In this document: piece by piece, positions 1 through 15,174 of the stretch
Layout of the letters: the number at the start of each line of letters is the position of its first letter
How positions within the stretch are numbered: the first letter of the stretch is position 1
From: a virus
Strand: one strand, 5' to 3'
DNA: 15,174 bases
Virus genome (UHGV): UHGV-1738898
Program-made: the position numbers and the translations under genes
Notes under the pieces: model-generated
The model's database searches: none
Seen by the model: the letters and a program-made list of their open reading frames with translations, nothing else
What the model was told of the DNA's origin: nothing

Positions 1-111
1 CTGAGGCAGCACCTGGCACGGCTGGGACGGAAGTCGCTGTCGTTCTCAAAATCGGTGGAGCTGCATGACAAAGTCATCGGGCATTATCTGAACATAAAAC
101 ACTATCAATAA
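1..111 (+). other. 3' end of an ORF entering from upstream of the window (frame 1, stop TAA 109-111); possibly the displaced 5' part of the gpE-like capsid gene
   Basis: Frame 1 is open from position 1 to the TAA at 109-111 ([36 protein letters not shown]). It aligns weakly, in register, with lambda gpE residues about 29-50 (R..S..F...G). The downstream E-like ORF is in frame 3. Confidence 0.3.
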
Positions 112-170
112 GTTGGAGTCATTACCCACGAGATGAGGGATACGAATCAAAAACAATTCGTCCAGGTTAT

Positions 171-965
171 ATGAAGCCGAAAAGCAGCATTGATCCAAAT
201 AAGTTAGCTGTGCGCCCTGCTGGTGTGTCACCTGAGCAATACAATGCTTTTGGGGCGCGTAATATTAAAGTTAAACAGGCGATTGTAAATCAGGCTAAAG
301 CTATTCGTGCACGTATTGAATGGCTTGCTGTTCAGGCAATCACAACGGGGAAAAATATCATTGAGGGCGATGGTATTGAACGTTATGAGCTGGACTGGAA
401 TATAAAACCACAAAATATCATCACTCAGTCTGGCGGTACTGAGTGGTCAGGTAAGGATAAAGAAACTTTTGATCCAAATGATGATATTGAGAGCTACGCA
501 GAATTTAGTGAGGGCGTCACTAATATCATCATTATGGGTGGTAATGTATGGAAGAAATACCGTTCATTCAGAGCGATAAAAGAGGCTTTGGATACCCGTC
601 GTGGTTCTAATTCCGAACTGGAAACGGCCCTTAAAGACCTTGGTGATTCGGTGAGTTTTAAAGGGTATATGGGCGATGTTGCGATTGTTGTTTACAGCGG
701 GCGTTATACCGACGAGGACGGAACAGAAAAACATTTCCTTGATCCTGATTTGATGGTGCTTGGCAATACGGCTCTTCAGGGGATTGTCGCCTATGGCGGT
801 ATTCAGGATCCGGAGCTAATCCGAATGGGGCTGACTAAAGCCGAACTTGCACCGAAAAACTATATTGTGCCTGGTGATCCGGCTATTGAATATGTGCAGA
901 CACATTCAGCACCACAGCCAATACCGGCCCGCATCAATCGTTTTGTTACCGTTCGCATTGGCTAA
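171..965 (+). CDS. Major capsid protein homolog (lambda gpE family), divergent; 5'-incomplete or frameshifted copy covering the equivalent of gpE residues ~78-341
   Basis: The 264-aa ORF aligns along its whole length with the lambda E protein encoded at 6034-7059 in this window (shared blocks ITQSGGTEWS..KDK.T.DP.DDIE.YA, LDTRRGS.SELETA.KDLG, GDVAIVVYSG, MVLGNT, IQD). Similarity continues upstream of the ATG in the same frame (PGYMKPK vs lambda PGYVKPK) until an in-frame TGA at 66-68. No convincing Shine-Dalgarno precedes ATG 171. Confidence 0.65.
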   Translation: MKPKSSIDPNKLAVRPAGVSPEQYNAFGARNIKVKQAIVNQAKAIRARIEWLAVQAITTGKNIIEGDGIERYELDWNIKPQNIITQSGGTEWSGKDKETFDPNDDIESYAEFSEGVTNIIIMGGNVWKKYRSFRAIKEALDTRRGSNSELETALKDLGDSVSFKGYMGDVAIVVYSGRYTDEDGTEKHFLDPDLMVLGNTALQGIVAYGGIQDPELIRMGLTKAELAPKNYIVPGDPAIEYVQTHSAPQPIPARINRFVTVRIG

Positions 966-974
966 GGGGGAGCA

Positions 975-1316
975 ATGGCTACTCATTACACTGAACTCAT
1001 GGCTGGCACTGAAGCACTGGTGACTACGCTGGGGATATTTTCAGCTAATAAAGGGGTAATTCCTGCATTTACGCCACTGATGCAGGAAGATGCAACAGGT
1101 GCACTGGTGGTATGGGATGGTTCGAGCGTAGGTAAAGCGGTTTATGTTTCCGCTGTACAAATCGACACCGCGAAAAAAATACAGGCTCAGGTCTATAAGA
1201 CAGGTGTCTTAAATGTTGATGCTCTGAACTGGCCTGAGTCTGTTAAAGAACTGTCAGTAAAGGTTGCAGCGTTTGTTGGCTCAGGTATTTCTGTTCAGCC
1301 GCTGGCTCGTGTGTAA
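975..1316 (+). CDS. Head decoration protein homolog (lambda gpD family), divergent
   Basis: The 113-aa ORF has a strong RBS (GGGGGAG, 966-972). It aligns with lambda D encoded at 5647-5979 (THY near the N-terminus; PAFTPLMQEDATGALVVWDG vs [20 protein letters not shown]; VYKTG...WPE vs FYKSG...WPE; AF.G..IS near the C-terminus). Confidence 0.7.
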   Translation: MATHYTELMAGTEALVTTLGIFSANKGVIPAFTPLMQEDATGALVVWDGSSVGKAVYVSAVQIDTAKKIQAQVYKTGVLNVDALNWPESVKELSVKVAAFVGSGISVQPLARV

Positions 1317-1327
1317 AGGGGGATACA

Positions 1328-1711
1328 ATGCAGAATGATTACAATGACCTTAAGCCAATTGCCGAAATGATGTACCCGAATCCAGCTGTAGAGGAATTAA
1401 AAGCTATCGCTGACAAAATGTGTTTAAGCGAGCGCCTTGTTGATATGAATCAGGTGATGGAAATTACAACCCTGAGTCGTCGTACACTGCTAAACCTTGA
1501 GGCTAGTGGAGAGTTCCCGGAGCGTGTGCAGGTTACGGAAGGGCGTAAGGCCTGGTATTTAAGTGAAGTGATCGACTGGATAAATAATATTCCTCGCGCT
1601 TCTGAATATTGCCGCGTACCTGTCCCAAAAAAGCCAGATGCGGCGCTATGCCTCAAGATTGAGCGTGTACGCCGCAATGCACGGGATGGTCGCTATAAGC
1701 TGATTGGTTGA
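1328..1711 (+). CDS. AlpA/excisionase-family winged-HTH DNA-binding protein with N- and C-terminal extensions
   Basis: The 127-aa ORF has a strong RBS (AGGGGGA). Its central segment LVDMNQVMEITTLSRRTLLNLEASGEFPERVQVTEGRKAWYLSEVIDWI matches the AlpA family pattern (LSRxTIYxLxxxGxFPxPVxLGxRxVxWxxSEIxxWI). Confidence 0.7.
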   Translation: MQNDYNDLKPIAEMMYPNPAVEELKAIADKMCLSERLVDMNQVMEITTLSRRTLLNLEASGEFPERVQVTEGRKAWYLSEVIDWINNIPRASEYCRVPVPKKPDAALCLKIERVRRNARDGRYKLIG

Positions 1712-1736
1712 TGAAATTAGGGCCCGCTCTGGCTGG

Positions 1737-1801
1737 CGGGTCCTTTCCGGTGATCCGGTAGGCTACGGGGCGGCGACCTCGCGGGTTTTCGCTATTTATG
1801 A
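1737..1801. other. cos: Lambda-type cohesive-end site (cosQ/cosN region); the 12-nt cohesive-end sequence GGGCGGCGACCT lies at 1768-1779
   Basis: CGGGTCCTTTCCGGTGATCCG...TACGGGGCGGCGACCTCGCGGGTTTTCGCTATTTATGA matches my recollection of the lambda right-end/left-end junction (ACGGGTCCTTTCCGGTGATCCGACAGGTTACG | GGGCGGCGACCTCGCGGGTTTTCGCTATTTATGAAAATTTTCC). There are a few mismatches just left of cosN and complete divergence after ...TATTTATGA. It sits in the 200-bp gap between the AlpA-like gene and the Nu1-like gene, 134 bp upstream of the latter. Confidence 0.8.
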
Positions 1802-1912
1802 GCCTTTTTCGGGTGCTGGTGGTGGTTTTGTTGTTCGCTCTATCTCTATGAATAAAAAGGAAAAGATAAAGCCAATACACCAACCTGAAACATTACTTAA
1901 GTGGGGATATTG
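1802..1912. promoter_or_regulatory. Putative divergent cosB (small-terminase binding region) between cosN and the Nu1-like gene
   Basis: This is the position equivalent to lambda cosB (R3-I1-R2-R1), but the sequence is unrelated to the lambda R sites (CGTTTCC-type). It contains short repeats (GGTGGTGG, TTGTTGTT, CTCTATCTCTAT) and an A-rich tract. The call rests on position only. Confidence 0.3.
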
Positions 1913-2455
1913 ATGAAATCGCACCTGATGAACAAAAAAAACATGGCGCAAAGCTGCCGTGTAAGTGCGACAGCGTTCGACAAGTGGGGAGTGACTCCCG
2001 TTGAACGTAAAGGCCGCGAGGCGTTTTATGATGTTGCCAGCGTAATAGACAATCGGGTTAGCAATGCAATTAACCAGATTACAGACGACAAAGGCGAGAT
2101 TGATGATGATGAACTCCTACGAGTCAGGATCAGATTGCTGACAGCACAGGCAGAGGCGCAGGAGCTTAAAAACGAGCGCGAACGCGGCGACGTTATTGAT
2201 ACAGCGTTTTGTATATACGTGCTTTCAAAATTGGCGAGTCAGATTTCTTCAATCATGGACAGCCTGCCGCTTGCCATGACAAGGAAGTTTCCCGACATGA
2301 AGCCGTCTATGCTGGATGGACTGAAAAAAGAAGTTATCAGAGCCTGTAACGCATGCGCAAAACTTGACGAAAACATACCGCTGATGCTGTCCGATTATCT
2401 GATGGAAACTGCCGGAAACGTACCGGATAAGTTGCAGCCGAATAAAGATAAGTAA
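1913..2455 (+). CDS. Terminase small subunit, lambda Nu1 family; N-terminal DNA-binding domain divergent, C-terminal half conserved
   Basis: ATG 1913 is preceded by GGGGA (1903-1907); the ORF track shows an upstream GTG at 1901. The C-terminal region RLLTAQAEAQELKNERERGDVIDTAFCIYVLSKLASQISSIMDSLPLAMTRKFPD closely matches lambda Nu1 (RLTRAQADAQELKNARDSAEVVETAFCTFVLSRIAGEIASILDGLPLSVQRRFPE, from memory). The N-terminus is only loosely similar (NKK, YD.A.VI). Confidence 0.8.
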   Translation: MKSHLMNKKNMAQSCRVSATAFDKWGVTPVERKGREAFYDVASVIDNRVSNAINQITDDKGEIDDDELLRVRIRLLTAQAEAQELKNERERGDVIDTAFCIYVLSKLASQISSIMDSLPLAMTRKFPDMKPSMLDGLKKEVIRACNACAKLDENIPLMLSDYLMETAGNVPDKLQPNKDK

Positions 2456-2466
2456 CGTAGTACGCT

Positions 2467-2748
2467 ATGACTGAATCCGAAATACTGCGATTAATCCGCC
2501 GTGCTTGTGGAATCAGCAAGCAGCATGACGAACAGGCCACGCAGCCGGACAGCGTGACCGCAGATAATTATGTGCGTGTAGTGGCTGAGGTGATGCGCCG
2601 TGACGGTATTGAGCTTAACGGCGTGGATATGCGCAACATACGAACAAGAGTCCTTGAGTTGCTGGCATATCGTCGCCGTTCTCAACAACGGAGGGAGAGC
2701 GCGAAAAATACTTACCAGTGGAAGAAGCCGGAACGATTGCGGCGGTAA
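2467..2748 (+). CDS. Hypothetical 93-aa protein with an arginine/lysine-rich C-terminus; sits where the large-terminase gene A would start in lambda
   Basis: Intact ORF 12 bp after the Nu1-like stop, with a weak RBS. It has no recognisable similarity to the lambda gpA N-terminus or any family I can name. C-terminal tail RRRSQQRRESAKNTYQWKKPERLRR. Confidence 0.4.
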   Translation: MTESEILRLIRRACGISKQHDEQATQPDSVTADNYVRVVAEVMRRDGIELNGVDMRNIRTRVLELLAYRRRSQQRRESAKNTYQWKKPERLRR

Positions 2749-2763
2749 CTTGCTGATATTCCC

Positions 2764-2788
2764 GATAACGCAAAATTGCGCTGGCTGA
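2764..2788. repeat. 25-bp direct repeat, copy 1 (GATAACGCAAAATTGCGCTGGCTGA), containing an inverted repeat CGCAA-aa-TTGCG
   Basis: Matches 2950-2974 at 22 of 25 positions. A second small dyad TTGCA-t-TGCAA lies at 2793-2803. Confidence 0.6.
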
Positions 2789-2949
2789 CTTGTTGCATTG
2801 CAAAAAGTTAAGCAGGAAGGCACGGCCTGTAAGATGGGATGCAGTAAGTAGTTCAAGGCTACCTTGTGCTGGCACGCACAGTTAAGCCGTCGGTGCTGGA
2901 TATCCCCCACTGGGGGAAAAGCTGGCTACATCCCTCACATCTGAGGACT

Positions 2950-2974
2950 GATAACGCGACATTGCGCTGGCTGG
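2950..2974. repeat. 25-bp direct repeat, copy 2 (GATAACGCGACATTGCGCTGGCTGG)
   Basis: Matches 2764-2788 at 22 of 25 positions. It is followed at 2979-2992 by the inverted repeat GTGCAA-aa-TTGCAC. Confidence 0.6.
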
Positions 2975-2999
2975 CAAAGTGCAAAATTGCACGATGGCC

Positions 3000-3161
3000 T
3001 AACCCATTGATTATTTCGAAAACCTGCAATGCAGGAAATCGGGGAAGTAAGCCTAAGCTATTGATTGTTTCGAAAACCCCCATTGGGGGATGTCGGGAAA
3101 GTAAGACTAACCCATTGATTCTTCCACAATCCTCAATTTGAGGAGGCCGGAACGTCTACAT
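3000..3161. repeat. Three tandem ~54-bp units, each carrying a perfect 13-bp 6-1-6 dyad at the same phase (3023-3035 CCTGCAATGCAGG; 3077-3089 CCCCCATTGGGGG; 3131-3143 CCTCAATTTGAGG)
   Basis: Units 1 and 2 (3000-3053, 3054-3107) are about 78% identical by my count. Unit 3 starts with the same 13 nt (TAACCCATTGATT) and then degenerates, but keeps a perfect dyad exactly 54 bp after the previous one. Arm substitutions between dyads are mirrored so symmetry is preserved. A related dyad CCCCCACTGGGGG lies at 2904-2916. Confidence 0.7.
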
Positions 3162-3428
3162 AGCTGCATCGCCGTAATGATGATTCAGCCCACCAGCCAA
3201 ATCAGCACAGCAACGACAGAATAGCCCGACACAGAAAAACCACGAATATGGGGTTTTTGTTATGACATGGTCATGATGACCACTCATACAAAACAGGTAA
3301 AGCCCACCAGCCTGATTAAAGGTTAACCGGAAAAAAGCCAGGTATCCAATCTCGATATGGGGATCCCTATATCGACATTAACGCCCACTAAAACTGTGCA
3401 TATATGCATAGAAAAAGCATCCACCAGC

Positions 3429-3520
3429 TTTATGACGGATGCCGCTCATCTTATAAATAATCGTGTATTGCAGTGTGTATTGCGACTCCTTTAAACGATA
3501 GGTCTGAGCATTCGTAATGT
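3429..3520 (+). promoter_or_regulatory. AT-rich region with sigma70-like promoter candidates upstream of the truncated B fragment
   Basis: Candidate 1: TTTATG (3429-3434), 17-bp spacer, TATAAA (3452-3457). Candidate 2: TTAAAC (3491-3496), 18-bp spacer, TAATGT (3515-3520). Hexamer matching by eye only. Confidence 0.2.
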
Positions 3521-3563
3521 ACTGTTTTTAAATTTTATTTTTTCCTGTCTTTTCATAAAGGCG

Positions 3564-4337
3564 ATGTATGCCGCCACCATTGAAAGTGAGCTGGATACGC
3601 AGTCAGCGATGGATTTTATTCTGGGCGCGAACAGTCAGGAGCAGCGGGAAAGGCTGACGGGCTGGATTGGTGAAATTGCCGCGTATTACGCTGCAGCACC
3701 GGTCCGTCTGGGAGGCGCAAAAGTGCCGCACCTGATGCCGGGGGACTCACTGAACCTGCAGACGGCTCAGGACACGGATAACGGCTACTCCGTGTTTGAG
3801 CAGTCACTGTTGCGGTATATCGCTGCCGGGCTGGGTGTCTCGTATGAGCAGCTTTCCCGGAATTACGCCCAGATGAGCTACTCCACGGCACGGGCCAGTG
3901 CGAACGAGTCGTGGGCGTACTTTATGGGGCGGCGAAAATTCGTCGCATCCCGTCAGGCGAGCCAGATGTTTCTGTGCTGGCTGGAAGAGGCCATCGTTCG
4001 CCGCGTGGTGACGTTACCTTCAAAAGCGCGCTTCAGCTTTCAGGAAGCCCGCAGTGCCTGGGGGAACTGCGACTGGATAGGCTCCGGTCGTATGGCCATC
4101 GATGGTCTGAAAGAAGTTCAGGAAGCGGTGATGCTGATAGAAGCCGGACTGAGCACCTACGAGAAAGAGTGCGCGAAACGCGGTGACGACTATCAGGAAA
4201 TTTTTGCCCAGCAGGTCCGTGAAACGATGGAGCGCCGTGCAACCGGTCTTAAACCGCCCGCCTGGGCGGCTGCGGCATTTGAATCCGGACTGCGACAATC
4301 AACAGAGGAGGAGAAGAGTGACAGCAGAGCTGCGTAA
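3564..4337 (+). pseudogene. B: Portal protein gpB, 3' fragment only (C-terminal 257 codons, equivalent to lambda B residues ~277-533)
   Basis: The ORF (MYAATIESELDTQSAMDFILGANSQEQRERLTGWIGEIAAYYAAAP...AAAFESGLRQSTEEEKSDSRAA) matches the C-terminal half of lambda B as I recall it. An in-frame stop lies at 3492-3494. DNA upstream of ~3555 is AT-rich, non-coding and unlike lambda. The first approximately 276 codons of B are absent from the window. Confidence 0.85.
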
Positions 4338-5637
4338 TCTCCCGCATATTGCCAGCATGGCTTTTAATGAGCCGCTGATGCTTGAACCCGCCTATGCGCG
4401 GGTTTTCTTTTGTGCGCTTGCAGGCCAGCTTGGGATCAGCCGCCTGACGGATGCAGTATCCGGCGACAGCCTGACTGCCGGAGAGGCACCCGCGGCGCTG
4501 GCGTTATCCGGTGATGATGACGGACCACGACAGGCCCGCAGTTATCAGGTCATGAACGGCATCGCCGTGCTGCCGGTGTCCGGTACGCTGGTCAGCCGGA
4601 CGCGGGCGCTGCAGCCGTATTCGGGAATGACCGGTTACAACGGCATTATCGCCCGTCTGCAACAGGCTGCCAGCGATCCGATGGTGGACGGCATTCTGCT
4701 GGATATGGACACACCGGGCGGGATGGTGGCGGGAGCATTTGACTGTGCTGACATCATCGCCCGTGTGCGAGACATAAAACCGGTATGGGCGCTGGCCAAC
4801 GACATGAACTGCAGTGCAGGTCAGCTGCTTGCCAGCGCCGCCTCCCGGCGTCTGGTCACGCAGACCGCCCGGACAGGCTCCATCGGCGTCATGATGGCTC
4901 ACAGTAATTACGGTGCTGCGCTGGAGAAACAGGGCGTGGAAATCACGCTGATTTACAGCGGCAGCCATAAGGTGGATGGCAACCCCTACAGCCATCTACC
5001 GGATGATGTCCGGGAAACACTGCAGTCCCGGATGGATGCAACCCGCCGGATGTTTGCACAGAAGGTGTCGGCATATACCGGCCTGTCCGTGCAGGCTGTG
5101 CTGGATACCGAGGCTGCAGTGTACAGCGGTCAGGAGGCCATTGATGCCGGACTGGCTGATGAACTTGTGAACAGTACCGATGCGATCACCGTCATGCGTG
5201 ATGCACTGGATGCACGTAAATCCCGTCTCTCAGGAGGGCGAATGACCAAAGAGACTCAATCAACAACTGTTTCAGCCACTGCTTCGCAGGCTGACGTTAC
5301 TGGCGTGGTGCAAGCGACGGAGGGCGAGAACGCCAGCGCTGCGCAGCCGGACGTGAACGCGCAGATCACCGCAGCGGTTGCGGCAGAAAACAGTCGCATT
5401 ATGGGGATCCTCAACTGTGAGGAGGCTCACGGACGCGAAGAACAGGCATGCGTGCTGGCCGAAACCCCCGGTATGACCGTGGAAACGGCCCGCCGTATTC
5501 TGGCCGCAGCACCACAGAGTGCACAGGCGCGCAGTGACACTGCGCTGGATCGTCTGATGCAGGGGGCACCGGCACCGCTGGCTGCAGGTAACCCGGCATC
5601 TGATGCCGTTAACGATTTGCTGAACACACCAGTGTAA
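4318..5637 (+). CDS. C: Head protease / minor capsid protein gpC (S49 ClpP-like peptidase family), GTG start
   Basis: The translation from GTG 4318 (VTAELRNLPHIASMAFNEPLMLEPAYARVFF...) matches lambda C over its 439 aa. The start overlaps the B stop by 20 bp, as in lambda. The ORF-track start at 4183 is an in-frame upstream extension inside B. Confidence 0.9.
   Translation: MTAELRNLPHIASMAFNEPLMLEPAYARVFFCALAGQLGISRLTDAVSGDSLTAGEAPAALALSGDDDGPRQARSYQVMNGIAVLPVSGTLVSRTRALQPYSGMTGYNGIIARLQQAASDPMVDGILLDMDTPGGMVAGAFDCADIIARVRDIKPVWALANDMNCSAGQLLASAASRRLVTQTARTGSIGVMMAHSNYGAALEKQGVEITLIYSGSHKVDGNPYSHLPDDVRETLQSRMDATRRMFAQKVSAYTGLSVQAVLDTEAAVYSGQEAIDAGLADELVNSTDAITVMRDALDARKSRLSGGRMTKETQSTTVSATASQADVTGVVQATEGENASAAQPDVNAQITAAVAAENSRIMGILNCEEAHGREEQACVLAETPGMTVETARRILAAAPQSAQARSDTALDRLMQGAPAPLAAGNPASDAVNDLLNTPV
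5032..5637 (+). CDS. nu3: Scaffolding protein Nu3, in-frame internal start within C
   Basis: In-frame ATG at 5032 (MDATRRMFAQKV...) at the position corresponding to lambda Nu3, sharing the stop of C. Called from established lambda gene structure. Confidence 0.7.
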   Translation: MDATRRMFAQKVSAYTGLSVQAVLDTEAAVYSGQEAIDAGLADELVNSTDAITVMRDALDARKSRLSGGRMTKETQSTTVSATASQADVTGVVQATEGENASAAQPDVNAQITAAVAAENSRIMGILNCEEAHGREEQACVLAETPGMTVETARRILAAAPQSAQARSDTALDRLMQGAPAPLAAGNPASDAVNDLLNTPV

Positions 5638-5646
5638 GGGATGTTT

Positions 5647-5979
5647 ATGACGAGCAAAGAAACCTTTACCCATTACCAGCCGCTGGGCAACAGTGACCCG
5701 GCTCATACCGCAACCGCGCCCGGCGGATTGAGTGCGAAAGCGCCTGCAATGACCCCGCTGATGCTGGACACCTCCACCCGTAAGCTGGTTGCGTGGGATG
5801 GCACCACCGACGGTGCTGCCGTTGGCATTCTTGCAGTTGCTGCTGACCAGACCAGCACCACACTGACGTTCTACAAGTCCGGCACGTTCCGTTATGAGGA
5901 TGTGCTCTGGCCGGAGGCTGCCAGCGACGAGACGAAAAAACGGACCGCGTTTGCCGGAACGGCAATCAGCATCGTTTAA
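5647..5979 (+). CDS. D: Head decoration protein gpD
   Basis: [42 protein letters not shown]...FAGTAISIV matches lambda D (110 aa). The ORF-track start at 5641 adds two upstream in-frame codons. Confidence 0.9.
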
Positions 5980-6000
5980 CTTTACCCTTCATCACTAAAG

Positions 6001-6020
6001 GCCGCCTGTGCGGCTTTTTT
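6001..6020 (+). terminator. GC stem-loop followed by a T-run in the D-E intergenic region (terminator-like hairpin)
   Basis: GCCGC (6001-6005), loop CTGT, GCGGC (6010-6014), then TTTTTT (6015-6020). The stem is short, so it may act as an RNA stability or processing element rather than an efficient terminator. Confidence 0.3.
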
Positions 6021-6033
6021 ACGGGATTTTTTT

Positions 6034-7059
6034 ATGTCGATGTACACAACCGCCCAGCTGCTGGCGGCAAATGAGCAGAAATTTAAGTTTGATCCGCTGT
6101 TTCTGCGTCTCTTTTTCCGTGAGAGCTATCCCTTCACTACGGAGAAAGTCTATCTCTCACAAATTCCGGGACTGGTAAACATGGCGCTGTACGTTTCGCC
6201 GATTGTTTCCGGTGAGGTTATCCGTTCCCGTGGCGGCTCCACCTCTGAATTTACGCCGGGATATGTCAAACCCAAGCATGAAGTGAATCCGCAGATGACC
6301 CTGCGTCGCCTGCCGGATGAAGATCCGCAGAATCTGGCGGACCCGGCTTACCGCCGCCGTCGCATCATCATGCAGAACATGCGTGACGAAGAGCTGGCCA
6401 TTGCTCAGGTCGAAGAGATGCAGGCAGTTTCTGCCGTGCTCAAGGGCAAATACACCATGACCGGTGAAGCCTTCGATCCGGTTGAGGTGGATATGGGCCG
6501 CAGTGCGGCGAACAACATCACGCAGTCCGGCGGCACGGAGTGGAGCAAGCGTGACAAGTCCACGTATGACCCGACCGACGATATCGAAGCCTACGCGCTG
6601 AACGCCAGCGGCGTGGTGAATATCATCGTGTTTGACCCGAAAGGCTGGGCGCTGTTCCGTTCCTTCAAAGCCGTCAGGGAGAAGCTGGATACCCGTCGCG
6701 GCTCTCATTCCGAACTGGAGACAGCGGTAAAAGACCTGGGCAAAGCGGTGTCTTATAAGGGAATGTATGGCGATGTGGCCATCGTCGTGTATTCCGGACA
6801 GTACGTGGAAAACGGTGTCAAAAAGAACTTCCTGCCGGACAACACGATGGTGCTGGGTAACACTCATGCACGCGGTCTGCGCACCTATGGCTGTATTCAG
6901 GATGCGGATGCATTGAGTGAGGGTATTAATGCGTCTCCCCGTTATCCGAAAAACTGGAAGACATCCGGCGATCCGGCGCGAGAGTTCACCATGATTCAGT
7001 CAGCACCGCTGATGCTGCTGGCTGATCCTGATGAGTTCGTGTCCGTTCAACTGGCGTAA
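6034..7059 (+). CDS. E: Major capsid protein gpE
   Basis: The 341-aa ORF beginning MSMYTTAQLLAANEQKFKFDPLFLRLFFRESYPFTTEKVYLSQIPGLVNMALYVSPIVSGEVIRSRGG... matches lambda E essentially end to end. Confidence 0.95.
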   Translation: MSMYTTAQLLAANEQKFKFDPLFLRLFFRESYPFTTEKVYLSQIPGLVNMALYVSPIVSGEVIRSRGGSTSEFTPGYVKPKHEVNPQMTLRRLPDEDPQNLADPAYRRRRIIMQNMRDEELAIAQVEEMQAVSAVLKGKYTMTGEAFDPVEVDMGRSAANNITQSGGTEWSKRDKSTYDPTDDIEAYALNASGVVNIIVFDPKGWALFRSFKAVREKLDTRRGSHSELETAVKDLGKAVSYKGMYGDVAIVVYSGQYVENGVKKNFLPDNTMVLGNTHARGLRTYGCIQDADALSEGINASPRYPKNWKTSGDPAREFTMIQSAPLMLLADPDEFVSVQLA

Positions 7060-7061
7060 TC

Positions 7062-7085
7062 ATGGCCCTTAGGGGCCATTTTCTC
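7062..7085 (+). terminator. Stem-loop plus T/C-rich tail in the E-FI intergenic region
   Basis: ATGGCCC (7062-7068), loop TTAG, GGGCCAT (7073-7079), followed by TTTTCT. Structure only; function unverified. Confidence 0.25.
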
Positions 7086-7100
7086 TCTGTGGAGGAGTCC

Positions 7101-7496
7101 ATGACGAAAGATGAACTGATTGCCCGTCTCCGGTCGCTGGGTGAGCAACTGAACCGTGATGTCAGCCTGACGGGGACGAAAGAAGAACTGGCGCTCCGTG
7201 TGGCAGAGCTGGAAGAGGAGCTTGATGACAAGGATGACGCAGCCGGTCAGGACACGTCTGTCAGCCCGGAAAATGCGCTGACCGGACATGAAAATGAGGT
7301 GGTATCAGCACAGACGGATACCGTGACTGATACGGCTGTTCTGGTCACGGTTGTGGCACTGGTGACGCTGCATACCGATGCACTTCACGCCACGCGGGAT
7401 GAGGCTGTGGCATTTGTGCTGCCGGGAACGGCGTTCCGTGTCTCTGCCGGTGTGGCAGCCGAAATGACAGAACGTGGCCTGGCCAGAATGCAATAA
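7101..7496 (+). CDS. FI: DNA-packaging / head assembly protein gpFI
   Basis: ATG 7101 is preceded by GGAGGAG. MTKDELIARLRSLGEQLNRDVSLTGTKEELALRVAEL... and ...HTDALHATRDEAVAFVLPGTAFRVSAGVAAEMTERGLARMQ match lambda FI. The central linker differs from what I recall of lambda. Confidence 0.9.
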   Translation: MTKDELIARLRSLGEQLNRDVSLTGTKEELALRVAELEEELDDKDDAAGQDTSVSPENALTGHENEVVSAQTDTVTDTAVLVTVVALVTLHTDALHATRDEAVAFVLPGTAFRVSAGVAAEMTERGLARMQ

Positions 7497-7507
7497 CGGG
7501 AGGCGCT

Positions 7508-7861
7508 GTGGCTGATTTCGATAACCTGTTCGATGCTGCCATTGCCCGCGCTGATGAAACGATACGCGGGTACATGGGAACGTCAGCCACCATGACATCC
7601 GGTGAGCAGTCCGGTGCTGTGATACGTGGTGTTTTTGATGACCCTGAAAATATCAGCTATGCCGGACAGGGCGTGCGCGTTGAAGGCTCCAGCCCGTCCC
7701 TGTTTGTCCGGACTGATGATGTGCGGCAGCTGCGGCGCGGCGACACGCTGACCATCGGTGAGGAAAACTTCTGGATAGACCGGATTTCGCCGGATGATGG
7801 CGGAAGCTGTCATCTCTGGCTTGGGCGGGGCGTACCGCCTGCCGTTAACCGTCGCCGCTGA
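7508..7861 (+). CDS. FII: Head-tail joining protein gpFII (GTG start)
   Basis: MADFDNLFDAAIARADETIRGYMGTSATMTSGEQSGAVIRGVFDDPENISYAGQGVRVEG... matches lambda FII (117 aa). Confidence 0.9.
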   Translation: MADFDNLFDAAIARADETIRGYMGTSATMTSGEQSGAVIRGVFDDPENISYAGQGVRVEGSSPSLFVRTDDVRQLRRGDTLTIGEENFWIDRISPDDGGSCHLWLGRGVPPAVNRRR

Positions 7862-7872
7862 AAGGGGGATGT

Positions 7873-8451
7873 ATGGCCATAAAAGGTCTTGAGCAGGCCA
7901 TTGAAAACCTCAGCCGTATCAGCAAAACGGCGGTGCCTGGTGCCGCCGCAATGGCCATTAACCGCGTTGCTTCATCCGCGATATCGCAGTCGGCGTCACA
8001 GGTTGCCCGTGAGACAAAGGTACGCCGGAAACTGGTAAAGGAAAGGGCCAGGCTGAAAAGGGCCACGGTCAAAAATCCGCAGGCCAGAATCAAAGTTAAC
8101 CGGGGGGATTTGCCCGTAATCAAGCTGGGTAATGCGCGGGTTGTCCTTTCGCGCCGCAGGCGTCGTAAAAAGGGGCAGCGTTCATCCCTGAAAGGTGGCG
8201 GCAGCGTGCTTGTGGTGGGTAACCGTCGTATTCCCGGCGCGTTTATTCAGCAACTGAAAAATGGCCGGTGGCATGTCATGCAGCGTGTGGCCGGGAAAAA
8301 CCGTTACCCCATTGATGTGGTGAAAATCCCGATGGCGGTGCCGCTGACCACGGCGTTTAAACAAAATATTGAGCGGATACGGCGTGAACGTCTTCCGAAA
8401 GAGCTGGGCTATGCGCTGCAGCATCAACTGAGGATGGTAATAAAGCGATGA
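7873..8451 (+). CDS. Z: Tail completion protein gpZ
   Basis: The 192-aa ORF MAIKGLEQAIENLSRISKTAVPGAAAMAINRVASSAISQ... matches lambda Z. Its stop overlaps the U start (ATGA). Confidence 0.9.
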   Translation: MAIKGLEQAIENLSRISKTAVPGAAAMAINRVASSAISQSASQVARETKVRRKLVKERARLKRATVKNPQARIKVNRGDLPVIKLGNARVVLSRRRRRKKGQRSSLKGGGSVLVVGNRRIPGAFIQQLKNGRWHVMQRVAGKNRYPIDVVKIPMAVPLTTAFKQNIERIRRERLPKELGYALQHQLRMVIKR

Positions 8452-8843
8452 AACATACTGAACTCCGTGCAGCCATACTGGATGCACTGGAGAAGCATGA
8501 CACCGGGGCGACGTTTTTTGATGGTCGCCCCGCTGTTTTTGATGAGGCGGATTTTCCGGCAGTTGCCGTTTATCTCACCGGCGCTGAATACACGGGCGAA
8601 GAGCTGGACAGCGATACCTGGCAGGCGGAGCTGCATATCGAAGTTTTCCTGCCTGCTCAGGTGCCGGATTCAGAGCTGGATGCGTGGATGGAGTCCCGGA
8701 TTTATCCGGTGATGAGCGATATCCCGGCACTGTCAGATTTGATCACCAGTATGGTGGCCAGCGGCTATGACTACCGGCGCGACGATGATGCGGGCCTGTG
8801 GAGTTCAGCCGATCTGACTTATGTCATTACCTATGAAATGTGA
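8448..8843 (+). CDS. U: Tail tube terminator protein gpU
   Basis: The 131-aa [55 protein letters not shown]... matches lambda U. Confidence 0.9.
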
Positions 8844-8850
8844 GGACGCT

Positions 8851-9591
8851 ATGCCTGTACCAAATCCTACAATGCCGGTGAAAGGTGCCGGGACCACCCT
8901 GTGGGTTTATAAGGGGAGCGGTGACCCTTATGCGAATCCGCTTTCAGACGTTGACTGGTCGCGTCTGGCAAAAGTTAAAGACCTGACGCCCGGCGAACTG
9001 ACCGCTGAGTCCTATGACGACAGCTATCTCGATGATGAAGATGCAGACTGGACTGCGACCGGGCAGGGGCAGAAATCTGCCGGAGATACCAGCTTCACGC
9101 TGGCGTGGATGCCCGGAGAGCAGGGGCAGCAGGCGCTGCTGGCGTGGTTTAATGAAGGCGATACCCGTGCCTATAAAATCCGCTTCCCGAACGGCACGGT
9201 CGATGTGTTCCGTGGCTGGGTCAGCAGTATCGGTAAGGCGGTGACGGCGAAGGAAGTGATCACCCGCACGGTGAAAGTCACCAATGTGGGACGTCCGTCG
9301 ATGGCAGAAGATCGCAGCACGGTAACAGCGGCAACCGGCATGACCGTGACGCCTGCCAGCACCTCGGTGGTGAAAGGGCAGAGCACCACGCTGACCGTGG
9401 CCTTCCAGCCGGAGGGCGTAACCGACAAGAGCTTTCGTGCGGTGTCTGCGGATAAAACAAAAGCCACCGTGTCGGTCAGTGGTATGACCATCACCGTGAA
9501 CGGCGTTGCTGCAGGCAAGGTCAACATTCCGGTTGTATCCGGTAATGGTGAGTTTGCTGCGGTTGCAGAAATTACCGTCACCGCCAGTTAA
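8851..9591 (+). CDS. V: Major tail tube protein gpV (with C-terminal Ig-like domain)
   Basis: From ATG 8851 the translation [36 protein letters not shown]... matches lambda V (246 aa). The ORF-track start at 8821 is an upstream in-frame extension overlapping the end of U. Confidence 0.9.
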
Positions 9592-9606
9592 TCCGGAGAG
9601 TCAGCG

Positions 9607-10029
9607 ATGTTCCTGAAAACCGAATCATTTGAACATAACGGTGTGACCGTCACGCTTTCTGAACTGTCAGCCCTGCAGCGCATTGAGCATCTCGCCCTGA
9701 TGAAACGGCAGGCAGAACAGGCGGAGTCAGACAGCAACCGGAAGTTTACTGTGGAAGACGCCATCAGAACCGGCGCGTTTCTGGTGGCGATGTCCCTGTG
9801 GCATAACCATCCGCAGAAGACGCAGATGCCGTCCATGAATGAAGCCGTTAAACAGATTGAGCAGGAAGTGCTTACCACCTGGCCCACGGAGGCAATTTCT
9901 CATGCTGAAAACGTGGTGTACCGGCTGTCTGGTATGTATGAGTTTGTGGTGAATAATGCCCCTGAACAGACAGAGGACGCCGGGCCCGCAGAGCCTGTTT
10001 CTGCGGGAAAGTGTTCGACGGTGAGCTGA
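9607..10029 (+). CDS. G: Tail assembly chaperone gpG
   Basis: The 140-aa ORF MFLKTESFEHNGVTVTLSELSALQRIEHLALMKRQAEQAESDSNRKFTVEDAIRTGAFLV... matches lambda G. Confidence 0.9.
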   Translation: MFLKTESFEHNGVTVTLSELSALQRIEHLALMKRQAEQAESDSNRKFTVEDAIRTGAFLVAMSLWHNHPQKTQMPSMNEAVKQIEQEVLTTWPTEAISHAENVVYRLSGMYEFVVNNAPEQTEDAGPAEPVSAGKCSTVS

Positions 10030-10445
10030 GTTTTGCCCTGAAACTGGCGCGTGAGATGGGGCGACCCGACTGGCGTGCCATGCTTGCCGGGATGTCATCC
10101 ACGGAGTATGCCGACTGGCACCGCTTTTACAGTACCCATTATTTTCATGATGTTCTGCTGGATATGCACTTTTCCGGGCTGACGTACACCGTGCTCAGCC
10201 TGTTTTTCAGCGATCCGGATATGCATCCGCTGGATTTCAGTCTGCTGAACCGGCGCGAGGCTGACGAAGAGCCTGAAGATGATGTGCTGATGCAGAAAGC
10301 GGCAGGGCTTGCCGGAGGTGTCCGCTTTGGCCCGGACGGGAATGAAGTTATCCCCGCTTCCCCGGATGTGGCGGACATGACGGAGGATGACGTAATGCTG
10401 ATGACAGTATCAGAAGGGATCGCAGGAGGAGTCCGGTATGGCTGA
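9607..10445 (+). CDS. T: Tail assembly chaperone fusion gpG-T, made by programmed -1 ribosomal frameshift at 10005-10011
   Basis: The slippery heptamer G GGA AAG sits at 10005-10011 in the G frame. The -1 frame continues as VFDGELSFALKLAREMGRPDWRAMLAGMSSTEYADWHRFYSTHYF... to the TGA at 10443-10445, matching the lambda T portion. Confidence 0.8.
10005..10011 (+). promoter_or_regulatory. Programmed -1 frameshift slippery site (GGGAAAG) for G/G-T
   Basis: Heptamer in the X XXY YYZ configuration relative to the G frame, near the end of G, with the T ORF open in the -1 frame. Confidence 0.8.
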
Positions 10446-12999
10446 ACCGGTAGGCGATCTGGTCGTTGATTTAAGTCTGGATGCGGCCAGATTTGACGAG
10501 CAGATGGCCAGAGTCAGGCGTCATTTTTCCGGTACGGAAAGTGATGCGAAAAAAACAGCGGCAGTCGTTGAACAGTCGCTGAGCCGACAGGCGCTGGCTG
10601 CACAGAAAGCGGGGATTTCCGTCGGGCAGTATAAAGCCGCCATGCGTATGCTGCCTGCACAGTTCACCGACGTGGCCACGCAGCTTGCAGGCGGGCAAAG
10701 TCCGTGGCTGATCCTGCTGCAACAGGGGGGGCAGGTGAAGGACTCCTTCGGCGGGATGATCCCCATGTTCAGGGGGCTTGCCGGTGCGATCACCCTGCCG
10801 ATGGTGGGGGCCACCTCGCTGGCGGTGGCGACCGGTGCGCTGGCGTATGCCTGGTATCAGGGCAACTCAACCCTGTCCGATTTCAACAAAACGCTGGTCC
10901 TTTCCGGCAATCAGGCGGGACTGACGGCAGATCGTATGCTGGTCCTGTCCAGAGCCGGGCAGGCGGCAGGGCTGATGTTTAACCAGACCAGCGAGTCACT
11001 CAGCGCACTGGTTAAGGCGGGGGTAAGCGGTGAGGCTCAGATTGCGTCCATCAGCCAGAGTGTGGCTCGTTTCTCCTCTGCATCCGGCGTGGAGGTGGAC
11101 AAGGTCGCTGAAGCCTTCGGGAAGCTGACCACAGACCCGACGTCGGGGCTGACGGCGATGGCACGCCAGTTCCATAACGTGACGGCGGAGCAGATTGCGT
11201 ATGTTGCTCAGTTGCAGCGTTCCGGCGATGAAGCCGGGGCATTGCAGGCGGCGAACGAGGCCGCAACGAAAGGGTTTGATGACCAGACCCGCCGCCTGAA
11301 AGAGAACATGGGCACGCTGGAGACCTGGGCAGACAGGACTGCGCGGGCCTTCAAATCCATGTGGGATGCGGTGCTGGATATTGGTCGTCCTGATACCGCG
11401 CAGGAGATGCTGATTAAGGCAGAGGCTGCGTTTAAGAAAGCAGACGACATCTGGAATCTGCGCAAGGATGATTATTTTGTTAACGATGAAGCGCGGGCGC
11501 GTTACTGGGATGATCGTGAAAAGGCCCGTCTTGCGCTTGAAGCCGCCCGAAAGAAGGCTGAGCAGCAGACTCAACAGGACAAAAATGCGCAGCAGCAGAG
11601 CGATACCGAAGCGTCACGGCTGAAATATACCGAAGAGGCGCAGAAGGCTTACAAACGGCTGCAGACGCCGCTGGAGAAATATACCGCCCGTCAGGAAGAA
11701 CTGAACAAGGCACTGAAAGACGGGAAAATCCTGCAGGCGGATTACAACACGCTGATGGCGGCGGCGAAAAAGGATTATGAAGCGACGCTGAAAAAGCCGA
11801 AACAGTCCGGCGTGAAGGTGTCTGCGGGCGATCGTCAGGAAGACAGTGCTCATGCTGCCCTGCTGACGCTTCAGGCAGAACTCCGGACGCTGGAGAAGCA
11901 TGCCGGAGCGAATGAGAAAATCAGCCAGCAGCGCCGGGATTTGTGGAAGGCAGAAAGTCAGTTCGCGGTACTGGAGGAGGCGGCACAACGTCGCCAGCTG
12001 TCCGCACAGGAGAAATCCCTGCTGGCGCATAAAGATGAGACGCTGGAGTACAAACGCCAGCTGGCTGCACTTGGCGACAAGGTTACGTATCAGGAGCGCC
12101 TGAACGCGCTGGCGCAGCAGGCGGATAAATTCGCACAGCAGCAACGGGCAAAACGGGCCGCCATTGATGCGAAAAGCCGGGGGCTGACTGACCGGCAGGC
12201 AGAACGGGAAGCCACGGAACAGCGCCTGAAGGAACAGTATGGCGATAATCCGCTGGCGCTGAATAACGTCATGTCAGAGCAGAAAAAGACCTGGGCGGCT
12301 AAAGACCAGCTTCGCGGGAGCTGGATGGCAGGCCTGAAGTCCGGCTGGAGTGAGTGGGAAGAGAGCGCCACGGACAGTATGTCGCAGGTAAAAAGTGCAG
12401 CCACGCAGACCTTTGATGGTATTGCACAGAATATGGCAGCGATGCTGACCGGCAGTGAGCAGAACTGGCGCAGCTTCACCCGTTCCGTGCTGTCCATGAT
12501 GACAGAAATTCTGCTTAAGCAGGCAATGGTGGGGATTGTCGGGAGTATCGGCAGCGCCATTGGCGGGGCTGTTGGTGGCGGCGCATCCGCGTCAGGCGGT
12601 ACAGCCATTCAGGCCGCTGCGGCGAAATTCCATTTTGCAACCGGAGGATTCACAGGAACCGGCGGTAAATATGAGCCAGCGGGGATTGTTCATCGTGGTG
12701 AATTTGTCTTCACGAAGGAGGCAACCAGCCGGATTGGCGTGGGGAATCTTTACCGGCTGATGCGCGGCTATGCCACCGGCGGTTATGTCGGTACACCGGG
12801 CAGCATGGCAGACAGCCGGTCGCAGGCGTCCGGGACGTTTGAGCAGAATAACCATGTGGTGATTAACAACGACGGCACGAACGGGCAGATAGGTCCGGCT
12901 GCTCTGAAGGCAGTGTATGACATGGCCCGCAAGGGTGCCCGTGATGAAATCCAGGCACAGATGCGCGATGGTGGTCTGTTCTCCGGAGGTGGACGATGA
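10438..12999 (+). CDS. H: Tail tape measure protein gpH
   Basis: The 853-aa ORF MAEPVGDLVVDLSLDAARFDEQMARVRRHFSGTESDAKKTAAVVEQ... matches lambda H in length and sequence. Its start overlaps the end of T. Confidence 0.95.
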   Translation: MAEPVGDLVVDLSLDAARFDEQMARVRRHFSGTESDAKKTAAVVEQSLSRQALAAQKAGISVGQYKAAMRMLPAQFTDVATQLAGGQSPWLILLQQGGQVKDSFGGMIPMFRGLAGAITLPMVGATSLAVATGALAYAWYQGNSTLSDFNKTLVLSGNQAGLTADRMLVLSRAGQAAGLMFNQTSESLSALVKAGVSGEAQIASISQSVARFSSASGVEVDKVAEAFGKLTTDPTSGLTAMARQFHNVTAEQIAYVAQLQRSGDEAGALQAANEAATKGFDDQTRRLKENMGTLETWADRTARAFKSMWDAVLDIGRPDTAQEMLIKAEAAFKKADDIWNLRKDDYFVNDEARARYWDDREKARLALEAARKKAEQQTQQDKNAQQQSDTEASRLKYTEEAQKAYKRLQTPLEKYTARQEELNKALKDGKILQADYNTLMAAAKKDYEATLKKPKQSGVKVSAGDRQEDSAHAALLTLQAELRTLEKHAGANEKISQQRRDLWKAESQFAVLEEAAQRRQLSAQEKSLLAHKDETLEYKRQLAALGDKVTYQERLNALAQQADKFAQQQRAKRAAIDAKSRGLTDRQAEREATEQRLKEQYGDNPLALNNVMSEQKKTWAAKDQLRGSWMAGLKSGWSEWEESATDSMSQVKSAATQTFDGIAQNMAAMLTGSEQNWRSFTRSVLSMMTEILLKQAMVGIVGSIGSAIGGAVGGGASASGGTAIQAAAAKFHFATGGFTGTGGKYEPAGIVHRGEFVFTKEATSRIGVGNLYRLMRGYATGGYVGTPGSMADSRSQASGTFEQNNHVVINNDGTNGQIGPAALKAVYDMARKGARDEIQAQMRDGGLFSGGGR

Positions 13000-13325
13000 A
13001 AACCTTCCGCTGGAAAGTGAAACCCGGGATGGATGTGACATCGGCTCCTTCCGTCAGGGAGGTGCGCTTTGGTGATGGCTATTCCCAGCGTGCGCCTGCC
13101 GGGCTGAACGCTGACCTGAAAACGTACAGCGTGACGCTGTCTGTCTCCCGTGAGGAGGCCACGGCGCTGGAGTCGTTTCTGGCTGAGCACGGGGGCTGGA
13201 AGGCCTTTTTGTGGACGCCGCCTTATGGTTACAGGCAGATAAAGGTGACCTGCGCAAAATGGTCGTCGCAGGTCAGTATGTTGCGTGTTGAGTTCAGCGC
13301 AGAGTTTAAACAGGTGGTGAACTGA
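12996..13325 (+). CDS. M: Tail tip protein gpM
   Basis: The 109-aa ORF MKTFRWKVKPGMDVTSAPSVREVRFGDGYSQRAPAGLNADLKTYSVTLSV... matches lambda M. ATGA overlap with the H stop. Confidence 0.9.
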   Translation: MKTFRWKVKPGMDVTSAPSVREVRFGDGYSQRAPAGLNADLKTYSVTLSVSREEATALESFLAEHGGWKAFLWTPPYGYRQIKVTCAKWSSQVSMLRVEFSAEFKQVVN

Positions 13326-14023
13326 TGCAGGATATCCGGCAGGAAACACTGAATGAATGCACCCGTGCGGAGCAGTCGGCCAGCGTGGTGCTCTGGGAAA
13401 TCGATCTGACAGAGGTCGGTGGTGAACGTTATTTTTTCTGTAATGAGCAGAACGAAAAAGGTGAGCCGGTCACCTGGCAGGGGCGACGGTATCAGCCGTA
13501 TCCCATTCAGGGGAGTGGTTTTGAACTGAATGGCAAAGGCACCAGTACGCGCCCCACGCTGACGGTTTCTAACCTGTACGGTATGGTCACCGGGATGGCG
13601 GAAGATCTGCAGAGTCTGGTCGGCGGAACGGTGGTCCGGCGTAAGGTTTACGCCCGTTTTCTGGATGCGGTGAACTTCGTCAACGGAAACAGTGACGCCG
13701 ATCCGGAGCAGGAGGTGATCAGCCGCTGGCGCATTGAGCAGTGCAGCGAACTGAGCGCGGTGAGTGCCTCTTTTGTACTGTCCACGCCGACGGAAACGGA
13801 CGGCGCTGTTTTTCCGGGACGTATCATGCTGGCCAACACCTGCACCTGGACCTATCGCGGCGATGAGTGCGGTTATCACGGTCCGGCGGTCGCGGATGAA
13901 TATGACCAGCCAACGTCCGATATCACGAAGGATAAATGCAGCAAATGCCTGAGCGGTTGTAAGTTCCGCAATAACGTCGGCAACTTTGGCGGCTTCCTTT
14001 CCATTAACAAACTTTCGCAGTAA
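13325..14023 (+). CDS. L: Tail tip protein gpL (C-terminal cysteine cluster)
   Basis: The 232-aa ORF MQDIRQETLNECTRAEQSASVVLWEIDLTEVGGERYFF... matches lambda L. Cys-rich C-terminus CTWTYRGDECGYHG...CSKCLSGC. Confidence 0.9.
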   Translation: MQDIRQETLNECTRAEQSASVVLWEIDLTEVGGERYFFCNEQNEKGEPVTWQGRRYQPYPIQGSGFELNGKGTSTRPTLTVSNLYGMVTGMAEDLQSLVGGTVVRRKVYARFLDAVNFVNGNSDADPEQEVISRWRIEQCSELSAVSASFVLSTPTETDGAVFPGRIMLANTCTWTYRGDECGYHGPAVADEYDQPTSDITKDKCSKCLSGCKFRNNVGNFGGFLSINKLSQ

Positions 14024-14028
14024 ATCCC

Positions 14029-14772
14029 ATGACACAGACAGAATCAGCAATTCTGGCGCACGCCCGGCGATGTGCGCCAGCGGAGTCGTGCGGCTTCGTG
14101 GTAAGCACGCCGGAGCGGGAAAGATATTTCCCCTGCGTGAATATCTCCGGTGAGCCGGAGGCGTATTTCCGGATGGCTCCGGAGGACTGGCTGCGGGCAG
14201 AAATGCAGGGTGAGATTGTGGCGCTGGTCCACAGTCACCCCGGTGCTCTGCCCTGGCTGAGTGAGGCCGACCGGCGGCTGCAGGTGCAGAGTGATTTGCC
14301 GTGGTGGCTGGTCTGCCGGGGGGCGATTCACAAGTTCCGCTGTGTGCCACATCTTACCGGGCGGCGCTTTGAGCACGGGGTGACGGACTGTTACACGCTG
14401 TTCCGGGATGCTTATCATCTGGCGGGGATTGAGATGCCGGATTTTCATCGCGAGGATGACTGGTGGCGTCACGGTCAGAATCTCTATCTGGATAATCTGG
14501 AGGCCACAGGGCTGTATCAGGTGCCGTTGTCAGCGGCGCAGCCGGGCGATGTGCTGCTGTGCTGTTTTGGTTCATCGGTGCCGAATCATGCCGCCATTTA
14601 CTGCGGCGACGGCGAGCTGTTGCACCATATTCCTGAACAACTGAGCAAACGAGAGAGGTATACAGACAAATGGCAGCGACGCACACACTCCCTCTGGCGT
14701 CACCGGGCATGGCACGCATCTGCCTTTACGGGGATTTACAACGATTTGGCCGCCGCATCGACCTTCGTGTGA
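14029..14772 (+). CDS. K: Tail tip assembly protein gpK (JAB/MPN-like N-terminus plus NlpC/P60-like C-terminus), long form; classical lambda start corresponds to ATG 14173
   Basis: The 247-aa ORF starts 5 bp after the L stop. Residues from M49 (MAPEDWLRAEMQGEIVALVHSHPG...) correspond to the classically annotated 199-aa K. The upstream 48 codons are open and include a glutamate-containing stretch (PAESCGFV) ahead of the HSHP motif. Confidence 0.8.
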   Translation: MTQTESAILAHARRCAPAESCGFVVSTPERERYFPCVNISGEPEAYFRMAPEDWLRAEMQGEIVALVHSHPGALPWLSEADRRLQVQSDLPWWLVCRGAIHKFRCVPHLTGRRFEHGVTDCYTLFRDAYHLAGIEMPDFHREDDWWRHGQNLYLDNLEATGLYQVPLSAAQPGDVLLCCFGSSVPNHAAIYCGDGELLHHIPEQLSKRERYTDKWQRRTHSLWRHRAWHASAFTGIYNDLAAASTFV

Positions 14773-15174
14773 AAACGGGGGCCGAAGCCATCCGGGCGCT
14801 GGCCACGCAGCTTCCGTCGTTTCGCCAGAAACTGAATGAGGGCTGGTATCAGGTGCGCATTGCCGGGCGTGATGCAGGCGAAAATGAATTATCAGCCCGT
14901 CTTAATGAACCGCTGGCAAATGGTGCTGTGATCCATATCGTGCCGCGTCTGGCAGGAGCCAAAAGTGGCGGTGTGTTTCAGGCTGTGCTGGGGGCGGCTG
15001 TTATGGCGGTTGCTATATGGATGCCGGGGGTAGGAATTATGGCGAGTAATCTGCTGTTTTCTCTCGGTGCCAGTATGGTGCTCGGTGGTGTGGCGCAGAT
15101 GCTGGCACCGAAAGCCAGAACTCCCCGCACACAGACAACGGATAACGGCAAACAGAACACCTATTTTTCTTCAC
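14670..15174 (+). CDS. I: Tail tip assembly protein gpI, 5' portion (runs past the window end)
   Basis: The ATG at 14670 opens a frame with no stop before the window end. MAATHTLPLASPGMARICLYGDLQRFGRRIDLRVKTGAEAIRALATQLP... matches lambda I. It overlaps the 3' end of K in another frame, as in lambda. Confidence 0.85.
   Translation, partial: MAATHTLPLASPGMARICLYGDLQRFGRRIDLRVKTGAEAIRALATQLPSFRQKLNEGWYQVRIAGRDAGENELSARLNEPLANGAVIHIVPRLAGAKSGGVFQAVLGAAVMAVAIWMPGVGIMASNLLFSLGASMVLGGVAQMLAPKARTPRTQTTDNGKQNTYFSS

Follow-up and report, generated by a model that had tools for sequence, protein, structure and literature searches.

A capsid gene very probably cut by IS1, and its intact decoration partner, in a satellite of the HE-PICI group

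The window, that is, the whole stretch of 15,174 nucleotides that was analysed, is one entire metagenome contig (ENA ERZ772878, NODE_1136_length_15174). Its 5' end falls inside an IS1, because assemblers break at multi-copy repeats. It holds two nested mobile elements, a phage satellite and the helper prophage around it, plus this one insertion sequence. The features that concern us are the following:

1 to 126, plus strand: right end of IS1 (Pfam, identity to annotated IS1, homology breakpoint at 127)
127 to 965, plus strand: major capsid protein gene of the gpE family, 3' 839 nt, pseudogene remnant (first base kept is codon 68 position 2; stop included)
975 to 1316, plus strand: head-decoration protein gene of the gpD family, 113 aa, intact (Pfam, PHROG and PDB matches)
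1328 to 1711, plus strand: second AlpA-family HTH protein, 127 aa (Pfam Phage_AlpA, E=7.6e-9)
1737 to 1801, plus strand: satellite cos core (94% over 65 bp to the helper prophage cos, N66 L001 8837-8901)
1913 to 2455, plus strand: small terminase subunit of the Nu1 family, 180 aa (Pfam Phage_Nu1, E=3.5e-24, profile 80-162 only)
2467 to 2748, plus strand: 93-aa protein, last satellite gene (PHROG 1561, unknown function, E=1e-55)
3462 to 3484, plus strand: doubled TGTATTGC motif (cgTGTATTGCagtgTGTATTGCg), with the motif at 3464 and 3476
3558 to 3565, plus strand: attR identity block AAGGCGAT (8-bp core), right boundary of the satellite, where the portal frame resumes
3558 to 4337, plus strand: 3' part of the helper portal gene, the lambda B cognate (Pfam Phage_portal_2)
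5647 to 5979, plus strand: helper D (Pfam HDPD, E=4e-22, full length)
6034 to 7059, plus strand: helper E (Pfam Phage_cap_E, E=7.6e-72, full length)

Positions 1 to 1316 very probably consist of the IS1 right end, the capsid gene of a helper-embedded phage-inducible chromosomal island (HE-PICI) cut by that IS1 (a recent and non-functional remnant) and an intact decoration gene.

An earlier note on this DNA had described the two reading frames at 171-965 and 975-1316 as a second, divergent pair of lambda E-like and D-like genes, and profile searches bear this out. ORF 171-965 (264 aa) matches Pfam Phage_cap_E (PF03864, E=1.2e-32) over profile positions 74-327 of 329, so that the N-terminal truncation claimed in the note stands, while the intact sister capsid matches the same profile at 4-327 (E=2.9e-41). 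The window copy is only partial on this profile because it is IS1-truncated: it is a family member by descent whose gene is not intact. ORF 975-1316 is preceded by a good ribosome binding site (AAGGGGGAG) and matches Pfam HDPD (PF02924, E=3.7e-14, 53.3 bits, with the cut-off at 29.1, over profile 1-111 of 116), PHROG 49 (head decoration, E=1e-25) and, in the PDB, the decoration proteins of lambda and phage 21. Compared with the helper pair of the same window, the intact satellite major capsid protein (MCP) homolog is 41% identical to E and the satellite decoration protein (Dec) 37% identical to D. The E-then-D order, the reverse of the helper's D-then-E, was also read correctly, as was the lambda-type character of the downstream pair, which is 95-99.9% identical at the nucleotide level to 80 records of lambda-like phages. 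Closer relatives are found in the satellite EcCICFT073, with 55% identity to its MCP homolog (PDB 3BQW) and 54% to its decoration protein; among 50,697 phage records, the closest deposited phage to the satellite MCP reaches at most 42% amino-acid identity.

The broken appearance of the capsid gene had been put down to a frameshift, a truncation or a sequencing error. On this reading frame 1-111 carries the 5' part of one E-like gene, and a frameshift or a sequencing error between 60 and 170 disrupts it; an in-frame stop does exist at 66-68 and frame 1-111 is open. This frame, however, is the C-terminus of InsB of IS1 (Pfam DDE_Tnp_IS1, PF03400, E=2.5e-16, profile 96-131 of 131). Positions 1-108 are the last 36 codons of insB; its stop codon occupies 109-111 and the inverted repeat of the IS1 terminus about 104-126, the succession of features expected of an IS1 end. 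Annotated IS1 copies in phages SfIV, RCS47 and P1 match the stretch 1-126/127 at 100% identity, and in every one of the E. coli homologs of the flanking DNA the match begins at base 127. Moreover, the true N-terminus (MVDLYSPTQ...) is known from intact copies, and the 202 nt of capsid 5' sequence that encode it are absent from the window together with a strong ribosome binding site. We therefore give the frameshift reading practically no chance. The capsid gene looks broken because the IS1 at the contig end, cutting inside codon 68, has removed the first 67 codons; the disruption that had been noted is pseudogenisation by IS1 at the edge of a contig, with neither a sequencing error nor a frameshift that needs re-sequencing.

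Whether the junction between IS1 and the capsid gene is itself real has to be weighed separately, since it lies about one k-mer length from the contig end: the assembler could have attached a k-mer path from IS1 to an intact satellite, and the capsid gene could be whole in the real genome. The exact junction was found neither in 5,426 complete E. coli genomes nor in GTDB representative genomes, IMG/VR or JGI metagenome contigs. Against an assembly artefact, the break coincides exactly with the terminal inverted repeat of IS1, as it would in a true insertion, and real loci flanked by repeats normally leave de Bruijn contigs that extend, as here by 126 nt, into the repeat. According to their records, four more contigs have the same gene neighbourhood, and the junction evidence thus amounts to one assembly, or to five near-identical contigs if these are counted. 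On balance an artefact is improbable.

Given a true junction, IS1 may simply have inserted, or it may have mediated a deletion or rearrangement in which the remainder of the element was lost; both fit the window equally because it is a complete contig without another IS1 junction. A simple insertion would be expected to leave an 8-9 bp target duplication, ...CACGAGATG; a search of JGI metagenome contigs for the junction that it predicts on the other side, in which the capsid 5' part meets the IS1 left end across 0-8 nt, gave no match.

The remnant indicates that the truncation is a recent event, because what remains of the gene has not decayed and shows zero divergence from intact copies. Positions 127-965 are 100% identical to N66 L001 20001-20839, where the intact gene spans 19799-20839. 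An intact, single-frame E-like gene (346 aa) is present in the same element of other genomes, although not in this contig, the only one in which the truncation was found. A recurrent disruption of the capsid gene was considered and rejected: the exact 264-aa product occurs in 13 contigs, several of them with short ORFs upstream, and in the others the alignment shows single-base homopolymer deletions or runs of N, which are artefacts of sequencing or scaffolding. Contigs with such homopolymer errors and N-gaps were recovered because an exact-product look-up selects for a disrupted 5' part.

It had also been suggested that a truncated capsid homolog could act as an assembly decoy. As a rival explanation this would make the 264-aa product an expressed, dominant-negative variant that interferes with helper capsid assembly and has been selected. 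Its frame is open and 100% identical to the 3' part of the intact gene, and transcription out of IS1 is possible in principle. Translation, however, would have to start at ATG 171, which is Met83 of the intact 346-aa protein and has only a weak, badly spaced AGG four bases upstream (the note had given it no ribosome binding site). In addition, the truncation was found in this contig only, and the very recent event carries no sign of selection, while the N-terminal region that was lost is under purifying selection in the intact copies. A selected decoy is accordingly very improbable, and the idea finds no support here; a recent IS1-cut remnant is the reading we retain.

Downstream of the decoration gene lie an AlpA-like gene, cos and a Nu1-like gene. 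None of the three is the phage's; all are part of the same satellite as the E-like/D-like pair. The product of 1328-1711, which adjoins cos on its upstream side, matches PDB 8C3T of the AlpA family (E=2e-9) and PHROG 2790 (E=1e-49), and has no homology to the 137-aa ORF found at the same place in EcCICFT073. The cohesive-end sequence GGGCGGCGACCT is at 1768-1779. In the alignment the satellite cosN is nearly identical to the helper cosN block, whereas the cosB-equivalent region (about 1802-1900) has diverged. The small terminase subunit (TerS), which starts at ATG 1913 (a GTG at 1901 is also possible), matches PHROG 57 (TerS, E=5e-51) over its full length. Its identity to helper Nu1 is 37% overall, with 21 of 67 positions identical across residues 1-70 and 48 of 97 in the remainder; thus the C-terminal half resembles helper Nu1 while the N-terminal DNA-binding part has diverged. 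A PDB search at E<=1 gave no relative for it, and BLASTP gave no match between it and the Rpp homolog of CFT073. An Rpp identity for either the AlpA-like or the TerS-like ORF was rejected, as neither resembles the Rpp proteins of known structure or the homolog in CFT073. No Pfam family matched the 93-aa protein, which shares 76% identity with the ORF that ends EcCICFT073.

On its right side the satellite is delimited by a change in identity as well as by att sequences. From 127 to 3557 the window is 100.000% identical to an element of E. coli N66, and from 3558 onward the identity is 96.9-98.8%; about 3,200 E. coli genomes match the window from 3558 onward only. The same right 3.4 kb of the satellite is 98.9% identical to the element of APEC O2-211. 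On the 3' side of attR come the 3' part of the helper portal gene, a protease gene and then helper D and E. In both N66 and APEC O2-211 the portal part carries the annotation 'phage portal protein, missing N-terminus', and the satellite sits between the two portal halves on the same strand, its right junction being in the window and its left one in those two genomes. When attL is joined to attR at the AAGGCGAT block, a portal ORF of 533 codons is restored.

Published entries of the HE-PICI site group B:Phage_portal_2:241, for example Eco10269.11.B_Phage_portal_2_241, have an identical AAGGCGAT block with identical attL and attR flanks (the reference being Supplementary Files 3 and 4 of PMC10111431). 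A doubled motif with the consensus tgTGTATTGCantgTGTATTGCa has been reported as unique to HE-PICIs, lying in the attP arms 81±2 bp upstream and 132±2 bp downstream of the centre (PMC10111431). The right-arm copy is in the window, and its left-arm partner is at N66 L001 12660-12683, inside the left end of the element. Between the centre of the core and the start of the latter there are about 132 bp; for the right-arm motif the distance comes to about 78-88 bp, according to the reference point chosen, in only approximate agreement with the published spacing.

In N66 the intact element is about 10.9 kb long and splits the portal gene that belongs to a lambdoid prophage. The gene order in N66 and APEC O2-211 is int, AlpA, Bro-N, DUF4222, D5-type primase, SSB, MCP, Dec, AlpA-like and TerS, with cos between the last two in the N66 element; int, outside the window, encodes in N66 a tyrosine integrase whose domains are Arm-DNA-bind_3 and Phage_integrase. 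Gram-negative PICIs are recognized by four ordered zones, a size of about 10-20 kb and unidirectional genes. Both elements conform to this, their zones being, in order, integration (int, AlpA), Bro, replication (primase, SSB) and late. The late zone is the sole satellite zone inside the window and ends at attR (3558). Taken together, att sequences, doubled motif, site and gene order place the E-like/D-like pair, the AlpA-like gene, cos and the Nu1-like gene in group B:Phage_portal_2:241 of the HE-PICIs, whose clade as a whole is defined by integrase phylogeny. Cos and the Nu1-like gene are the satellite's because the att sites and the motif match this group, and in annotation the region 1737-2455 should not be taken as the start of a prophage late operon.

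Some scans of this part of the window gave nothing further. An Rfam scan of 1-4000 at E<=0.1, which covers P4-type immunity RNAs (C4, isrK) and other RNAs, returned no match, and in a consensus scan of 1-3700 promoter and terminator sites were no more numerous than in shuffled sequence. The Bro zone, the reported site of P4-type immunity RNAs, lies outside the window.

A different origin of the pair, as an ordinary second head module left by a second tandem or nested complete phage, would account for MCP, Dec, cos and TerS of phage type in one module. The intact element, however, is only 10.9 kb long and contains no portal, protease, large terminase, head-completion, connector or tail genes in either N66 or APEC O2-211. 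Its int-AlpA-Bro-primase-late organization and HE-PICI att hallmarks also speak against this origin, and among 50,697 phage records no such module was found inside the complete genome of an autonomous phage. We consider a second head module highly improbable; the sister copies with an intact E-like gene reveal a satellite instead. The suggestion of a satellite arrangement thus held as far as a phage satellite acting on its helper's capsid is concerned, and failed in its detail, the element being a PICI and apparently not P4-like. The kind of element is already known, and pseudogenisation by an IS1 is ordinary.

To follow selection on the late genes we compared intact copies, since the 264-aa capsid part is identical in the window, N66 and copy L002 and a dN/dS ratio computed from it is uninformative; the APEC O2-211 copy and the 5' codons of L002 were used instead. 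Over MCP codons 1-83 (the 5' 83 codons of L002) there are 19 synonymous and 3 nonsynonymous differences. Against APEC O2-211, Dec has 7 synonymous and 2 nonsynonymous differences, and the AlpA-like gene 19 and 6. These counts indicate that the intact MCP, N-terminal region included, is under purifying selection and, with the distance from phage proteins, that the satellite pair is a satellite-specific lineage under the same constraint. In this subgroup the pair is always accompanied by cos and a private Nu1-type TerS.

The sequences suggest how such an element would use its helper. Helper late transcription would read into the satellite, following the published HE-PICI model (PMC10111431), and Int with AlpA would excise it, restoring the portal gene. 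The satellite primase-helicase and SSB would then replicate the satellite DNA. The helper large terminase would be expected to cut the satellite cos, whose cosN matches the helper's, under the guidance of the satellite TerS, whose C-terminal half is Nu1-like; the N-terminal DNA-binding part of this protein and the satellite cosB differ from those of the helper. Until the satellite excises, the helper portal gene stays broken, and the locus is one more case of a published satellite class. Induction-type experiments have been published for the related elements 11capE (PMC10111431) and EcCICFT073 (PMC6092414).

As for the capsid and decoration proteins, the pair would most likely supply subunits for the capsids in which the satellite travels. 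In EcCICFT073, single deletion of the capsid or the decoration gene did not relieve interference with lambda, and packaging yielded DNA of phage size (PMC6092414). PICI capsid genes have been reported not to be required for transfer. A bolder view is that these HE-PICIs build the shells of their transducing particles from their own MCP and Dec while portal, scaffold, protease and large terminase come from the helper, and that capsid size may be altered; we think this rather unlikely. If it were true, these elements would be 'half capsid-forming', intermediate between classical PICIs and the capsid-forming PICIs (cf-PICIs), and the IS1-cut copy would be a natural knockout of the own-shell function. 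Capsid and decoration homologs are widely conserved among PICIs.

Among known systems, the closest is the HE-PICI site group B:Phage_portal_2:241 itself (Tommasini, Mageeney & Williams 2023, NAR Genom Bioinform, PMC10111431), with which the element shares the attR flank, the AAGGCGAT block, the doubled TGTATTGC motif, a length of about 11 kb, co-oriented insertion in the lambda B cognate and the four zones. It differs in that the late-zone capsid gene of the window copy is cut by IS1 and the contig lacks the left part of the element. The Nu1-like TerS is absent from the main text of PMC10111431, where the founding element 11capE is described as lacking terS.

In EcCICFT073, the model Gram-negative PICI, c1499 encodes a capsid protein and c1500 a head decoration protein (Fillol-Salom et al. 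2018, PMC6092414), and PDB 3BQW is the crystal structure of this CFT073 MCP homolog. The late zone is built alike, with MCP, Dec, a small ORF, cos, a packaging-specificity gene and the 93-aa ORF, the E-like gene preceding the D-like one and the same cosN at a syntenic place. However, EcCICFT073 is chromosomal, next to phoQ, while the window satellite is inside a prophage, and in EcCICFT073 cos is followed by an Rpp (RppC, PDB 6HLK family, E=5e-31) where the window satellite has a full Nu1-type TerS.

With lambda gpE and gpD the pair shares PF03864 and PF02924, and the intact satellite MCP aligns to gpE over its full length at 41-42% identity; unlike the lambda genes, the satellite pair is in reversed order and has no adjacent portal, protease or scaffold gene. 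P4 likewise carries capsid-acting satellite genes near cos, and the arrangement had been said to recall its Psu and Sid; the proteins show no sign of homology in a Pfam profile scan, where the two ORFs gave Phage_cap_E and HDPD, respectively, and no other family at E<=0.01, and the element has PICI organization and a lambdoid helper instead of a P2-like one. SaPIbov5 Ccm and the cf-PICIs offer a functional analogy from the literature, in that there, too, the helper's major capsid protein of HK97 fold has a homolog among the satellite's own proteins. Ccm redirects the capsid size of the helper, whereas EcCICFT073 DNA is packaged at phage size; and cf-PICIs encode a complete head module and take only tails from the helper, whereas this element encodes MCP, Dec and TerS alone.

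The DNA of window 127-3557 belongs to an element that is found intact in Escherichia coli N66 and APEC O2-211, with the genes listed here.

Gene order of the intact element
Integrase (Arm-DNA-bind_3 and Phage_integrase domains, by domain assignment), then AlpA
Bro-N protein, YlcI/YnfO, Icd-like protein
DUF4222, D5-type primase-helicase, SSB
Major capsid protein (MCP), 346 aa; decoration protein (Dec), 113 aa
AlpA-like HTH protein, small terminase subunit (TerS), 93-aa ORF

The element, 10,908 bp long in N66, is flanked by the two halves of the portal gene of a lambdoid prophage, the helper, whose own cos, Nu1, A and W lie upstream and whose protease, D, E and tail genes lie downstream. Window 127-15174 is collinear with the N66 locus. 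The left and right junctions have the block AAGGCGAT in common, within the portal reading frame, and joining them restores a portal ORF of 533 codons. Identity to N66 is 100.000% over 127-3557 and 96.9-98.8% from base 3558 on; this drop exactly at 3558 is an independent mark of the boundary and sets the satellite apart from the helper as a separate mobile unit. The cos site and the AlpA gene that had been assigned to the phage are part of the satellite. Among 5,426 complete E. coli genomes, about 60 share this attL and attR, an uninterrupted portal target is present in about 3,200, and 366 contain the MCP-Dec-AlpA-like-cos module.

Both the element and its gene pair have been published before. 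Helper-embedded PICIs (HE-PICIs) insert, in the orientation of their targets, into cognates of late genes of lambda; five sites, in genes A, B, C and E, account for 97% of them (Tommasini, Mageeney and Williams 2023, PMC10111431). Group B:Phage_portal_2:241 consists of 11-kb E. coli elements with the identity block 'aaggcgat' (supplementary attL/attR of the same paper). The published attL and attR of this group are the same sequences as the N66 left junction and window 3508-3590. The doubled HE-PICI-specific motif tgTGTATTGCantgTGTATTGCa is found at 3462-3484 and again inside the N66 left end, about 132 bp from the core, in agreement with the publication. In the same paper the most frequent late gene of Gram-negative PICIs is a capsid gene (21/29 reference elements). 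A sister satellite (GCA_900448615.1, 2412-14578), whose Dec and capsid 3' part are identical, sits in the helper capsid gene E (published type E:Phage_cap_E:80), and in it opposite-strand genes with GmrSD_N domains, candidate anti-phage defence cargo, replace TerS.

Window 1-1316 contains two ORFs, 171-965 and 975-1316. The first matches Phage_cap_E (Pfam, E=1.2e-32) over profile positions 74-327 of 329 only, and the second matches HDPD, the gpD family (E=3.7e-14), so that the E-like/D-like pair proposed in the earlier note is real, as are its inverted order and the truncation of the E-like gene. The note had put the disruption of this gene down to a frameshift or truncation, or to a sequencing error, with what looked like the preceding part of the protein in frame 1-111. 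That frame is indeed open, and a stop lies in frame at 66-68, ahead of ORF 171-965. We found, however, that the 36 residues encoded by 1-108 are the C-terminus of IS1 transposase (DDE_Tnp_IS1, positions 96-131 of 131, E=2.5e-16), that bases 1-126, which end with the terminal inverted repeat of IS1 as read from the sequence, match IS1 annotated in several records of phages and plasmid-prophages at 100% identity, and that in all E. coli homologs of the adjoining DNA the match starts exactly at base 127. For these reasons frame 1-111 is IS1 InsB and not capsid, and the E-like gene was cut by IS1 without any frameshift. Since the satellite capsid gene starts 202 nt ahead of base 127, the cut lies inside codon 68. 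ATG 171 is Met83 of the intact MCP, whose true start and strong AAGAGGA ribosome-binding site, by alignment with intact copies, fall in the absent part. Because the remnant matches intact copies at 100% identity, the IS1 event is recent; simple IS1 insertion and IS1-mediated deletion look alike from this window. The IS1 truncation is ordinary pseudogenisation. The suggestion that the truncated homolog acts as an assembly decoy is not supported.

The window is an entire contig (ENA ERZ772878 NODE_1136_length_15174), which runs into a multi-copy IS for about the length of one k-mer and then ends, as assemblies of real IS-flanked loci usually do. The IS1/capsid junction was not found in the 5,426 complete E. 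coli genomes, GTDB representatives or IMG/VR, nor was the predicted opposite junction in JGI metagenome contigs. That the junction is chimeric seems to us very improbable, given this type of ending and a break precisely at the IS1 end. Other contigs giving the same 264-aa product were rejected as disruptions, being artefacts of homopolymer deletions or N gaps.

Among deposited phages, no protein surpasses about 42% identity to the satellite MCP, and nucleotide matches to them are confined to a 135-nt patch of E; the helper D-E pair, in contrast, shares 95-99.9% identity with lambda-like phages. This makes the satellite pair a separate lineage carried by satellites, as opposed to one captured recently. 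The earlier proposal of a satellite with capsid-related genes holds. The likeness to P4 Psu/Sid is not supported, Pfam having given only Phage_cap_E and HDPD for the two ORFs at E<=0.01. Synonymous and nonsynonymous differences between copies number 19 and 3 in MCP codons 1-83, 7 and 2 in Dec, and 19 and 6 in the AlpA-like gene. N66 and APEC O2-211 encode the same MCP protein, with flanking prophage DNA 2-5% different. These genes are under purifying selection. We prefer the inference that MCP and Dec contribute subunits to the shells carrying the satellite, because a matching decoration protein is easiest to understand if the satellite MCP truly enters a lattice; the strong version, in which the satellite builds the shells, we consider unlikely. 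A total of 4 x 10.9 kb, about 44 kb, agrees with lambda packaging limits for a full-size head, and small capsids are therefore not required. The remaining interest lies in the function of PICI capsid and decoration homologs.

The region 1737-1801 shares 94% identity with the cos of the helper prophage, located some 11 kb upstream in N66, and includes the cohesive-end sequence GGGCGGCGACCT at 1768-1779. The alignment decays directly downstream, at the place of cosB in lambda-type phages. Satellite TerS and helper Nu1 are 37% identical overall, with 21/67 identical positions in residues 1-70 and 48/97 in the remainder. In lambda TerS the N-terminal winged-helix domain binds cosB and the C-terminal half binds TerL, and PICI cos sites retain helper-like cosQ and cosN, not cosB (review PMC9026076). 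The window cos and Nu1-like gene belong to the satellite. The pattern of divergence, together with these domain roles, suggests that satellite TerS would bring the helper large terminase to the satellite's own cosB.

Several other features were observed. Of the 38 differences between the window and the APEC O2-211 satellite, 37 lie within one patch of about 580 bp (1169-1751, APEC O2-211 14043-14625) that runs from the 3' end of Dec across the AlpA-like gene into the first part of the cos region; outside it the MCP remnant, TerS and the 93-aa ORF are 100% identical. It looks like a recombination patch, which may swap the AlpA-like gene among satellites. Just 3' of the 93-aa ORF, a 24-nt direct repeat, GATAACGCrAmATTGCGCTGGCTG, occurs at about 2764-2787 and 2950-2973 (N66 22638 and 22824), 186 bp apart; it includes the short palindrome GCGCAAT.TTGCG and could be a protein-binding site. 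The satellite's non-coding right arm of about 800 bp contains three tandem 54-nt units (2997-3158, + strand; N66 22871-23032), each with TTTCGAAAAC as its conserved flank and, after it, a hairpin with a 5 bp stem and a 3-nt loop, the stem varying among units yet staying paired (CCTGCAATGCAGG / CCCCCATTGGGGG / CCTCAATTTGAGG). The units had no Rfam match and a non-significant RNA fold z-score (-1.6). The helper's FI packaging gene is intact in the window (7101-7496), where it encodes 131 aa, and in N66 (26976-27371) it is an annotated pseudogene with an internal stop. The serum-survival gene iss, which the helper-type prophage carries between its cos and the lysis genes (N66 7003-7296; CFT073 region L011 37881-38174), is ordinary moron cargo outside the window.

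The model PICI EcCICFT073 has the order MCP (351 aa), Dec (111 aa), 137-aa ORF, cosN, 144-aa ORF, 93-aa ORF, phoQ. Given this synteny, the order with E before D, the proximity to cos and the adjacent AlpA-like gene are the standard late-zone layout of these PICIs.

Window genes compared with EcCICFT073
MCP: 55% identity
Dec: 54% identity
93-aa ORF: 76% identity
Two cos-flanking genes: not homologous

The closest solved structure to the satellite MCP, PDB 3BQW (E=1e-121), is the CFT073 protein itself, as the printed fragments of the two agree fully under the same residue numbering. Single deletion of the EcCICFT073 capsid or decoration gene did not restore lambda plaque formation, and DNA was packaged at phage size (Fillol-Salom et al., PMC6092414), which rules out size redirection in that element. 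Before cos, the window has the AlpA-like HTH gene and EcCICFT073 a 137-aa protein without recognised similarity. The syntenic slot after cos is held in EcCICFT073 (L011 2660-3094) by Rpp, the family of the 144-aa ORF (PDB 6HLK, E=5e-31), whereas in the window it is held by a full-length Nu1-type TerS (1913-2455; PHROG 57, E=5e-51; Pfam Nu1). Thus compared, the cos-flanking genes behave as an exchangeable packaging-specificity cassette amid conserved MCP, Dec and 93-aa genes.

What the first reader, a model, noticed from the sequence alone, without database searches (positions are those of the whole stretch)
1328..1711. AlpA-family regulator immediately upstream of cos, larger than typical family members
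AlpA/Xis-type wHTH proteins are usually about 60-80 aa and sit next to integrases. This one is 127 aa, with about 40 extra N-terminal and 45 extra C-terminal residues, and is transcribed toward the cos site 26 bp downstream. It could be the transcriptional activator of the element (analogous to satellite delta/AlpA activators), an excision or recombination directionality factor, or could participate at cos. All three are hypotheses.
Basis: partly seen in the sequence, partly recalled or inferred. Interest (0 to 1): 0.45.

Follow-up and report, generated by a model that had tools for sequence, protein, structure and literature searches.

The report
Second AlpA-type regulator in satellite capsid cassette
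The gene is real: a 127-residue AlpA-family DNA-binding protein that ends the capsid gene cassette of a phage satellite lodged inside a lambda-like prophage. It most likely regulates that cassette rather than excision or DNA packaging, and its function has never been tested.

Summary
Window 1328-1711 (+) encodes a 127-aa protein with a Phage_AlpA winged-helix core (residues 36-85) and conserved N- and C-terminal extensions. Its stop codon lies 26 nt before cosQ and 56 nt before cosN.

The element is a known kind: a helper-embedded PICI satellite sitting in the portal gene of a lambda-like prophage. Here IS1 has cut it off at its left side.

This is not the satellite's canonical AlpA. Intact relatives carry a separate short AlpA or HTH_17 gene beside the integrase.

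The 127-aa paralog is always the third gene of a fixed triad: E-like capsid, D-like decoration, then this protein. That held in 79 of 80 viral contigs and across more than 10 enterobacterial genera. The triad occurs with three different integrase and regulator types and with three different cassettes to the right of cos.

Upstream of every such triad sit phased TTGCAC-type direct repeats (four in most elements, 10-bp period) and, in most, an extended -10 element. This motif is absent from the alternative EcCICFT073-type capsid module, which also lacks the protein.

Best reading (about 0.45): it is the cassette's own transcription regulator and binds those repeats. This is inferred, not shown. 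Roles in excision or at cos are disfavoured. In this window the candidate operator has been lost to IS1.

The parts
1..127 (.). End of an IS1 copy. It truncates the satellite, removing the capsid promoter and operator and the first ~68 capsid codons.
   Evidence: 98-100% identical to IS1 in many records. Relatives align only from base 127 onward.
171..965 (+). 3' part (264 codons) of the satellite's lambda-E-like major capsid gene; first gene of the cassette.
   Evidence: Pfam Phage_cap_E 1.2e-32, profile positions 74-327. The full 346-aa gene is present in L001 at 19799-20839.
975..1316 (+). Lambda-D-like head decoration gene; second gene of the cassette.
   Evidence: Pfam HDPD 3.7e-14 and phrog_49.
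1318..1324 (+). Shine-Dalgarno sequence AGGGGGA of the target gene.
   Evidence: Read directly from the sequence.
1328..1711 (+). Target gene: a 127-aa AlpA-family paralog. Residues 1-35 form an N-terminal two-helix extension, residues 36-88 the winged-HTH core, and residues 89-127 a Pro-rich linker plus a basic C-terminal helix.
1719..1744 (+). GC-rich hairpin directly after the stop codon (dG -18.5 kcal/mol). Its 3' arm overlaps cosQ. Likely the 3' end or terminator of the cassette.
   Evidence: ViennaRNA fold. Relatives have a hairpin of different sequence at the same place.
1738..1744 (+). cosQ (GGGTCCT).
   Evidence: Conserved in most of the relatives read and in EcCICFT073. Start of the homology to the lambda cos region.
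1768..1779 (+). cosN cohesive-end 12-mer GGGCGGCGACCT.
   Evidence: Exact pattern match; lambda cos homology.
1815..1835 (+). Motif GCTGGTGGTGGTTTTGTTGTT at the cosB position. Specific to satellites that carry their own Nu1-like TerS.
   Evidence: Conserved in L003, L005 and L015. Replaced by a lambda-type R3-I1-R2-R1 arrangement where TerS is absent.
1913..2455 (+). Satellite Nu1-like small terminase. A right-of-cos cassette that is present or absent independently of the target gene.
   Evidence: Pfam Phage_Nu1 3.5e-24 and phrog_57. Present in only 42 of 79 type-1 loci.
2467..2748 (+). 93-aa hypothetical protein (phrog_1561). It travels with the right-of-cos cassettes.
3465..3484 (+). attR-arm 'doubled motif' GTATTGCAGTGTGTATTGCG of the helper-embedded PICI integrase clade. 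It is not the target protein's candidate site.
   Evidence: It also occurs in elements that lack the protein. Its position, about 80 bp before the portal fragment resumes, matches PMC10111431.
3564..4337 (+). C-terminal fragment of the helper prophage's lambda-type portal gene, which is the satellite's integration target.
   Evidence: Pfam Phage_portal_2, profile positions 238-354. The split portal gene is annotated in L001.

Best explanation
The gene encodes a second, late-module paralog of the PICI regulator AlpA. It is the last gene of a self-contained capsid cassette, laid out as: terminator, phased TTGCAC-type direct repeats (four in most elements, 10-bp period, about -73 to -38), an extended -10 promoter in most, E-like capsid, D-like decoration, this protein, hairpin, cosQ.

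Proposed mechanism:
- Several copies bind head-to-tail to the phased repeats through the winged-helix core.
- The N-terminal helical hairpin and/or the basic C-terminal helix mediate cooperativity or contact with RNA polymerase.
- The protein thereby sets transcription of its own capsid-decoration operon. I lean towards activation (positive feedback, late in the satellite cycle) because the repeats sit upstream of, and abut, a promoter that lacks a -35 element.

What is shown: the family, the fold, the conserved architecture, the fixed synteny, and the exclusive co-occurrence of the protein with the repeat array.

What is inferred: that this protein is what binds the array, the sign of regulation, and the roles of the extensions.

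In this window the cassette is decapitated by IS1, so the gene is separated from its presumed operator and promoter.
For: **Family and fold**
- Pfam Phage_AlpA at 35.8 bits.
- An AF2 model with mean pLDDT 81.7 shows helices 4-15 and 19-33, a wHTH at 36-88, and a helix at 105-119.

**Fixed triad**
- Capsid, HDPD, then this protein is found in every relative read, across more than 10 genera and in helper-embedded, fis-site and other PICIs.
- 79 of 80 IMG/VR loci with this capsid type carry the protein.
- 0 of 80 loci with the EcCICFT073-type capsid carry it.

**Candidate operator**
- The repeats and the -10 element are conserved upstream of the capsid ATG in all 9 diverse elements.
- The triple-hexamer pattern occurs once per type-1 locus, always at -97 on the + strand (81 hits in 669 kb; one locus has two overlapping matches in the same array). 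It occurs 0 times in 563 kb of type-2 loci.
- It is the only TTRYAY-N4-TTRYAY site in 43 kb of helper plus satellite.

**The array tracks this protein, not the int-zone regulator**
- The array is the same whether the short regulator is AlpA (L001, L003, L006, L008) or HTH_17 with a different integrase (L004, L005, L011).
- The one element whose recognition helix changes from SRRTLLNLE to SRQTILDME (L013) has changed hexamers: TTAGAC, TTAGAC, TTGGGT, TTGTGC.

**Selection and boundaries**
- The core is under very strong purifying selection (pN/pS 0.05-0.1 while synonymous sites are near saturation), as expected for a protein matched to a fixed DNA site.
- Hairpins flank the cassette on both sides.
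Against: - No binding or expression data exist.
- The protein-motif association could be plain linkage, because both belong to one module that is inherited as a block.
- The covariation rests on a single diverged lineage.
- The short AlpA, a helper-phage protein or a host factor could be what binds the repeats.
- An extended -10 promoter can fire without an activator, so the protein could equally be a negative autoregulator.
- L007 keeps an SRRTLLDME helix but has a degenerate array.
- TTGCAY triplets at 10-bp spacing are not unique at the scale of a viral database: more than 120 hits, of which only 5 are satellites of this type.
Confidence: 0.45

Rival explanations
1. It acts at cos as a packaging accessory. 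It would bind near cosQ or cosN on satellite concatemers to favour or time terminase cutting, working with the helper or satellite TerS in the way Rpp does.
For: - The gene always ends 26-90 nt before cosQ.
- The very conserved core parallels the very conserved cosQ-cosN sequence.
- Two metagenome contigs end just after the gene.
Against: - EcCICFT073-type satellites have the same cosQ, cosN and spacing but an unrelated 137-aa protein in this slot. The model element of that type is packaged without the protein (PMC6739421).
- The protein is kept unchanged whether the right side of cos carries a satellite TerS with GGTGGTGGT, or a lambda-type cosB with no TerS.
- There is no sequence similarity to Nu1 or Rpp.
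- No repeated hexamers occur in 1712-1900.
- Lying next to cos is expected for any last gene of a module, because cosN is a recombination boundary.
Confidence: 0.12
2. It is an excisionase or recombination directionality factor for the satellite, or a helper of the short AlpA at attL and attR.
For: - The PHROG label is 'excisionase and transcriptional regulator'.
- The att arms carry GTATTGCA repeats that share the TTGCA core with the capsid-promoter repeats.
Against: - Every element already has a small AlpA or HTH_17 gene beside int.
- The protein (core ~95% identical) occurs with a 413-aa helper-embedded-clade integrase, with 484-486-aa integrases and with a 407-aa fis-site integrase. A directionality factor should co-vary with its integrase and att arms.
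- The doubled att motif occurs in elements that lack the protein.
- The gene is at least 1.7 kb from the att core.
Confidence: 0.1
3. It regulates targets outside the cassette, either helper-phage or host genes. Examples would be interference with helper late expression, or control of the genes downstream of cos.
For: - Satellite DNA-binding proteins such as PLE CapR repress helper genes (cited in PMC10111431).
- Only part of one helper genome was scanned here.
Against: - No paired hexamers were found in 32 kb of helper late region or in the 15-kb window.
- The protein's partner that stays invariant is the cassette, not a particular helper. Helpers range from lambda-like to a phage with a P2-type tail module.
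Confidence: 0.15
4. The real product is a short classical AlpA that starts at an internal Met (Met40 or Met44). The extensions would then not be translated, or would carry no function.
For: Internal ATGs exist. phrog_2790 aligns only from residue 11. A 114-aa variant lacks the first 13 residues.
Against: - Invariant or near-invariant residues lie at positions 24-39, upstream of Met40.
- There are no indels or frame breaks across five genera, and pN/pS is below 0.5 in most comparisons.
- A strong SD sequence precedes the first ATG, and the gap to the upstream gene is only 9-15 nt in all loci.
- The C-terminal tail is conserved even in the 50%-identity relatives P0099 and P0100.
Confidence: 0.03

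Closest known systems
PICI AlpA (for example EcCICFT073 AlpA), the master activator of Gram-negative PICIs
   Same: Same Pfam family (PF05930) and wHTH fold. Encoded by the same kind of satellite. Probably a transcription regulator that acts on its own operon.
   Different: - 32% identity over 53 residues to the element's own short AlpA.
- A different recognition helix: SRRTLLNLE against ANSTRWKME.
- 127 aa with conserved N- and C-terminal extensions.
- Sits at the end of the capsid operon next to cos, not beside int.
- Co-exists with the short AlpA or with an HTH_17 regulator.
AlpA- and Xis-type excisionases (GIsul2 Xis 8c3t, RdfS 8dgl, P4 Vis, TorI)
   Different: Not linked to any one integrase or att site. 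About twice the size. Only the core aligns (TM-score normalised to the query of 0.39 or less).
BldC, a small MerR-like protein of Streptomyces
   Different: No sequence relationship (13% identity). Different organism and regulon. Binding by this protein is untested.
RppA/RppC and lambda Nu1 (TerS) DNA-binding domains
   Different: Those proteins are encoded downstream of cosN and bind cosB and/or TerS. This protein is encoded upstream of cosQ, has no sequence similarity to them, and is independent of which cosB or TerS cassette is present.
Helper-embedded PICIs (Tommasini, Mageeney and Williams 2023, PMC10111431)
   Same: The element in the window matches that description. It is co-oriented inside a lambda-type late gene (portal B), carries the doubled att motif about 80 bp from the crossover, and shows the integration, Bro, replication and late zone order in the intact relative L001.
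   Different: That paper files all Phage_AlpA and HTH_17 genes under 'Integration' and does not single out the late-zone paralog. The copy in this window is truncated by IS1.

Membership tests
Pfam PF05930 Phage_AlpA | Profile score above the curated gathering threshold | tested here: met
   35.8 bits against a cut-off of 21, over residues 36-85 covering profile positions 2-51 of 51. All 92 homologs that retain the core carry PF05930.
Pfam PF05930 Phage_AlpA | MerR- or excisionase-like winged helix-turn-helix fold | tested here: met
Classical AlpA/Xis (short, integrase-linked) | Small single-domain protein of about 60-90 aa | tested here: not met
   127 aa, with extensions that are conserved and under purifying selection.
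Classical AlpA/Xis (short, integrase-linked) | Gene adjacent to, and co-varying with, a tyrosine integrase | tested here: not met
   About 7.2 kb downstream of int in L001. A different gene occupies the position beside int. The protein is found with three integrase types.
PICI master activator AlpA | Required for induction, excision and replication, and activates its own promoter | not testable with these tools
   This needs genetics. The literature tested only the int-adjacent AlpA of EcCICFT073, an element that has no homolog of this protein.
Rpp / Nu1 cos-specificity proteins | Sequence homology to Nu1 or Rpp, and a gene position downstream of cosN | tested here: not met
   No Phage_Nu1 hit for this protein. 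No BLASTP alignment between the EcCICFT073 proteins and the window genes in the corresponding slots (hyp137 against this protein, RppA against the window TerS). The gene lies upstream of cosQ.
Rpp / Nu1 cos-specificity proteins | Presence correlates with a matching cosB type | tested here: not met
   The same protein occurs with a GGTGGTGGT cosB plus TerS, and with a lambda-type cosB and no TerS.
Helper-embedded PICI (the element, not the protein) | Integrated in, and co-oriented with, a prophage late gene, with the doubled att motif about 81 bp from the crossover | tested here: met
   The portal gene is split in L001. The portal C-terminal fragment is at 3564 in the window. The doubled motif is at 3465-3484. 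The expected spacing comes from PMC10111431.
Direct-repeat-binding small wHTH regulators (BldC-like mode) | A cognate array of phased direct repeats next to a promoter | tested here: met
   Phased hexamers at a 10-bp period upstream of a -10 element (four in most of the 9 diverse elements, fewer or degenerate in L006, L007 and L008); exclusive to loci that encode the protein. The array lies outside this window.
Direct-repeat-binding small wHTH regulators (BldC-like mode) | Demonstrated cooperative binding to the repeats | not testable with these tools
   Needs EMSA, footprinting or a structure.

The most novel reading that the evidence does not exclude
The protein is a cos-proximal DNA-end factor. 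It would bind the cosQ-side (right) end of satellite DNA and modulate terminase cutting or cos skipping. Together with the satellite's own capsid and decoration proteins, it would form a packaging-specificity system distinct from both the Rpp and the TerS-swap strategies. The evidence disfavours this reading but does not exclude it, because no binding data exist and the gene abuts cosQ in every relative examined.
Probability: 0.1. Interest if true: 0.65.

Novelty: new variant of a known kind. Interest (0 to 1): 0.4.

Why it matters
Gram-negative PICIs are currently described with a single regulator, AlpA, beside int. How they control the capsid and decoration genes that many of them carry is unknown, as is the purpose of those genes.

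This analysis shows that one of the two common capsid modules comes as a closed cassette with its own AlpA-type paralog and a precise candidate operator. That points to a two-tier arrangement of an early AlpA and a late AlpA.

It also gives a direct handle for switching the satellite capsid genes on or off in order to find out what they do. The handle consists of one protein and a 40-bp site.

The analysis also separates the protein from the cos-specificity systems it sits next to (Rpp and satellite TerS). That matters for annotation and for engineering PICI-based delivery vectors.

The impact is that of a specialist lead. It is not a new principle.

Tried and rejected
- **Internal start codon.** Rejected on conservation, pN/pS and gene packing.
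- **Homology to EcCICFT073 proteins.** There is none, either for the 137-aa protein in the same slot against this protein or for RppA against the window's TerS.
- **First AF2 run.** With a 20-sequence alignment it gave a poor model (pLDDT 61.7, no wing). It was redone with 137 sequences.
- **Fold searches.** The PDB and BFVD searches matched only the core; nothing matched the whole architecture. The afdb50 library was not available.
- **NCBIfam.** No model matches.
- **Rfam.** Nothing was found in 1-4000.
- **Simple promoter and terminator scan of 900-3600.** Nothing useful near the gene.
- **Genome-contig scan.** Only 4 loci came back. Diversity was obtained instead through the look-up of encoding contigs and IMG/VR.
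- **Alignment-based capsid query.** It returned only near-identical E. coli copies. These were useful for counting but not for diversity.
- **Collection-wide scan for the TTGCAY triplet.** It is not specific at that scale: more than 120 hits, 5 of them satellites of this type.
- **Search for the source genome or the IS1 junction.** No complete E. coli genome carries it, so it is unknown whether the left part of the satellite survives upstream of IS1.
- **att 'doubled motif' as this protein's site.** Rejected, because the motif occurs in elements that lack the protein.

Full report
**1. What is in the window**

- Bases 1-127 are the end of an IS1 copy.
- From base 127 the window is 99-100% identical to a block found in 65 complete E. 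coli genomes.
- In the intact relative E. coli N66 (locus L001) this block is the right part of an ~11-kb satellite inserted inside the portal gene of a lambda-like prophage. The portal N-terminal fragment, the satellite and the portal C-terminal fragment follow one another, all co-oriented.
- The satellite's gene order is: integrase, 85-aa AlpA, BRO-N, Icd-like, DUF4222, primase, SSB, E-like capsid, D-like decoration, the target gene, cos, Nu1-like TerS, a 93-aa protein, ~800 bp of non-coding DNA, attR.
- This is the 'helper-embedded PICI' described by Tommasini, Mageeney and Williams (PMC10111431).
- In the window, IS1 has removed everything to the left of capsid codon ~68.
- Downstream of 3564 the window continues with ordinary lambda-like head and tail genes.

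**2. The observation**

- The ORF at 1328-1711 (+) encodes 127 aa. It has a strong Shine-Dalgarno sequence (AGGGGGA) and lies 11 nt after the decoration gene's stop.
- It is a bona fide Phage_AlpA member: 35.8 bits against a cut-off of 21, residues 36-85; phrog_2790 at 1e-49; and E 2e-9 to the solved AlpA-family GIsul2 excisionase 8c3t.
- The stop codon is 26 nt before cosQ (1738) and 56 nt before the cosN 12-mer (1768-1779).
- A stable hairpin at 1719-1744 (-18.5 kcal/mol) fills the gap, and its 3' arm is cosQ itself. Relatives have hairpins of different sequence in the same place.

**3. The size is real**

- A search of 5.8 billion proteins found 98 clusters. Nearly all full-length members are exactly 127 aa, and they come from more than 10 enterobacterial genera.
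- The alignment shows invariant or near-invariant residues well upstream of the internal Met40. It also shows a conserved C-terminal tail, NNIPR-S-x-C-VPVP-KPD-LCLK-ER-RR.
- Across five genera there are no indels.
- pN/pS is 0.05-0.1 in the core. In both extensions it is about 0.25-0.5 among the Enterobacteriaceae pairs, and it approaches 1 in pairs with the divergent Buttiauxella copy.
- A 114-aa E. coli variant lacks the first 13 codons but still starts 9 nt after the decoration gene.
- In 1.84 billion representative proteins, the full architecture is shared by only three 50%-identity clusters: P0001, P0099 (112 aa) and P0100 (117 aa). Everything else matches only residues ~33-92.
- With a 137-sequence alignment, AF2 gives a model of mean pLDDT 81.7. 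It has two N-terminal helices (4-15, 19-33), a classical wHTH (strand, helices 40-47 and 51-60, wing 67-77, helix 78-86; pLDDT 94-96), a Pro-rich linker, and a basic helix at 105-119.

**4. It is a second paralog, not the satellite's AlpA**

- Every intact relative has another small regulator directly after int. This is either an AlpA of 71-85 aa or an HTH_17 protein of 68-72 aa.
- The window protein is 32% identical to its own element's short AlpA over 53 residues.
- The recognition helices differ: SRRTLLNLE in this protein against ANSTRWKME in the short AlpA.

**5. What it travels with**

- In all loci read the gene is the third member of the triad capsid(E) - decoration(D) - this protein, and it is followed by a hairpin and cosQ. 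The loci come from Escherichia, Kosakonia, Kluyvera, Superficieibacter, Cedecea, Buttiauxella and metagenomes, and cover helper-embedded, fis-site and other integration sites.
- Of 80 IMG/VR loci with this capsid type, 79 have the protein and none has the EcCICFT073 137-aa protein.
- Of 80 loci with the EcCICFT073 capsid type, none has the protein. Most have the unrelated 137-aa protein in the same slot.
- What lies to the right of cosN varies freely. It can be a satellite Nu1-like TerS with a GCTGGTGGTGGT motif at the cosB position (as here), RppA, or a lambda-type R3-I1-R2-R1 cosB with no TerS at all. In the last case the 127-aa protein, hairpin and cosQ on the left are unchanged.
- So the protein belongs to the capsid module, and cosN is a module boundary.

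**6. A candidate operator**

- Aligning the 300 bp upstream of the capsid ATG from nine diverse elements revealed a shared layout. It consists of a terminator-like hairpin, then phased direct repeats of TTGCAC-like hexamers at a 10-bp period, then a -10 element. Most elements have four repeats (consensus TTRYAC, for example TTATAC-N4-TTGCAC-N4-TTGCAC-N4-TTGCAC).
- The -10 element lies about 25 nt after the last repeat. It is an extended -10 (TGnTAnnAT) in six of the nine elements and a -10-like hexamer in the rest. There is no -35 element.
- This places the repeats at roughly -73 to -38.
- A three-hexamer pattern occurs once per type-1 locus, always on the + strand at -97 from the ATG. That is 81 hits in 669 kb, with one locus carrying two overlapping matches in the same array. 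It never occurs in 563 kb of EcCICFT073-type loci.
- It is the only paired-hexamer site in the 43 kb of helper plus satellite in L001.
- The array stays the same whether the int-zone regulator is AlpA or HTH_17.
- The array differs in the one lineage (L013) whose 127-aa-type protein has R53Q and other changes in the recognition helix.
- The att-arm 'doubled motif' (GTATTGCA-N4-GTATTGCR) shares a TTGCA core. It also occurs in elements that lack the protein, so it belongs to the integrase clade.

**7. Interpretation**

The most economical model is as follows.

- The protein is the cassette's own regulator.
- It binds the phased repeats as a head-to-tail array. BldC, one of the fold matches, is known to do this; that statement rests on my own knowledge.
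- Because the array lies upstream of and abuts a promoter that lacks a -35 element, I favour activation, that is, a late positive-feedback step downstream of the int-zone regulator.
- Negative autoregulation cannot be excluded.
- The extensions are candidates for oligomerisation or for contact with RNA polymerase.

None of this is demonstrated, and the association could reflect linkage within one module. I give the model 0.45.

The rivals fare as follows.

- An excisionase role conflicts with the protein's indifference to integrase type.
- A cos role conflicts with its absence from satellites that have the same cos, and with its independence from the cosB and TerS cassettes.
- Neither rival can be formally excluded without binding data.

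**8. State of this particular copy**

- The window contains no paired hexamers, because the promoter and operator region was lost to IS1.
- No complete E. coli genome carries this IS1 junction. It is therefore unknown whether the rest of the satellite survives upstream.
- The gene itself is intact and is 99-100% identical to the copies in intact elements.

**9. Novelty**

- The element type, the family and the neighbouring systems (Rpp, cos-PICIs) are all published.
- The late-zone AlpA paralog, its conserved extensions, its exclusive link to one capsid module and the repeat array are not discussed in the papers read.
- Public annotation calls it only 'helix-turn-helix' or 'AlpA family transcriptional regulator'.
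- I rate it a new variant of a known kind, of moderate interest.

Noticed in passing
window 1-127 (and the capsid remnant at 171-965): An IS1 end abuts the satellite capsid gene at about codon 68. The satellite's left part, including the capsid promoter and repeat array, is missing from the window. No complete E. coli genome in the collection has this junction.
   Followed up: partly
window 2997-3158: Three tandem 54-nt repeats (80% and 61% identical to the first copy). Each holds a short palindrome (CCTGCAATGCAGG, CCCCCATTGGGGG, CCTCAATTTGAGG). They lie in the ~800-bp non-coding stretch between the 93-aa gene and attR. There is no Rfam match and their function is unknown.
   Followed up: partly
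window 2764-2787 and 2950-2973: A 24-nt direct repeat, GATAACGCAAAATTGCGCTGGCTG and GATAACGCGACATTGCGCTGGCTG, with copies 186 bp apart in the same non-coding stretch.
   Followed up: no
window 1815-1835; compare L002 2609-2621: At the cosB position, satellites with their own Nu1-like TerS carry GCTGGTGGTGGT(T/G)TTGTTGTT. EcCICFT073, which uses RppA, carries the reverse-complement-like CACCACCACCAC at almost the same distance from cosN. This could mean a shared recognition element used in opposite orientation.
   Followed up: partly
L024, L028 and L086 (about 5790-6100), compared with L015 and window 1712-1900: Identical copies of the 127-aa gene, hairpin and cosQ are followed by one of two arrangements. 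One is the lambda cosN with a satellite TerS cassette. The other is a variant cosN (GGGCGTCAGGCG) with a full lambda-type R3-I1-R2-R1 cosB and no TerS. The recombination breakpoint is therefore at cosN.
   Followed up: partly
L002 1-2497 (EcCICFT073): The alternative capsid module has an extra 68-aa gene before the capsid gene, a PerC-family regulator gene just upstream, and an unrelated 137-aa protein with no Pfam hit in the slot before cos. Each module type may therefore carry its own regulator.
   Followed up: partly
L006 10681-11829 (-); L008-L010 about 11779-12541 (-): The accessory slot between cos and attR holds candidate anti-phage genes in some relatives: a TIR-domain/DUF3298 protein in Cedecea and an Abi_C protein in E. 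coli.
   Followed up: no
L011 and L012 (contig ends): Two metagenome contigs stop 48-90 bp after the homologous gene, which is at or near cos. This fits either an assembly break at a cos shared with the helper, or a linear DNA end.
   Followed up: no
L001 18561-18741: Iteron-like repeats (AAAAGCCATCTACC...) lie directly after the primase gene. They are probably the satellite ori and are distinct from the capsid-promoter repeats.
   Followed up: no

Follow-up and report, generated by a model that had tools for sequence, protein, structure and literature searches.

The principle by which a satellite shares the nicking core of cos with its helper and carries a packaging specificity of its own has already been published for Gram-negative PICIs, in the form of EcCICFT073 cos1 and Rpp (Fillol-Salom 2018, 2019; Murialdo and Feiss 2022; PMC6092414, PMC6739421, PMC9026076). 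There, a lambda-type cosQ and cosN are followed by a cosB that is not that of the helper; cos1 has been found by experiment to be functional and to be redirected by RppA (PMC6092414, PMC6739421), and the Rpp proteins, which lack a TerL-binding tail, need the TerS of the helper (PMC9026076). In SaPI1 and SaPIbov1 a satellite-encoded small terminase redirects the large terminase of the helper (PMC6092414), in a headful pac system whose TerS family is unrelated and which also needs Ppi, a protein that inhibits the TerS of the helper; the locus described here is predicted from its sequence to achieve the same redirection, but within a cos system whose nicking site is of the lambda type. Phages lambda and 21 embody the same principle, having a nicking site in common, a cosB that is paired with the DNA-binding domain of TerS, and a C-terminal TerS domain that is specific for TerL. 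The model HE-PICI 11capE, unlike the satellite described here, has no terS and has 258 bp of cos in common with its helper at 90% identity (PMC10111431).

We analysed a 15,174-nucleotide stretch of viral DNA (UHGV-1738898; hereafter the window), in which the original prediction had placed a lambda-type cos site and had linked it to the logic of cos-type phage satellites. The feature is real, and the explanation offered for it holds in each part that sequence comparison can address. The DNA that hosts the site is indeed a PICI-type satellite, with a complete Nu1-family gene next to cos. In particular, positions 127-3600 recur with 100% identity in the E. coli N66 chromosome, where they cover the right (late) end of a 10,908-bp element that has inserted, in the same orientation, into a lambda-like prophage, within its lambda-B-type portal gene. 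In N66 the element encodes, in order, an integrase, an HTH regulator, a BRO-N protein, an Icd-like protein, DUF4222, a primase and SSB, followed by an E-type capsid protein, a D-type decoration protein, an AlpA-like protein, cos, a small terminase and a 93-aa ORF. Integrase, AlpA and primase are thus all present in N66; in the window, the DNA to the left of 127 is IS1. The features that frame the cos site are as follows.

1-126, strand not assigned: right end of IS1 (IS1B-like), with thousands of 100% matches among IS1 copies on plasmids and chromosomes
127-965, + strand: 3' 839 nt of the lambda-E-type major capsid gene (Pfam Phage_cap_E, E 1.2e-32, profile 74-327)
975-1316, + strand: head decoration protein, lambda D type (Pfam HDPD, E 3.7e-14; PHROG 49)
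1328-1711, + strand: AlpA-like helix-turn-helix protein, 127 aa, directly upstream of cos (PF05930 Phage_AlpA)
1913-2455, + strand: terS, full-length Nu1/N15-gp1-type small terminase subunit, 180 aa, with its start at bp 146
2467-2748, + strand: conserved satellite ORF, 93 aa (PHROG 1561), 76% identical to the EcCICFT073 ORF downstream of rppA
3463-3483, + strand: doubled GTGTATTGC motif, putative integrase arm-type site of the attR arm
3558-3565, + strand: attR identity block AAGGCGAT, right satellite end, from the N66 attL/attR comparison
3564-4337, + strand: C-terminal part of the helper lambda-B-type portal gene (Pfam Phage_portal_2, profile 238-354)

The element is a member of the helper-embedded PICI group B:Phage_portal_2:241 (Tommasini, Mageeney, Williams 2023), with which it has in common the attR, the AAGGCGAT block, a length of ~10.9 kb and a co-oriented position in a lambdoid portal gene, close to profile codon 241. 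Its attR shows no difference from the published alignment or from the sequence given there as 'Att Identity aaggcgat' (PMC10111431). The N-terminal part of the portal gene lies 10.9 kb upstream in N66, the gene being split by the satellite, and the same doubled GTGTATTGC motif recurs at the N66 attL, where it lies upstream of int; the preprint version of the HE-PICI paper reports that attP contains a doubled motif (10.1101/2022.07.18.500453). Membership of the cf-PICI or P4-like class was rejected on gene content: capsid, decoration and terS are the only morphogenesis genes of the complete N66 element, whereas a cf-PICI has its own TerL, portal, protease and head-completion genes. The full-length capsid gene measures 1041 nt in N66 (L001, 14799-15839). 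The cos site is flanked, in agreement with the original prediction, by an AlpA-like gene (PF05930, E 7.6e-9; PHROG 2790, E 1e-49; 70% identical in a Citrobacter satellite) and a Nu1-like gene (PF07471).

The nicking core of this site is that of lambda. Positions 1737-1801 (CGGGTCCTTTCCGGTGATCCGGTAGGCTACG, GGGCGGCGACCT and CGCGGGTTTTCGCTATTTATGA, in that order) align without gaps to lambda cosQ, cosN and bp 1-34 with 62 of 65 bases identical, so that the core predicted at 1768-1779 and its flanks are confirmed; the cos of the N66 helper prophage, which is itself lambda-like, gives 61 of 65. We number base pairs from the first G of GGGCGGCGACCT, which is window position 1768 and bp 1. The elements of the core are these.

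1738-1744, + strand: cosQ heptamer GGGTCCT; its position relative to the cohesive end, -29 to -23, is that of lambda
1763-1784, + strand: cosN, identical to lambda at 21 of its 22 bases and to the N66 helper prophage at all 22
1768-1779, + strand: cohesive-end sequence GGGCGGCGACCT, within cosN
1780-1801, + strand: equivalent of lambda bp 13-34 (right half of cosN and I2 spacer), identical to lambda

The cosQ heptamer is identical in lambda and in the N66 helper prophage and is conserved in all related satellites. A top-strand nick before 1768 and a bottom-strand nick after 1779 are expected. The 12-mer core is present as a single copy in the window, which contains no second, inverted cos2 of the kind found in EcCICFT073. 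When compared with 50,697 phage records (2.3 Gb), the 65-nt core gave a match of 95.4% identity (E = 3e-19), and it is the sole nucleotide similarity to any phage record within 127-3555. The flanks are therefore not lambda DNA, as had been predicted, and the alternative that 1-3555 is lambda DNA throughout was ruled out, phage-record similarity being confined to the 65-nt core.

To the right of the core, we compared 10 distinct terS-carrying satellites from Escherichia, Enterobacter, Citrobacter, Kosakonia and Superficieibacter, which differ in their integrases and replication genes and are inserted in some cases in portal genes, in some in capsid genes and in some at chromosomal sites. (A scan of contigs for relatives yielded 5 loci only; protein look-ups were more productive.) Two blocks stand out in this comparison, and a third element is found in a subset of the satellites.

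1818-1835, + strand: block A, GGTGGTGGTTTTGTTGTT, bp 51-68, proposed R3-equivalent site for the satellite TerS
1854-1865, - strand: lambda-R-like relic, CTTTTCCTTTTT, agreeing with the lambda R consensus at 10 of 12 positions
1873-1887, - strand: block B, CAATACACCAACCTG (read on the bottom strand, CAGGTTGGTGTATTG), bp 106-120, where lambda has R2

Block A, with the family consensus GGTGGTGGT(T/G)TTGTTGTT, is the best-conserved segment of the cos region across the 10 satellites and five genera, with 14 of 18 columns invariant and a mean conservation of 0.97. For block B, scored over 1873-1885, the consensus is CAATACACC(A/C)AC(C/T)TG, with 8 of 13 columns invariant and a mean of 0.92. The cohesive end GGGCGGCGACCT itself (1768-1779, bp 1-12) has 6 of 12 invariant columns and a mean of 0.90 in the same 10 satellites, and the spacers at 1802-1817 and 1836-1872 (bp 35-50 and 69-105) have means of 0.66-0.72. 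Blocks A and B are, in other words, conserved at least as much as the cohesive end across 10 diverged satellites.

In the same ungapped coordinates lambda has R3 at bp 53-68, an inverted R2 at bp 105-120 and R1 at bp 154-169. Blocks A and B coincide with the R3 and R2 positions without gaps, but their sequences differ from those of lambda: neither a lambda-type nor a 21-type R sequence was found at the R3 and R2 positions of the satellite cosB. There is no R1, because the terS ATG lies at bp 146. A search of the cosB side for R-site and IHF motifs, proposed with the original prediction, returned the displaced R-like match at 1854-1865, which is restricted to the Escherichia subfamily and lies 18 bp nearer to cosN than lambda R2, and no good IHF site in the satellite cosB, the best candidate scoring 10/13 as against 12/13 for lambda I1. 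Thus the comparison with lambda and 21 yields elements at the same R3 and R2 positions, but in a satellite and not a phage, with R sequences of neither, without R1 and without a good IHF site. Replacement of the small-terminase side, as originally predicted, holds insofar as lambda R sequences are missing at R3 and R2 and R1 is missing altogether, but not as an abrupt switch at 1802, since similarity to lambda decays to about 1812. To call cosB unrelated was likewise an overstatement: its sequence is not that of lambda, but the R3/R2 spacing is kept and an N15-like element is present.

In block B the G/T-rich strand is the one opposite to block A, as would be expected of an inverted R2. When block B is set against inverted block A, 9 of 16 positions match, which is not above chance at a G/T-rich composition; block B is therefore not a significant inverted copy of block A, and the reading of both blocks by one protein is conjectural. 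A repeat search of 1790-1915 gave neither direct nor inverted copies. We rejected a gapped MAFFT alignment to lambda, in which a 22-bp gap pairs GAATAAAAAGGAAAAG with R2, because the GAATAAAAAGGAAAAG purine run is conserved in Escherichia only and a conserved block occupies the true R2 position. In one close relative (L011) the (GGT)n run is 6 bp shorter, and this counts against the mechanism preferred below; in lambda the spacing between cosN and cosB is critical (PMC9026076).

The gene that begins at bp 146 encodes a small terminase subunit that is 38% identical to lambda Nu1 over its whole length. Its closest phage TerS is N15 gp1, at 47.6%, no phage record being nearer. The protein matches PF07471 Phage_Nu1 over aa 66-148 (E 3.3e-24) and, over residues 1-176, PHROG 57 (E 5e-51). 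In the PDB, lambda TerS 1-98 (6HN7_B, E 0.009, residues 6-84) was reached by a satellite-family profile, and by that profile only, a PDB search with the single satellite sequence having found no TerS. The tail motif LDExIPxxLSxY is common to the satellite, lambda and N15 proteins and is absent from the 21-type TerS of CFT073 prophage 4. Together with the Pfam and PHROG coverage, this motif indicates that a central oligomerisation region and a predicted TerL-binding tail are both present. An AlphaFold2 model of the TerS (11 sequences) places a helix, a hairpin and a second helix in the correct order, but at a pLDDT of 52 it is too poor to confirm the fold.

The two ends of the protein have different affinities. 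Over the N-terminal 50 residues the satellite TerS is 59% identical to N15 (gp1 residues 1-47) without gaps; lambda reaches 38%, in an alignment that has 19 gap positions. In the C-terminal half its identity is 42-48% to lambda as well as to N15, which are 80-85% identical to each other there; that the protein can contact a lambda-type gpA can therefore not be taken for granted. Within the satellite TerS family itself the N-terminal domain is the most conserved part (31 of 50 residues invariant) and the tail the least (4 of 27). In all nine distinct contexts with sufficient flanking DNA, terS lies within a satellite.

The N-terminal affinity to N15 has a counterpart in the DNA. An AFDKWGV stretch, which aligns with the lambda recognition helix (residues 17-24; PMC9026076), is identical in the satellite TerS, in N15 gp1 and in the TerS of Pseudomonas phage Hali. 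In N15, R3 has been mapped to bp 48-60 by scanning mutagenesis (PMC9026076); this interval reads GAGGTTGTTGTTT and has GTTGTTGTT in common with block A. The GTTGTTGTT-type core of the satellite lies at bp 60-68, 9 bp further from cosN than that of N15. In Hali and related prophages the records open with a very different sequence, GGTAATTCGA, yet their TerS has the AFDKWGV helix too and GAGGTTGGTTGTTGTGTTGTT closely precedes terS; the element is at positions 45-65 of the Hali record, the start of which may not be the physical end. A GTTGTTG-type element upstream of terS and the AFDKWGV helix are thus common to three lineages, namely the satellites, N15 and Hali, and this shared pairing supports block A as the TerS site. 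On these alignments we assign block A and the predicted DNA-binding domain of the satellite TerS to the N15 class. N15 (Ravinvirus), which provides the closest TerS, also has a lambda-like cosQ, cosN and CGCTAT(N)TATGA spacer, but its terS starts at bp 89 and not at bp 146, and its cosB contains a single R3 at bp 48-60 and lacks block B. The satellite cosB, by comparison, combines the GTTGTTGTT-type core with a second conserved block at bp 106-120.

Comparison with EcCICFT073 suggests how such a cosB and its terS might move. Both elements have the order capsid, decoration, small ORF, cos, specificity gene and 93-aa ORF, but where EcCICFT073 encodes RppA, of 144 aa and without a TerL-binding tail, the satellite encodes a full-length 180-aa TerS with a tail, and the cosB of EcCICFT073 reads GGTGACACCACCACCAC as opposed to GGTGGTGGTTTTGTTGTT here. 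BLASTP of the satellite TerS against RppA gave no alignment; RppA matches RppC (PDB 6HLK) with an E value of 5e-31. At the chromosomal locus of EcCICFT073 a TerS-type PICI is also found, the DNA of which matches through cosQ, cosN and bp 34, after which both cosB and the gene differ; the TerS-type PICI, EcCICFT073 and lambda all diverge directly after TTTATGA. Because the match extends to bp 34 and is followed by a different cosB and a different gene, cosB and the specificity gene behave as a swappable cassette, and we propose that 1780-1801 forms the left joint of this cosB-terS/rpp cassette.

Taken together, these comparisons point to a satellite cos in which a helper-like nicking core is joined to a distinct cosB that would be read by the satellite's own TerS, bringing the TerL of the helper to the shared cosN; we assign this reading a probability of roughly 0.65. 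Since cosQ, cosN and bp 1-34 are the same as those of the helper, the gpA-type TerL of the helper is predicted to be able to nick, and to terminate packaging, at the satellite site. The absence of lambda R sites implies that the helper Nu1 should use the satellite cos poorly; in a published analogy, lambda cannot package N15 DNA, although N15 does package lambda DNA. We infer TerS binding to blocks A and B, contact between TerS and TerL, cutting and packaging. Events would start with induction of the helper and with excision and replication of the satellite. The satellite TerS would bind block A, and perhaps block B, and its tail would load the gpA-type TerL of the helper onto the shared cosN, where TerL would nick before 1768 and after 1779. 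Packaging would then proceed rightward and end at a later cosQ-cosN, and a lambda-sized head would be filled by four 10.9-kb units (43.6 kb); packaging of multimers into full-sized heads has been proposed for the similarly sized EcCICFT073. The satellite TerS would in this way do alone what Rpp and the helper TerS do in EcCICFT073, and would do so from the same locus. One published observation counts against this reading: some E. coli PICIs encode a TerS, and in 2018 prophage induction did not mobilise the ones that were tested (PMC6092414). A more far-reaching version, for which we judge the chances to be even, holds that cosB-terS is a distinct and self-sufficient specificity system, in which an N15-class TerS and sites at the R3 and R2 positions have been set on the cosQ and cosN of the helper, are exchanged as a unit with rpp-cosB at the bp 1-34 joint, and use the TerL of the helper without its TerS.

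The satellite TerS might instead work in the manner of Rpp, forming mixed oligomers with the helper Nu1, such that the helper cos is blocked, the complex is redirected to the satellite cosB and Nu1 makes the contact with TerL. Such action is known for Rpp (PMC6739421), and would fit the location of terS at the exact position of rppA between homologous neighbours, a central oligomerisation region that is 36-42% identical to lambda Nu1, and a C-terminal tail far more diverged from that of lambda than is the tail of N15. The satellite TerS has no detectable similarity to RppA, however, and is a full-length protein with the lambda/N15-type tail motif that Rpps lack (PMC9026076); moreover, residues 11-13 of the lambda TerS dimer interface, IFG, are replaced by SCR. 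We consider this mode improbable. A site that copies the cos of an N15-like Ravinvirus or of a lambda-like host prophage could also be read by the TerS of that helper, as for SaPIbov5 or, presumably, 11capE, with the satellite terS being dispensable or having some other role. There are N15-like phages that carry a lambda-type cosQ and cosN together with GAGGTTGTTGTTT (Enterobacter phage MStein-2023a), and both the 10/12 lambda-R-like match at 1854-1865 and the cos that 11capE has in common with its helper over 258 bp at 90% (PMC10111431) would be in keeping with imitation of this kind. Nonetheless, both cosB and Nu1 are those of lambda in the prophage that carries the N66 element, lambda R is missing from the R3 and R2 positions of the satellite, the GTTGTTGTT core is offset by 9 bp from that of N15, block B is absent from N15, and the satellite cosB is always accompanied by its own highly conserved terS; imitation of a helper cos is, on this evidence, highly improbable.

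That the copy in the window is an inert relic is an explanation of another kind, bearing on activity in this strain and not on the identity of the site. IS1 abuts the capsid gene at 127 and has cut it, the 5' 202 nt being missing at the junction; the matching IS1 copies elsewhere bear the annotation IS1B family transposase. The cut possibly removed int, the regulators and the replication genes, which would leave cos-terS stranded and the helper portal gene permanently split. The junction between IS1 and the capsid gene is absent from all 5426 complete E. coli genomes, and the region beyond IS1 lies outside the window. A simple IS1 insertion would, on the other hand, leave the remaining satellite upstream, and 127-3600 is 100% identical to the intact N66 element, with terS, cos and attR undamaged. 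We regard loss of activity here as possible but on balance doubtful.

As to what is new, the principle is published and the element falls in a published group, and in the literature we searched three aspects appear to be novel: the combination of an N15-class cosB and a complete TerS with a nicking core of the lambda type, the preservation of the R3/R2 geometry, and cassette exchange with rpp. To our knowledge, the Rpp type is the only PICI packaging switch worked out so far. Full-text literature searches found no analysis of the cos sites of TerS-type E. coli PICIs and no papers for the element names EcCIIHE3034 and EcCI18098, and neither Nu1 nor a terS-linked cos is mentioned in the HE-PICI paper and its supplements (PMC10111431).

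If the preferred reading is correct, namely that the satellite's own TerS brings the helper TerL to the shared cosN, the piracy problem would have been solved in a second way, by a whole N15-class TerS at a lambda-type nicking site. The more far-reaching version, if correct, would add a further cosB specificity class to the lambda family and would be a natural test of the Murialdo-Feiss hypothesis, in which the C-terminal tail of TerS is what Rpp-type islands must borrow. The satellites would offer a clean natural experiment on the part of TerS that recruits TerL, on an R3/R2 geometry kept while its sequence is replaced, and on swaps of specificity modules between satellites. Such islands frequently carry defence or virulence cargo, and the findings would be relevant to predicting which prophages are able to mobilise them. 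The cosB-terS module occurs in 767 of the 5426 complete E. coli genomes (~14%), O157:H7 strains among them, and, as a caution for annotation, a lambda cosN in a genome does not necessarily mark the end of a phage.

One further feature of the site includes cosQ.

1719-1744, + strand: 10-bp hairpin (RNA fold -24.2 kcal/mol, z = -1.36), with cosQ as its 3' arm and UUUCC after it

A search of 1-3700 against Rfam gave no match at E up to 1, and a promoter and terminator scan gave nothing above chance. The hairpin at 1719-1744 is terminator-like but not significant; at the equivalent place in related PICIs there is a clear terminator hairpin.

Without excision of the satellite from the composite prophage of E. 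coli N66, a helper packaging run would reach a second cosQ–cosN early: the satellite cos and the helper cos of the unexcised prophage are direct repeats that lie 12.8 kb apart (positions 3868 and 16642 of the N66 locus, L001). In chromosomal PICIs at the ycfD–phoQ locus, a second cos (cos2) in inverted orientation lies 3′ of terS or rppA, whereas the window's element has no cos2. In EcCICFT073 (L014), a phage-21-like R sequence, CATGTCCGG, comes after cos2.

Features of the window and of related elements
L011–L013, about 10690–10760, minus strand, and L014, about 8270–8340: cos2 of chromosomal PICIs
Window 1780–1801, phage N15 (L020) bp 21–34 and Pseudomonas phage Hali (L021) bp 21–34: CGCTAT(N)TATG(A/G)-like element
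Window 2997–3158: three 54-bp tandem repeats; compared with copy 1, copies 2 and 3 show 80% and 61% identity
Window 3187–3433: three copies of (AG)CCCACCAGC(C/T), spaced 114–117 bp apart
Window 3463–3483: two copies of the integrase arm-type motif GTGTATTGC at attR; the doubled motif is present in N66 at attL too

To the right of cosN, at bp 23–34, the CGCTAT(N)TATG(A/G)-like element is common to lambda, the satellites, N15 and Hali; its form is CGCTATATATGA in N15 and, despite the different start of the Hali record, CACTATGTATGG in Hali. Two PICIs that are nearly identical elsewhere (L011 and L012, about 9905–9925) have (GGT)n runs that differ in length by 6 bp within block A, the conserved cosB segment at the lambda R3 position, and the distance between cosN and the GTTGTT core changes as a result; in lambda, the spacing between cosN and cosB is critical (PMC9026076). 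The Rpp-type cos1 of EcCICFT073 has GGTGACACCACCACCAC at the R3 position (L014 about 7605–7625); there the run CACCACCACCAC on the top strand forms the complement to the run of GTGGTGGTGGTG type found in TerS-type block A.

The integrase arm motif GTGTATTGC (3463–3483) and the bottom strand of block B, the cosB segment at the R2 position, have the 8-mer GTGTATTG in common (within 1873–1882 on the block B side). This overlap may be coincidence, because block B is also found in satellites whose integrases lack an arm motif of this type. The 54-bp tandem repeats are sited in the 800-bp non-coding stretch that runs from the 93-aa ORF to attR; each contains a short G+C-rich hairpin whose stem sequence differs from copy to copy, and the repeats have no match in Rfam. 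Between these repeats and the arm motifs lie the three (AG)CCCACCAGC(C/T) copies.

At the left end of the window (1–127), the satellite capsid gene is adjoined by an IS1B-like end, and 202 nt of the gene are gone. This junction occurs in 0 of 5426 complete E. coli genomes, which places the source strain outside that set. In related satellites, variable cargo adjoins the conserved late module (L016 3379–4254, L008 10559–11916 and L017 7036–7758); it includes a CAP12/TIR-domain protein, an FRG-domain protein with DUF3892 and a CoiA-like nuclease, and these cargo genes are possibly anti-phage genes.

Follow-up and report, generated by a model that had tools for sequence, protein, structure and literature searches.

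Among the cos-type PICIs of Gram-negative bacteria, the only packaging-hijack mechanism characterized so far is that of the Rpp proteins, which need the small terminase (TerS) of the helper. In the SaPIs, TerS is encoded by the satellite itself, recognizes only satellite DNA and uses the large terminase (TerL) of the helper (summarized in PMC6739421). TerS-encoding PICIs of Escherichia coli were already noted in 2018, without a helper or a mechanism: the islands of strains IHE3034 and 18098 'encode TerS', and no appreciable transfer was seen once their resident prophages had been induced (PMC6092414). No description of the DNA-binding domain (DBD) class of such an island TerS, of its cosB or of a helper was found in the searchable literature. 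PICIs embedded in helper genes were treated by Tommasini, Mageeney and Williams (2023), whose class B_Phage_portal_2_241 is 11 kb long with the core aaggcgat; neither Nu1 nor terS is mentioned for this B-site class in the text and supplements of that work. As for the phages, lambda- and 21-specific terminases cannot package N15-specific DNA (Feiss and co-workers, PMC4669245), and a chimeric TerS with the DBD of N15 and the C-terminus of lambda is functional with the TerL of lambda, packaging even lambda DNA (PMC4669245).

The stretch of viral DNA analysed here, called the window below (virus genome UHGV-1738898, 15,174 nucleotides), carries a Nu1-family gene at 1913-2455. The reading favoured for it, with a probability of roughly 0.6, is that a satellite without a large terminase hijacks the gpA of its helper by means of its own TerS and a private cosB; this TerS would be specific for the satellite's DNA, would dock directly on gpA and would be independent of the helper TerS. 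To the observation of 2018 the analysis adds the corrected context, the pairing of an N15-class DBD with its cosB, the variable tail of the protein and a helper-satellite pair.

A PICI in the portal gene of a lambda-type prophage

Positions 127-3570 of the window are the right-hand part of a PICI of about 10.9 kb that has inserted site-specifically, and in the same orientation, into portal gene B of a lambda-type prophage. On the left it is cut by the end of an IS1 element (1-127; identity of 98-100% to the IS1 of P1, SfIV and other records), and homology to intact islands starts at 127. The first gene (171-965, plus strand) encodes a lambda-E-like major capsid protein that is N-terminally truncated to 264 of 346 amino acids (Pfam Phage_cap_E, E=1.2e-32, profile positions 74-327); the intact island L001 carries it at full length (346 aa, 19799-20839). 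It is followed on the same strand by a lambda-D-like head decoration protein that is kept in all sister islands (975-1316; Pfam HDPD, E=3.7e-14) and, directly 5' of cos, by a 127-aa AlpA-like HTH protein (1328-1711; Phage_AlpA, E=7.6e-9; PDB 8C3T, AlpA, E=2e-9; PHROG 2790, E=1e-49). Behind terS, a conserved 93-aa protein (2467-2748, plus strand; PHROG 1561, E=1e-55) occurs after both terS-type and rpp-type cassettes and shows about 80% identity to its homologue in the island EcCICFT073. The right arm that leads from there to attR (2749-3557) is non-coding, with no ORF that matches a family and no Rfam match, and two of its short stretches (2921-2954 and 3292-3386) are also kept in islands that occupy different att sites. 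An Rfam scan of window positions 1-4000 matched no family, and promoter and terminator scans gave results at or below chance. With its capsid gene interrupted by IS1, the copy in the window may have lost its mobility.

The attR core AAGGCGATGTATG (3558-3570, plus strand) corresponds to lambda B nt 3658-3670, as mapped by comparing the junction with lambda B and with the attL of L001, and the island junctions share an imperfect 13-bp core, AAGGCGAT[G/T]TATG, at the same lambda positions. From 3558 to 4337 (plus strand) runs the 3' part of the helper portal gene split by the island, 97.5% identical to lambda B from nt 3658 and matching only positions 238-354 of the Phage_portal_2 profile; further 3' lie lambda-like C, D and E and tail genes through K.

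In 65 complete E. coli genomes the segment 127-3600 occurs as one unbroken piece. Strains N66 and APEC O2-211 have it at the right-hand end of an element of 10.9 kb with the gene order int, HTH, BRO-N, Icd-like, DUF4222, primase, SSB, MCP, decoration, AlpA-like, cos, terS and 93-aa gene, and this element sits inside portal gene B of a lambdoid prophage whose Nu1, gpA and W genes lie just upstream. The helper Nu1 is 99% identical to lambda Nu1, and the helper gpA, 99-100% identical to lambda gpA, is the only TerL nearby in the intact copies. The intact islands L001 and L002 show the traits by which Gram-negative PICIs are recognized (Fillol-Salom 2018), namely a length of about 10-15 kb, int, alpA, a primase/replication module, unidirectional genes, no lysis or tail genes and an att site of their own, while the window holds only the IS1-cut right part of such an island. 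The split portal gene is also the mark of a helper-embedded PICI (Tommasini 2023), and the island, at 11 kb in portal gene B and co-oriented with the helper late genes, is a member of the class B_Phage_portal_2_241 listed in that supplement. The embedded copy thereby provides a concrete helper-satellite pair, a lambda-gpA prophage together with its island.

This context bears on the frame in which the gene had first been seen. The first-pass annotation, made from the letters of the window, implicitly took it for the terminase gene of a phage with its own gpA. An ordinary small terminase of a complete lambdoid phage, with gpA adjoining, would indeed belong to the Nu1 family and stand right after cos, as this one does, but the gene content refutes such a reading, which is regarded as extremely improbable. 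A lambda-type terS is expected beside the gene of a cognate TerL with which its product works; here no gpA-sized ORF lies 3' of the island terS in the window, nor in any of about 25 related loci examined. A close homologue is likewise absent from a collection of 50,697 phages, where the best matches stop at 52-59% for the DBD and do not exceed 56% for the C-terminal half. Homologues at 60-99% identity are always part of this PICI module, which has no TerL; at least five att sites are used, and those of the TerS-type islands include roxA/phoQ, cspD/clpS, yejM and rcnR/thiM as well as sites inside helper genes E and B, the E-embedded ones in Citrobacter/Enterobacter. What seemed a mosaic phage terminase thus turns out to be a satellite gene inside a helper's portal gene.

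Architecture of the island small terminase

The ORF at 1913-2455 (plus strand) is intact, starts with an ATG at 1913 preceded by GGGGA, and encodes 180 amino acids. Its product is a genuine small terminase of the lambda family and is under purifying selection; on the family, the first-pass annotation was right. The PHROG 57 profile ('terminase small subunit') matches it end to end (aa 1-176, E=5e-51) and matches its first 69 residues alone as well (E=5.5e-12), and Pfam Phage_Nu1 (PF07471; E=3.3e-24, 85.8 bits, cutoff 30) covers aa 66-148 only. The protein can be divided into an N15/D3-class winged HTH (wHTH) at aa 5-50 or thereabouts, a linker, a conserved central helical region (aa 69-125) and a variable tail (aa 126-180) that is predicted to dock on TerL. 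Its identity to the product of the helper's own nu1 is 47%, and it is therefore not a copy of the helper gene. The dN/dS ratio of the island terS is 0.17-0.22 overall and 0.04-0.09 in the DBD, which indicates that the gene is functional.

The N-terminal domain had been described as strongly diverged and swapped. Measured against lambda Nu1, divergence is in fact not uniform along the protein, with identities of 38% (aa 5-50), 53% (aa 69-125) and 40% (aa 126-167), yet against N15 gp1 the corresponding values are 61, 51 and 40%, so that the DBD is the best-kept part. A joint alignment divides the Nu1 family into two DBD classes, of which N15/D3 is the one in which both the wing and helix 3 are shorter, and gives the island DBD 61% identity to N15 gp1, 59% to MD8 and 29-38% to lambda, phi80 and 21. 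Within the region of the recognition helix, SATAFDKW in the island faces SVQAFDKW in N15, with 6/8 residues identical. When the N-terminal 66 residues were compared by tblastn with the 50,697 phage records, matches were obtained only to N15 gp1 (52.5%, E=3e-15), to a second ravinvirus with an identical DBD, to Pseudomonas D3-like phages (about 59%) and to one Alteromonas phage; lambda, 21 and phi80 were never matched, even at E<=10. Judged by these comparisons, the island DBD belongs to the N15/D3 class of the Nu1 wHTH and is not a foreign domain.

The two DBD classes are also homologous to each other: a profile built only from N15-class DBDs finds the crystal chain of lambda TerS(1-98), 6HN7_B (E=3.7e-7), and hhalign aligns the two classes with 98.2% probability (E=3.9e-14). 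Structure prediction says less, since an AlphaFold2 (AF2) model of the full protein from a 22-sequence alignment is of low confidence (pLDDT 58, pTM 0.32); a wHTH would fit its helix pattern (H8-14, H19-24, loop, H41-60), but the model is too poor to confirm the fold, and it is the class profile match to 6HN7_B that speaks for it. A PDB search with the single island sequence matched neither lambda Nu1 nor Rpp. An Rpp/DUF1441-like N-terminus was considered and dropped, as PF07278, precomputed for some homologues, was not reproduced by hmmscan at E<=10.

The nearest relatives of the two halves are nevertheless incongruent by tblastn. The C-terminal 114 residues, taken separately from the N-terminal 66, are closest to PhiR5_1 (54%), followed by lambda (49%), phi80 (47%) and 21 (45%), with the Pseudomonas phages at 32-38%. 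A mosaic of DBD and C-terminal half is thus real at the level of classes, but it is old and common to N15 gp1 rather than peculiar to the island gene; to speak of a swapped DBD is misleading, because N15 gp1 already joins an N15-class DBD to a lambda-like C-terminal half. Of the earlier description, a DBD class unlike that of lambda (38%) stands, and an unrelated or swapped-in domain does not.

More has to be revised for the other end of the protein, whose last 100 residues or so had been called close to lambda Nu1 and conserved for docking on gpA. Overall identity to lambda is 47%, and similarity to lambda peaks in the central helical region (53%), where RLTxAQAxAQELKN is nearly identical. 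The last 40 or so residues of lambda TerS are held to bind TerL (PMC9026076, PMC6739421), and over the last 41 residues the island protein shares 16/41 with lambda, which brings it no nearer to lambda than to phage 21 (15/41) or PhiR5_1 (19/41). For reference, lambda and 21, which are not interchangeable, share 13/41 in this segment, and lambda and N15 share 33/41. Because the island tail is about as far from lambda as that of 21, the sequence does not predict that it docks on lambda gpA; it is the genomic context that argues for docking.

Within the island family, conservation runs counter to what the first-pass annotation stressed. Mean identity and entropy are 96% and 0.16 for the DBD, 94% and 0.10 for aa 69-100, which by entropy is the most conserved segment, 70% and 0.58 for aa 126-167, and 68% and 0.92 for the tail. 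In the C-terminal segment dN is about 10-fold higher, and dS much higher to saturated, for the same pairs of sequences (window versus L011, dS 0.27 in the DBD and 3.8 in the tail). This jump of both rates indicates that tails have been swapped by recombination among island lineages, and the tail is the most variable, recombining part of TerS within the family. A recent donor of the tails was not found among known phages, where neither variant has a match better than 54-56%, and the diverged tail variants sampled are all at chromosomal att sites.

These patterns could also be accommodated if the island TerS, bound to the island cosB, reached gpA only by co-assembling with helper Nu1 through aa 69-125, with the helper supplying the gpA-binding tails. 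Such a bridge or mixed oligomer would fit the rank of aa 69-100 as the most conserved segment, the fact that the central region and not the tail is the lambda-like part, and the use of helper TerS as a bridge by sister islands (PMC9026076, PMC6739421). It would follow the logic of Rpp through a different interface and is the main rival, but it is considered doubtful, as the island protein has kept a full-length tail under purifying selection (omega 0.07-0.26) that a pure bridge does not need and that Rpp has dispensed with, and as the DBD class differs from that of the helper, so that heterodimerization through the DBD in the manner of Rpp is not expected.

The cos site and the cassettes beside it

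Between the AlpA-like gene and terS lies a cos site that, by alignment with lambda and with the resident helper cos, comprises on the plus strand a lambda-type cosQ-side block (1737-1756), the cosN 12-mer GGGCGGCGACCT (1768-1779) and an I2-like segment (1780-1801). The whole of 1737-1801 is almost base-for-base the cosQ-cosN-I2 of lambda and of the helper, after which similarity to both stops abruptly at about 1802 (none remains after about +35). The 110 bp before the ATG (1803-1912) therefore represent a different cosB, which bears out the divergence at the cosB position pointed out by the first-pass annotation. A second cosN, as in EcCICFT073, was looked for across the window and not found; the cosN is single.

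The predicted island-private cosB (1803-1912, plus strand) is unlike the R3-I1-R2-R1 array of lambda and is conserved among TerS-type islands. The place of R3 is taken by a (GGT)n-TTTTGTTGTT element (1811-1835, plus strand); then come an AT-rich spacer of 32% GC (1836-1872), an element CAATACACCAACCTGAA that is inverted (1873-1889) and, at 1899-1912, a direct copy that is weaker. In the TerS-type islands the order is TATGAG, CCTTTTYSGGGT-(GGT)n-TTTTGTTGTT, an AT-rich stretch, inverted CAATACACCAACCTGAA and then, right before the ATG, GTTGGTGTATT, which is clearest in L011 and IHE3034. The cosB of the sister island L011 has inverted repeats of 21 nt (76%) and 11 nt (100%) and shows the lambda layout of R3->, R2<- and R1-> in a different sequence. 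The copies in the window are too imperfect for a repeat search of its cosB with seed 6, which reported none, and the R3/R2/R1 reading of the window cosB is based on L011 and on conservation. No IHF consensus with up to one mismatch was found in the island cosB; instead of R3-I1(IHF)-R2-R1 with lambda R sequences, it has G/T-rich elements of its own.

These elements resemble those of N15, whose experimentally defined R3 (bp 48-59) is GAGGTTGTTGTT (PMC4669245). In the islands, TTGTTGTT stands at bp 61-68 after (GGT)n with a spacing that differs among islands: its distance from cosN is 3-9 bp larger than in N15 and changes with the number of GGT copies, of which there are three in L011 and five in L013 and L019 and, with one mismatch, in the window. 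In lambda, by contrast, the spacing of cosN and R3 is critical (PMC9026076). Pseudomonas MD8 has GGTTGGTTGTTGTTT behind a similar CCTTTTTTCGG, an arrangement that may be likened to the island cosB. With an N15-like TTGTTGTT element beside an N15-class DBD, the class of the DBD and that of cosB seem to go together, and the island cosB would accordingly be the site bound by the DBD of the island TerS.

A TerS with its own site might also act chiefly against the helper, titrating or misdirecting gpA (or Nu1) and cutting helper packaging rather than packaging the island. PICIs commonly hamper the packaging of their helpers (Rpp, SaPI Ppi), and cross-talk of the island TerS with the helper cos is conceivable because the N15-specific terminase can act on lambda cos (PMC4669245). 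Interference as the main function is still judged unlikely: a private cosB and a DBD that are tightly conserved together form the pattern of a cis packaging site and its reader, and a decoy needs no cognate site beside a functional cosN and cosQ.

The relation to Rpp becomes visible in the sister islands. The model island for Rpp, EcCICFT073, shares the backbone, sits at roxA/phoQ and carries RppA (144 aa) in the slot of terS; its 137-aa and 93-aa neighbours are nearly identical to those of TerS-type sister islands. Compared with the window at the nucleotide level, it matches over cosQ-cosN, loses homology at cosB and regains it from the 93-aa gene on. Because EcCICFT073 thus has cosB and rppA in the same slot of the same backbone, cosB+terS and cosB+rpp are alternative cassettes. 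By megablast of 5,426 complete E. coli genomes, the terS cassette was found in 767/5,426 and the rppA cassette in 97/5,426, that is, about eight times as often at megablast sensitivity and with RppC-like variants outside the count; carriers of terS include O157:H7 strains and Nissle 1917. The exchanges actually visible are those of the whole cassette of cosB and gene (terS versus rpp) between sister PICIs and those of the C-terminal tail within the island family.

The number of carriers also matters for the view that terS is a functionless captured late gene. Capture of late genes by PICIs is documented (PMC10111431), and the copy in the window sits in an IS1-damaged island, yet the gene is under purifying selection, is intact in the 767 genomes together with a co-conserved cosB, and at 47% identity is no copy of the helper nu1; this view is very improbable. 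An origin of Rpp from the island TerS was also considered and is unlikely, as RppA is lambda-like, not N15-like, and has no similarity to the island TerS: blastp of one against the other gave no match at E<=10, and the single island sequence matched no Rpp in the PDB. The island protein itself, with 180 aa and a full Nu1 C-terminal half, falls outside the Rpp family.

A proposed hijack and its relation to known systems

According to the mechanism proposed, the N15/D3-class wHTH of the island TerS would bind the island-private cosB at 1803-1912, which the lambda-type TerS of the helper should not recognize. The C-terminal half would assemble with helper gpA and position it on the adjacent lambda-type cosN, and the conserved cosQ side would let gpA terminate packaging. 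Concatemers of the island would be cut and packaged by the helper motor into helper- or island-derived heads, and this would proceed without helper TerS, unlike the Rpp adaptor of sister islands such as EcCICFT073. About four units of 10.9 kb (43.6 kb) would fill a lambda-size head, unless the E and D homologues of the island build smaller heads; full-size heads have been reported for EcCICFT073 (PMC6092414). The recruitment of a lambda-like gpA to a different cosB, suggested in the first-pass annotation, is plausible and has been strengthened by context, given a helper gpA of lambda type and a cosB that matches the DBD class, whereas docking cannot be derived from the sequence, the tail not being conserved with lambda. 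Besides this tail, several observations count against the mechanism: the variable spacing of cosN and TTGTTGTT, the imperfect repeats of the window cosB and its lack of an IHF consensus, the low confidence of the AF2 model, the failure of the IHE3034 and 18098 islands to transfer appreciably, and the IS1 in the capsid gene of the present copy.

More tentatively, and with distinctly less confidence than the mechanism itself, cosB+terS may be the main means by which PICIs of E. coli hijack lambda-type packaging, and one that does without Rpp. It would combine an N15-class DBD and cosB that the lambda- or 21-type TerS of a helper cannot use with a fast-evolving, recombining tail that tracks the available helper TerL, and the embedded copies would indicate what the experiments of 2018 failed to find, namely the natural helper, in the form of a true lambda-gpA prophage. 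If the mechanism holds, these genes are moreover a natural experiment on the separate evolution of the two TerS modules, the reader of DNA and the tail that docks on TerL. The embedded helper-satellite pair bears on how the Rpp proteins originated.

The island TerS resembles lambda gpNu1 in family, in domain order, in its position right after cos, in the cosN 12-mer and cosQ-side block of that site, and in the central region. It differs in the DBD class, in cosB and in the tail, and it lacks an overlapping gpA gene and has a C-terminal extension of 13 aa. With N15 gp1 it shares the Nu1 wHTH class, a G/T-rich element of R3 type, a lambda-family C-terminal half and a lambda-type cosN. The N15 gene is, however, a phage gene followed by its TerL, and its C-terminal half is 78% lambda-like against 46% in the island; the cosB of N15 is simple, and that of the island looks tripartite, like that of the Monarch group of N15-like prophages, which is considered here by its description. 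The results with N15-specific DNA and with the N15/lambda TerS chimera set a direct precedent both for the division of labour proposed here and for a private island cos.

Among the satellites, the IHE3034 EcCI has a TerS of the same family, identical to that of the window at 142/180 positions, and the same cosB and module order; it differs in its chromosomal att site (cspD/clpS), in the type of its tail variant and in a second, inverted cosN. 11capE, the model among helper-embedded PICIs, 'lacks terS'; over 258 bp its cos is 90% identical to that of its helper. The Rpp proteins (RppA of EcCICFT073; the RppC structures 6HN7 and others) occupy the same slot between cos and the 93-aa gene, on the same PICI backbone and even at the same roxA/phoQ site, and in both cases a helper cosQ/cosN is combined with an island-private cosB that is read by an island wHTH protein, reading by TerS being proposed. 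Rpp proteins are shorter (139-154 aa), lack the central and tail regions of TerS and depend on the helper TerS; the DBD of RppA is lambda-like (30% to Nu1, E=2e-5), and the repeats at the R3 position are (ACC)n in the Rpp-type cosB versus (GGT)n in the TerS-type. The SaPI TerS, finally, belongs to an unrelated TerS family and to a Gram-positive, headful (pac) rather than cos system, and is assisted by a separate inhibitor, Ppi. If the mechanism proposed here is true, the island terS and its cosB are the counterpart of that SaPI strategy in a cos system.

State of the island copy and its capsid genes

The copy of the island carried in the window is damaged, as an IS1 end (1-127) abuts its E-like capsid gene (171-965), from which the first ~80 codons are missing, leaving 264 aa versus 346 aa in intact islands. 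Possibly, this copy is also immobile. Its terS, by contrast, the Nu1-family small terminase gene (1913-2455), matches the terS of intact islands with 100% identity.

Capsid and decoration genes occur as two pairs in the window, one of the island (171-1316) and one of the lambda-type helper prophage (5641-7059), and they differ in their position relative to cos, with the E-like and D-like genes of the island lying upstream and helper D and E lying downstream. The island genes are diverged homologues of helper E and D, not duplicates. In EcCICFT073, the model Rpp island, which has the same backbone with RppA in the terS slot, the capsid and decoration genes were reported to be dispensable for both transfer and interference (PMC6092414). 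At the helper FI position, the ORF of the window is intact (7062-7496; 144 aa versus 132 aa in lambda FI), and the annotation of the FI packaging gene in strain N66, which carries an intact island copy, has an internal stop (L001 26976-27371).

Genes flanking cos and the right arm

Besides the alpA gene adjoining int, a second AlpA-family gene (1328-1711; 127 aa, PHROG 2790) is located just upstream of cos. It is found in islands embedded in helper genes B or E and in some chromosomal ones (cspD/clpS, rcnR/thiM), while other chromosomal islands, including EcCICFT073, encode an unrelated 137-aa protein in its place. Directly 3' of the packaging gene, TerS-type and Rpp-type islands alike (~80% identity) carry a gene for a 93-aa protein (2467-2748) that belongs to PHROG 1561, matches no Pfam family and may act as an accessory factor in packaging or interference; FRG and DUF3892 genes on the opposite strand replace it in the Citrobacter and Enterobacter islands embedded in E.

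The ~800 bp from the 93-aa gene to attR (2749-3557) contain no convincing ORF and no Rfam match. Two blocks of this right arm, 2921-2954 (97%) and 3292-3386 (84-95%), are kept in islands at unrelated att sites, and the minus strand has a terminator-like hairpin at 3443-3416. Such features may represent arm sites of the integrase or a regulatory RNA.

Variation around cos

On the cosQ side (1737-1767), the block reads GGGTCCTTTCCGGTGATCCGGTAGGCTACG in the helper-embedded island and GGGTCCTTCCTGGAATTATGGCCCGTTACG in chromosomal sister islands. The former is nearer to lambda and to its own helper than to the sister islands, a resemblance that suggests exchange with the helper cos.

Sister islands also carry a second, inverted cosN and I2, placed after the packaging gene (terS or rpp) and ahead of the 93-aa gene (L011 10685-10733, L024 18263-18312, and likewise L013, L019 and L020), which corresponds to the 'cos2' of EcCICFT073. 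This ~250-bp segment is absent from the B-embedded island of the window (2456-2466), which has a single cosN.

Within cosB, a (GGT)n run (1811-1826) varies from three to five units across the islands compared (that of the window, L011, L013, L019 and L029), and these copy-number differences shift the distance from cosN to TTGTTGTT by 6 bp; in lambda, 3-bp changes in spacing are severely deleterious (PMC9026076). In the Rpp-type cosB of EcCICFT073, bp 55-63, for which a role as R3-PICI has been proposed, read ACCACCACC, the reverse complement of the (GGT)n run of TerS-type islands.

Follow-up and report, generated by a model that had tools for sequence, protein, structure and literature searches.

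The right end of a lambdoid-embedded PICI: a conserved 93-residue gene, an array of IHF-box repeats and a large terminase probably borrowed from the helper

Introduction

Satellites that carry a cos site and the specificity subunit of a terminase, and take the motor of their helper, belong to known biology: PICIs carrying their own terS have been known since 2018, and borrowing of a large terminase (TerL) is an established strategy of satellites rather than a new one. The Nu1 small subunit recognises cosB with its N-terminus and grips TerL with its C-terminal ~40 residues (Murialdo and Feiss, PMC9026076). Among described satellites, the helper-embedded PICIs (HE-PICIs) come closest to the locus discussed here; their attP is marked by a doubled TGTATTGC motif ~81 bp upstream and ~132 bp downstream of the attP centre, and the paper that describes them does not discuss the terminal gene and repeat array with which we are mainly concerned (PMC10111431).

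The DNA analysed, called the window throughout, is the whole 15,174-nucleotide stretch of the virus genome UHGV-1738898, read on one strand. An initial annotation had remarked that a Nu1-like gene in it is followed by a gene for a small basic protein where lambda has its large terminase gene, and had speculated that this 93-residue protein might be a packaging factor. Our best overall explanation is that the locus is an HE-PICI that uses the gpA of its helper, and that the 93-residue gene encodes a regulator acting on neighbouring repeats; as a whole it is plausible and put forward tentatively.

The satellite and its helper prophage

Positions 128-3570 of the window are almost certainly the right-hand part of an HE-PICI that sits, co-oriented, in the portal gene of a lambdoid prophage. 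Its ends and the structural genes of its Late zone are marked by the following features.

1..127, strand not applicable: end of an IS1 copy (matching the IS1 of numerous phage and plasmid records at 98-100%)
171..965, + strand: 3' part (3' two-thirds) of a lambda-E-like major capsid gene in the Late zone (Pfam Phage_cap_E, profile positions 74-327 of 329)
975..1316, + strand: gpD-like head decoration gene of the satellite (Pfam HDPD, 53 bits; phrog_49)
1328..1711, + strand: second AlpA-like helix-turn-helix gene, just upstream of cos (Pfam Phage_AlpA, 35.8 bits; phrog_2790, E 1e-49)
3190..3428, + strand: three CCACCAGC repeats (at 3190, 3304 and 3421; spacing 114-117 bp) in the attP-proximal arm
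3464..3483, + strand: doubled TGTATTGC motif (copies at 3464 and 3476), the HE-PICI attP signature
3558..3570, + strand: attR identity block AAGGCGATGTATG, the right end of the satellite (attL of N66 compared with attR of the window and the intact portal gene)
3564..4337, + strand: 3' fragment of the lambda-type portal gene B of the helper prophage (Pfam Phage_portal_2, profile positions 238-354)

The stretch 127-3600 is present as one block in 65 complete E. coli genomes. E. coli N66 is 100% identical to the window over these positions, and there the block forms the right end of a 10.7-kb island lying between the two halves of the portal gene of a lambdoid prophage, with the gene order integrase, AlpA, Bro-N, Icd-like, DUF4222, primase, SSB, capsid E, D, AlpA-like, terS and the 93-residue gene. 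The 5' portal fragment, the integrase and attL are all found in the N66 copy; in the window the portal gene resumes at 3564 on the same strand (the fragment is labelled 'phage portal protein, missing N-terminus' in RefSeq) and is followed by homologs of C, D, E, FI, FII, Z, U, V, G, T, H, M, L and K. The att block maps near profile position 241 of the Pfam portal family, which places the island in the HE-PICI site group B:Phage_portal_2:~241. The order of zones, Integration (int, AlpA), Bro, Replication (primase, SSB) and Late, is seen in N66 and in other near-identical genomes; in the window itself IS1 replaces everything left of the capsid gene. The doubled TGTATTGC motif lies ~81-100 bp upstream of the att core, and attL of N66 has a second copy ~133 bp past the core. 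The CCACCAGC repeats lie upstream of both the doubled motif and the att core and are candidate arm-type sites for the recombinase.

The IS1 end abuts the capsid gene and truncates it in the source genome; the gene is full-length in N66, where it encodes 346 aa. All satellite matches in E. coli start at query base 127, and since the other satellite-bearing genomes match only from that base, the IS1 junction is confined to the source genome. The source-genome copy may thus be interrupted or truncated and, being cut by IS1, may be a dead remnant.

The AlpA-like gene of the Late zone (127 aa) is longer than, and additional to, the int-adjacent AlpA of intact copies; it corresponds to c1501 of EcCICFT073, which has 137 aa and no Pfam match.

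cos, the small terminase and the large terminase of the helper

Two features make up the packaging cassette.

1738..1800, + strand: satellite cos, with a cosQ-like box GGGTCCTTTCCGG (1738) and cosN GGGCGGCGACCT (1768-1779), located by alignment with the cos of the N66 helper and with cos1 and cos2 of EcCICFT073
1913..2455, + strand: Nu1-type small terminase gene terS (Pfam Phage_Nu1, 85.7 bits; alternative GTG start at 1901)

The cosQ-like box and cosN are identical to those of lambda; cosQ and cosN are common to satellite and helper, and the cosB side diverges. RefSeq relatives start terS at the ATG at 1913, giving a protein of 180 aa, of which the Pfam match (gathering cut-off 30 bits) spans residues 70-152 only. 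Satellite TerS and helper Nu1 are 37% identical over their full length, with the similarity concentrated in the C-terminal half, and the alignment runs through the end of the helper protein, where the last 40 aligned residues are ~38% identical by hand count. By sequence, the N-terminal domain of TerS matches no solved Nu1 domain, and TerS shows no similarity to RppA. Judging from these alignments, TerS would combine a DNA-binding N-terminus different from that of the helper with a C-terminal half whose TerL-binding region is probably lambda-Nu1-like.

From the satellite integrase to the right end (attL to attR) of the 100%-identical N66 copy there is no large terminase gene, so that the ORF scan and the gene content of N66 agree with the initial annotation that none follows the Nu1-like gene. 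The lambda-type gpA that it proposed to seek elsewhere was found as the A gene of the helper, outside the satellite: in near-identical genomes the helper prophage has its own Nu1/A ~1.2-3.7 kb before the left end of the satellite, and in the N66 helper A overlaps the end of Nu1 by 26 nt, as it does in lambda and as the annotation had said of lambda. Because this TerL belongs to the helper, no large terminase gene flanks the satellite as part of the same element. A cassette of cos and a Nu1-type TerS without a large terminase must therefore use helper gpA, much as had been proposed from the cassette itself, and we consider it highly probable that TerL is borrowed from the helper. The gene content is observed; mechanistically, the satellite TerS would bring helper gpA to the satellite's own cosB. 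If helper gpA is recruited to the satellite cos in this way, the satellite would need no large terminase of its own.

A conserved terminal gene

The gene behind terS is the last of the satellite.

2467..2748, + strand: 93-residue ORF, conserved terminal gene of enterobacterial PICIs (phrog_1561, full-length profile match)

It follows the terS stop after 11 bp (2456-2466), one less than first reported. The protein (~11 kDa, pI 10.55, 17 Arg and 4 Lys) has the Arg/Lys-rich tail that drew attention to it, 11 of the last 26 residues being Arg or Lys. A profile search, one of the checks suggested for it, identified phrog_1561 over the full length (E 1.2e-55, all 93 residues aligned to all 93 profile positions), whereas neither family nor fold came from the rest: there was no Pfam, NCBIfam, PADLOC or PDB-sequence family match, the Pfam search still gave no family when repeated at E up to 10 on 57 members, and PDB sequences returned chance matches only, with E above 1. 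Weak ankyrin/DARPin-like matches were rejected, the matching repeats being low-complexity 'GIELNG'. The structure model is all-helical, with three main helices and the basic tail, at a pLDDT of 75 and with low confidence in the N-terminal third.

Two known identities were considered and rejected. As a gpA, the protein is short (93 aa) and all-helical, lacks any GpA_ATPase or GpA_nuclease domain and has no similarity to the gpA N-terminus. As an Rpp, it has 93 residues against 139-154, a model without a beta wing and no sequence match to RppC, and in CFT073 RppA is encoded by a separate gene directly upstream of the ortholog. Sequence comparison linked it neither to a terminase family nor to Rpp, Nu1 or gpA.

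The initial annotation had asked whether the ORF is conserved, and it is. The family forms 977 clusters at 90% identity, every one of them named 'hypothetical', and is narrow and enterobacterial, with 39 representatives at 50% identity and Citrobacter members at 44-48%. Of 5426 complete E. coli genomes, 1575 (29%) carry it, with up to 6 copies per genome, and it turns up in just one phage record out of 50,697. Pairwise comparisons give a dN/dS of 0.26-0.40 and third-position changes in excess, and the C-terminal Y-x-W-K-K-P-E-R-L-R-R is among the invariant or near-invariant residues. The ORF is almost certainly a real conserved gene and no chance frame. A Shine-Dalgarno-like GGGGG or GAGG precedes the gene in most variants; none was found upstream of the variant in the window, whose translation probably depends on coupling to the terS stop 11 nt away. 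A 139-aa antisense ORF (2491-2910, - strand) overlaps the gene, and the codon-position pattern favours the + strand gene; in the original CFT073 annotation the antisense counterpart was called c1506 and was cloned in that orientation.

The settings of the family were surveyed in 80 IMG/VR loci, a scan of one genome per species having yielded one locus only. The gene directly upstream encodes a Nu1-like TerS in 46 of the loci, a P27-type TerL in 10, RppA in 8, a protease-capsid fusion in 7 and some other product in 9. In portal- and capsid-embedded HE-PICIs the family member is the last gene before attR and follows a Nu1-type terS; in HE-PICIs that occupy the terminase A gene it comes 260 bp after a protease-capsid fusion, with no terS or rpp nearby; in chromosomal PICIs it is the last gene, after terS or Rpp; and in islands with HNH and P27-type TerS/TerL the homolog starts 5 nt after terL. 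On this comparison of loci, the position after terS is one of several arrangements and not a special one. DNA homology among the islands extends from the ATG of the gene, or ~15 nt before it, to ~40 nt past the stop.

Several further observations concern the surroundings of the gene. In chromosomal PICIs the ORF is preceded at 40-130 nt by a second cos in inverted orientation, known from the literature as cos2 (positions 8264-8313 of locus L012, from CFT073, and likewise in L008-L011); the island in the window has no cos2, and its ORF stands 11 nt behind terS. In L014, a capsid-embedded HE-PICI, an abortive-infection family gene (4679-5440) lies on the opposite strand between the 93-residue homolog and attR, and because of this gene the stretch after the ORF can be regarded as a cargo slot in some islands. 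In O157 genomes the family is represented once, in the island at phoQ; 'hypothetical gene 1792', without which EcCIEDL933 transfer is impaired, is probably unrelated to the family.

Repeats downstream of the gene

The DNA beyond the ORF had been described as non-coding. RefSeq relatives indeed have no gene annotated over 2749-3563 (~800 bp), but the region contains structured repeat units.

2746..2787, + strand: repeat unit 0, with the IHF-box TAACTTGCTGATA and the hairpin CGCAA-AA-TTGCG, overlapping the stop of the 93-residue ORF and conserved with it
2997..3158, + strand: three tandem 54-nt units, each an IHF-box followed by a 5-bp hairpin (stems CCTGC, CCCCC and CCTCA)

The four co-oriented units of ~50 nt start at 2746, 3000, 3054 and 3108. 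Each is built from a box CTAACCCNTTGATWTTYYCGRAAA, whose reverse complement is the perfect IHF consensus WATCAANNNNTTR, a fixed distance, a hairpin of 5-6 bp and RRNYCGG. On the + strand of the 15-kb window the IHF-consensus motif occurs at the four unit places only, and on the other strand once, inside IS1. Over 37 distinct loci the motif has a density of 2.2/kb in the 900 nt after the ORF and 0.048/kb in the 3 kb before it, a ~45-fold difference. Distinct units number 46; in 36 of them a perfect hairpin of at least 5 bp stands at the same position, against 1.9 in shuffles, and its stem has 8 sequence variants. Islands have 1-4 units downstream of the ORF, seen in L008-L015 and in many IMG/VR loci. 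The region 2745-3165 folds with z = -4.5; Rfam gave no match in window 1-3700. Shared ancestry alone could account for the linkage of the 93-residue gene with unit 0.

The most unexpected observation is the relation of these units to phage roi and ant genes. Unit 2 (3044-3096) is 90.6% identical to the antisense of a segment of roi from HK629 (L097, 1201-1253), and unit 3 (3102-3151) is 96% identical to the antisense of a segment of ant from phi330 (L098, 1201-1250). The matching segment is internal, at codons ~41-58 of phage genes that join a pRha-like N-terminus to ANT/KilAC, and it bears an IHF consensus and a palindrome itself. In HK022 this segment is reported to contain neighbouring binding sites for IHF and for Roi, which thus binds inside its own gene (Clerget and Boccard 1996). 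In the N66 helper prophage no roi-type gene carries a matching unit, and lambda, which lacks roi, still mobilises EcCICFT073. Because of these two cases, the array is not required for the basic helper relationship.

Two other uses of the repeats were considered. A role as cosB was rejected, as their distance from cos varies between island types, and a role as core attP arms is unlikely, since the integrases that accompany them differ and 375-1400 bp separate them from the core.

Published constructs of the EcCICFT073 ortholog

Experiments on the ortholog of the 93-residue gene in EcCICFT073, called 'c1505', have been published. The EcCICFT073 genes downstream of ori were each cloned in pBAD18, and only c1503 (rppA) reduced lambda plaques; an island in which c1504-07 is replaced by cat served as the wild type in transfer assays (PMC6739421). 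In later work the c1504-07::cat island yielded ~1e6-1e7 TFU/ml (transductants). The ortholog has thus been both cloned and deleted by others, with no phenotype reported.

What these constructs contain was established here by mapping the published primers (Table S5, PMC6739421) onto the CFT073 sequence (locus L012). The 'c1505' insert corresponds to L012 8317-8690 (SalI to HindIII) and covers the ortholog (8374-8655) together with its ribosome-binding site. It presumably lies in the sense orientation, going by the pBAD18 polylinker. The 'c1506' clone is the antisense ORF. The 'c1504-07::cat' replacement spans L012 8104-9001 and removes cos2, the entire ortholog and its three repeat units. Because of the c1505 clone and the c1504-07::cat results, the ortholog is no inhibitor of lambda and is dispensable in the laboratory for induction, packaging, transfer and integration. 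The cat cassette carries a promoter, which could mask a role of the ortholog in transcription towards attP-int. Since the ORF and its three units were deleted with no gross transfer defect, any function of the ORF should be subtle, conditional or masked by the cat promoter.

What the 93-residue protein may do

The protein may be a small regulator that binds nucleic acid and works on the neighbouring repeats; this is a real possibility, though one that falls short of probable. Its gene is the conserved last gene of the rightward operon in many kinds of enterobacterial PICI rather than a stand-in for gpA, and the protein would have an architectural or regulatory part, acting at the attR-proximal end of the satellite on the array that begins at its own stop codon. 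In the excised form it might insulate or tune transcription that runs on from the late operon through attP to int; alternatively, it might serve in handling phage regulators of the Roi/Ant type.

An accessory, moron-like gene directed against the host or against competing phages or satellites, as a regulator, an exclusion function or an anti-defence function without a part in the satellite cycle, is unlikely. The gene does adjoin the attR-proximal variable region with its cargo, such as the abortive-infection gene of L014, the literature expects immune systems to flank the PICI packaging module on both sides, and no transfer phenotype was seen for the EcCICFT073 deletion. Accessory genes are usually patchy, however, and this one is near-universal at a fixed position across PICI types; PADLOC has no match for it, and overexpression of the ortholog left lambda unaffected.

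The reading of the protein as a regulator on the repeats can be carried further, to a right-end module of protein and array for a novel form of cross-talk between satellite and helper, with units copied from phage Roi/IHF sites. We rate this extension as rather unlikely. Such a module could be a decoy or sensor for Roi/Ant-type regulators of the helper, an antisense 3'-UTR directed at their mRNAs, or a switch of the excised state placed before attP-int.

Decidedly doubtful is a role as an accessory factor of integration or excision, or as a regulator of int. The excised form does bring ORF, repeats, attP and int into one co-oriented series, IHF-type sites are typical of att arms, and many directionality factors are equally small and basic. 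Against this, the gene accompanies a variety of integrases and att sites and lies 375-1400 bp away from the core, the model has no winged-helix fold, and the EcCICFT073 derivative lacking the ortholog still excises, transfers and integrates.

The packaging role that the initial annotation had ventured, a packaging-redirection or terminase-interacting factor working with the satellite TerS or on helper gpA in favour of the satellite cos, fares worse and is very improbable. It would suit the place of the gene directly behind terS in the window (11-nt gap), behind a Nu1-like TerS in 46 of 80 loci and directly behind terL in cf-PICI-like loci, as well as the basic tail and the probable co-translation with late genes. 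The family also follows a protease-capsid fusion, however, with no terS or rpp near, in prophages of a different head type; the ortholog does not interfere with lambda and is missing from the transfer-proficient c1504-07::cat island; and nothing in the sequence resembles Rpp, Nu1, gpA or a terminase family. The speculation is contradicted by the varied neighbours of the gene and by the EcCICFT073 constructs, and we think it likely that the ORF is not a packaging factor.

It is barely credible that the ORF is no functional coding gene and that a DNA or RNA element on either strand is what has been conserved, for although the stop codon overlaps a conserved repeat unit, a 139-aa antisense ORF spans 2491-2910 (c1506 in CFT073) and the variant in the window has no Shine-Dalgarno sequence, the dN/dS of 0.26-0.40 and the third-position bias in the + frame speak for a protein, as do the length and frame kept across ~1000 clusters, down to 44% identity in Citrobacter, and the Shine-Dalgarno-like sequences of other variants.

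Overall, the gene is carried by ~29% of complete E. coli genomes and keeps its place across several classes of satellite, and the published tests of its ortholog consist of a lambda overexpression screen and a marker replacement that is able to mask regulatory roles. If the array is functional, it would be a pointer to how Gram-negative PICIs sense or manipulate their helpers, which is an open question in the field (the phage inducer of alpA).

Comparison with known systems

The satellite resembles published HE-PICIs (Tommasini, Mageeney, Williams 2023, PMC10111431) in its co-oriented insertion in a lambdoid late gene, here the portal gene, in the four-zone layout of intact copies, in the doubled TGTATTGC motifs that flank att at the published distances, and in being a cos-type island with captured E and D homologs. 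The HE-PICI prototype 11capE is reported to lack terS (PMC10111431), whereas the satellite of the window has a Nu1-type terS; unlike published HE-PICIs, the copy in the window is also interrupted by IS1.

With the Nu1-A operon of lambda it shares the cosQ-cosN sequence and a Nu1-family gene directly downstream; it differs from that operon in having no A gene, another cosB side and a divergent N-terminal domain. The cf-PICIs (Alqurainy et al., bioRxiv 10.1101/2022.09.08.507074) are related through the terminal gene, since some islands with HNH, P27-type TerS-TerL and portal genes end in a 94-aa homolog 5 nt after terL. Those islands encode a large terminase and a capsid of their own.

The system of Rpp (Fillol-Salom et al. 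2019, PMC6739421) likewise places a satellite gene right after a lambda-type cos and redirects the helper terminase, and the Nu1-like TerS of the window would fill an analogous role. Rpp has 139-154 aa, a winged HTH and no TerL-binding tail, and it forms a heterodimer with the helper TerS, whereas TerS of the window keeps a Nu1-like C-terminal half. Its route to gpA would then be more direct than that of Rpp, which is tail-less and must pair with the helper TerS.

In EcCICFT073, 'c1505' (RefSeq C_RS07030, WP_000133413) is 76% identical to the protein of the window over all 93 residues and likewise stands last ahead of attR, with repeat units of the same kind behind it; it differs in coming after rppA and an inverted second cos, not after a Nu1-type terS. 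Finally, the units share with the Roi/IHF site of HK022-type roi genes the IHF consensus, an adjacent 13-nt palindrome and 90-96% identity. They differ from it in being non-coding, antisense to the operon, present in 1-4 copies, varied in their palindromes and placed outside any roi gene, and as candidate sites of this kind they tie the satellites to IHF and to the poorly understood Roi/Rha/Ant regulators.

Follow-up and report, generated by a model that had tools for sequence, protein, structure and literature searches.

A tandem array of candidate sites for helper Rha/Roi proteins and IHF in the non-coding tail of a helper-embedded PICI satellite

The palindromic repeats analysed here form part of a module array that occupies non-coding DNA at the end of a satellite, a PICI embedded in its helper. 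We read this tail, with a probability of roughly 45%, as an array of candidate binding sites for Rha/Roi proteins of helper phages together with IHF. Phage rha/roi genes contain an internal segment with homology to the modules, and the Roi protein of HK022 reportedly binds inside its own gene, beside an IHF site; these two points together lead us to the proposal. The sequences show the anatomy of the array, its homology, the covariation of its palindrome arms, its distribution and the lack of an island-encoded Rha; from these we infer that the tail may bind protein and have a biological role.

The window (the whole 15,174-nucleotide stretch that was analysed, from UHGV virus genome UHGV-1738898) is the right end of the satellite, which interrupts the portal gene of a lambdoid prophage, its helper. 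The insertion shows the features by which a helper-embedded PICI is recognised: it is co-oriented within a helper late gene, a 13-bp core is duplicated and the portal gene is split. The annotation of a 41-kb relative, L001, has the gene content of a PICI, with a tyrosine integrase and AlpA, a Bro zone, primase/SSB genes and a late zone with captured lambda-like head genes. The final gene of the late operon is orf93 (2467-2748, + strand; PHROG 1561, function unknown), for which we found no Pfam or PDB relative, no recognisable DNA-binding domain and no similarity to TerL, and whose AlphaFold model (pLDDT 63) was too poor for a fold search. From orf93 a 0.8-kb non-coding tail, which holds the repeats, extends to attR; the attR core AAGGCGATGTATG occupies 3558-3570 (+ strand), homology to an intact portal gene restarting at 3558, and attL is AAGGCGATTTATG. 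Two probable integrase arm-type sites, GTGTATTGCA and GTGTATTGCG, assigned by their position, lie at 3463-3484 (+ strand), and three further copies are found upstream of int, at the opposite island end. Related islands were gathered through orf93-encoding contigs and pattern scans of viral contigs (an orf93 scan of genome contigs gave one locus), and their tails range from ~375 to 1200 bp.

An earlier note on this DNA had described a pair of 25-bp direct repeats here and had taken them for a second, separate repeat family. The pair is present in both places, as a 24-mer (the 25th base is A versus G): GATAACGCRAMATTGCGCTGGCTG stands on the + strand at 2764-2787 and 2950-2973, 186 bp apart, with 22 of 24 positions identical, and a search of both strands of the 15-kb window with up to three mismatches found no further copy (shuffles expect 0.00). 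The three inverted repeats listed with it, CGCAAAATTGCG (2769-2780), TTGCATTGCAA (2793-2803) and GTGCAAAATTGCAC (2979-2992), were all recovered. The region is indeed non-coding, directly follows the packaging and structural gene cluster and is dense in operator-like palindromes: counting perfect palindromes with arms of at least 5 and a centre of at most 4, its 234 bp hold 6, against 1.0 ± 1.0 in dinucleotide shuffles (6 was reached by 1 of 500), and the whole tail (2746-3560) holds 12, against 3.8 ± 1.8. The claim of a separate family did not survive, since copy 1 is the 3' half of the module type that recurs as neighbouring 54-bp tandem repeats; the 24-mers and the three 54-bp repeats are one module type.

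The first such unit, module 0 (2746-2790, + strand), is complete. It consists of an IHF-like site TAACTTGCTGATA (2746-2758), a spacer TTCCCGATAA, the palindrome CGCAAAATTGCG and the flank CTGGCTG, and its first three bases are the TAA stop codon of orf93. The reverse complement of TAACTTGCTGATA, TATCAGCAAGTTA, has one mismatch to the IHF consensus WATCAANNNNTTR (ATCAG). Three tandem 54-bp modules follow at 2997-3158 (+ strand), with exact IHF consensus sequences in reverse complement at 3000-3012, 3054-3066 and 3108-3120 and with the palindromes CCTGCAATGCAGG (3023-3035), CCCCCATTGGGGG (3077-3089) and TCCTCAATTTGAGGA (3130-3144). In general form the module spans ~45-54 bp: an IHF-type TAAC-N3-YTGAT-W on the + strand, an 11-12-bp spacer ending in CGRWAAC, a palindrome of varying sequence whose A/T-rich centre is enclosed by 5-8-bp arms, and a flank that reads G..GYCGG or GCTGGCTG. 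Three exact matches to YAANNNNTTGATW occur within 160 bp, where 0.39 would be expected per 15 kb. Copy 1 fits the fixed spacing (IHF-type consensus 21-24 nt on the 5' side, palindrome centre at +29 to +30) with one mismatch; copy 2 is instead preceded by ACATCCCTCACATCTGAGGACT, with no IHF-like site. The composite motif occurs in L001 four times in the tail, always on the + strand, once after the helper KilA-N gene and once more probably by chance. Among 101 tail palindromes, 25 are accompanied by the IHF-like motif at a position of exactly -21 to -24, and about 75 are without an IHF-like flank. Module orientation is uniform across the tails and follows that of orf93.

The palindrome arms covary strongly, a mark of selection. 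Arm columns are complementary in 27-31 of 33 distinct modules, with 3-6 different Watson-Crick pair types per column, and a register-aware pair count over these 33 modules gave 165 complementary cells against 87 ± 7.8 in 2000 shuffles (maximum 120). This makes a protein-binding regulatory region, as the earlier note had suggested, a reasonable reading of the sequence. RNAalifold returned no consensus structure for the 33 modules, because their palindrome centres differ by half a base.

The stretch between and around the two 24-mers is less uniform among islands. Copy 2 contains an imperfect palindrome, CGCGACATTGCG (2955-2966; one G-T position). A 140-bp segment (2788-2927, + strand), present in a minority of islands, holds TTGCATTGCAA, CAAGGCTACCTTG (2854-2866) and a truncated module around TCCCCCACTGGGGGA (2903-2917); it is missing from L005 and L006, where GCGCTGGCT joins ACATCCC directly. 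Across 5426 genomes it occurs in 86, 54 of them at 95% identity or more and 31 at ~77-78%, and an island at the clpS site carries a 78%-identical homologue. The next element, ACATCCCTCACATCTGAGGACT (2928-2949, + strand), with the palindrome CCTCACATCTGAGG (2933-2946) inside it, always lies 5' of copy 2, and in other islands it directly follows copy 1 on the 3' side. The palindrome GTGCAAAATTGCAC (+ strand), which has the 10-mer GCAAAATTGC in common with copy 1, is a 24-bp perfect palindrome in L005 and directly follows a single-copy 24-mer in six other islands (L004, L110, L116, L123, L139 and L162).

Of 5426 complete E. coli genomes, 1236 contain sequence related to the 24-mer, and each copy whose surroundings were inspected belongs to a satellite tail. 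Given one such place in the typical genome (median 1, maximum 6) and no REP similarity, the 24-mer is not a genome-wide repeat of the REP/ERIC kind, which the earlier note had named as the finding that would speak against it; the REP consensus matched nowhere in the window with up to three mismatches. In a pattern scan independent of orf93, this gene lay upstream of the 24-mer module in 44 of 44 island-type matches, and islands that together represent at least five different integration sites have module 0 at the orf93 stop codon. Islands do not consistently keep the direct-repeat arrangement itself: a single copy is present at 54 of 69 loci, and the 15 with two all have the window's flanks around both. 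Copy 2 is lineage-specific and looks like a recombination mosaic, apparently a partial module set 186 bp downstream by recombination at the shared 24-mer.

A tail of this kind could be functionless debris, in which captured rha/roi fragments and recombination scars have collected in tolerant non-coding DNA. Its mosaic character, in which insertions particular to one lineage and alternative continuations meet at short sequences in common, its variable length and the resemblance of copy 2 to a junction product would all suit that explanation. We nevertheless think it improbable, since palindromes are kept or even perfected despite sequence divergence, the orientation and spacing of the IHF-like sites are fixed, module 0 keeps its position in islands with different integrases, and only the 45-54-bp module of roi is ever present in tails, never the adjoining roi sequence.

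Very unlikely, in our estimate, is the binder that the earlier note had proposed, namely an HTH protein encoded nearby in the island (the 127-aa AlpA-like protein, orf93 or the TerS-like protein). These genes do adjoin the region, the palindromes resemble operators and module 0 is always linked to orf93. Islands without the AlpA-like gene, however, keep the same 24-mer; in some of them the place of that gene is taken by an unrelated 137-aa protein or by a ClpP-capsid fusion. In addition, an identical orf93 (P0118) accompanies differing first palindromes (AGCGCA..TGCGCT, AGCTCA..TGAGCT and AGCTCA..TGCGCT), the many palindrome classes in a single tail exceed what one protein would recognise, and neither a DNA-binding domain nor a usable structural model is available for orf93.

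A role in packaging, as cosB-like TerS sites, or in replication, as ori/crr iterons, is scarcely credible. The combination of IHF and repeated sites recalls lambda cosB, and terS precedes the region. The satellite's own cos (cosQ/cosN, 1736-1801, + strand, with cosN GGGCGGCGACCT at 1768-1779), however, lies upstream of a Nu1-like terS as in other PICIs, whose cos-rpp/terS layout has been described (PMC9026076), so that 2762-2995 is not the packaging site. The distance of 1 kb from cosN, beyond terS and orf93, where ~200 bp would be expected and cosN-cosB spacing is critical, led us to reject a lambda-type cosB. A PICI/P4 replication origin was rejected because ori-type iterons (TCTACC/GGTAGA) follow the primase gene (16298-16527 in L001), the place to which a PICI ori has been functionally mapped (PMC6092414), and because the tail palindromes vary in sequence, which iterons or R sites do not. 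The palindromes were likewise dismissed as integrase arm-type sites: GTGTATTGCR occurs in the window only at 3463-3484, and the segment with TTGCATTGCAA is also found in the clpS-site island, which has different arm repeats.

The modules do have relatives in phage rha/roi genes. In BLAST searches each 54-bp unit was antisense-homologous to a different roi allele, at 88-96% identity over 40-53 nt including the spacer: 92-96% (E 1e-13) for phi330/Lahn2/Stx1 phages, 90.6% (E 7e-11) for VT2-Sakai/HK629 and 87.8% (E 3e-3) for CP-1639. In the phage genes the module lies inside the hypervariable winged-helix DNA-binding cassette of rha/roi, once per gene and in the orientation opposite to that of the island. 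The roi alleles are near-identical outside codons ~22-65, and within these codons each has its own palindrome together with AATCAATNNNTTA. At the equivalent place P22 rha has CGCATTTTTGCG and AATCAATAACTTA, the former close to the window's CGCAAAATTGCG; identity between the 24-mer module and the P22 rha module is ~70%, weaker than the roi matches of the 54-bp units. Three Rha homologues (L238, L242 and L276) carry AACGCAAAATTGCGTT, the palindrome type of the 24-mer module, and this close variant replaces the module's own palindrome in L009-type islands. The island palindrome CCCCCATTGGGGG is better formed than the phage allele CCACCATTGGGGG, and in HK022 roi CTGCATTGCAG stands 13 nt from AATCAATGATTTA, a geometry equal to that of unit 1 in the window, CCTGCATTGCAGG. 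Some matches were sought in vain: no phage counterpart of the CAGCCAACGGCTG palindrome class was found, no roi allele matching the three 54-bp units is present in the resident genome (one place in that record), and the unit next to the helper KilA-N gene has no significant similarity that would mark it as an rha remnant.

This homology points to phage Rha/Roi-family proteins and IHF, rather than island proteins, as the candidate binders. Roi is a DNA-binding protein (PMC4587872), a link between IHF and Rha has been stated (PMC4936722), and the rha genes of P22 and phi80 are IHF-dependent according to Henthorn and Friedman 1995 as cited in that paper. The Rha/Roi N-terminal domain is encoded by 0 of 63 island loci, at least 16 of which span int to orf93, so a Rha/Roi binder would act in trans. 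The tail modules would then be candidate sites at which IHF and Rha/Roi-family regulators with the specificities of several helpers assemble, with copy 1 in a conserved first module that overlaps the orf93 stop codon; by capturing helper Rha/Roi, the satellite may sense its helper or titrate the helper's regulator. A more specific version, which we find somewhat doubtful, is that the modules are multi-allele operator cassettes derived from the specificity region of helper rha/roi, through which one PICI could recognise the Rha/Roi of many helpers and be triggered by it or neutralise it. Several observations count against the Rha/Roi site array. The roi homology spans the spacer (90-96% over 50-53 nt), beyond the strict need of a binding site, copy 2 is without the IHF-like half, copy 1 has a mismatch in its IHF-like site, and the CAGCCAACGGCTG class stands apart from the phage alleles. 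The absence of a matching roi allele for the three 54-bp units from the resident genome, the roughly 75 tail palindromes that such an array does not account for, and the uniform module orientation, which DNA sites do not require, are further points against it. In the phage genes, moreover, the IHF consensus overlaps the codons of a conserved I-N-x-L-G motif and could therefore be a by-product of coding there.

The same homology is the starting point of the main rival, an antisense-RNA array, which we consider unlikely. Here the modules would pair with the winged-helix-coding part of several helper rha/roi mRNA alleles and lower Rha/Roi synthesis, the tail being transcribed either as the terminal part of the satellite late operon or by read-through of helper late transcription. 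For all three 54-nt units the island + strand is antisense to roi across the spacer, and the uniform module orientation in every tail, co-directional with orf93, is required by antisense pairing but not by DNA sites. No terminator-like site was found between orf93 and the first modules, the sole + strand match in the tail being a weak 6-pair site at 2992-3009, just before the 54-nt units. Antirepressor-type genes offer precedents in P22 sar (annotated) and in C4/isrK upstream of ant in L003, and RNA regulators are used by P4-like and PICI satellites according to the text of PMC10111431. On the other hand, the phage rha segments found match module 0 and the 24-mers at no more than ~70% identity, which would not sustain an extended duplex, and the compensatory changes that preserve palindromes within islands (AGCGCA..TGCGCT versus AGCTCA..TGAGCT) would be unneeded for pairing in trans. 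Rfam, including C4, isrK and c4-a1b1, gave nothing at gathering score in the window and only chance-level hits (E > 5) in 2600-3650; on six related loci it gave only the known isrK/C4 upstream of ant in Stx phage. Promoter scans of the tail, roi and rha yielded nothing useful, neither a promoter of the tail's own nor an antisense promoter inside roi or rha. Imperfect arms have no bias of G-U over A-C mismatches that would indicate RNA or DNA, or a strand, the cases being few. Searches for tRNA and tmRNA found none in the window, and a repeat RNA of the type III toxin-antitoxin kind was dropped for want of a downstream toxin gene and because of the roi homology of the units.

Both strands of the tail fold better than shuffles (z -4.1 and -3.6), so that folding energies do not discriminate. 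The folding would also suit a cluster of end-of-operon hairpins, in which generic palindromes and IHF sites, with no allele-specific binders, protect the mRNA 3' end, form a barrier to transcription or supercoiling before attP/int, or organise the nucleoid. RIB/RIP elements, in which palindromes enclose an IHF site at transcription-unit 3' ends, are a known class. Both module 0 and the helper copy sit at gene ends, the former starting on the stop codon of orf93, the operon's last gene, and the latter directly behind that of KilA-N, and the tail is unusually rich in many kinds of palindromes. We judge such a cluster quite unlikely, since it gives no reason why the units should correspond one by one to different alleles of a single phage gene segment, or why the phage module should lie within a coding region in opposite orientation; in addition, the array is without REP similarity and is confined to a single locus rather than dispersed.

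If the Rha/Roi site array is real, it would bear on a question raised for E. coli PICIs, whose helper-encoded activating signal is still unidentified (PMC6092414); the array gives a concrete and cheaply testable hypothesis, and would be a candidate answer to the helper cue of Gram-negative PICIs. Allele by allele, it copies the rha/roi segment in which DNA-binding determinants and the probable operator coincide. It could thus be a cis-acting device for helper detection or a decoy, growing and diversifying by module shuffling. Such mimicry, by a cis element, of an operator internal to a helper gene would be a new satellite-helper interface; those already known (Rpp-TerS, Sid, Cox/Delta) are protein-protein. 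The comparison draws attention, too, to an overlooked trait of the Rha family, an allele-specific palindrome with an IHF consensus inside the hypervariable winged-helix cassette, which fits the old genetic link of Rha/Roi toxicity with IHF. If it acts as RNA instead, the tail would form an antisense array with several helper regulators as its targets, no less unusual a device.

Among known systems, the element fits the gene-content description of helper-embedded PICIs (Tommasini, Mageeney & Williams 2023, PMC10111431); the text and gene-content section of that paper hold no description that we could find of the non-coding tail or its modules, nor did the other PICI literature examined describe the tail. 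Lambda cosB (R3-I1-R2-R1) likewise has an IHF site and repeated protein-binding sites near the small-terminase gene, but the array is 1 kb downstream of cosN rather than adjacent, and its palindromes are not one repeated R sequence. The BIME-1 elements RIB/RIP of E. coli, IHF sites flanked by REP palindromes at transcription-unit 3' ends, are similar in having palindromes and an IHF consensus immediately after the last gene of an operon; they differ in occurring hundreds of times per genome, against one locus per element here, and in having fixed palindromes with REP sequence, whereas those of the array vary. E. coli datA, a cluster of DnaA boxes with an IHF site that serves titration as a decoy, is alike in concept only, as a group of regulator sites with IHF that alters the amount of free regulator (a putative function here); it has no sequence relation to the array, whose candidate sites would serve several specificities. 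With P22 sar, P1/P7 c4, P4 CI and Rfam C4/isrK the array shares complementarity to mRNA of the antirepressor family, roi carrying a KilAC/ANT domain, but it is multi-allele, matches no C4, isrK or c4-a1b1 model and lacks a promoter and terminator of its own. The array also resembles the HK022 roi site with IHF, which is homologous in sequence and has the geometry of unit 1, and P22 rha, whose CGCATTTTTGCG is near CGCAAAATTGCG. The phages, however, have one copy per gene, within coding sequence, whereas the window holds four complete and several partial copies of different specificity, arranged in tandem in non-coding DNA of a satellite that encodes no Rha/Roi.

The 24-mer GATAACGCRAMATTGCGCTGGCTG occurs at two places in the window, 2764-2787 (copy 1) and 2950-2973 (copy 2), 186 bp apart and identical at 22 of 24 positions. 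An earlier note had described a 25-bp pair; both repeats are present, at a length of 24 since base 25 differs between them. The whole window held no further copies on either strand at up to three mismatches, and nor did shuffled sequences. The three inverted repeats reported around the pair were found at 2769-2780, 2793-2803 and 2979-2992, with three additional perfect palindromes between them (2854-2866, 2903-2917 and 2933-2946). Six perfect palindromes per 234 bp, versus 1.0 ± 1.0 expected from dinucleotide shuffles, confirm that these repeats are above chance. In a wider motif search, related sequence turned up in 1236 of 5426 genomes, at roughly one place in each and not dispersed, and the window showed no similarity to the REP consensus at up to three mismatches; the 24-mer is therefore not a REP/ERIC-like genome-wide repeat.

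The window is E. coli chromosomal DNA, its stretch 2400-3600 being present almost entire in 49 complete genomes, several with 100% identity. In L001, an annotated 41-kb relative identical to the window at 97% overall and 100% across 2400-3600, a lambdoid prophage carries a 10.9-kb island (L001 10273-21171) that splits its portal gene. This is the helper-embedded configuration of phage-inducible chromosomal islands (PICIs) outlined by Tommasini, Mageeney & Williams (PMC10111431). Window positions 1-3570 are the right part of the island, and 3558-15174 are prophage with the remaining head and tail genes. The two parts of the portal gene have a 13-bp core in common (left, AAGGCGATTTATG; at 3558-3570, AAGGCGATGTATG). 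GTGTATTGCR repeats occur near both island ends (at 3463-3484 and, in three copies, upstream of int), and their simplest interpretation is as arm-type sites of the integrase. The island encodes, in order, a tyrosine integrase, AlpA, a Bro-N protein, an Icd-like protein, DUF4222, a primase, SSB, a lambda-E-like capsid protein, a D-like decoration protein, a second AlpA-family protein, a Nu1-like small terminase and the 93-aa orf93. The portal gene resumes after a further ~810 bp, all non-coding, and the repeat region lies in this tail, directly 3' of orf93.

Several other features of the island and prophage were recorded. In the small terminase (1901-2455), similarity to lambda Nu1 is confined to the C-terminal part (Pfam profile positions 80-162) and the first 69 residues are unrelated. 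The protein occupies the exact position of the 144-aa Rpp of other islands, and so has the appearance of a chimeric TerS whose DNA-binding head is new. A terminator-like hairpin on the minus strand (3416-3443; 11 pairs, then TTTTTCT), placed between a conserved block of the tail and the arm-type sites, points left, with no minus-strand gene evident to its right. The helper prophage carries an ompC-like porin gene (L001 1812-2894) in a moron position between the Q antiterminator and lysis genes. The island's cos is a 66-bp stretch at 1736-1801 (cosN 1768-1779), 94-95% identical to helper cosQ/cosN and upstream of the terS-like gene, a cos-rpp/terS layout known for such islands (PMC9026076). The probable island origin is a set of eight or more TCTACC/GGTAGA iterons, in both orientations, located 3' of the primase gene (L001 16298-16527), where a PICI ori has been mapped (PMC6092414). 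That the tail itself is a packaging or replication element is most improbable. No tRNA or Rfam family was matched.

In related islands integrated at yejO, phoQ, clpS, mdtJI or the helper terminase gene, the layout is again terS or rpp, orf93 and a long non-coding tail. These tails are built as mosaics in which one unit recurs. It consists of TAAC-N3-YTGAT-W, a spacer whose 3' end is CGRWAAC, a palindrome with its centre 29-30 nt from the TAA and, after it, G..GYCGG or GCTGGCTG. In the window the first module, unit 0 (2746-2790), starts at the TAA stop of orf93 (2746) and copy 1 is its 3' half, a location at which a generic BIME-like end-of-operon role could be imagined; we regard this as quite unlikely. 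Units 1-3 are the tandem 54-bp repeats at 2997-3158, with palindromes CCTGCAATGCAGG, CCCCCATTGGGGG and TCCTCAATTTGAGGA. As unit 0, which holds copy 1, and these repeats are of one type, what had been taken for a separate second repeat family is a diverged branch of the same family. On the other strand the 5' element reads WATCAANNNNTTR, the IHF consensus, exact in all three 54-bp units and with one mismatch in unit 0; copy 2 lacks an IHF-like half. Exact matches number three within 160 bp, versus 0.39 expected per 15 kb. When the search was started from palindromes, an IHF-like motif stood at exactly -21 to -24 in 25 of 101 distinct tail palindromes, and about three quarters had no IHF-like flank.

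Could the tail be debris? Across 33 distinct units, arm columns are complementary in 27-31 of the 33 sequences, with 3-6 Watson-Crick pair types per column, and complementary cells number 165 versus 87 ± 7.8 with shuffled partners. This comparison indicates that palindromic symmetry is under selection while the sequence varies, and we consider debris improbable.

Other parts of the tails are also shared. A block at 3262-3380 (3187-3433 at its widest) is conserved in islands with other integration sites and contains TGGTCATGATGACCA at 3268-3282, a 32-bp near-palindrome (AATCTCGATATGGGGA/TCCCTATATCGACATT) at 3348-3379, AGCCCACCAGCC at 3187 and 3301, and CCACCAGC, repeated at 3421. The tails of four islands (L004, L005, L008 and L019, the last at ~3180-3225) hold four iteron-like GTGAC repeats spaced 10-12 bp (CGTGACGGAGAGTGACAACCAGTGACACACCGTGAC), a cluster absent from the window.

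The 23-mer core is single-copy in 54 of 69 loci, and in all of these it forms the 3' half of the unit on the orf93 stop. The other 15 have two copies, all with the window's flanks, GACTTGTTGCATTGCAA after copy 1 and ACATCCCTCACATCTGAGGACT before copy 2. In single-copy relatives the 24-mer continues directly into GGTGGGTGAGTTGCAGATCTGCAA, into ACATCCCTCACATCTGAGGACTG, which precedes copy 2 in the window, or into GGCARAGTGCAAAWTTGCAC, which follows it. A clpS-site island has a homologue of 2788-2974, copy 2 included, 78% identical and after a different first unit. Judged from these flanks, continuations and homologue, the direct repeat is most simply read as the outcome of recombination between alternative tails at the 24-mer common to them; a spaced pair of sites is not what has been conserved. 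The conserved feature is unit 0.

Every 54-bp unit matches a 40-53-nt segment of a lambdoid-phage roi gene: unit 3 that of phi330, Lahn2, JLK-2012 and Stx1 phages (92-96%, E 1e-13), unit 2 that of VT2-Sakai, HK629 and Stx2-II (90.6%, E 7e-11) and unit 1 that of CP-1639 (87.8%, E 3e-3). Roi has a weak Phage_pRha match and a KilAC/ANT domain. Outside codons ~22-65, the recognition helix and wing, its alleles from HK022, two E. coli prophages and 80 viral contigs hardly differ. Rha/Roi genes with this hypervariable cassette were found in L029 (4656-5378), L030-L109 and L230 (39575-40180). Each roi allele has its own palindrome within the cassette (CTGCATTGCAG, CCCCCAATGGTGG or CCTCAAATTGAGG), and 9-13 nt downstream of it lies the IHF consensus AATCAATNNNTTA. 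This consensus at the same time supplies codons for a conserved I-N-x-L-G, which may explain its conservation in phage genes. Read from allele translations, helix variants V/I-S, Q-S and R-T go with palindrome variants CTGCA, CCCCA and CTCAA, a correlation that is only suggestive, given their physical linkage. The founding member of the Rha family, P22 rha, is arranged likewise: its palindrome CGCATTTTTGCG is close to CGCAAAATTGCG of the window and exactly matches the core of a unit from other islands. In more distant Rha homologues, which share 31-38% identity with P22 Rha, AACGCAAAATTGCGTT has the expected orientation and lies ~150 nt into the tblastn alignment with P22 Rha, counted from its 5' end. 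In the prophage hosting the island, the stop codon of a KilA-N gene is directly followed by a module (L001 5347-5397, minus strand) that combines palindrome AACGCAGTTTTGCGTT with an exact IHF consensus; its half-sites, AACGCA-N4-TGCGTT, are those of the window's palindrome type, and the association recurs in 56 viral contigs, with the module antisense to the gene. We found no phage counterpart for one unit class, and no roi allele matching the units in the resident genome.

The island plus strand is the antisense of roi, and this uniform orientation of the modules brings up the main rival, that the tail is an antisense array. The roi homology continues through the spacer, and only one terminator-like site, a weak one at 2992-3009, separates orf93 from the three 54-nt units. 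However, unit 0 is only ~70% identical to any rha segment, trans pairing does not need palindrome-preserving double changes, and promoter, Rfam match and G-U bias are all absent, so we hold an antisense array to be unlikely. A 74-aa minus-strand ORF at 2859-3083, which keeps to the frame corresponding to roi across units 1-2 and copy 2, is probably an artefact of the 54-nt units being in frame; unit spacings in other islands (42, 46, 48 and 116 nt) are not consistently multiples of three.

Which proteins might bind the palindromes? Operators for nearby island proteins, among them the AlpA-like protein proposed in the earlier note, are very unlikely: the AlpA idea fails on co-occurrence, because the 24-mer is kept in islands without the gene for that protein and the first palindrome differs among islands whose orf93 is identical. 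Nor do the islands encode a cognate protein of the Rha/Roi type, the N-terminal domain being encoded by none of 63 island loci, at least 16 of which span int to orf93. Rha-family proteins block phage growth when IHF is absent, rha is regulated by IHF (PMC4936722) and Roi is a DNA-binding protein (PMC4587872). Our preferred reading, to which we give a probability of roughly 0.45, is that the tail may be an array in which Rha/Roi-type operators of several specificities are combined with IHF sites and bound in trans by helper regulators. The candidate operators would capture Rha/Roi-type regulators of helper phages, either to sense the helper or to titrate its regulator. The repeats form part of an apparently undescribed array of candidate operator modules derived from helper genes in PICI tails. 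The idea of a regulatory protein-binding region is half right, its proposed binders and separate family finding no support.

Among known systems, we rate composite regulator/IHF sites as the kind to which the candidate array belongs. In work by Clerget and Boccard in 1996, Roi reportedly binds a site inside its own gene, adjoining an IHF site, in a complex stabilised by IHF.

Follow-up and report, generated by a model that had tools for sequence, protein, structure and literature searches.

A genuine, non-random array of three 54-bp units occupies positions 2997-3158 of the DNA analysed here, each unit being laid out as a perfect minus-strand consensus for IHF, a 10-bp spacer and a perfect 13-bp dyad. 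The window, that is, the whole stretch of 15,174 nucleotides, contains the right end of a helper-embedded PICI satellite (HE-PICI) lodged in the portal gene of a lambda-like prophage of E. coli, and the array lies in the non-coding tail at the right end of the satellite. Judged from sequence, the chances appear evenly balanced that the segment constitutes three composite cassettes for protein binding, each made of a predicted IHF site and a 13-bp two-fold symmetric operator. The three-unit array probably binds a Roi-family regulator of the helper. The components of the array are as follows.

2997..3158, plus strand: array of three 54-bp tandem modules (Tandem Repeats Finder, period 54, score 164)
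2997..3050, plus strand: module 1, dyad class CCTGCA/TGCAGG
3000..3012, minus strand: IHF consensus AATCAATGGGTTA of module 1 (pattern WATCAANNNNTTR, regex scan)
3023..3035, no strand: perfect 6-1-6 dyad CCTGCAATGCAGG of module 1
3051..3104, plus strand: module 2, dyad class CCCCCA/TGGGGG
3054..3066, minus strand: IHF consensus AATCAATAGCTTA of module 2 (regex scan)
3077..3089, no strand: perfect dyad CCCCCATTGGGGG of module 2
3105..3158, plus strand: module 3, dyad class CCTCAA/TTGAGG
3108..3120, minus strand: IHF consensus AATCAATGGGTTA of module 3 (regex scan)
3131..3143, no strand: perfect dyad CCTCAATTTGAGG of module 3

A preliminary description of this DNA had placed three dyads at 3023, 3077 and 3131, exactly 54 bp apart, and had listed two arm pairs at which a change in one arm is matched in the other. 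Both statements were confirmed, and a third compensated pair (pair 5) adds to the two already listed. Across units 1 to 3, pair 3 reads T-A, C-G, T-A, pair 4 reads G-C, C-G, C-G, and pair 5 reads C-G, C-G, A-T; three of the six arm pairs therefore differ between units, and all the changes are compensated. A 54-bp repeat search recovered three copies (identity 100/80/61%, spacing 54 and 54), and an nhmmer profile scored the array units at 52, 52 and 43 bits. In 300 first-order Markov simulations the number of perfect 6-1-6 dyads was 4.0 ± 1.9, whereas the window contains 12, and none of these simulations produced three dyads at equal 54-bp spacing (0/300). Perfect matches to WATCAANNNNTTR number four in the whole window, where 0.41 would be expected, and three of them are in register with the dyads; an A/T-rich tract resembling GAAATAAT follows each of the three IHF matches of the array.

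The nature of the carrier element is clear from the RefSeq annotation of an identical locus (NZ_CP011416), in which a split portal gene flanks an inserted element carrying int, HTH, Bro-N, Icd-like, primase, SSB, capsid, decoration, AlpA-like and TerS genes. The element lies inside a late gene and is co-oriented with it, and its genes fall into int/AlpA, Bro, primase/SSB and late zones, as expected of a helper-embedded PICI. The element agrees with the description of HE-PICIs by Tommasini, Mageeney & Williams (2023; PMC10111431): its integrase targets a lambda-type late gene (portal B), it encodes AlpA-type HTH proteins, and it has Bro, primase/SSB and late zones as well as a doubled arm motif. 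Nothing on such an array, on Roi or on an IHF site in the tail was found in that paper. The resident prophage that holds the satellite has no roi gene, and one O157 genome with the array (H57) contains no second, roi-type match. The features that surround the array are listed below.

1768..1779, plus strand: satellite cosN GGGCGGCGACCT
2467..2748, plus strand: last satellite ORF (93 aa, phrog_1561, a PHROG without assigned function), directly 5' of the non-coding tail
2740..2760, plus strand: degenerate IHF half of another module (CGGCGGTAACTTGCTGATATT), overlapping the stop codon of the 93-aa ORF
2764..2787, plus strand: GATAACGCAAAATTGCGCTGGCTG, with dyad CGCAA-AA-TTGCG; second copy at 2950-2973, 92% identity
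2904..2916, no strand: isolated dyad CCCCCACTGGGGG, out of phase and without IHF consensus
2979..2992, no strand: perfect 6-2-6 dyad GTGCAAAATTGCAC, conserved left border of the array
3463..3484, plus strand: doubled arm-type motif GTGTATTGCA / GTGTATTGCG in the attR arm, a motif also described for HE-PICIs (PMC10111431)
3558..3565, plus strand: att identity block AAGGCGAT, where the helper portal gene continues with its 3' part

The fourth dyad of the preliminary description is indeed found at 2904-2916, but it is not in phase with the array (173 bp from 3077) and, since no IHF consensus stands beside it, it is not a full unit. It is kept together with its flanks in locus L005 and is probably a truncated unit. 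The sequence at 2740-2760 matches the first module of the cf-PICI array of L006 at 19 of 21 positions, which is below the profile threshold. Each satellite array recovered has the border dyad GTGCAAAATTGCAC directly 5' of its first module.

The origin of the units is revealed by their homology, on the opposite strand, to nt ~119-170 of roi, the antirepressor gene of lambdoid phages, which encodes a Rha domain and a KilAC domain. The roi genes of phi330, HUN/2013 and HK75 contain exactly one IHF consensus each, at nt 153 and 10 bp from the dyad. When 80 roi genes were sampled using protein motifs that lie outside the module, the IHF consensus and the dyad were found at fixed positions in all of them (80/80). 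Many other loci were collected with a pattern that fixes the IHF half, so that conservation of this half among them is partly circular. Module 1 is identical to the roi class RPDNVKISIERL...LPALQVFEKINNLG at 41 of 54 positions, from the IHF core through the dyad. Module 2 shows 90.6% identity over 53 nt to roi of Stx2 II, Sakai and 933W-type phages (42/54 positions matching this allele class), and module 3 shows 92-96% identity over 50 nt to the minus strand of roi/antirepressor genes of phi330, JLK-2012, Lahn2 and Stx1a phages (45/54 positions matching its own class). The similarity between satellite and roi ends ~8 nt past the dyad. The following roi classes were distinguished.

helix RHDNVKRTIE(T/M)L, phi330/HK022-type (RHDNVKRTIETL): dyad CCTCAA, 59 genes
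helix RPDNVKISIERL: dyad CCTGCA, 12 genes
helix RHDKVKQSIERL, 933W-type: dyad CCACCA/TGGGGG, 9 genes

As judged from their sequences, the three satellite dyads match three natural allele classes of roi. In the 80 roi genes, the association between recognition helix and dyad class is complete, a result that linkage alone could explain since the two lie only 45-60 bp apart; in the recombinants L275 and L283, helix and dyad stay together while the downstream wing is swapped. The 933W-class dyad is imperfect in phage roi (CCACCATTGGGGG) and perfect in satellite module 2, as would fit a site freed from coding constraint. Roi of HK022 reportedly binds its own gene beside an IHF site, IHF stabilising the complex (Clerget & Boccard 1996); the site in question is presumably the dyad at nt ~128-140 of roi. 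A search for a solved structure of a Roi relative found none, and the literature searched described neither the array nor any particulars of the Roi site. The preliminary description had named as a danger to its reading that the repeats be a duplicated fragment of a coding sequence. The units are homologous to such a fragment, but the fragment is itself a conserved, covarying IHF-plus-dyad element, and the homology therefore explains the origin of the units rather than dismissing them.

The constraint acting on the dyads was characterised on a set of 47 distinct modules drawn from satellites and phage genes. In this set, 96.1% of cells pair, versus 77.2% in shuffles, and five of the six pairs have changed on both sides (39 cells versus 9.1); in slid controls, pairing was 26-58%. 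Among the distinct modules that do not come from roi, 24 of 35 are perfect in register. The consensus positions of the IHF site are kept across modules while its N positions vary, and at the four N positions the satellite copies differ from the closest roi allele. These data support the view that the dyads are constrained for symmetry and not for sequence, as the preliminary description had proposed on the basis of this array, and the check that it had suggested, a search of related elements for the same covariation, gave a positive answer in satellites and phage genes alike. The structural version of this idea is not supported: the innermost A-T pair is impossible in a hairpin and is still conserved, and folding of the RNA gave z-scores of only -1.6 and -2.2. 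Integron attC sites, HUH-nuclease hairpins and single-strand initiation signals had also been suggested; the stems measure 5-6 bp, short of the long imperfect hairpins (tens of nt, with extrahelical bases or a nick site) expected of such sites, and the element contains neither intI nor an HUH gene.

The array is not peculiar to this element. Other PICI-type satellites of E. coli carry arrays of 1-5 cassettes in varied combinations, at the same place and in the same orientation, after the last late gene and ~330-450 bp before attR. Three of these carriers are fully annotated:

a second HE-PICI, in capsid gene E
a cf-PICI, at tqsA
a PICI, at cspD-clpS

None of the three has an annotated Rha-domain gene. 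The integration sites of the array-bearing satellites are unrelated, and their replicases differ (primase in L001 and L217, RepA helicase in L216). Only the IHF-plus-dyad segment of roi was ever seen in satellites, never the remainder of the gene, and with the late operon as reference, the array runs antisense to roi in each of the four annotated satellites (4/4). For the satellite cassette TTCGCC-AGC-GGCGAA, one scan for a phage counterpart gave only satellites and chance matches; for the cassette TTTCCACAG-A-CTGCGGAAA, there was no counterpart among the roi genes sampled. A scan of genome contigs with CTAACCCATTGATTNTTYC returned mostly chance matches, in about the expected number. A few Xenorhabdus and Serratia loci with further dyads, such as GGTCAnTTTGACC, also came out of that scan.

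The anatomy of the array, its homology to roi, the matching of alleles, the covariation and the recurrence in satellites are observations, and from them I infer binding of Roi and IHF. The best reading is that the array may be a multi-specificity platform for IHF and for Roi-family dimers of the helper, used as a sensor or as a sink. Host IHF would bend each cassette, and a Roi-family winged-helix dimer from the helper would bind the dyad that matches its own recognition-helix class. Such matching of dimer to dyad would allow one satellite to capture Roi from several kinds of helper. The outcome is the least certain part. The amplified array of the satellite might titrate Roi off the autoregulatory site of the helper, or it might report lytic growth of the helper to the satellite, which is conceivable because circularisation of the satellite places the array ~600 bp upstream of int. 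The preliminary description had listed an operator array of the foreign element among its possibilities, which comes close to this reading, but the binders that it proposed (the AlpA-like, 93-aa and Nu1-like proteins) are not the best candidates, a rank that would go to Roi/Rha-family proteins of the helper together with host IHF. A broader and more tentative hypothesis, which I hold at somewhat short of an even chance, is that the cassettes of PICI-type satellites in E. coli form a shuffleable library of operators, in which each cassette mimics the IHF/Roi autoregulatory site of a different helper roi allele, and that a satellite could use it to recognise or disarm several kinds of helper.

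Could the operators be read by a regulator of the satellite itself (AlpA-like, Bro-N or 93-aa) or of the host, the likeness to roi being due to common descent among the domain-swapping genes of the 'Bro network'? AlpA-family HTH proteins are encoded by every array-bearing satellite and Bro-network proteins by several of them, roi is missing from the resident helper, and the 93-aa ORF accompanies the array in both the HE-PICI and the cf-PICI. However, half-sites within one element differ at three of six positions, and a single cognate protein is therefore hard to reconcile with the array, one protein being unlikely to read all three half-sites. The dyad classes track the Roi recognition-helix classes in phages, and the absence of an annotated Rha-domain gene from three complete satellites also speaks against a reader of their own. 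The 93-aa ORF, tried as a Rha-like binder, was rejected, having no similarity to Roi, no Pfam match and no match to a DNA-binding family, and in the PICI L007/L217 an array is present without an annotated 93-aa ORF; I consider a satellite or host reader unlikely. The array might otherwise act as RNA, three 50-nt segments of a late-operon read-through transcript being complementary to the three classes of helper roi mRNA and silencing or destabilising roi. The orientation of the array in the four annotated satellites is the one that this would demand, complementarity to specific roi alleles reaches 90-96% over 50-53 nt, and late transcription of the helper has been proposed to read into a helper-embedded island (PMC10111431). 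An antisense decoy is nevertheless quite unlikely, since the similarity to roi is limited to the stretch from IHF site to dyad, the satellite dyad is perfect whereas its 933W-class target is not, and the IHF site departs from the closest roi allele at N positions while keeping its consensus positions. In addition, the single scan for the TTCGCC-AGC-GGCGAA cassette gave no roi counterpart, the fold z-scores are weak, and a search of 4227 Rfam covariance models gave no match at the gathering threshold or at E <= 1.

Three further explanations were weighed. That the array is functionless debris, roi fragments captured by recombination having been amplified by slippage and the dyads preserved or perfected by intrastrand template switching (quasipalindrome correction) rather than by selection, is improbable. 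It does account for the homology of the unit to coding sequence, for a repeat length of 54 bp, which is a whole number of codons, and for a minus-strand frame that is open for 98 codons, and template switching is an established route to simultaneous changes in two arms. It is at odds with the exclusive presence of the IHF-plus-dyad segment of roi, with the recurrence of arrays in this position in three further kinds of PICI-type satellite whose att sites are unrelated, with the shuffling of cassettes into different combinations, with the 24 of 35 distinct non-roi modules that are perfect in register, and with the retention of IHF consensus positions beside variable N positions. The 98-codon frame itself, rejected as a protein, consists of three 18-aa copies of the Rha 'wing' without a helix-turn-helix; it has no Pfam match and no ribosome-binding site detectable by eye, and is unannotated in RefSeq. 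Decidedly improbable is a 3'-end element of the RIB/RIP (BIME) type, in which IHF-bound palindromes lying between the late operon and attR would terminate transcription, insulate, or form a block that stabilises mRNA, with no need of a phage protein. The array does always follow the last late gene, its IHF sites adjoin palindromes and 5-bp hairpin stems form in both RNA strands, yet a test for RIB/RIP found no REP-like palindromic units in 2740-3160, T-runs do not follow the stems, and the mirroring of roi alleles by the dyad classes is left unexplained. The promoter and terminator scan gave nothing above shuffles, a single weak terminator-like match overlapping the edge of the array. The array might also assist replication or partition of the satellite in cis, as an auxiliary site comparable to crr of P4. 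Phased direct repeats and IHF sites are common in origins and centromeres, but the origin of Gram-negative PICIs has been mapped beside pri-rep, where iterons stand on either side of an AT-rich stretch (PMC6092414), the element lacks partition genes, the cassettes are dissimilar whereas the iterons of one initiator are alike, and the array is common to satellites with different replicases; such a site is very improbable. The replication origin envisaged in the preliminary description is likewise not borne out, as the primase gene ends ~4.3 kb upstream of the array (9990 versus 14299 in L001), the units are unlike one another and there is no AT-rich core.

Other candidates were also discarded. 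The packaging site cos is located elsewhere, cosN (1768-1779) lying upstream of the Nu1-like gene (1901-2455) and the array 1.2 kb further on; cosQ and cosN of the satellite are identical to those of the helper. The modules are not integrase arm sites either: such sites would be peculiar to a single integrase and att type and lie no more than ~150 bp from the core, whereas the array is 400-560 bp away and is common to satellites integrated in the portal gene, in capsid gene E, at tqsA and at cspD-clpS; the real arm motif is GTGTATTGCA. A sigma-54-like motif TGGC-N8-TGCA, noticed by eye at 2783-2798 and 2968-2983, was dropped because it is not conserved in L005 or L006. A search for a tRNA or a known RNA found none.

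The proposed platform for IHF and Roi-family dimers has partial precedents. The nearest is the roi site of HK022, the satellite unit being homologous to nt ~119-170 of roi, including the HK022-like allele of HK75, and presumably to the published footprint. The phage element is single, lies within coding sequence and is sometimes imperfect, whereas the satellite array is non-coding, tandem, of mixed allele classes and opposite in orientation to the operon beside it. In E. coli, the datA locus combines a cluster of DnaA boxes with an IHF site and serves as a sink or inactivator of the initiator. It is likewise a non-coding cluster of regulator sites accompanied by IHF; it captures a protein rather than controlling an adjacent promoter, and by analogy the array may work in this way. 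There is no sequence relationship between the two, and datA sites are alike while the array cassettes are unlike each other. With RIB/RIP elements (BIMEs that bind IHF and lie at the 3' ends of operons in E. coli) the array shares an IHF consensus next to palindromes and a position at the end of a transcription unit; it differs in having no REP units and in its allele-specific 13-bp dyads, which are borne by a mobile element and homologous to a segment of a phage gene. The iterons of ori-lambda in gene O are also dyad-symmetric sites for a phage protein inside its own gene, with specificity classes that covary among lambdoid phages; those iterons form an initiator-bound origin and all four are alike in a given phage, whereas here the protein would be a regulator of the antirepressor family, and the copies in the satellite are not within any gene.

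For the phages, the results point to a cis-element function for the hypervariable stretch of roi, whose dyad is associated with the recognition helix of the protein. For the satellites, an IHF-plus-dyad cassette following GTGCAAAWTTGCAC is a right-end signature of several E. coli PICI classes and could help to delimit them. How Gram-negative PICIs perceive and manipulate their helpers is only partly known, and in a 2018 survey the helper-encoded activator 'remains to be identified' (PMC6092414). The array gives a testable handle on this question, its players being Roi, IHF and the array itself, and the prediction being allele-specific binding and a phenotype that depends on helper roi. If true, the proposal would provide a DNA-level way for one satellite to read or manipulate several helpers through the helper's own regulator, and could bear on how Gram-negative PICIs perceive helpers.

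All four 13-bp dyads (6-1-6 palindromes) claimed by the preliminary description, at 2904, 3023, 3077 and 3131, are present at exactly those positions. Positions 2997-3158, hereafter the array, form a tandem direct repeat of 54-bp units, with one of the three phased dyads at the core of each unit (Tandem Repeats Finder: period 54, score 164); a repeat search of the window gave three copies with identities of 100, 80 and 61% and spacings of 54 and 54 bp. The compensatory arm changes reported for these dyads are borne out, as three of the six arm pairs vary among the copies and each variation is mirrored on the opposite arm. The sequence at 2904 is a genuine dyad that lies out of phase and lacks the remaining parts of the unit. 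Twelve perfect 6-1-6 dyads occur in the window, versus 4.0 ± 1.9 in 300 Markov simulations, none of which produced three dyads at an equal spacing of 54 bp. Every unit has a second feature, absent from the preliminary description: one perfect minus-strand match to the consensus WATCAANNNNTTR of IHF, a DNA-bending host protein, with 10 bp separating match and dyad. Such matches number four in the window (0.41 expected), three of them in the array.

Window 1-3565 (L001 3960-14865, L001 being the identical RefSeq locus NZ_CP011416) covers, by the RefSeq annotation, the right portion of a satellite of ~10.7 kb that interrupts portal gene B in a lambda/DLP12-like prophage at ybhC. The annotated satellite genes are, in order, integrase, AlpA-type HTH protein, Bro-N protein, Icd-like protein, primase, SSB, lambda E-like capsid protein, D-like decoration protein, AlpA-like HTH protein, Nu1-like small terminase and, last, a 93-aa ORF of unknown function. 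This layout matches the helper-embedded PICI architecture (Tommasini, Mageeney & Williams 2023, PMC10111431), for which splitting of the helper's portal gene is a known configuration (PMC10111431); the gene would regain integrity only upon satellite excision. About 50 complete E. coli genomes carry sequence identical to the window's. The helper tape-measure gene (L001 21761-24297, window ~10438-12999) is a RefSeq pseudogene in the identical locus, with an internal stop and a missing C-terminus, so that the helper may be a defective prophage.

Features of the satellite's right part (window coordinates)
1768-1779: cosN, GGGCGGCGACCT; no difference from the helper in either cosN or cosQ
3156-3287, minus strand: 43-aa ORF MSGHHDHVITKTPYSWFFCVGLFCRCCADLAGGLNHHYGDAAM, Cys-rich and hydrophobic
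3187-3198, 3301-3312 and 3421-3433: three copies of a AGCCCACCAGCC-type motif, at intervals of 114 and 117 bp
3269-3281: perfect dyad GGTCATGATGACC
3348-3379: 32-bp near-palindrome AATCTCGATATGGGGATCCCTATATCGACATT
3463-3484: doubled arm motif GTGTATTGCA
3558-3565: att identity block

The positions of the last ORF, cos, the arm motif and the att block place the array in non-coding DNA, within the tail of ~800 bp that separates the last ORF from attR. As candidates, a cos site and an arm site were rejected, these lying at 1768-1779 and 3463-3484, and the proposal of a replication origin is not upheld, pri-rep adjoining the origin in Gram-negative PICIs (PMC6092414). Over window 1730-1900, satellite and helper diverge immediately past ...CGCTATTTATGA, at the start of cosB; since the satellite also owns a Nu1-like small terminase, this suggests that its packaging specificity is redirected via cosB and TerS.

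Taken as a whole, this tail resembles a patchwork of small, operator-like dyads. The 43-aa ORF, which has no PHROG hit, shares its frame with a 98-codon open frame through the array, and its TAG stop coincides precisely with the right-hand border of the third unit. The second AGCCCACCAGCC-type copy sits in a block, GTAAAGCCCACCAGCCTGATTAA...CCAGGTATCCAAT, that recurs in an O157 PICI (L007) at another position relative to the array and, as a close variant, in a capsid-forming PICI (L006). Palindromes related to those at 3269-3281 and 3348-3379, namely CCCGATATGGGGATCACCATATCGGG and GGTCATAATGACC, are present in the tails of other satellites. In the L006 tail a ~100-bp direct repeat, ATGGTCATAATGACCACGCAGACC...CCCCACTGGGG (2095-2190, 2690-2790), brackets the whole cassette region. 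A dyad AGTGCAAAATTGCAC followed by ATGTGTGCAAT... occurs in unrelated, well-conserved gut phage contigs (L332-L346, human gut IMG/VR), possibly as the operator of another phage group.

Searches of phage genomes with the array matched only pieces of 50-53 nt, each lying antisense to a roi/antirepressor gene; the products of these genes carry a winged-helix Phage_pRha and a KilAC/ANT domain. Copy 3 is 92-96% identical to phi330, JLK-2012, Lahn2 and Stx1a phages, and copy 2 is 90.6% identical to Stx2 II, Sakai and 933W-type phages. The aligned part of roi, nt ~119-170, codes for a hypervariable stretch directly past the helix-turn-helix (e.g. ...VIRHPQIEDCGRINGLGL...). From IHF core through dyad, the satellite copies match their own roi class at 41, 42 and 45 of 54 positions, and similarity stops about 8 nt beyond the dyad. 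The minus strand of the array is an open frame with three 18-aa copies of this hypervariable stretch; because it lacks the helix-turn-helix and all other Roi parts, has no family hit and is unannotated, I treat it as non-coding. No roi gene is present in the prophage that carries the satellite.

In each of three roi genes the IHF consensus occurs exactly once, within the nt ~119-170 segment and beside the dyad. Eighty roi genes were then sampled by the protein motifs [VI]AQL[SC]P[EI]F and TAR[LI]VDRW, which lie outside the segment and so keep the sample unbiased with respect to the DNA element; IHF consensus and dyad stand at fixed positions in every one of the 80. Their dyads form three classes, CCTCAA.TTGAGG, CCTGCA.TGCAGG and the imperfect CCCCCA.TGGTGG, the very three found in the satellite array, and the association between dyad and recognition-helix class is complete.

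Recognition helix and dyad in the 80 roi genes
Helix RHDNVKRTIE(T/M)L: dyad CCTCAA, 59 genes
Helix RPDNVKISIERL: dyad CCTGCA, 12 genes
Helix RHDKVKQSIERL: dyad CCACCA/TGGGGG, 9 genes

Physical linkage could explain this association as well; in two recombinant alleles the downstream wing is swapped and helix and dyad stay paired. Distant Rha-family genes have further covarying, partly imperfect dyads (CCTCCA.TGGAGG, CCACAA.TTGTGT, TCACCG.TGGTGG), and Xenorhabdus loci, taken by sequence irrespective of gene context, have an additional one, GGTCAnTTTGACC. Across 47 distinct modules, 96.1% of cells are paired versus 77.2% in shuffles, with two-sided changes in five of six dyad pairs, while slid controls pair at 26-58%. 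HK022 Roi is reported (Clerget & Boccard 1996) to bind a site within its own gene that has an IHF site close by, the complex being stabilised by IHF. The dyad beside that gene's only IHF consensus is a candidate match for the published site.

A profile search with the unit found it in two contexts: as a single copy within Rha/Roi genes, and outside coding DNA in arrays that number 1-5 units. Many loci were retrieved by a pattern that fixes the IHF half.

Array-bearing loci in other E. coli satellites
L005 (NZ_CP147608) 3050-3838: a second helper-embedded PICI, in the helper's major capsid gene E, not portal; two cassettes only
L006/L216: capsid-forming PICI at tqsA, with capsid, protease, portal, HNH, TerS and TerL genes
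L007/L217: PICI at cspD-clpS, O157:H7
L008: island remnant near vat, ABU 83972

L005 shares its late genes with the window's satellite, of which it is a sister element. In the three complete satellites (the L005, L006/L216 and L007/L217 set), the array comes after the last late gene, always in one orientation, is preceded by a dyad GTGCAAAWTTGCAC and ends about 330-450 bp before attR; none of the three has an annotated Rha-domain gene. The combination of cassettes varies from element to element; examples are [CCTGCA][CCCCCA][CCTCAA], [CCTCAA][CCCCCA][CCTCAA], [CCCCCA][CCTCAA], [CCTGCA][CCTCAA] and [CCTCAA] alone. For one cassette type, the single scan made for it gave no counterpart in phages. 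Matches to the 301-bp region occur in 723 of 5,426 complete E. coli genomes, roi genes being counted along with satellite arrays. The array is a general feature of E. coli satellites.

On the simplest account, each cassette is a putative composite site that joins an IHF site to an operator. Roi-family proteins encoded by helpers would recognise the operator as dimers, and the satellite would stock operator variants matched to several Roi specificity classes. Because one element holds three different half-sites, recognition by just one regulator, whether of satellite or host origin, is disfavoured. Recognition of double-stranded DNA is favoured over a hairpin, one of the options in the preliminary description: the innermost A-T pair is conserved even though a hairpin whose loop is 1 nt could not contain it, the z-scores for RNA folding are weak (-1.6 and -2.2) and the array has no Rfam match. 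A model at the RNA level, with the array acting as an RNA antisense to roi, is a less likely alternative and draws on the antisense orientation, constant across satellites. Template-switch 'correction' of quasipalindromes could make two-arm changes without selection, but it leaves unexplained both the allele matching and the recurrence across satellites. The 933W-class dyad, imperfect in the coding copy, is perfect in the satellite, which fits release from coding constraint.

The helper-embedded carrier is a known type; the literature searched held no description of the array, of its homology to roi or of a covarying IHF/dyad element in roi. The array of operator/IHF sites may act as a regulator sink, capturing Roi upon satellite amplification, or it may be a sensor; in the circularised satellite it would sit roughly 600 bp upstream of int.

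Follow-up and report, generated by a model that had tools for sequence, protein, structure and literature searches.

A split lambda-type portal gene in virus genome UHGV-1738898 and its probable origin as the right attachment site of a helper-embedded satellite

The 15,174 nucleotides of virus genome UHGV-1738898 that were analyzed here (hereafter, the window) contain a run of lambda-type late genes that begins abruptly in the middle of the portal gene B, and this raises the question of how the gene came to be cut. The original prediction had proposed either a deletion/substitution scar in a defective prophage or the boundary at which another element acquired a lambda virion module. Our results point instead to site-specific integration: positions 3558-3565 are very probably the attR core of an HE-PICI of about 10.9 kb, of the site group B:Phage_portal_2:241, inserted into the B gene of its lambdoid helper prophage. 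HE-PICIs are satellites found inside late genes of their own lambdoid helper prophages (Tommasini, Mageeney & Williams, NAR Genom Bioinform 2023, PMC10111431). The feature is an attachment site that is already catalogued, and no new principle is involved. All the features of the window located below lie on the plus strand.

The position of the joint was mapped by a megablast search of positions 3100-4000 against phage records, in which only query positions 459-901 were aligned, placing the start of the lambda-type portal homology at 3558. From there to position 4337, the identity to lambda-family portal genes was 99-99.8%. Position 3558 corresponds to position 1501 in the locus of phage 2H10 (L002), whose portal gene is intact (CDS 679-2280, 533 codons), and is the first base of codon 275 (AAG, K275), followed by GCG (A276), ATG (M277, at 3564), and TAT (Y278), so that the reading from 3558 is K275-A-M277-Y-A-A-T-I-E. 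The original prediction had correctly noticed an abrupt start of lambda sequence near residue 277 of B, at ..KAMYAATIE, and the megablast result sets this start at the codon for K275. The in-frame stop and the AT-rich DNA that it had reported upstream were also confirmed, with a TAA at 3492-3494 in frame with the B remnant and a GC content of 0.41 in 3301-3600 versus 0.57-0.62 downstream. Nothing portal-like was found to be encoded in the window upstream of 3558, in agreement with the earlier statement that no portal N-terminus is encoded before 3555. The boundary between the lambda virion module and foreign DNA is, as had been described, a sharp one, and B cannot function in its present form.

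The 3′ half of the helper portal gene (3558-4337, codons 275-533), severed from its 5′ half, was assigned from its match to Pfam Phage_portal_2 (profile positions 238-354) and from its identity to phage genes, and the same half is annotated in relatives as "phage portal protein, missing N-terminus". It opens with an ATG of its own (M277) right after the att core, forming an ORF of 257 amino acids (3564-4337). The helper late genes C, D, E, FI, FII, Z, U, V, G, T, H, M, L, and K and the 5′ part of I, in which the window ends, occupy positions 4318-15174, according to the ORF list, gene calls, Pfam matches, and the annotation of relatives. The helper cos, Nu1, A, W, and the 5′ half of B are all absent from the window.

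A three-way alignment of intact B, attL, and attR identified the core as the identity block AAGGCGAT at 3558-3565, equivalent to 9561-9568 in the locus of strain CFSAN029787 (L001) and 1501-1508 in that of phage 2H10, and the switch in homology falls inside this block. The window carries attR alone, attL being observed in relatives. In reconstruction, recombination within the block regenerates …GTG AAG GCG ATG TAT GCC…, that is, intact B, and the junction of the reconstructed attP reads …TTTTCATAAAGGCGATTTATGTCTATC…. Because a second copy of the 8-mer AAGGCGAT occurs at position 9155 of the window, the 8-mer is uninformative by itself, and its weight comes from its coincidence with both homology breakpoints.

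The doubled arm-type motif of the HE-PICI attP P arm, TGTATTGC-N4-TGTATTGC, was found by exact matching at 3464-3483. The two copies of TGTATTGC, at 3464-3471 and 3476-3483, lie within exact motif matches at 3463-3472 and 3475-3484, and the doubled motif is located 75-94 bp ahead of the core, with its proximal half-site 75-82 bp ahead. In the reconstructed attP, a co-oriented second pair lies 138-157 bp past the start of the core and a fifth copy at 180-187. A doubled motif, tgTGTATTGCantgTGTATTGCa, has been reported as unique to HE-PICIs, in which it is positioned 81±2 bp upstream and 132±2 bp downstream of the attP centre (PMC10111431). The distances measured here from the core centre, 82 bp to the centre of the proximal half-site and 134.5 bp to the start of the downstream copy in the relatives, agree with the published spacing within a few base pairs, given that the reference points used in the paper may differ. 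When one mismatch was allowed, GTGTATTGCR was counted four times in the window versus 2.0 expected, which is not above chance, and the evidence from the motif is therefore the exact tandem pair at the published position and not the number of sites. In addition, M277 aligns at position 238 of the current Pfam Phage_portal_2 profile, which is consistent with the site name B:Phage_portal_2:241. The original prediction, which had placed the junction in the interval 3480-3570, reported no att-like repeat at the joint; this point was not upheld, as the block lies within that interval and the doubled motif extends into it.

Both joints were also read for their coding consequences. The attP brings no replacement coding sequence for either the 5′ or the 3′ part of B. 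At attL, B reads on into 19 foreign codons (…KAIYVYHLTVVARIVRQLH) and then meets a stop; at attR, an in-frame stop stands ahead of the block. Judged from these reading frames, B is split at codons 275-277 and a portal cannot be produced while the satellite is integrated.

The same joint is present in many complete E. coli genomes. The whole 3100-4000 stretch, including the attR joint, was found in 58 of 5,426 such genomes and the attL joint in 62, and the complete element plus 300 bp of flanking B at either end was matched in 53 at a coverage of at least 80%. Among the matches listed, 48 of 60 were single matches running over both B flanks (query 1-11516) at a coverage of at least 94%. Over window positions 127-3557, the right end of the satellite is 100% identical in strain N66 (L003) and 98.9% identical in CFSAN029787. 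In CFSAN029787, a 10.9-kb block ends on its right at the joint and on its left at a portal pseudogene annotated as "missing C-terminus". The block encodes, in order, a tyrosine integrase, AlpA, Bro-N, an Icd-like protein, DUF4222, a D5-type primase, and SSB, followed by late genes that specify the major capsid and head decoration proteins, another AlpA-family protein, the small terminase, and a hypothetical protein; these assignments are backed by Pfam and PHROG scans. The DNA directly upstream of the element belongs to a lambdoid prophage and carries W, the large terminase gene, nohD/Nu1, and lysis genes. The arrangement in N66 is the same, with the insert between two portal pseudogenes, and EC93 is a further carrier of the intact composite. 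The check suggested earlier, an inspection of the upstream genome for integrase and replication genes and for 5′ B sequences, succeeded in both relatives.

In every complete genome with the joint that was examined, the 5′ half of B, W, A, Nu1, and cos are located just beyond the 10.9-kb insert, and the late genes past C-I continue into J, lom, and the tail fibres. The satellite genes are all on the same strand as B in the window, CFSAN029787, and N66. The integrase and AlpA genes at the left end, followed by the Bro, Replication, and Late zones, were seen in the two strains, one of which is assigned to the HE-PICI integrase clade in PMC10111431, the window itself containing the Late zone alone. 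A search of deposited phage genomes for the satellite, as a possible sign of its packaging, returned a 65-bp cos segment as the sole match.

These genomes also allow the other explanations of the joint to be weighed. A prophage that had lost cos-Nu1-A-W-B′ and had the gap filled by unrelated DNA would account for the absence of the helper cos, Nu1, A, W, and 5′ B from the window, and such a history finds some support in the IS1 carried by the window and in the IS1-mediated loss of just these parts in O121 strain 201805972. However, the breakpoint is the published att block to the base, at the right distance from the arm motif, and the DNA on its left is 100% identical to a mobile element that is flanked by the missing 5′ half of B in 53-62 complete genomes. 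In these genomes, W, A, and Nu1 precede that 5′ half, and a random deletion would not repeat the joint. A scar, as originally proposed, is very unlikely, since the parts believed to be lost are found beyond the insert. An assembly misjoin, conceivable for a SPAdes metagenome contig containing lambdoid sequences that are repeated among strains, is barely credible, as independent projects have recovered the same joint, base for base, in 58 finished E. coli chromosomes and as it also appears in the published HE-PICI catalogue (PMC10111431). The paired joints in finished genomes, taken together with the whole-element matches, exclude both a misassembly and a random deletion scar.

The converse scenario, in which the element on the left captured the lambda virion module from C to I and 3558 marks the boundary of the acquisition, draws on the description of PICIs with elongated late zones that hold up to 17 captured prophage late genes, and on the E-, D-, and Nu1-like genes that the left-hand element has of its own. 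Against it, the complete genomes show an element that ends at 3565 (attR) and starts at an attL 10.9 kb upstream in the same B gene, with late genes running on to J, lom, and the tail fibres on one side and the lysis genes and Nu1-A-W of one lambdoid prophage on the other. Moreover, the C-to-I genes are 99% identical to those of free-living lambda-like phages, whereas the satellite E and D proteins are only 41% and 37% identical to their counterparts in this module. We consider a capture even less likely than a scar, though not quite as improbable as a misjoin. The mobile-element boundary that had been suspected is real, but its direction and mechanism were misjudged: a small satellite has integrated site-specifically into the B gene of an otherwise complete lambdoid late operon.

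Integration of an HE-PICI into B also agrees with a published entry. HE-PICIs have integrases of a single clade and the zone order Integration, Bro, Replication, Late (PMC10111431). Supplementary File 1 of that study lists CP011416.1/3698288-3709185 as Eco2613.11.B_Phage_portal_2_241, with Eco2613.58 as its helper and aaggcgat as the identity block (PMC10111431), and the listed coordinates fall within 4 bp of the att cores that we mapped in CFSAN029787, at both ends. This element of CFSAN029787 is like that of the window in its target codon, its aaggcgat block, its doubled TGTATTGC motif, and its co-orientation with the late operon. Its genes follow the four-zone order, of which the window shows the Late zone, and the nucleotide identity of the family over 127-3557 is 98.9-100%. 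The copy in the window differs from the Eco2613.11 family solely by an IS1 in the capsid gene, its left part lying beyond the contig.

The late zone of the satellite opens in the window with the 3′ three quarters of a lambda-E-like major capsid gene (127-965; Pfam Phage_cap_E, 2.9e-41; phrog_29 on the intact homologue), which has 346 codons when intact in relatives and whose product is 41% identical to the helper E protein. It is followed by a head-decoration gene of the lambda D family (975-1316; Pfam HDPD, 3.7e-14; phrog_49), the product of which is 37% identical to the helper D protein. These levels of identity indicate that the two satellite genes are old paralogues of the helper genes and not recent copies. 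Next comes a gene for an AlpA-family HTH protein of 127 amino acids (1328-1711; Pfam Phage_AlpA, 7.6e-9; phrog_2790, 1e-49), for which the best sequence match in the PDB was AlpA (8c3t). A relationship of this protein to Rpp was considered and rejected, since no Rpp chain came up when the PDB was searched by sequence. The satellite ends with a gene for a protein of 93 amino acids (2467-2748; phrog_1561, 1e-55) that is annotated as hypothetical in relatives and gave no Pfam match.

Between the AlpA-family gene and the last gene lie a cos site and a small terminase gene. The cos site (1737-1803) was delimited by alignment with helper cos regions, about 68 bp being near-identical to the helper/lambda cos, and it includes the exact lambda cosN 12-mer GGGCGGCGACCT at 1768-1779, the sole match without mismatch in the window. 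A stretch of 65 bp is 95% identical to the "cos site" of lambda, HK629, and DE3. Downstream of the approximately 68-bp cos, where cosB would lie, the satellite and helper sequences part ways. The small terminase (TerS) gene (1913-2455) encodes a Nu1-family protein of 180 amino acids (Pfam Phage_Nu1, 3.3e-24; phrog_57, 5e-51), in which the Pfam match is confined to residues 66-148 (profile positions 80-162), the N-terminal DNA-binding part having diverged. Its identity to the helper Nu1 is 37%, with the similarity mostly after residue ~70, and a sequence search of the PDB returned no close solved relative. In lambda, the N-terminus of Nu1 binds cosB and the remainder of the protein contacts gpA. 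From this division of labor, the satellite TerS is predicted to couple the helper gpA to a private cosB of the satellite. The original prediction that cos, Nu1, A, W, and the 5′ half of B are missing is valid for those of the helper, but a cosN and a Nu1-family gene, both belonging to the satellite, had been overlooked.

Some 800 bp of the satellite right arm are non-coding. A repeat search detected three tandem units of 54 bp with short palindromes at 2997-3158, the second and third unit being 80% and 61% identical to the first, and each unit holding a palindrome of 5-6 bp (CCTGCAATGCAGG, CCCCCATTGGGGG, and CCTCAATTTGAGG). Related hairpins are found at 2899-2917 and 2950-2990. No Rfam match was obtained in window positions 1-3700 (E ≤ 1) and no Pfam match for the unannotated ORFs overlapping 2491-3141 on either strand. 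The threefold hairpin repeats could be part of the control of excision or packaging, or of something undescribed. Further along, in the P arm at 3348-3379 and about 190 bp before the core, the 16-nt sequences AATCTCGATATGGGGA and TCCCTATATCGACATT form an abutting inverted repeat with 88% complementarity, which may be a protein-binding site.

The only HE-PICI studied by experiment is Eco567.11capE (site E:Phage_cap_E:80) from E. coli NRG857c (PMC10111431). After treatment with mitomycin C, the composite of prophage and satellite was found by qPCR and deep sequencing to excise and replicate, followed by the precise excision of the satellite, and no virions were recovered (PMC10111431). Like the B-site element, 11capE is about 11 kb long, is embedded in a lambda-like prophage, within a late gene, and has an E-family capsid gene of its own; its integrase clade and attP architecture are also the same according to PMC10111431. 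The two differ in their target, which is the capsid gene E for 11capE and the portal gene B for the element in the window, and in their packaging genes, as 11capE has no terS and has a 258-bp cos region in common with its helper (PMC10111431), whereas in the window element a Nu1-type terS is present and the cos stretch shared with the helper is limited to about 68 bp. In GCA_900448615.1 (UGAW01000001.1, 2784-13763; L004), an element lies between two Phage_cap_E fragments and carries the identical 264-aa capsid fragment; we infer that it is an E-site HE-PICI. At its right end, two minus-strand genes with matches to GmrSD_N, one of them faint, replace the terS region and are possibly defence cargo.

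Among other satellites, EcCICFT073 and the Gram-negative cos PICIs with Rpp have the int-alpA-primase-late layout in common with the B-site element (Fillol-Salom et al. 2018, 2019; PMC6092414, PMC6739421). EcCICFT073 combines helper-like cosQ and cosN with a private cosB, and packaging is redirected at the level of DNA binding by the small terminase, a logic that would also apply here. In contrast to the satellite in the window, which sits inside its helper prophage, EcCICFT073 integrates in the chromosome away from its helper, and it uses an Rpp that heterodimerises with the phage TerS, whereas the window element has a full TerS homologue. Assignment of the latter to the Rpp-type cos PICIs, which lack a terS of their own, was rejected, given its own Nu1-family terS and an HTH protein of 127 amino acids without a match to Rpp by sequence in the PDB. 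Assignment to the capsid-forming PICIs (cf-PICIs), defined by a full head and packaging set (TerS, TerL, portal, protease, capsid, connectors) for which the helper gives tails only, was likewise discarded: capsid, decoration, and TerS genes are present, but TerL, portal, and protease genes are not.

A gene that is split by an integrative element and mended by timed, precise excision is also known from skin in sigK and from phi10403S in comK. Here, in contrast, the gene that is split is part of a second mobile element, namely the helper prophage, and the presumed beneficiary is the satellite and not the cell. The comparison with gene regulation by excisable elements is drawn in PMC10111431 itself.

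A succession of events can be proposed from these observations. The tyrosine integrase of the satellite would recombine attP with the 8-bp AAGGCGAT site in a lambdoid B gene, leaving the satellite co-oriented with the late operon. By analogy with 11capE, the composite of prophage and satellite would excise and replicate on induction, and helper late transcription would read into the satellite. The authors of the HE-PICI study proposed that late readthrough drives int and alpA and that the helper supplies virion and packaging functions (PMC10111431). Int and AlpA would then excise the satellite precisely, again as in 11capE, restoring B (…K-A-M-Y…; …GTGAAGGCGATGTATGCC…) and an attB that reads …CATTGTGAAGGCGATGTATGCCGCC…. 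The anatomy of the element suggests that the satellite would use the portal, protease, large terminase, and tails of the helper while supplying its own E-like capsid and D-like decoration proteins. On the same grounds, the C-terminal half of its TerS may dock onto the helper gpA and the divergent N-terminus may read the private cosB beside the helper-identical cosN, an arrangement that would direct packaging to satellite DNA.

The copy in the window has been damaged by an insertion sequence. Positions 1-126 are the right end of an IS1 (…AAGTTGGAGTCATTACC), as indicated by thousands of IS1 matches to window positions 1-126/132. The junction at 126/127 joins it to the interior of the satellite capsid gene, after about nucleotide 202 of 1041, with CACGAGATG or a neighboring 9-mer as a candidate 9-bp target duplication. 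The statement that no IS element marks the joint therefore holds for the joint itself, but an IS1 is present at the left end of the window. The window is the entire SPAdes metagenome contig NODE_1136_length_15174 (ENA assembly ERZ772878), its left end lies inside IS1, and the assembler evidently stopped at this repeat. The integrase, attL, and 5′ half of B of this copy lie outside the window, and its left part is deduced from relatives. The IS1/capsid junction was found in no complete E. coli genome and, by an exact 33-mer scan, in no GTDB representative.

A comparable decay is seen in O121 strain 201805972 (NZ_CP119441.1; L013, 5248-23023), in which five IS1 copies are located in or beside the same composite. 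This derivative retains an intact attR and a truncated integrase but has lost attL together with the 5′ half of B; its satellite capsid gene is also split by IS1, at a different site than in the window. By analogy, the copy analyzed here could likewise have been stranded by IS1-mediated decay upstream, and "defective prophage" may be true of this strain as a secondary event, not as the origin of the joint. The helpers that host the B-site satellite are often damaged themselves: in CFSAN029787, the tape-measure gene is a pseudogene and a tail-fibre assembly gene is frameshifted (27361-29897 and 39606-40191), and in N66, FI has an internal stop (20976-21371). By contrast, every frame from C through K is open in the window.

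For annotation, a split lambda portal gene with about 11 kb of AT-richer DNA separating its halves is to be read as a helper-embedded satellite and not as a dead prophage, and the prophage may regain a working portal gene upon excision of the satellite. This configuration, in which the helper has an essential head gene taken hostage by its satellite, was of interest when it was published in 2023; the window adds one more, IS1-damaged copy and confirms for the B-site family the possession of a Nu1-type terminase of its own and of a lambda cosN. We tentatively suggest that the B:241 HE-PICIs might take over packaging in a way that has yet to be demonstrated among Gram-negative cos satellites, in which a full Nu1-type TerS, and not Rpp, would recruit the helper gpA through its C-terminal half to a chimeric cos (helper cosN and private cosB), with a shell of their own E- and D-like proteins built on a helper portal that is available only after excision from B. 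If this is true, the timing of all head assembly in the cell would be set by excision of the satellite.
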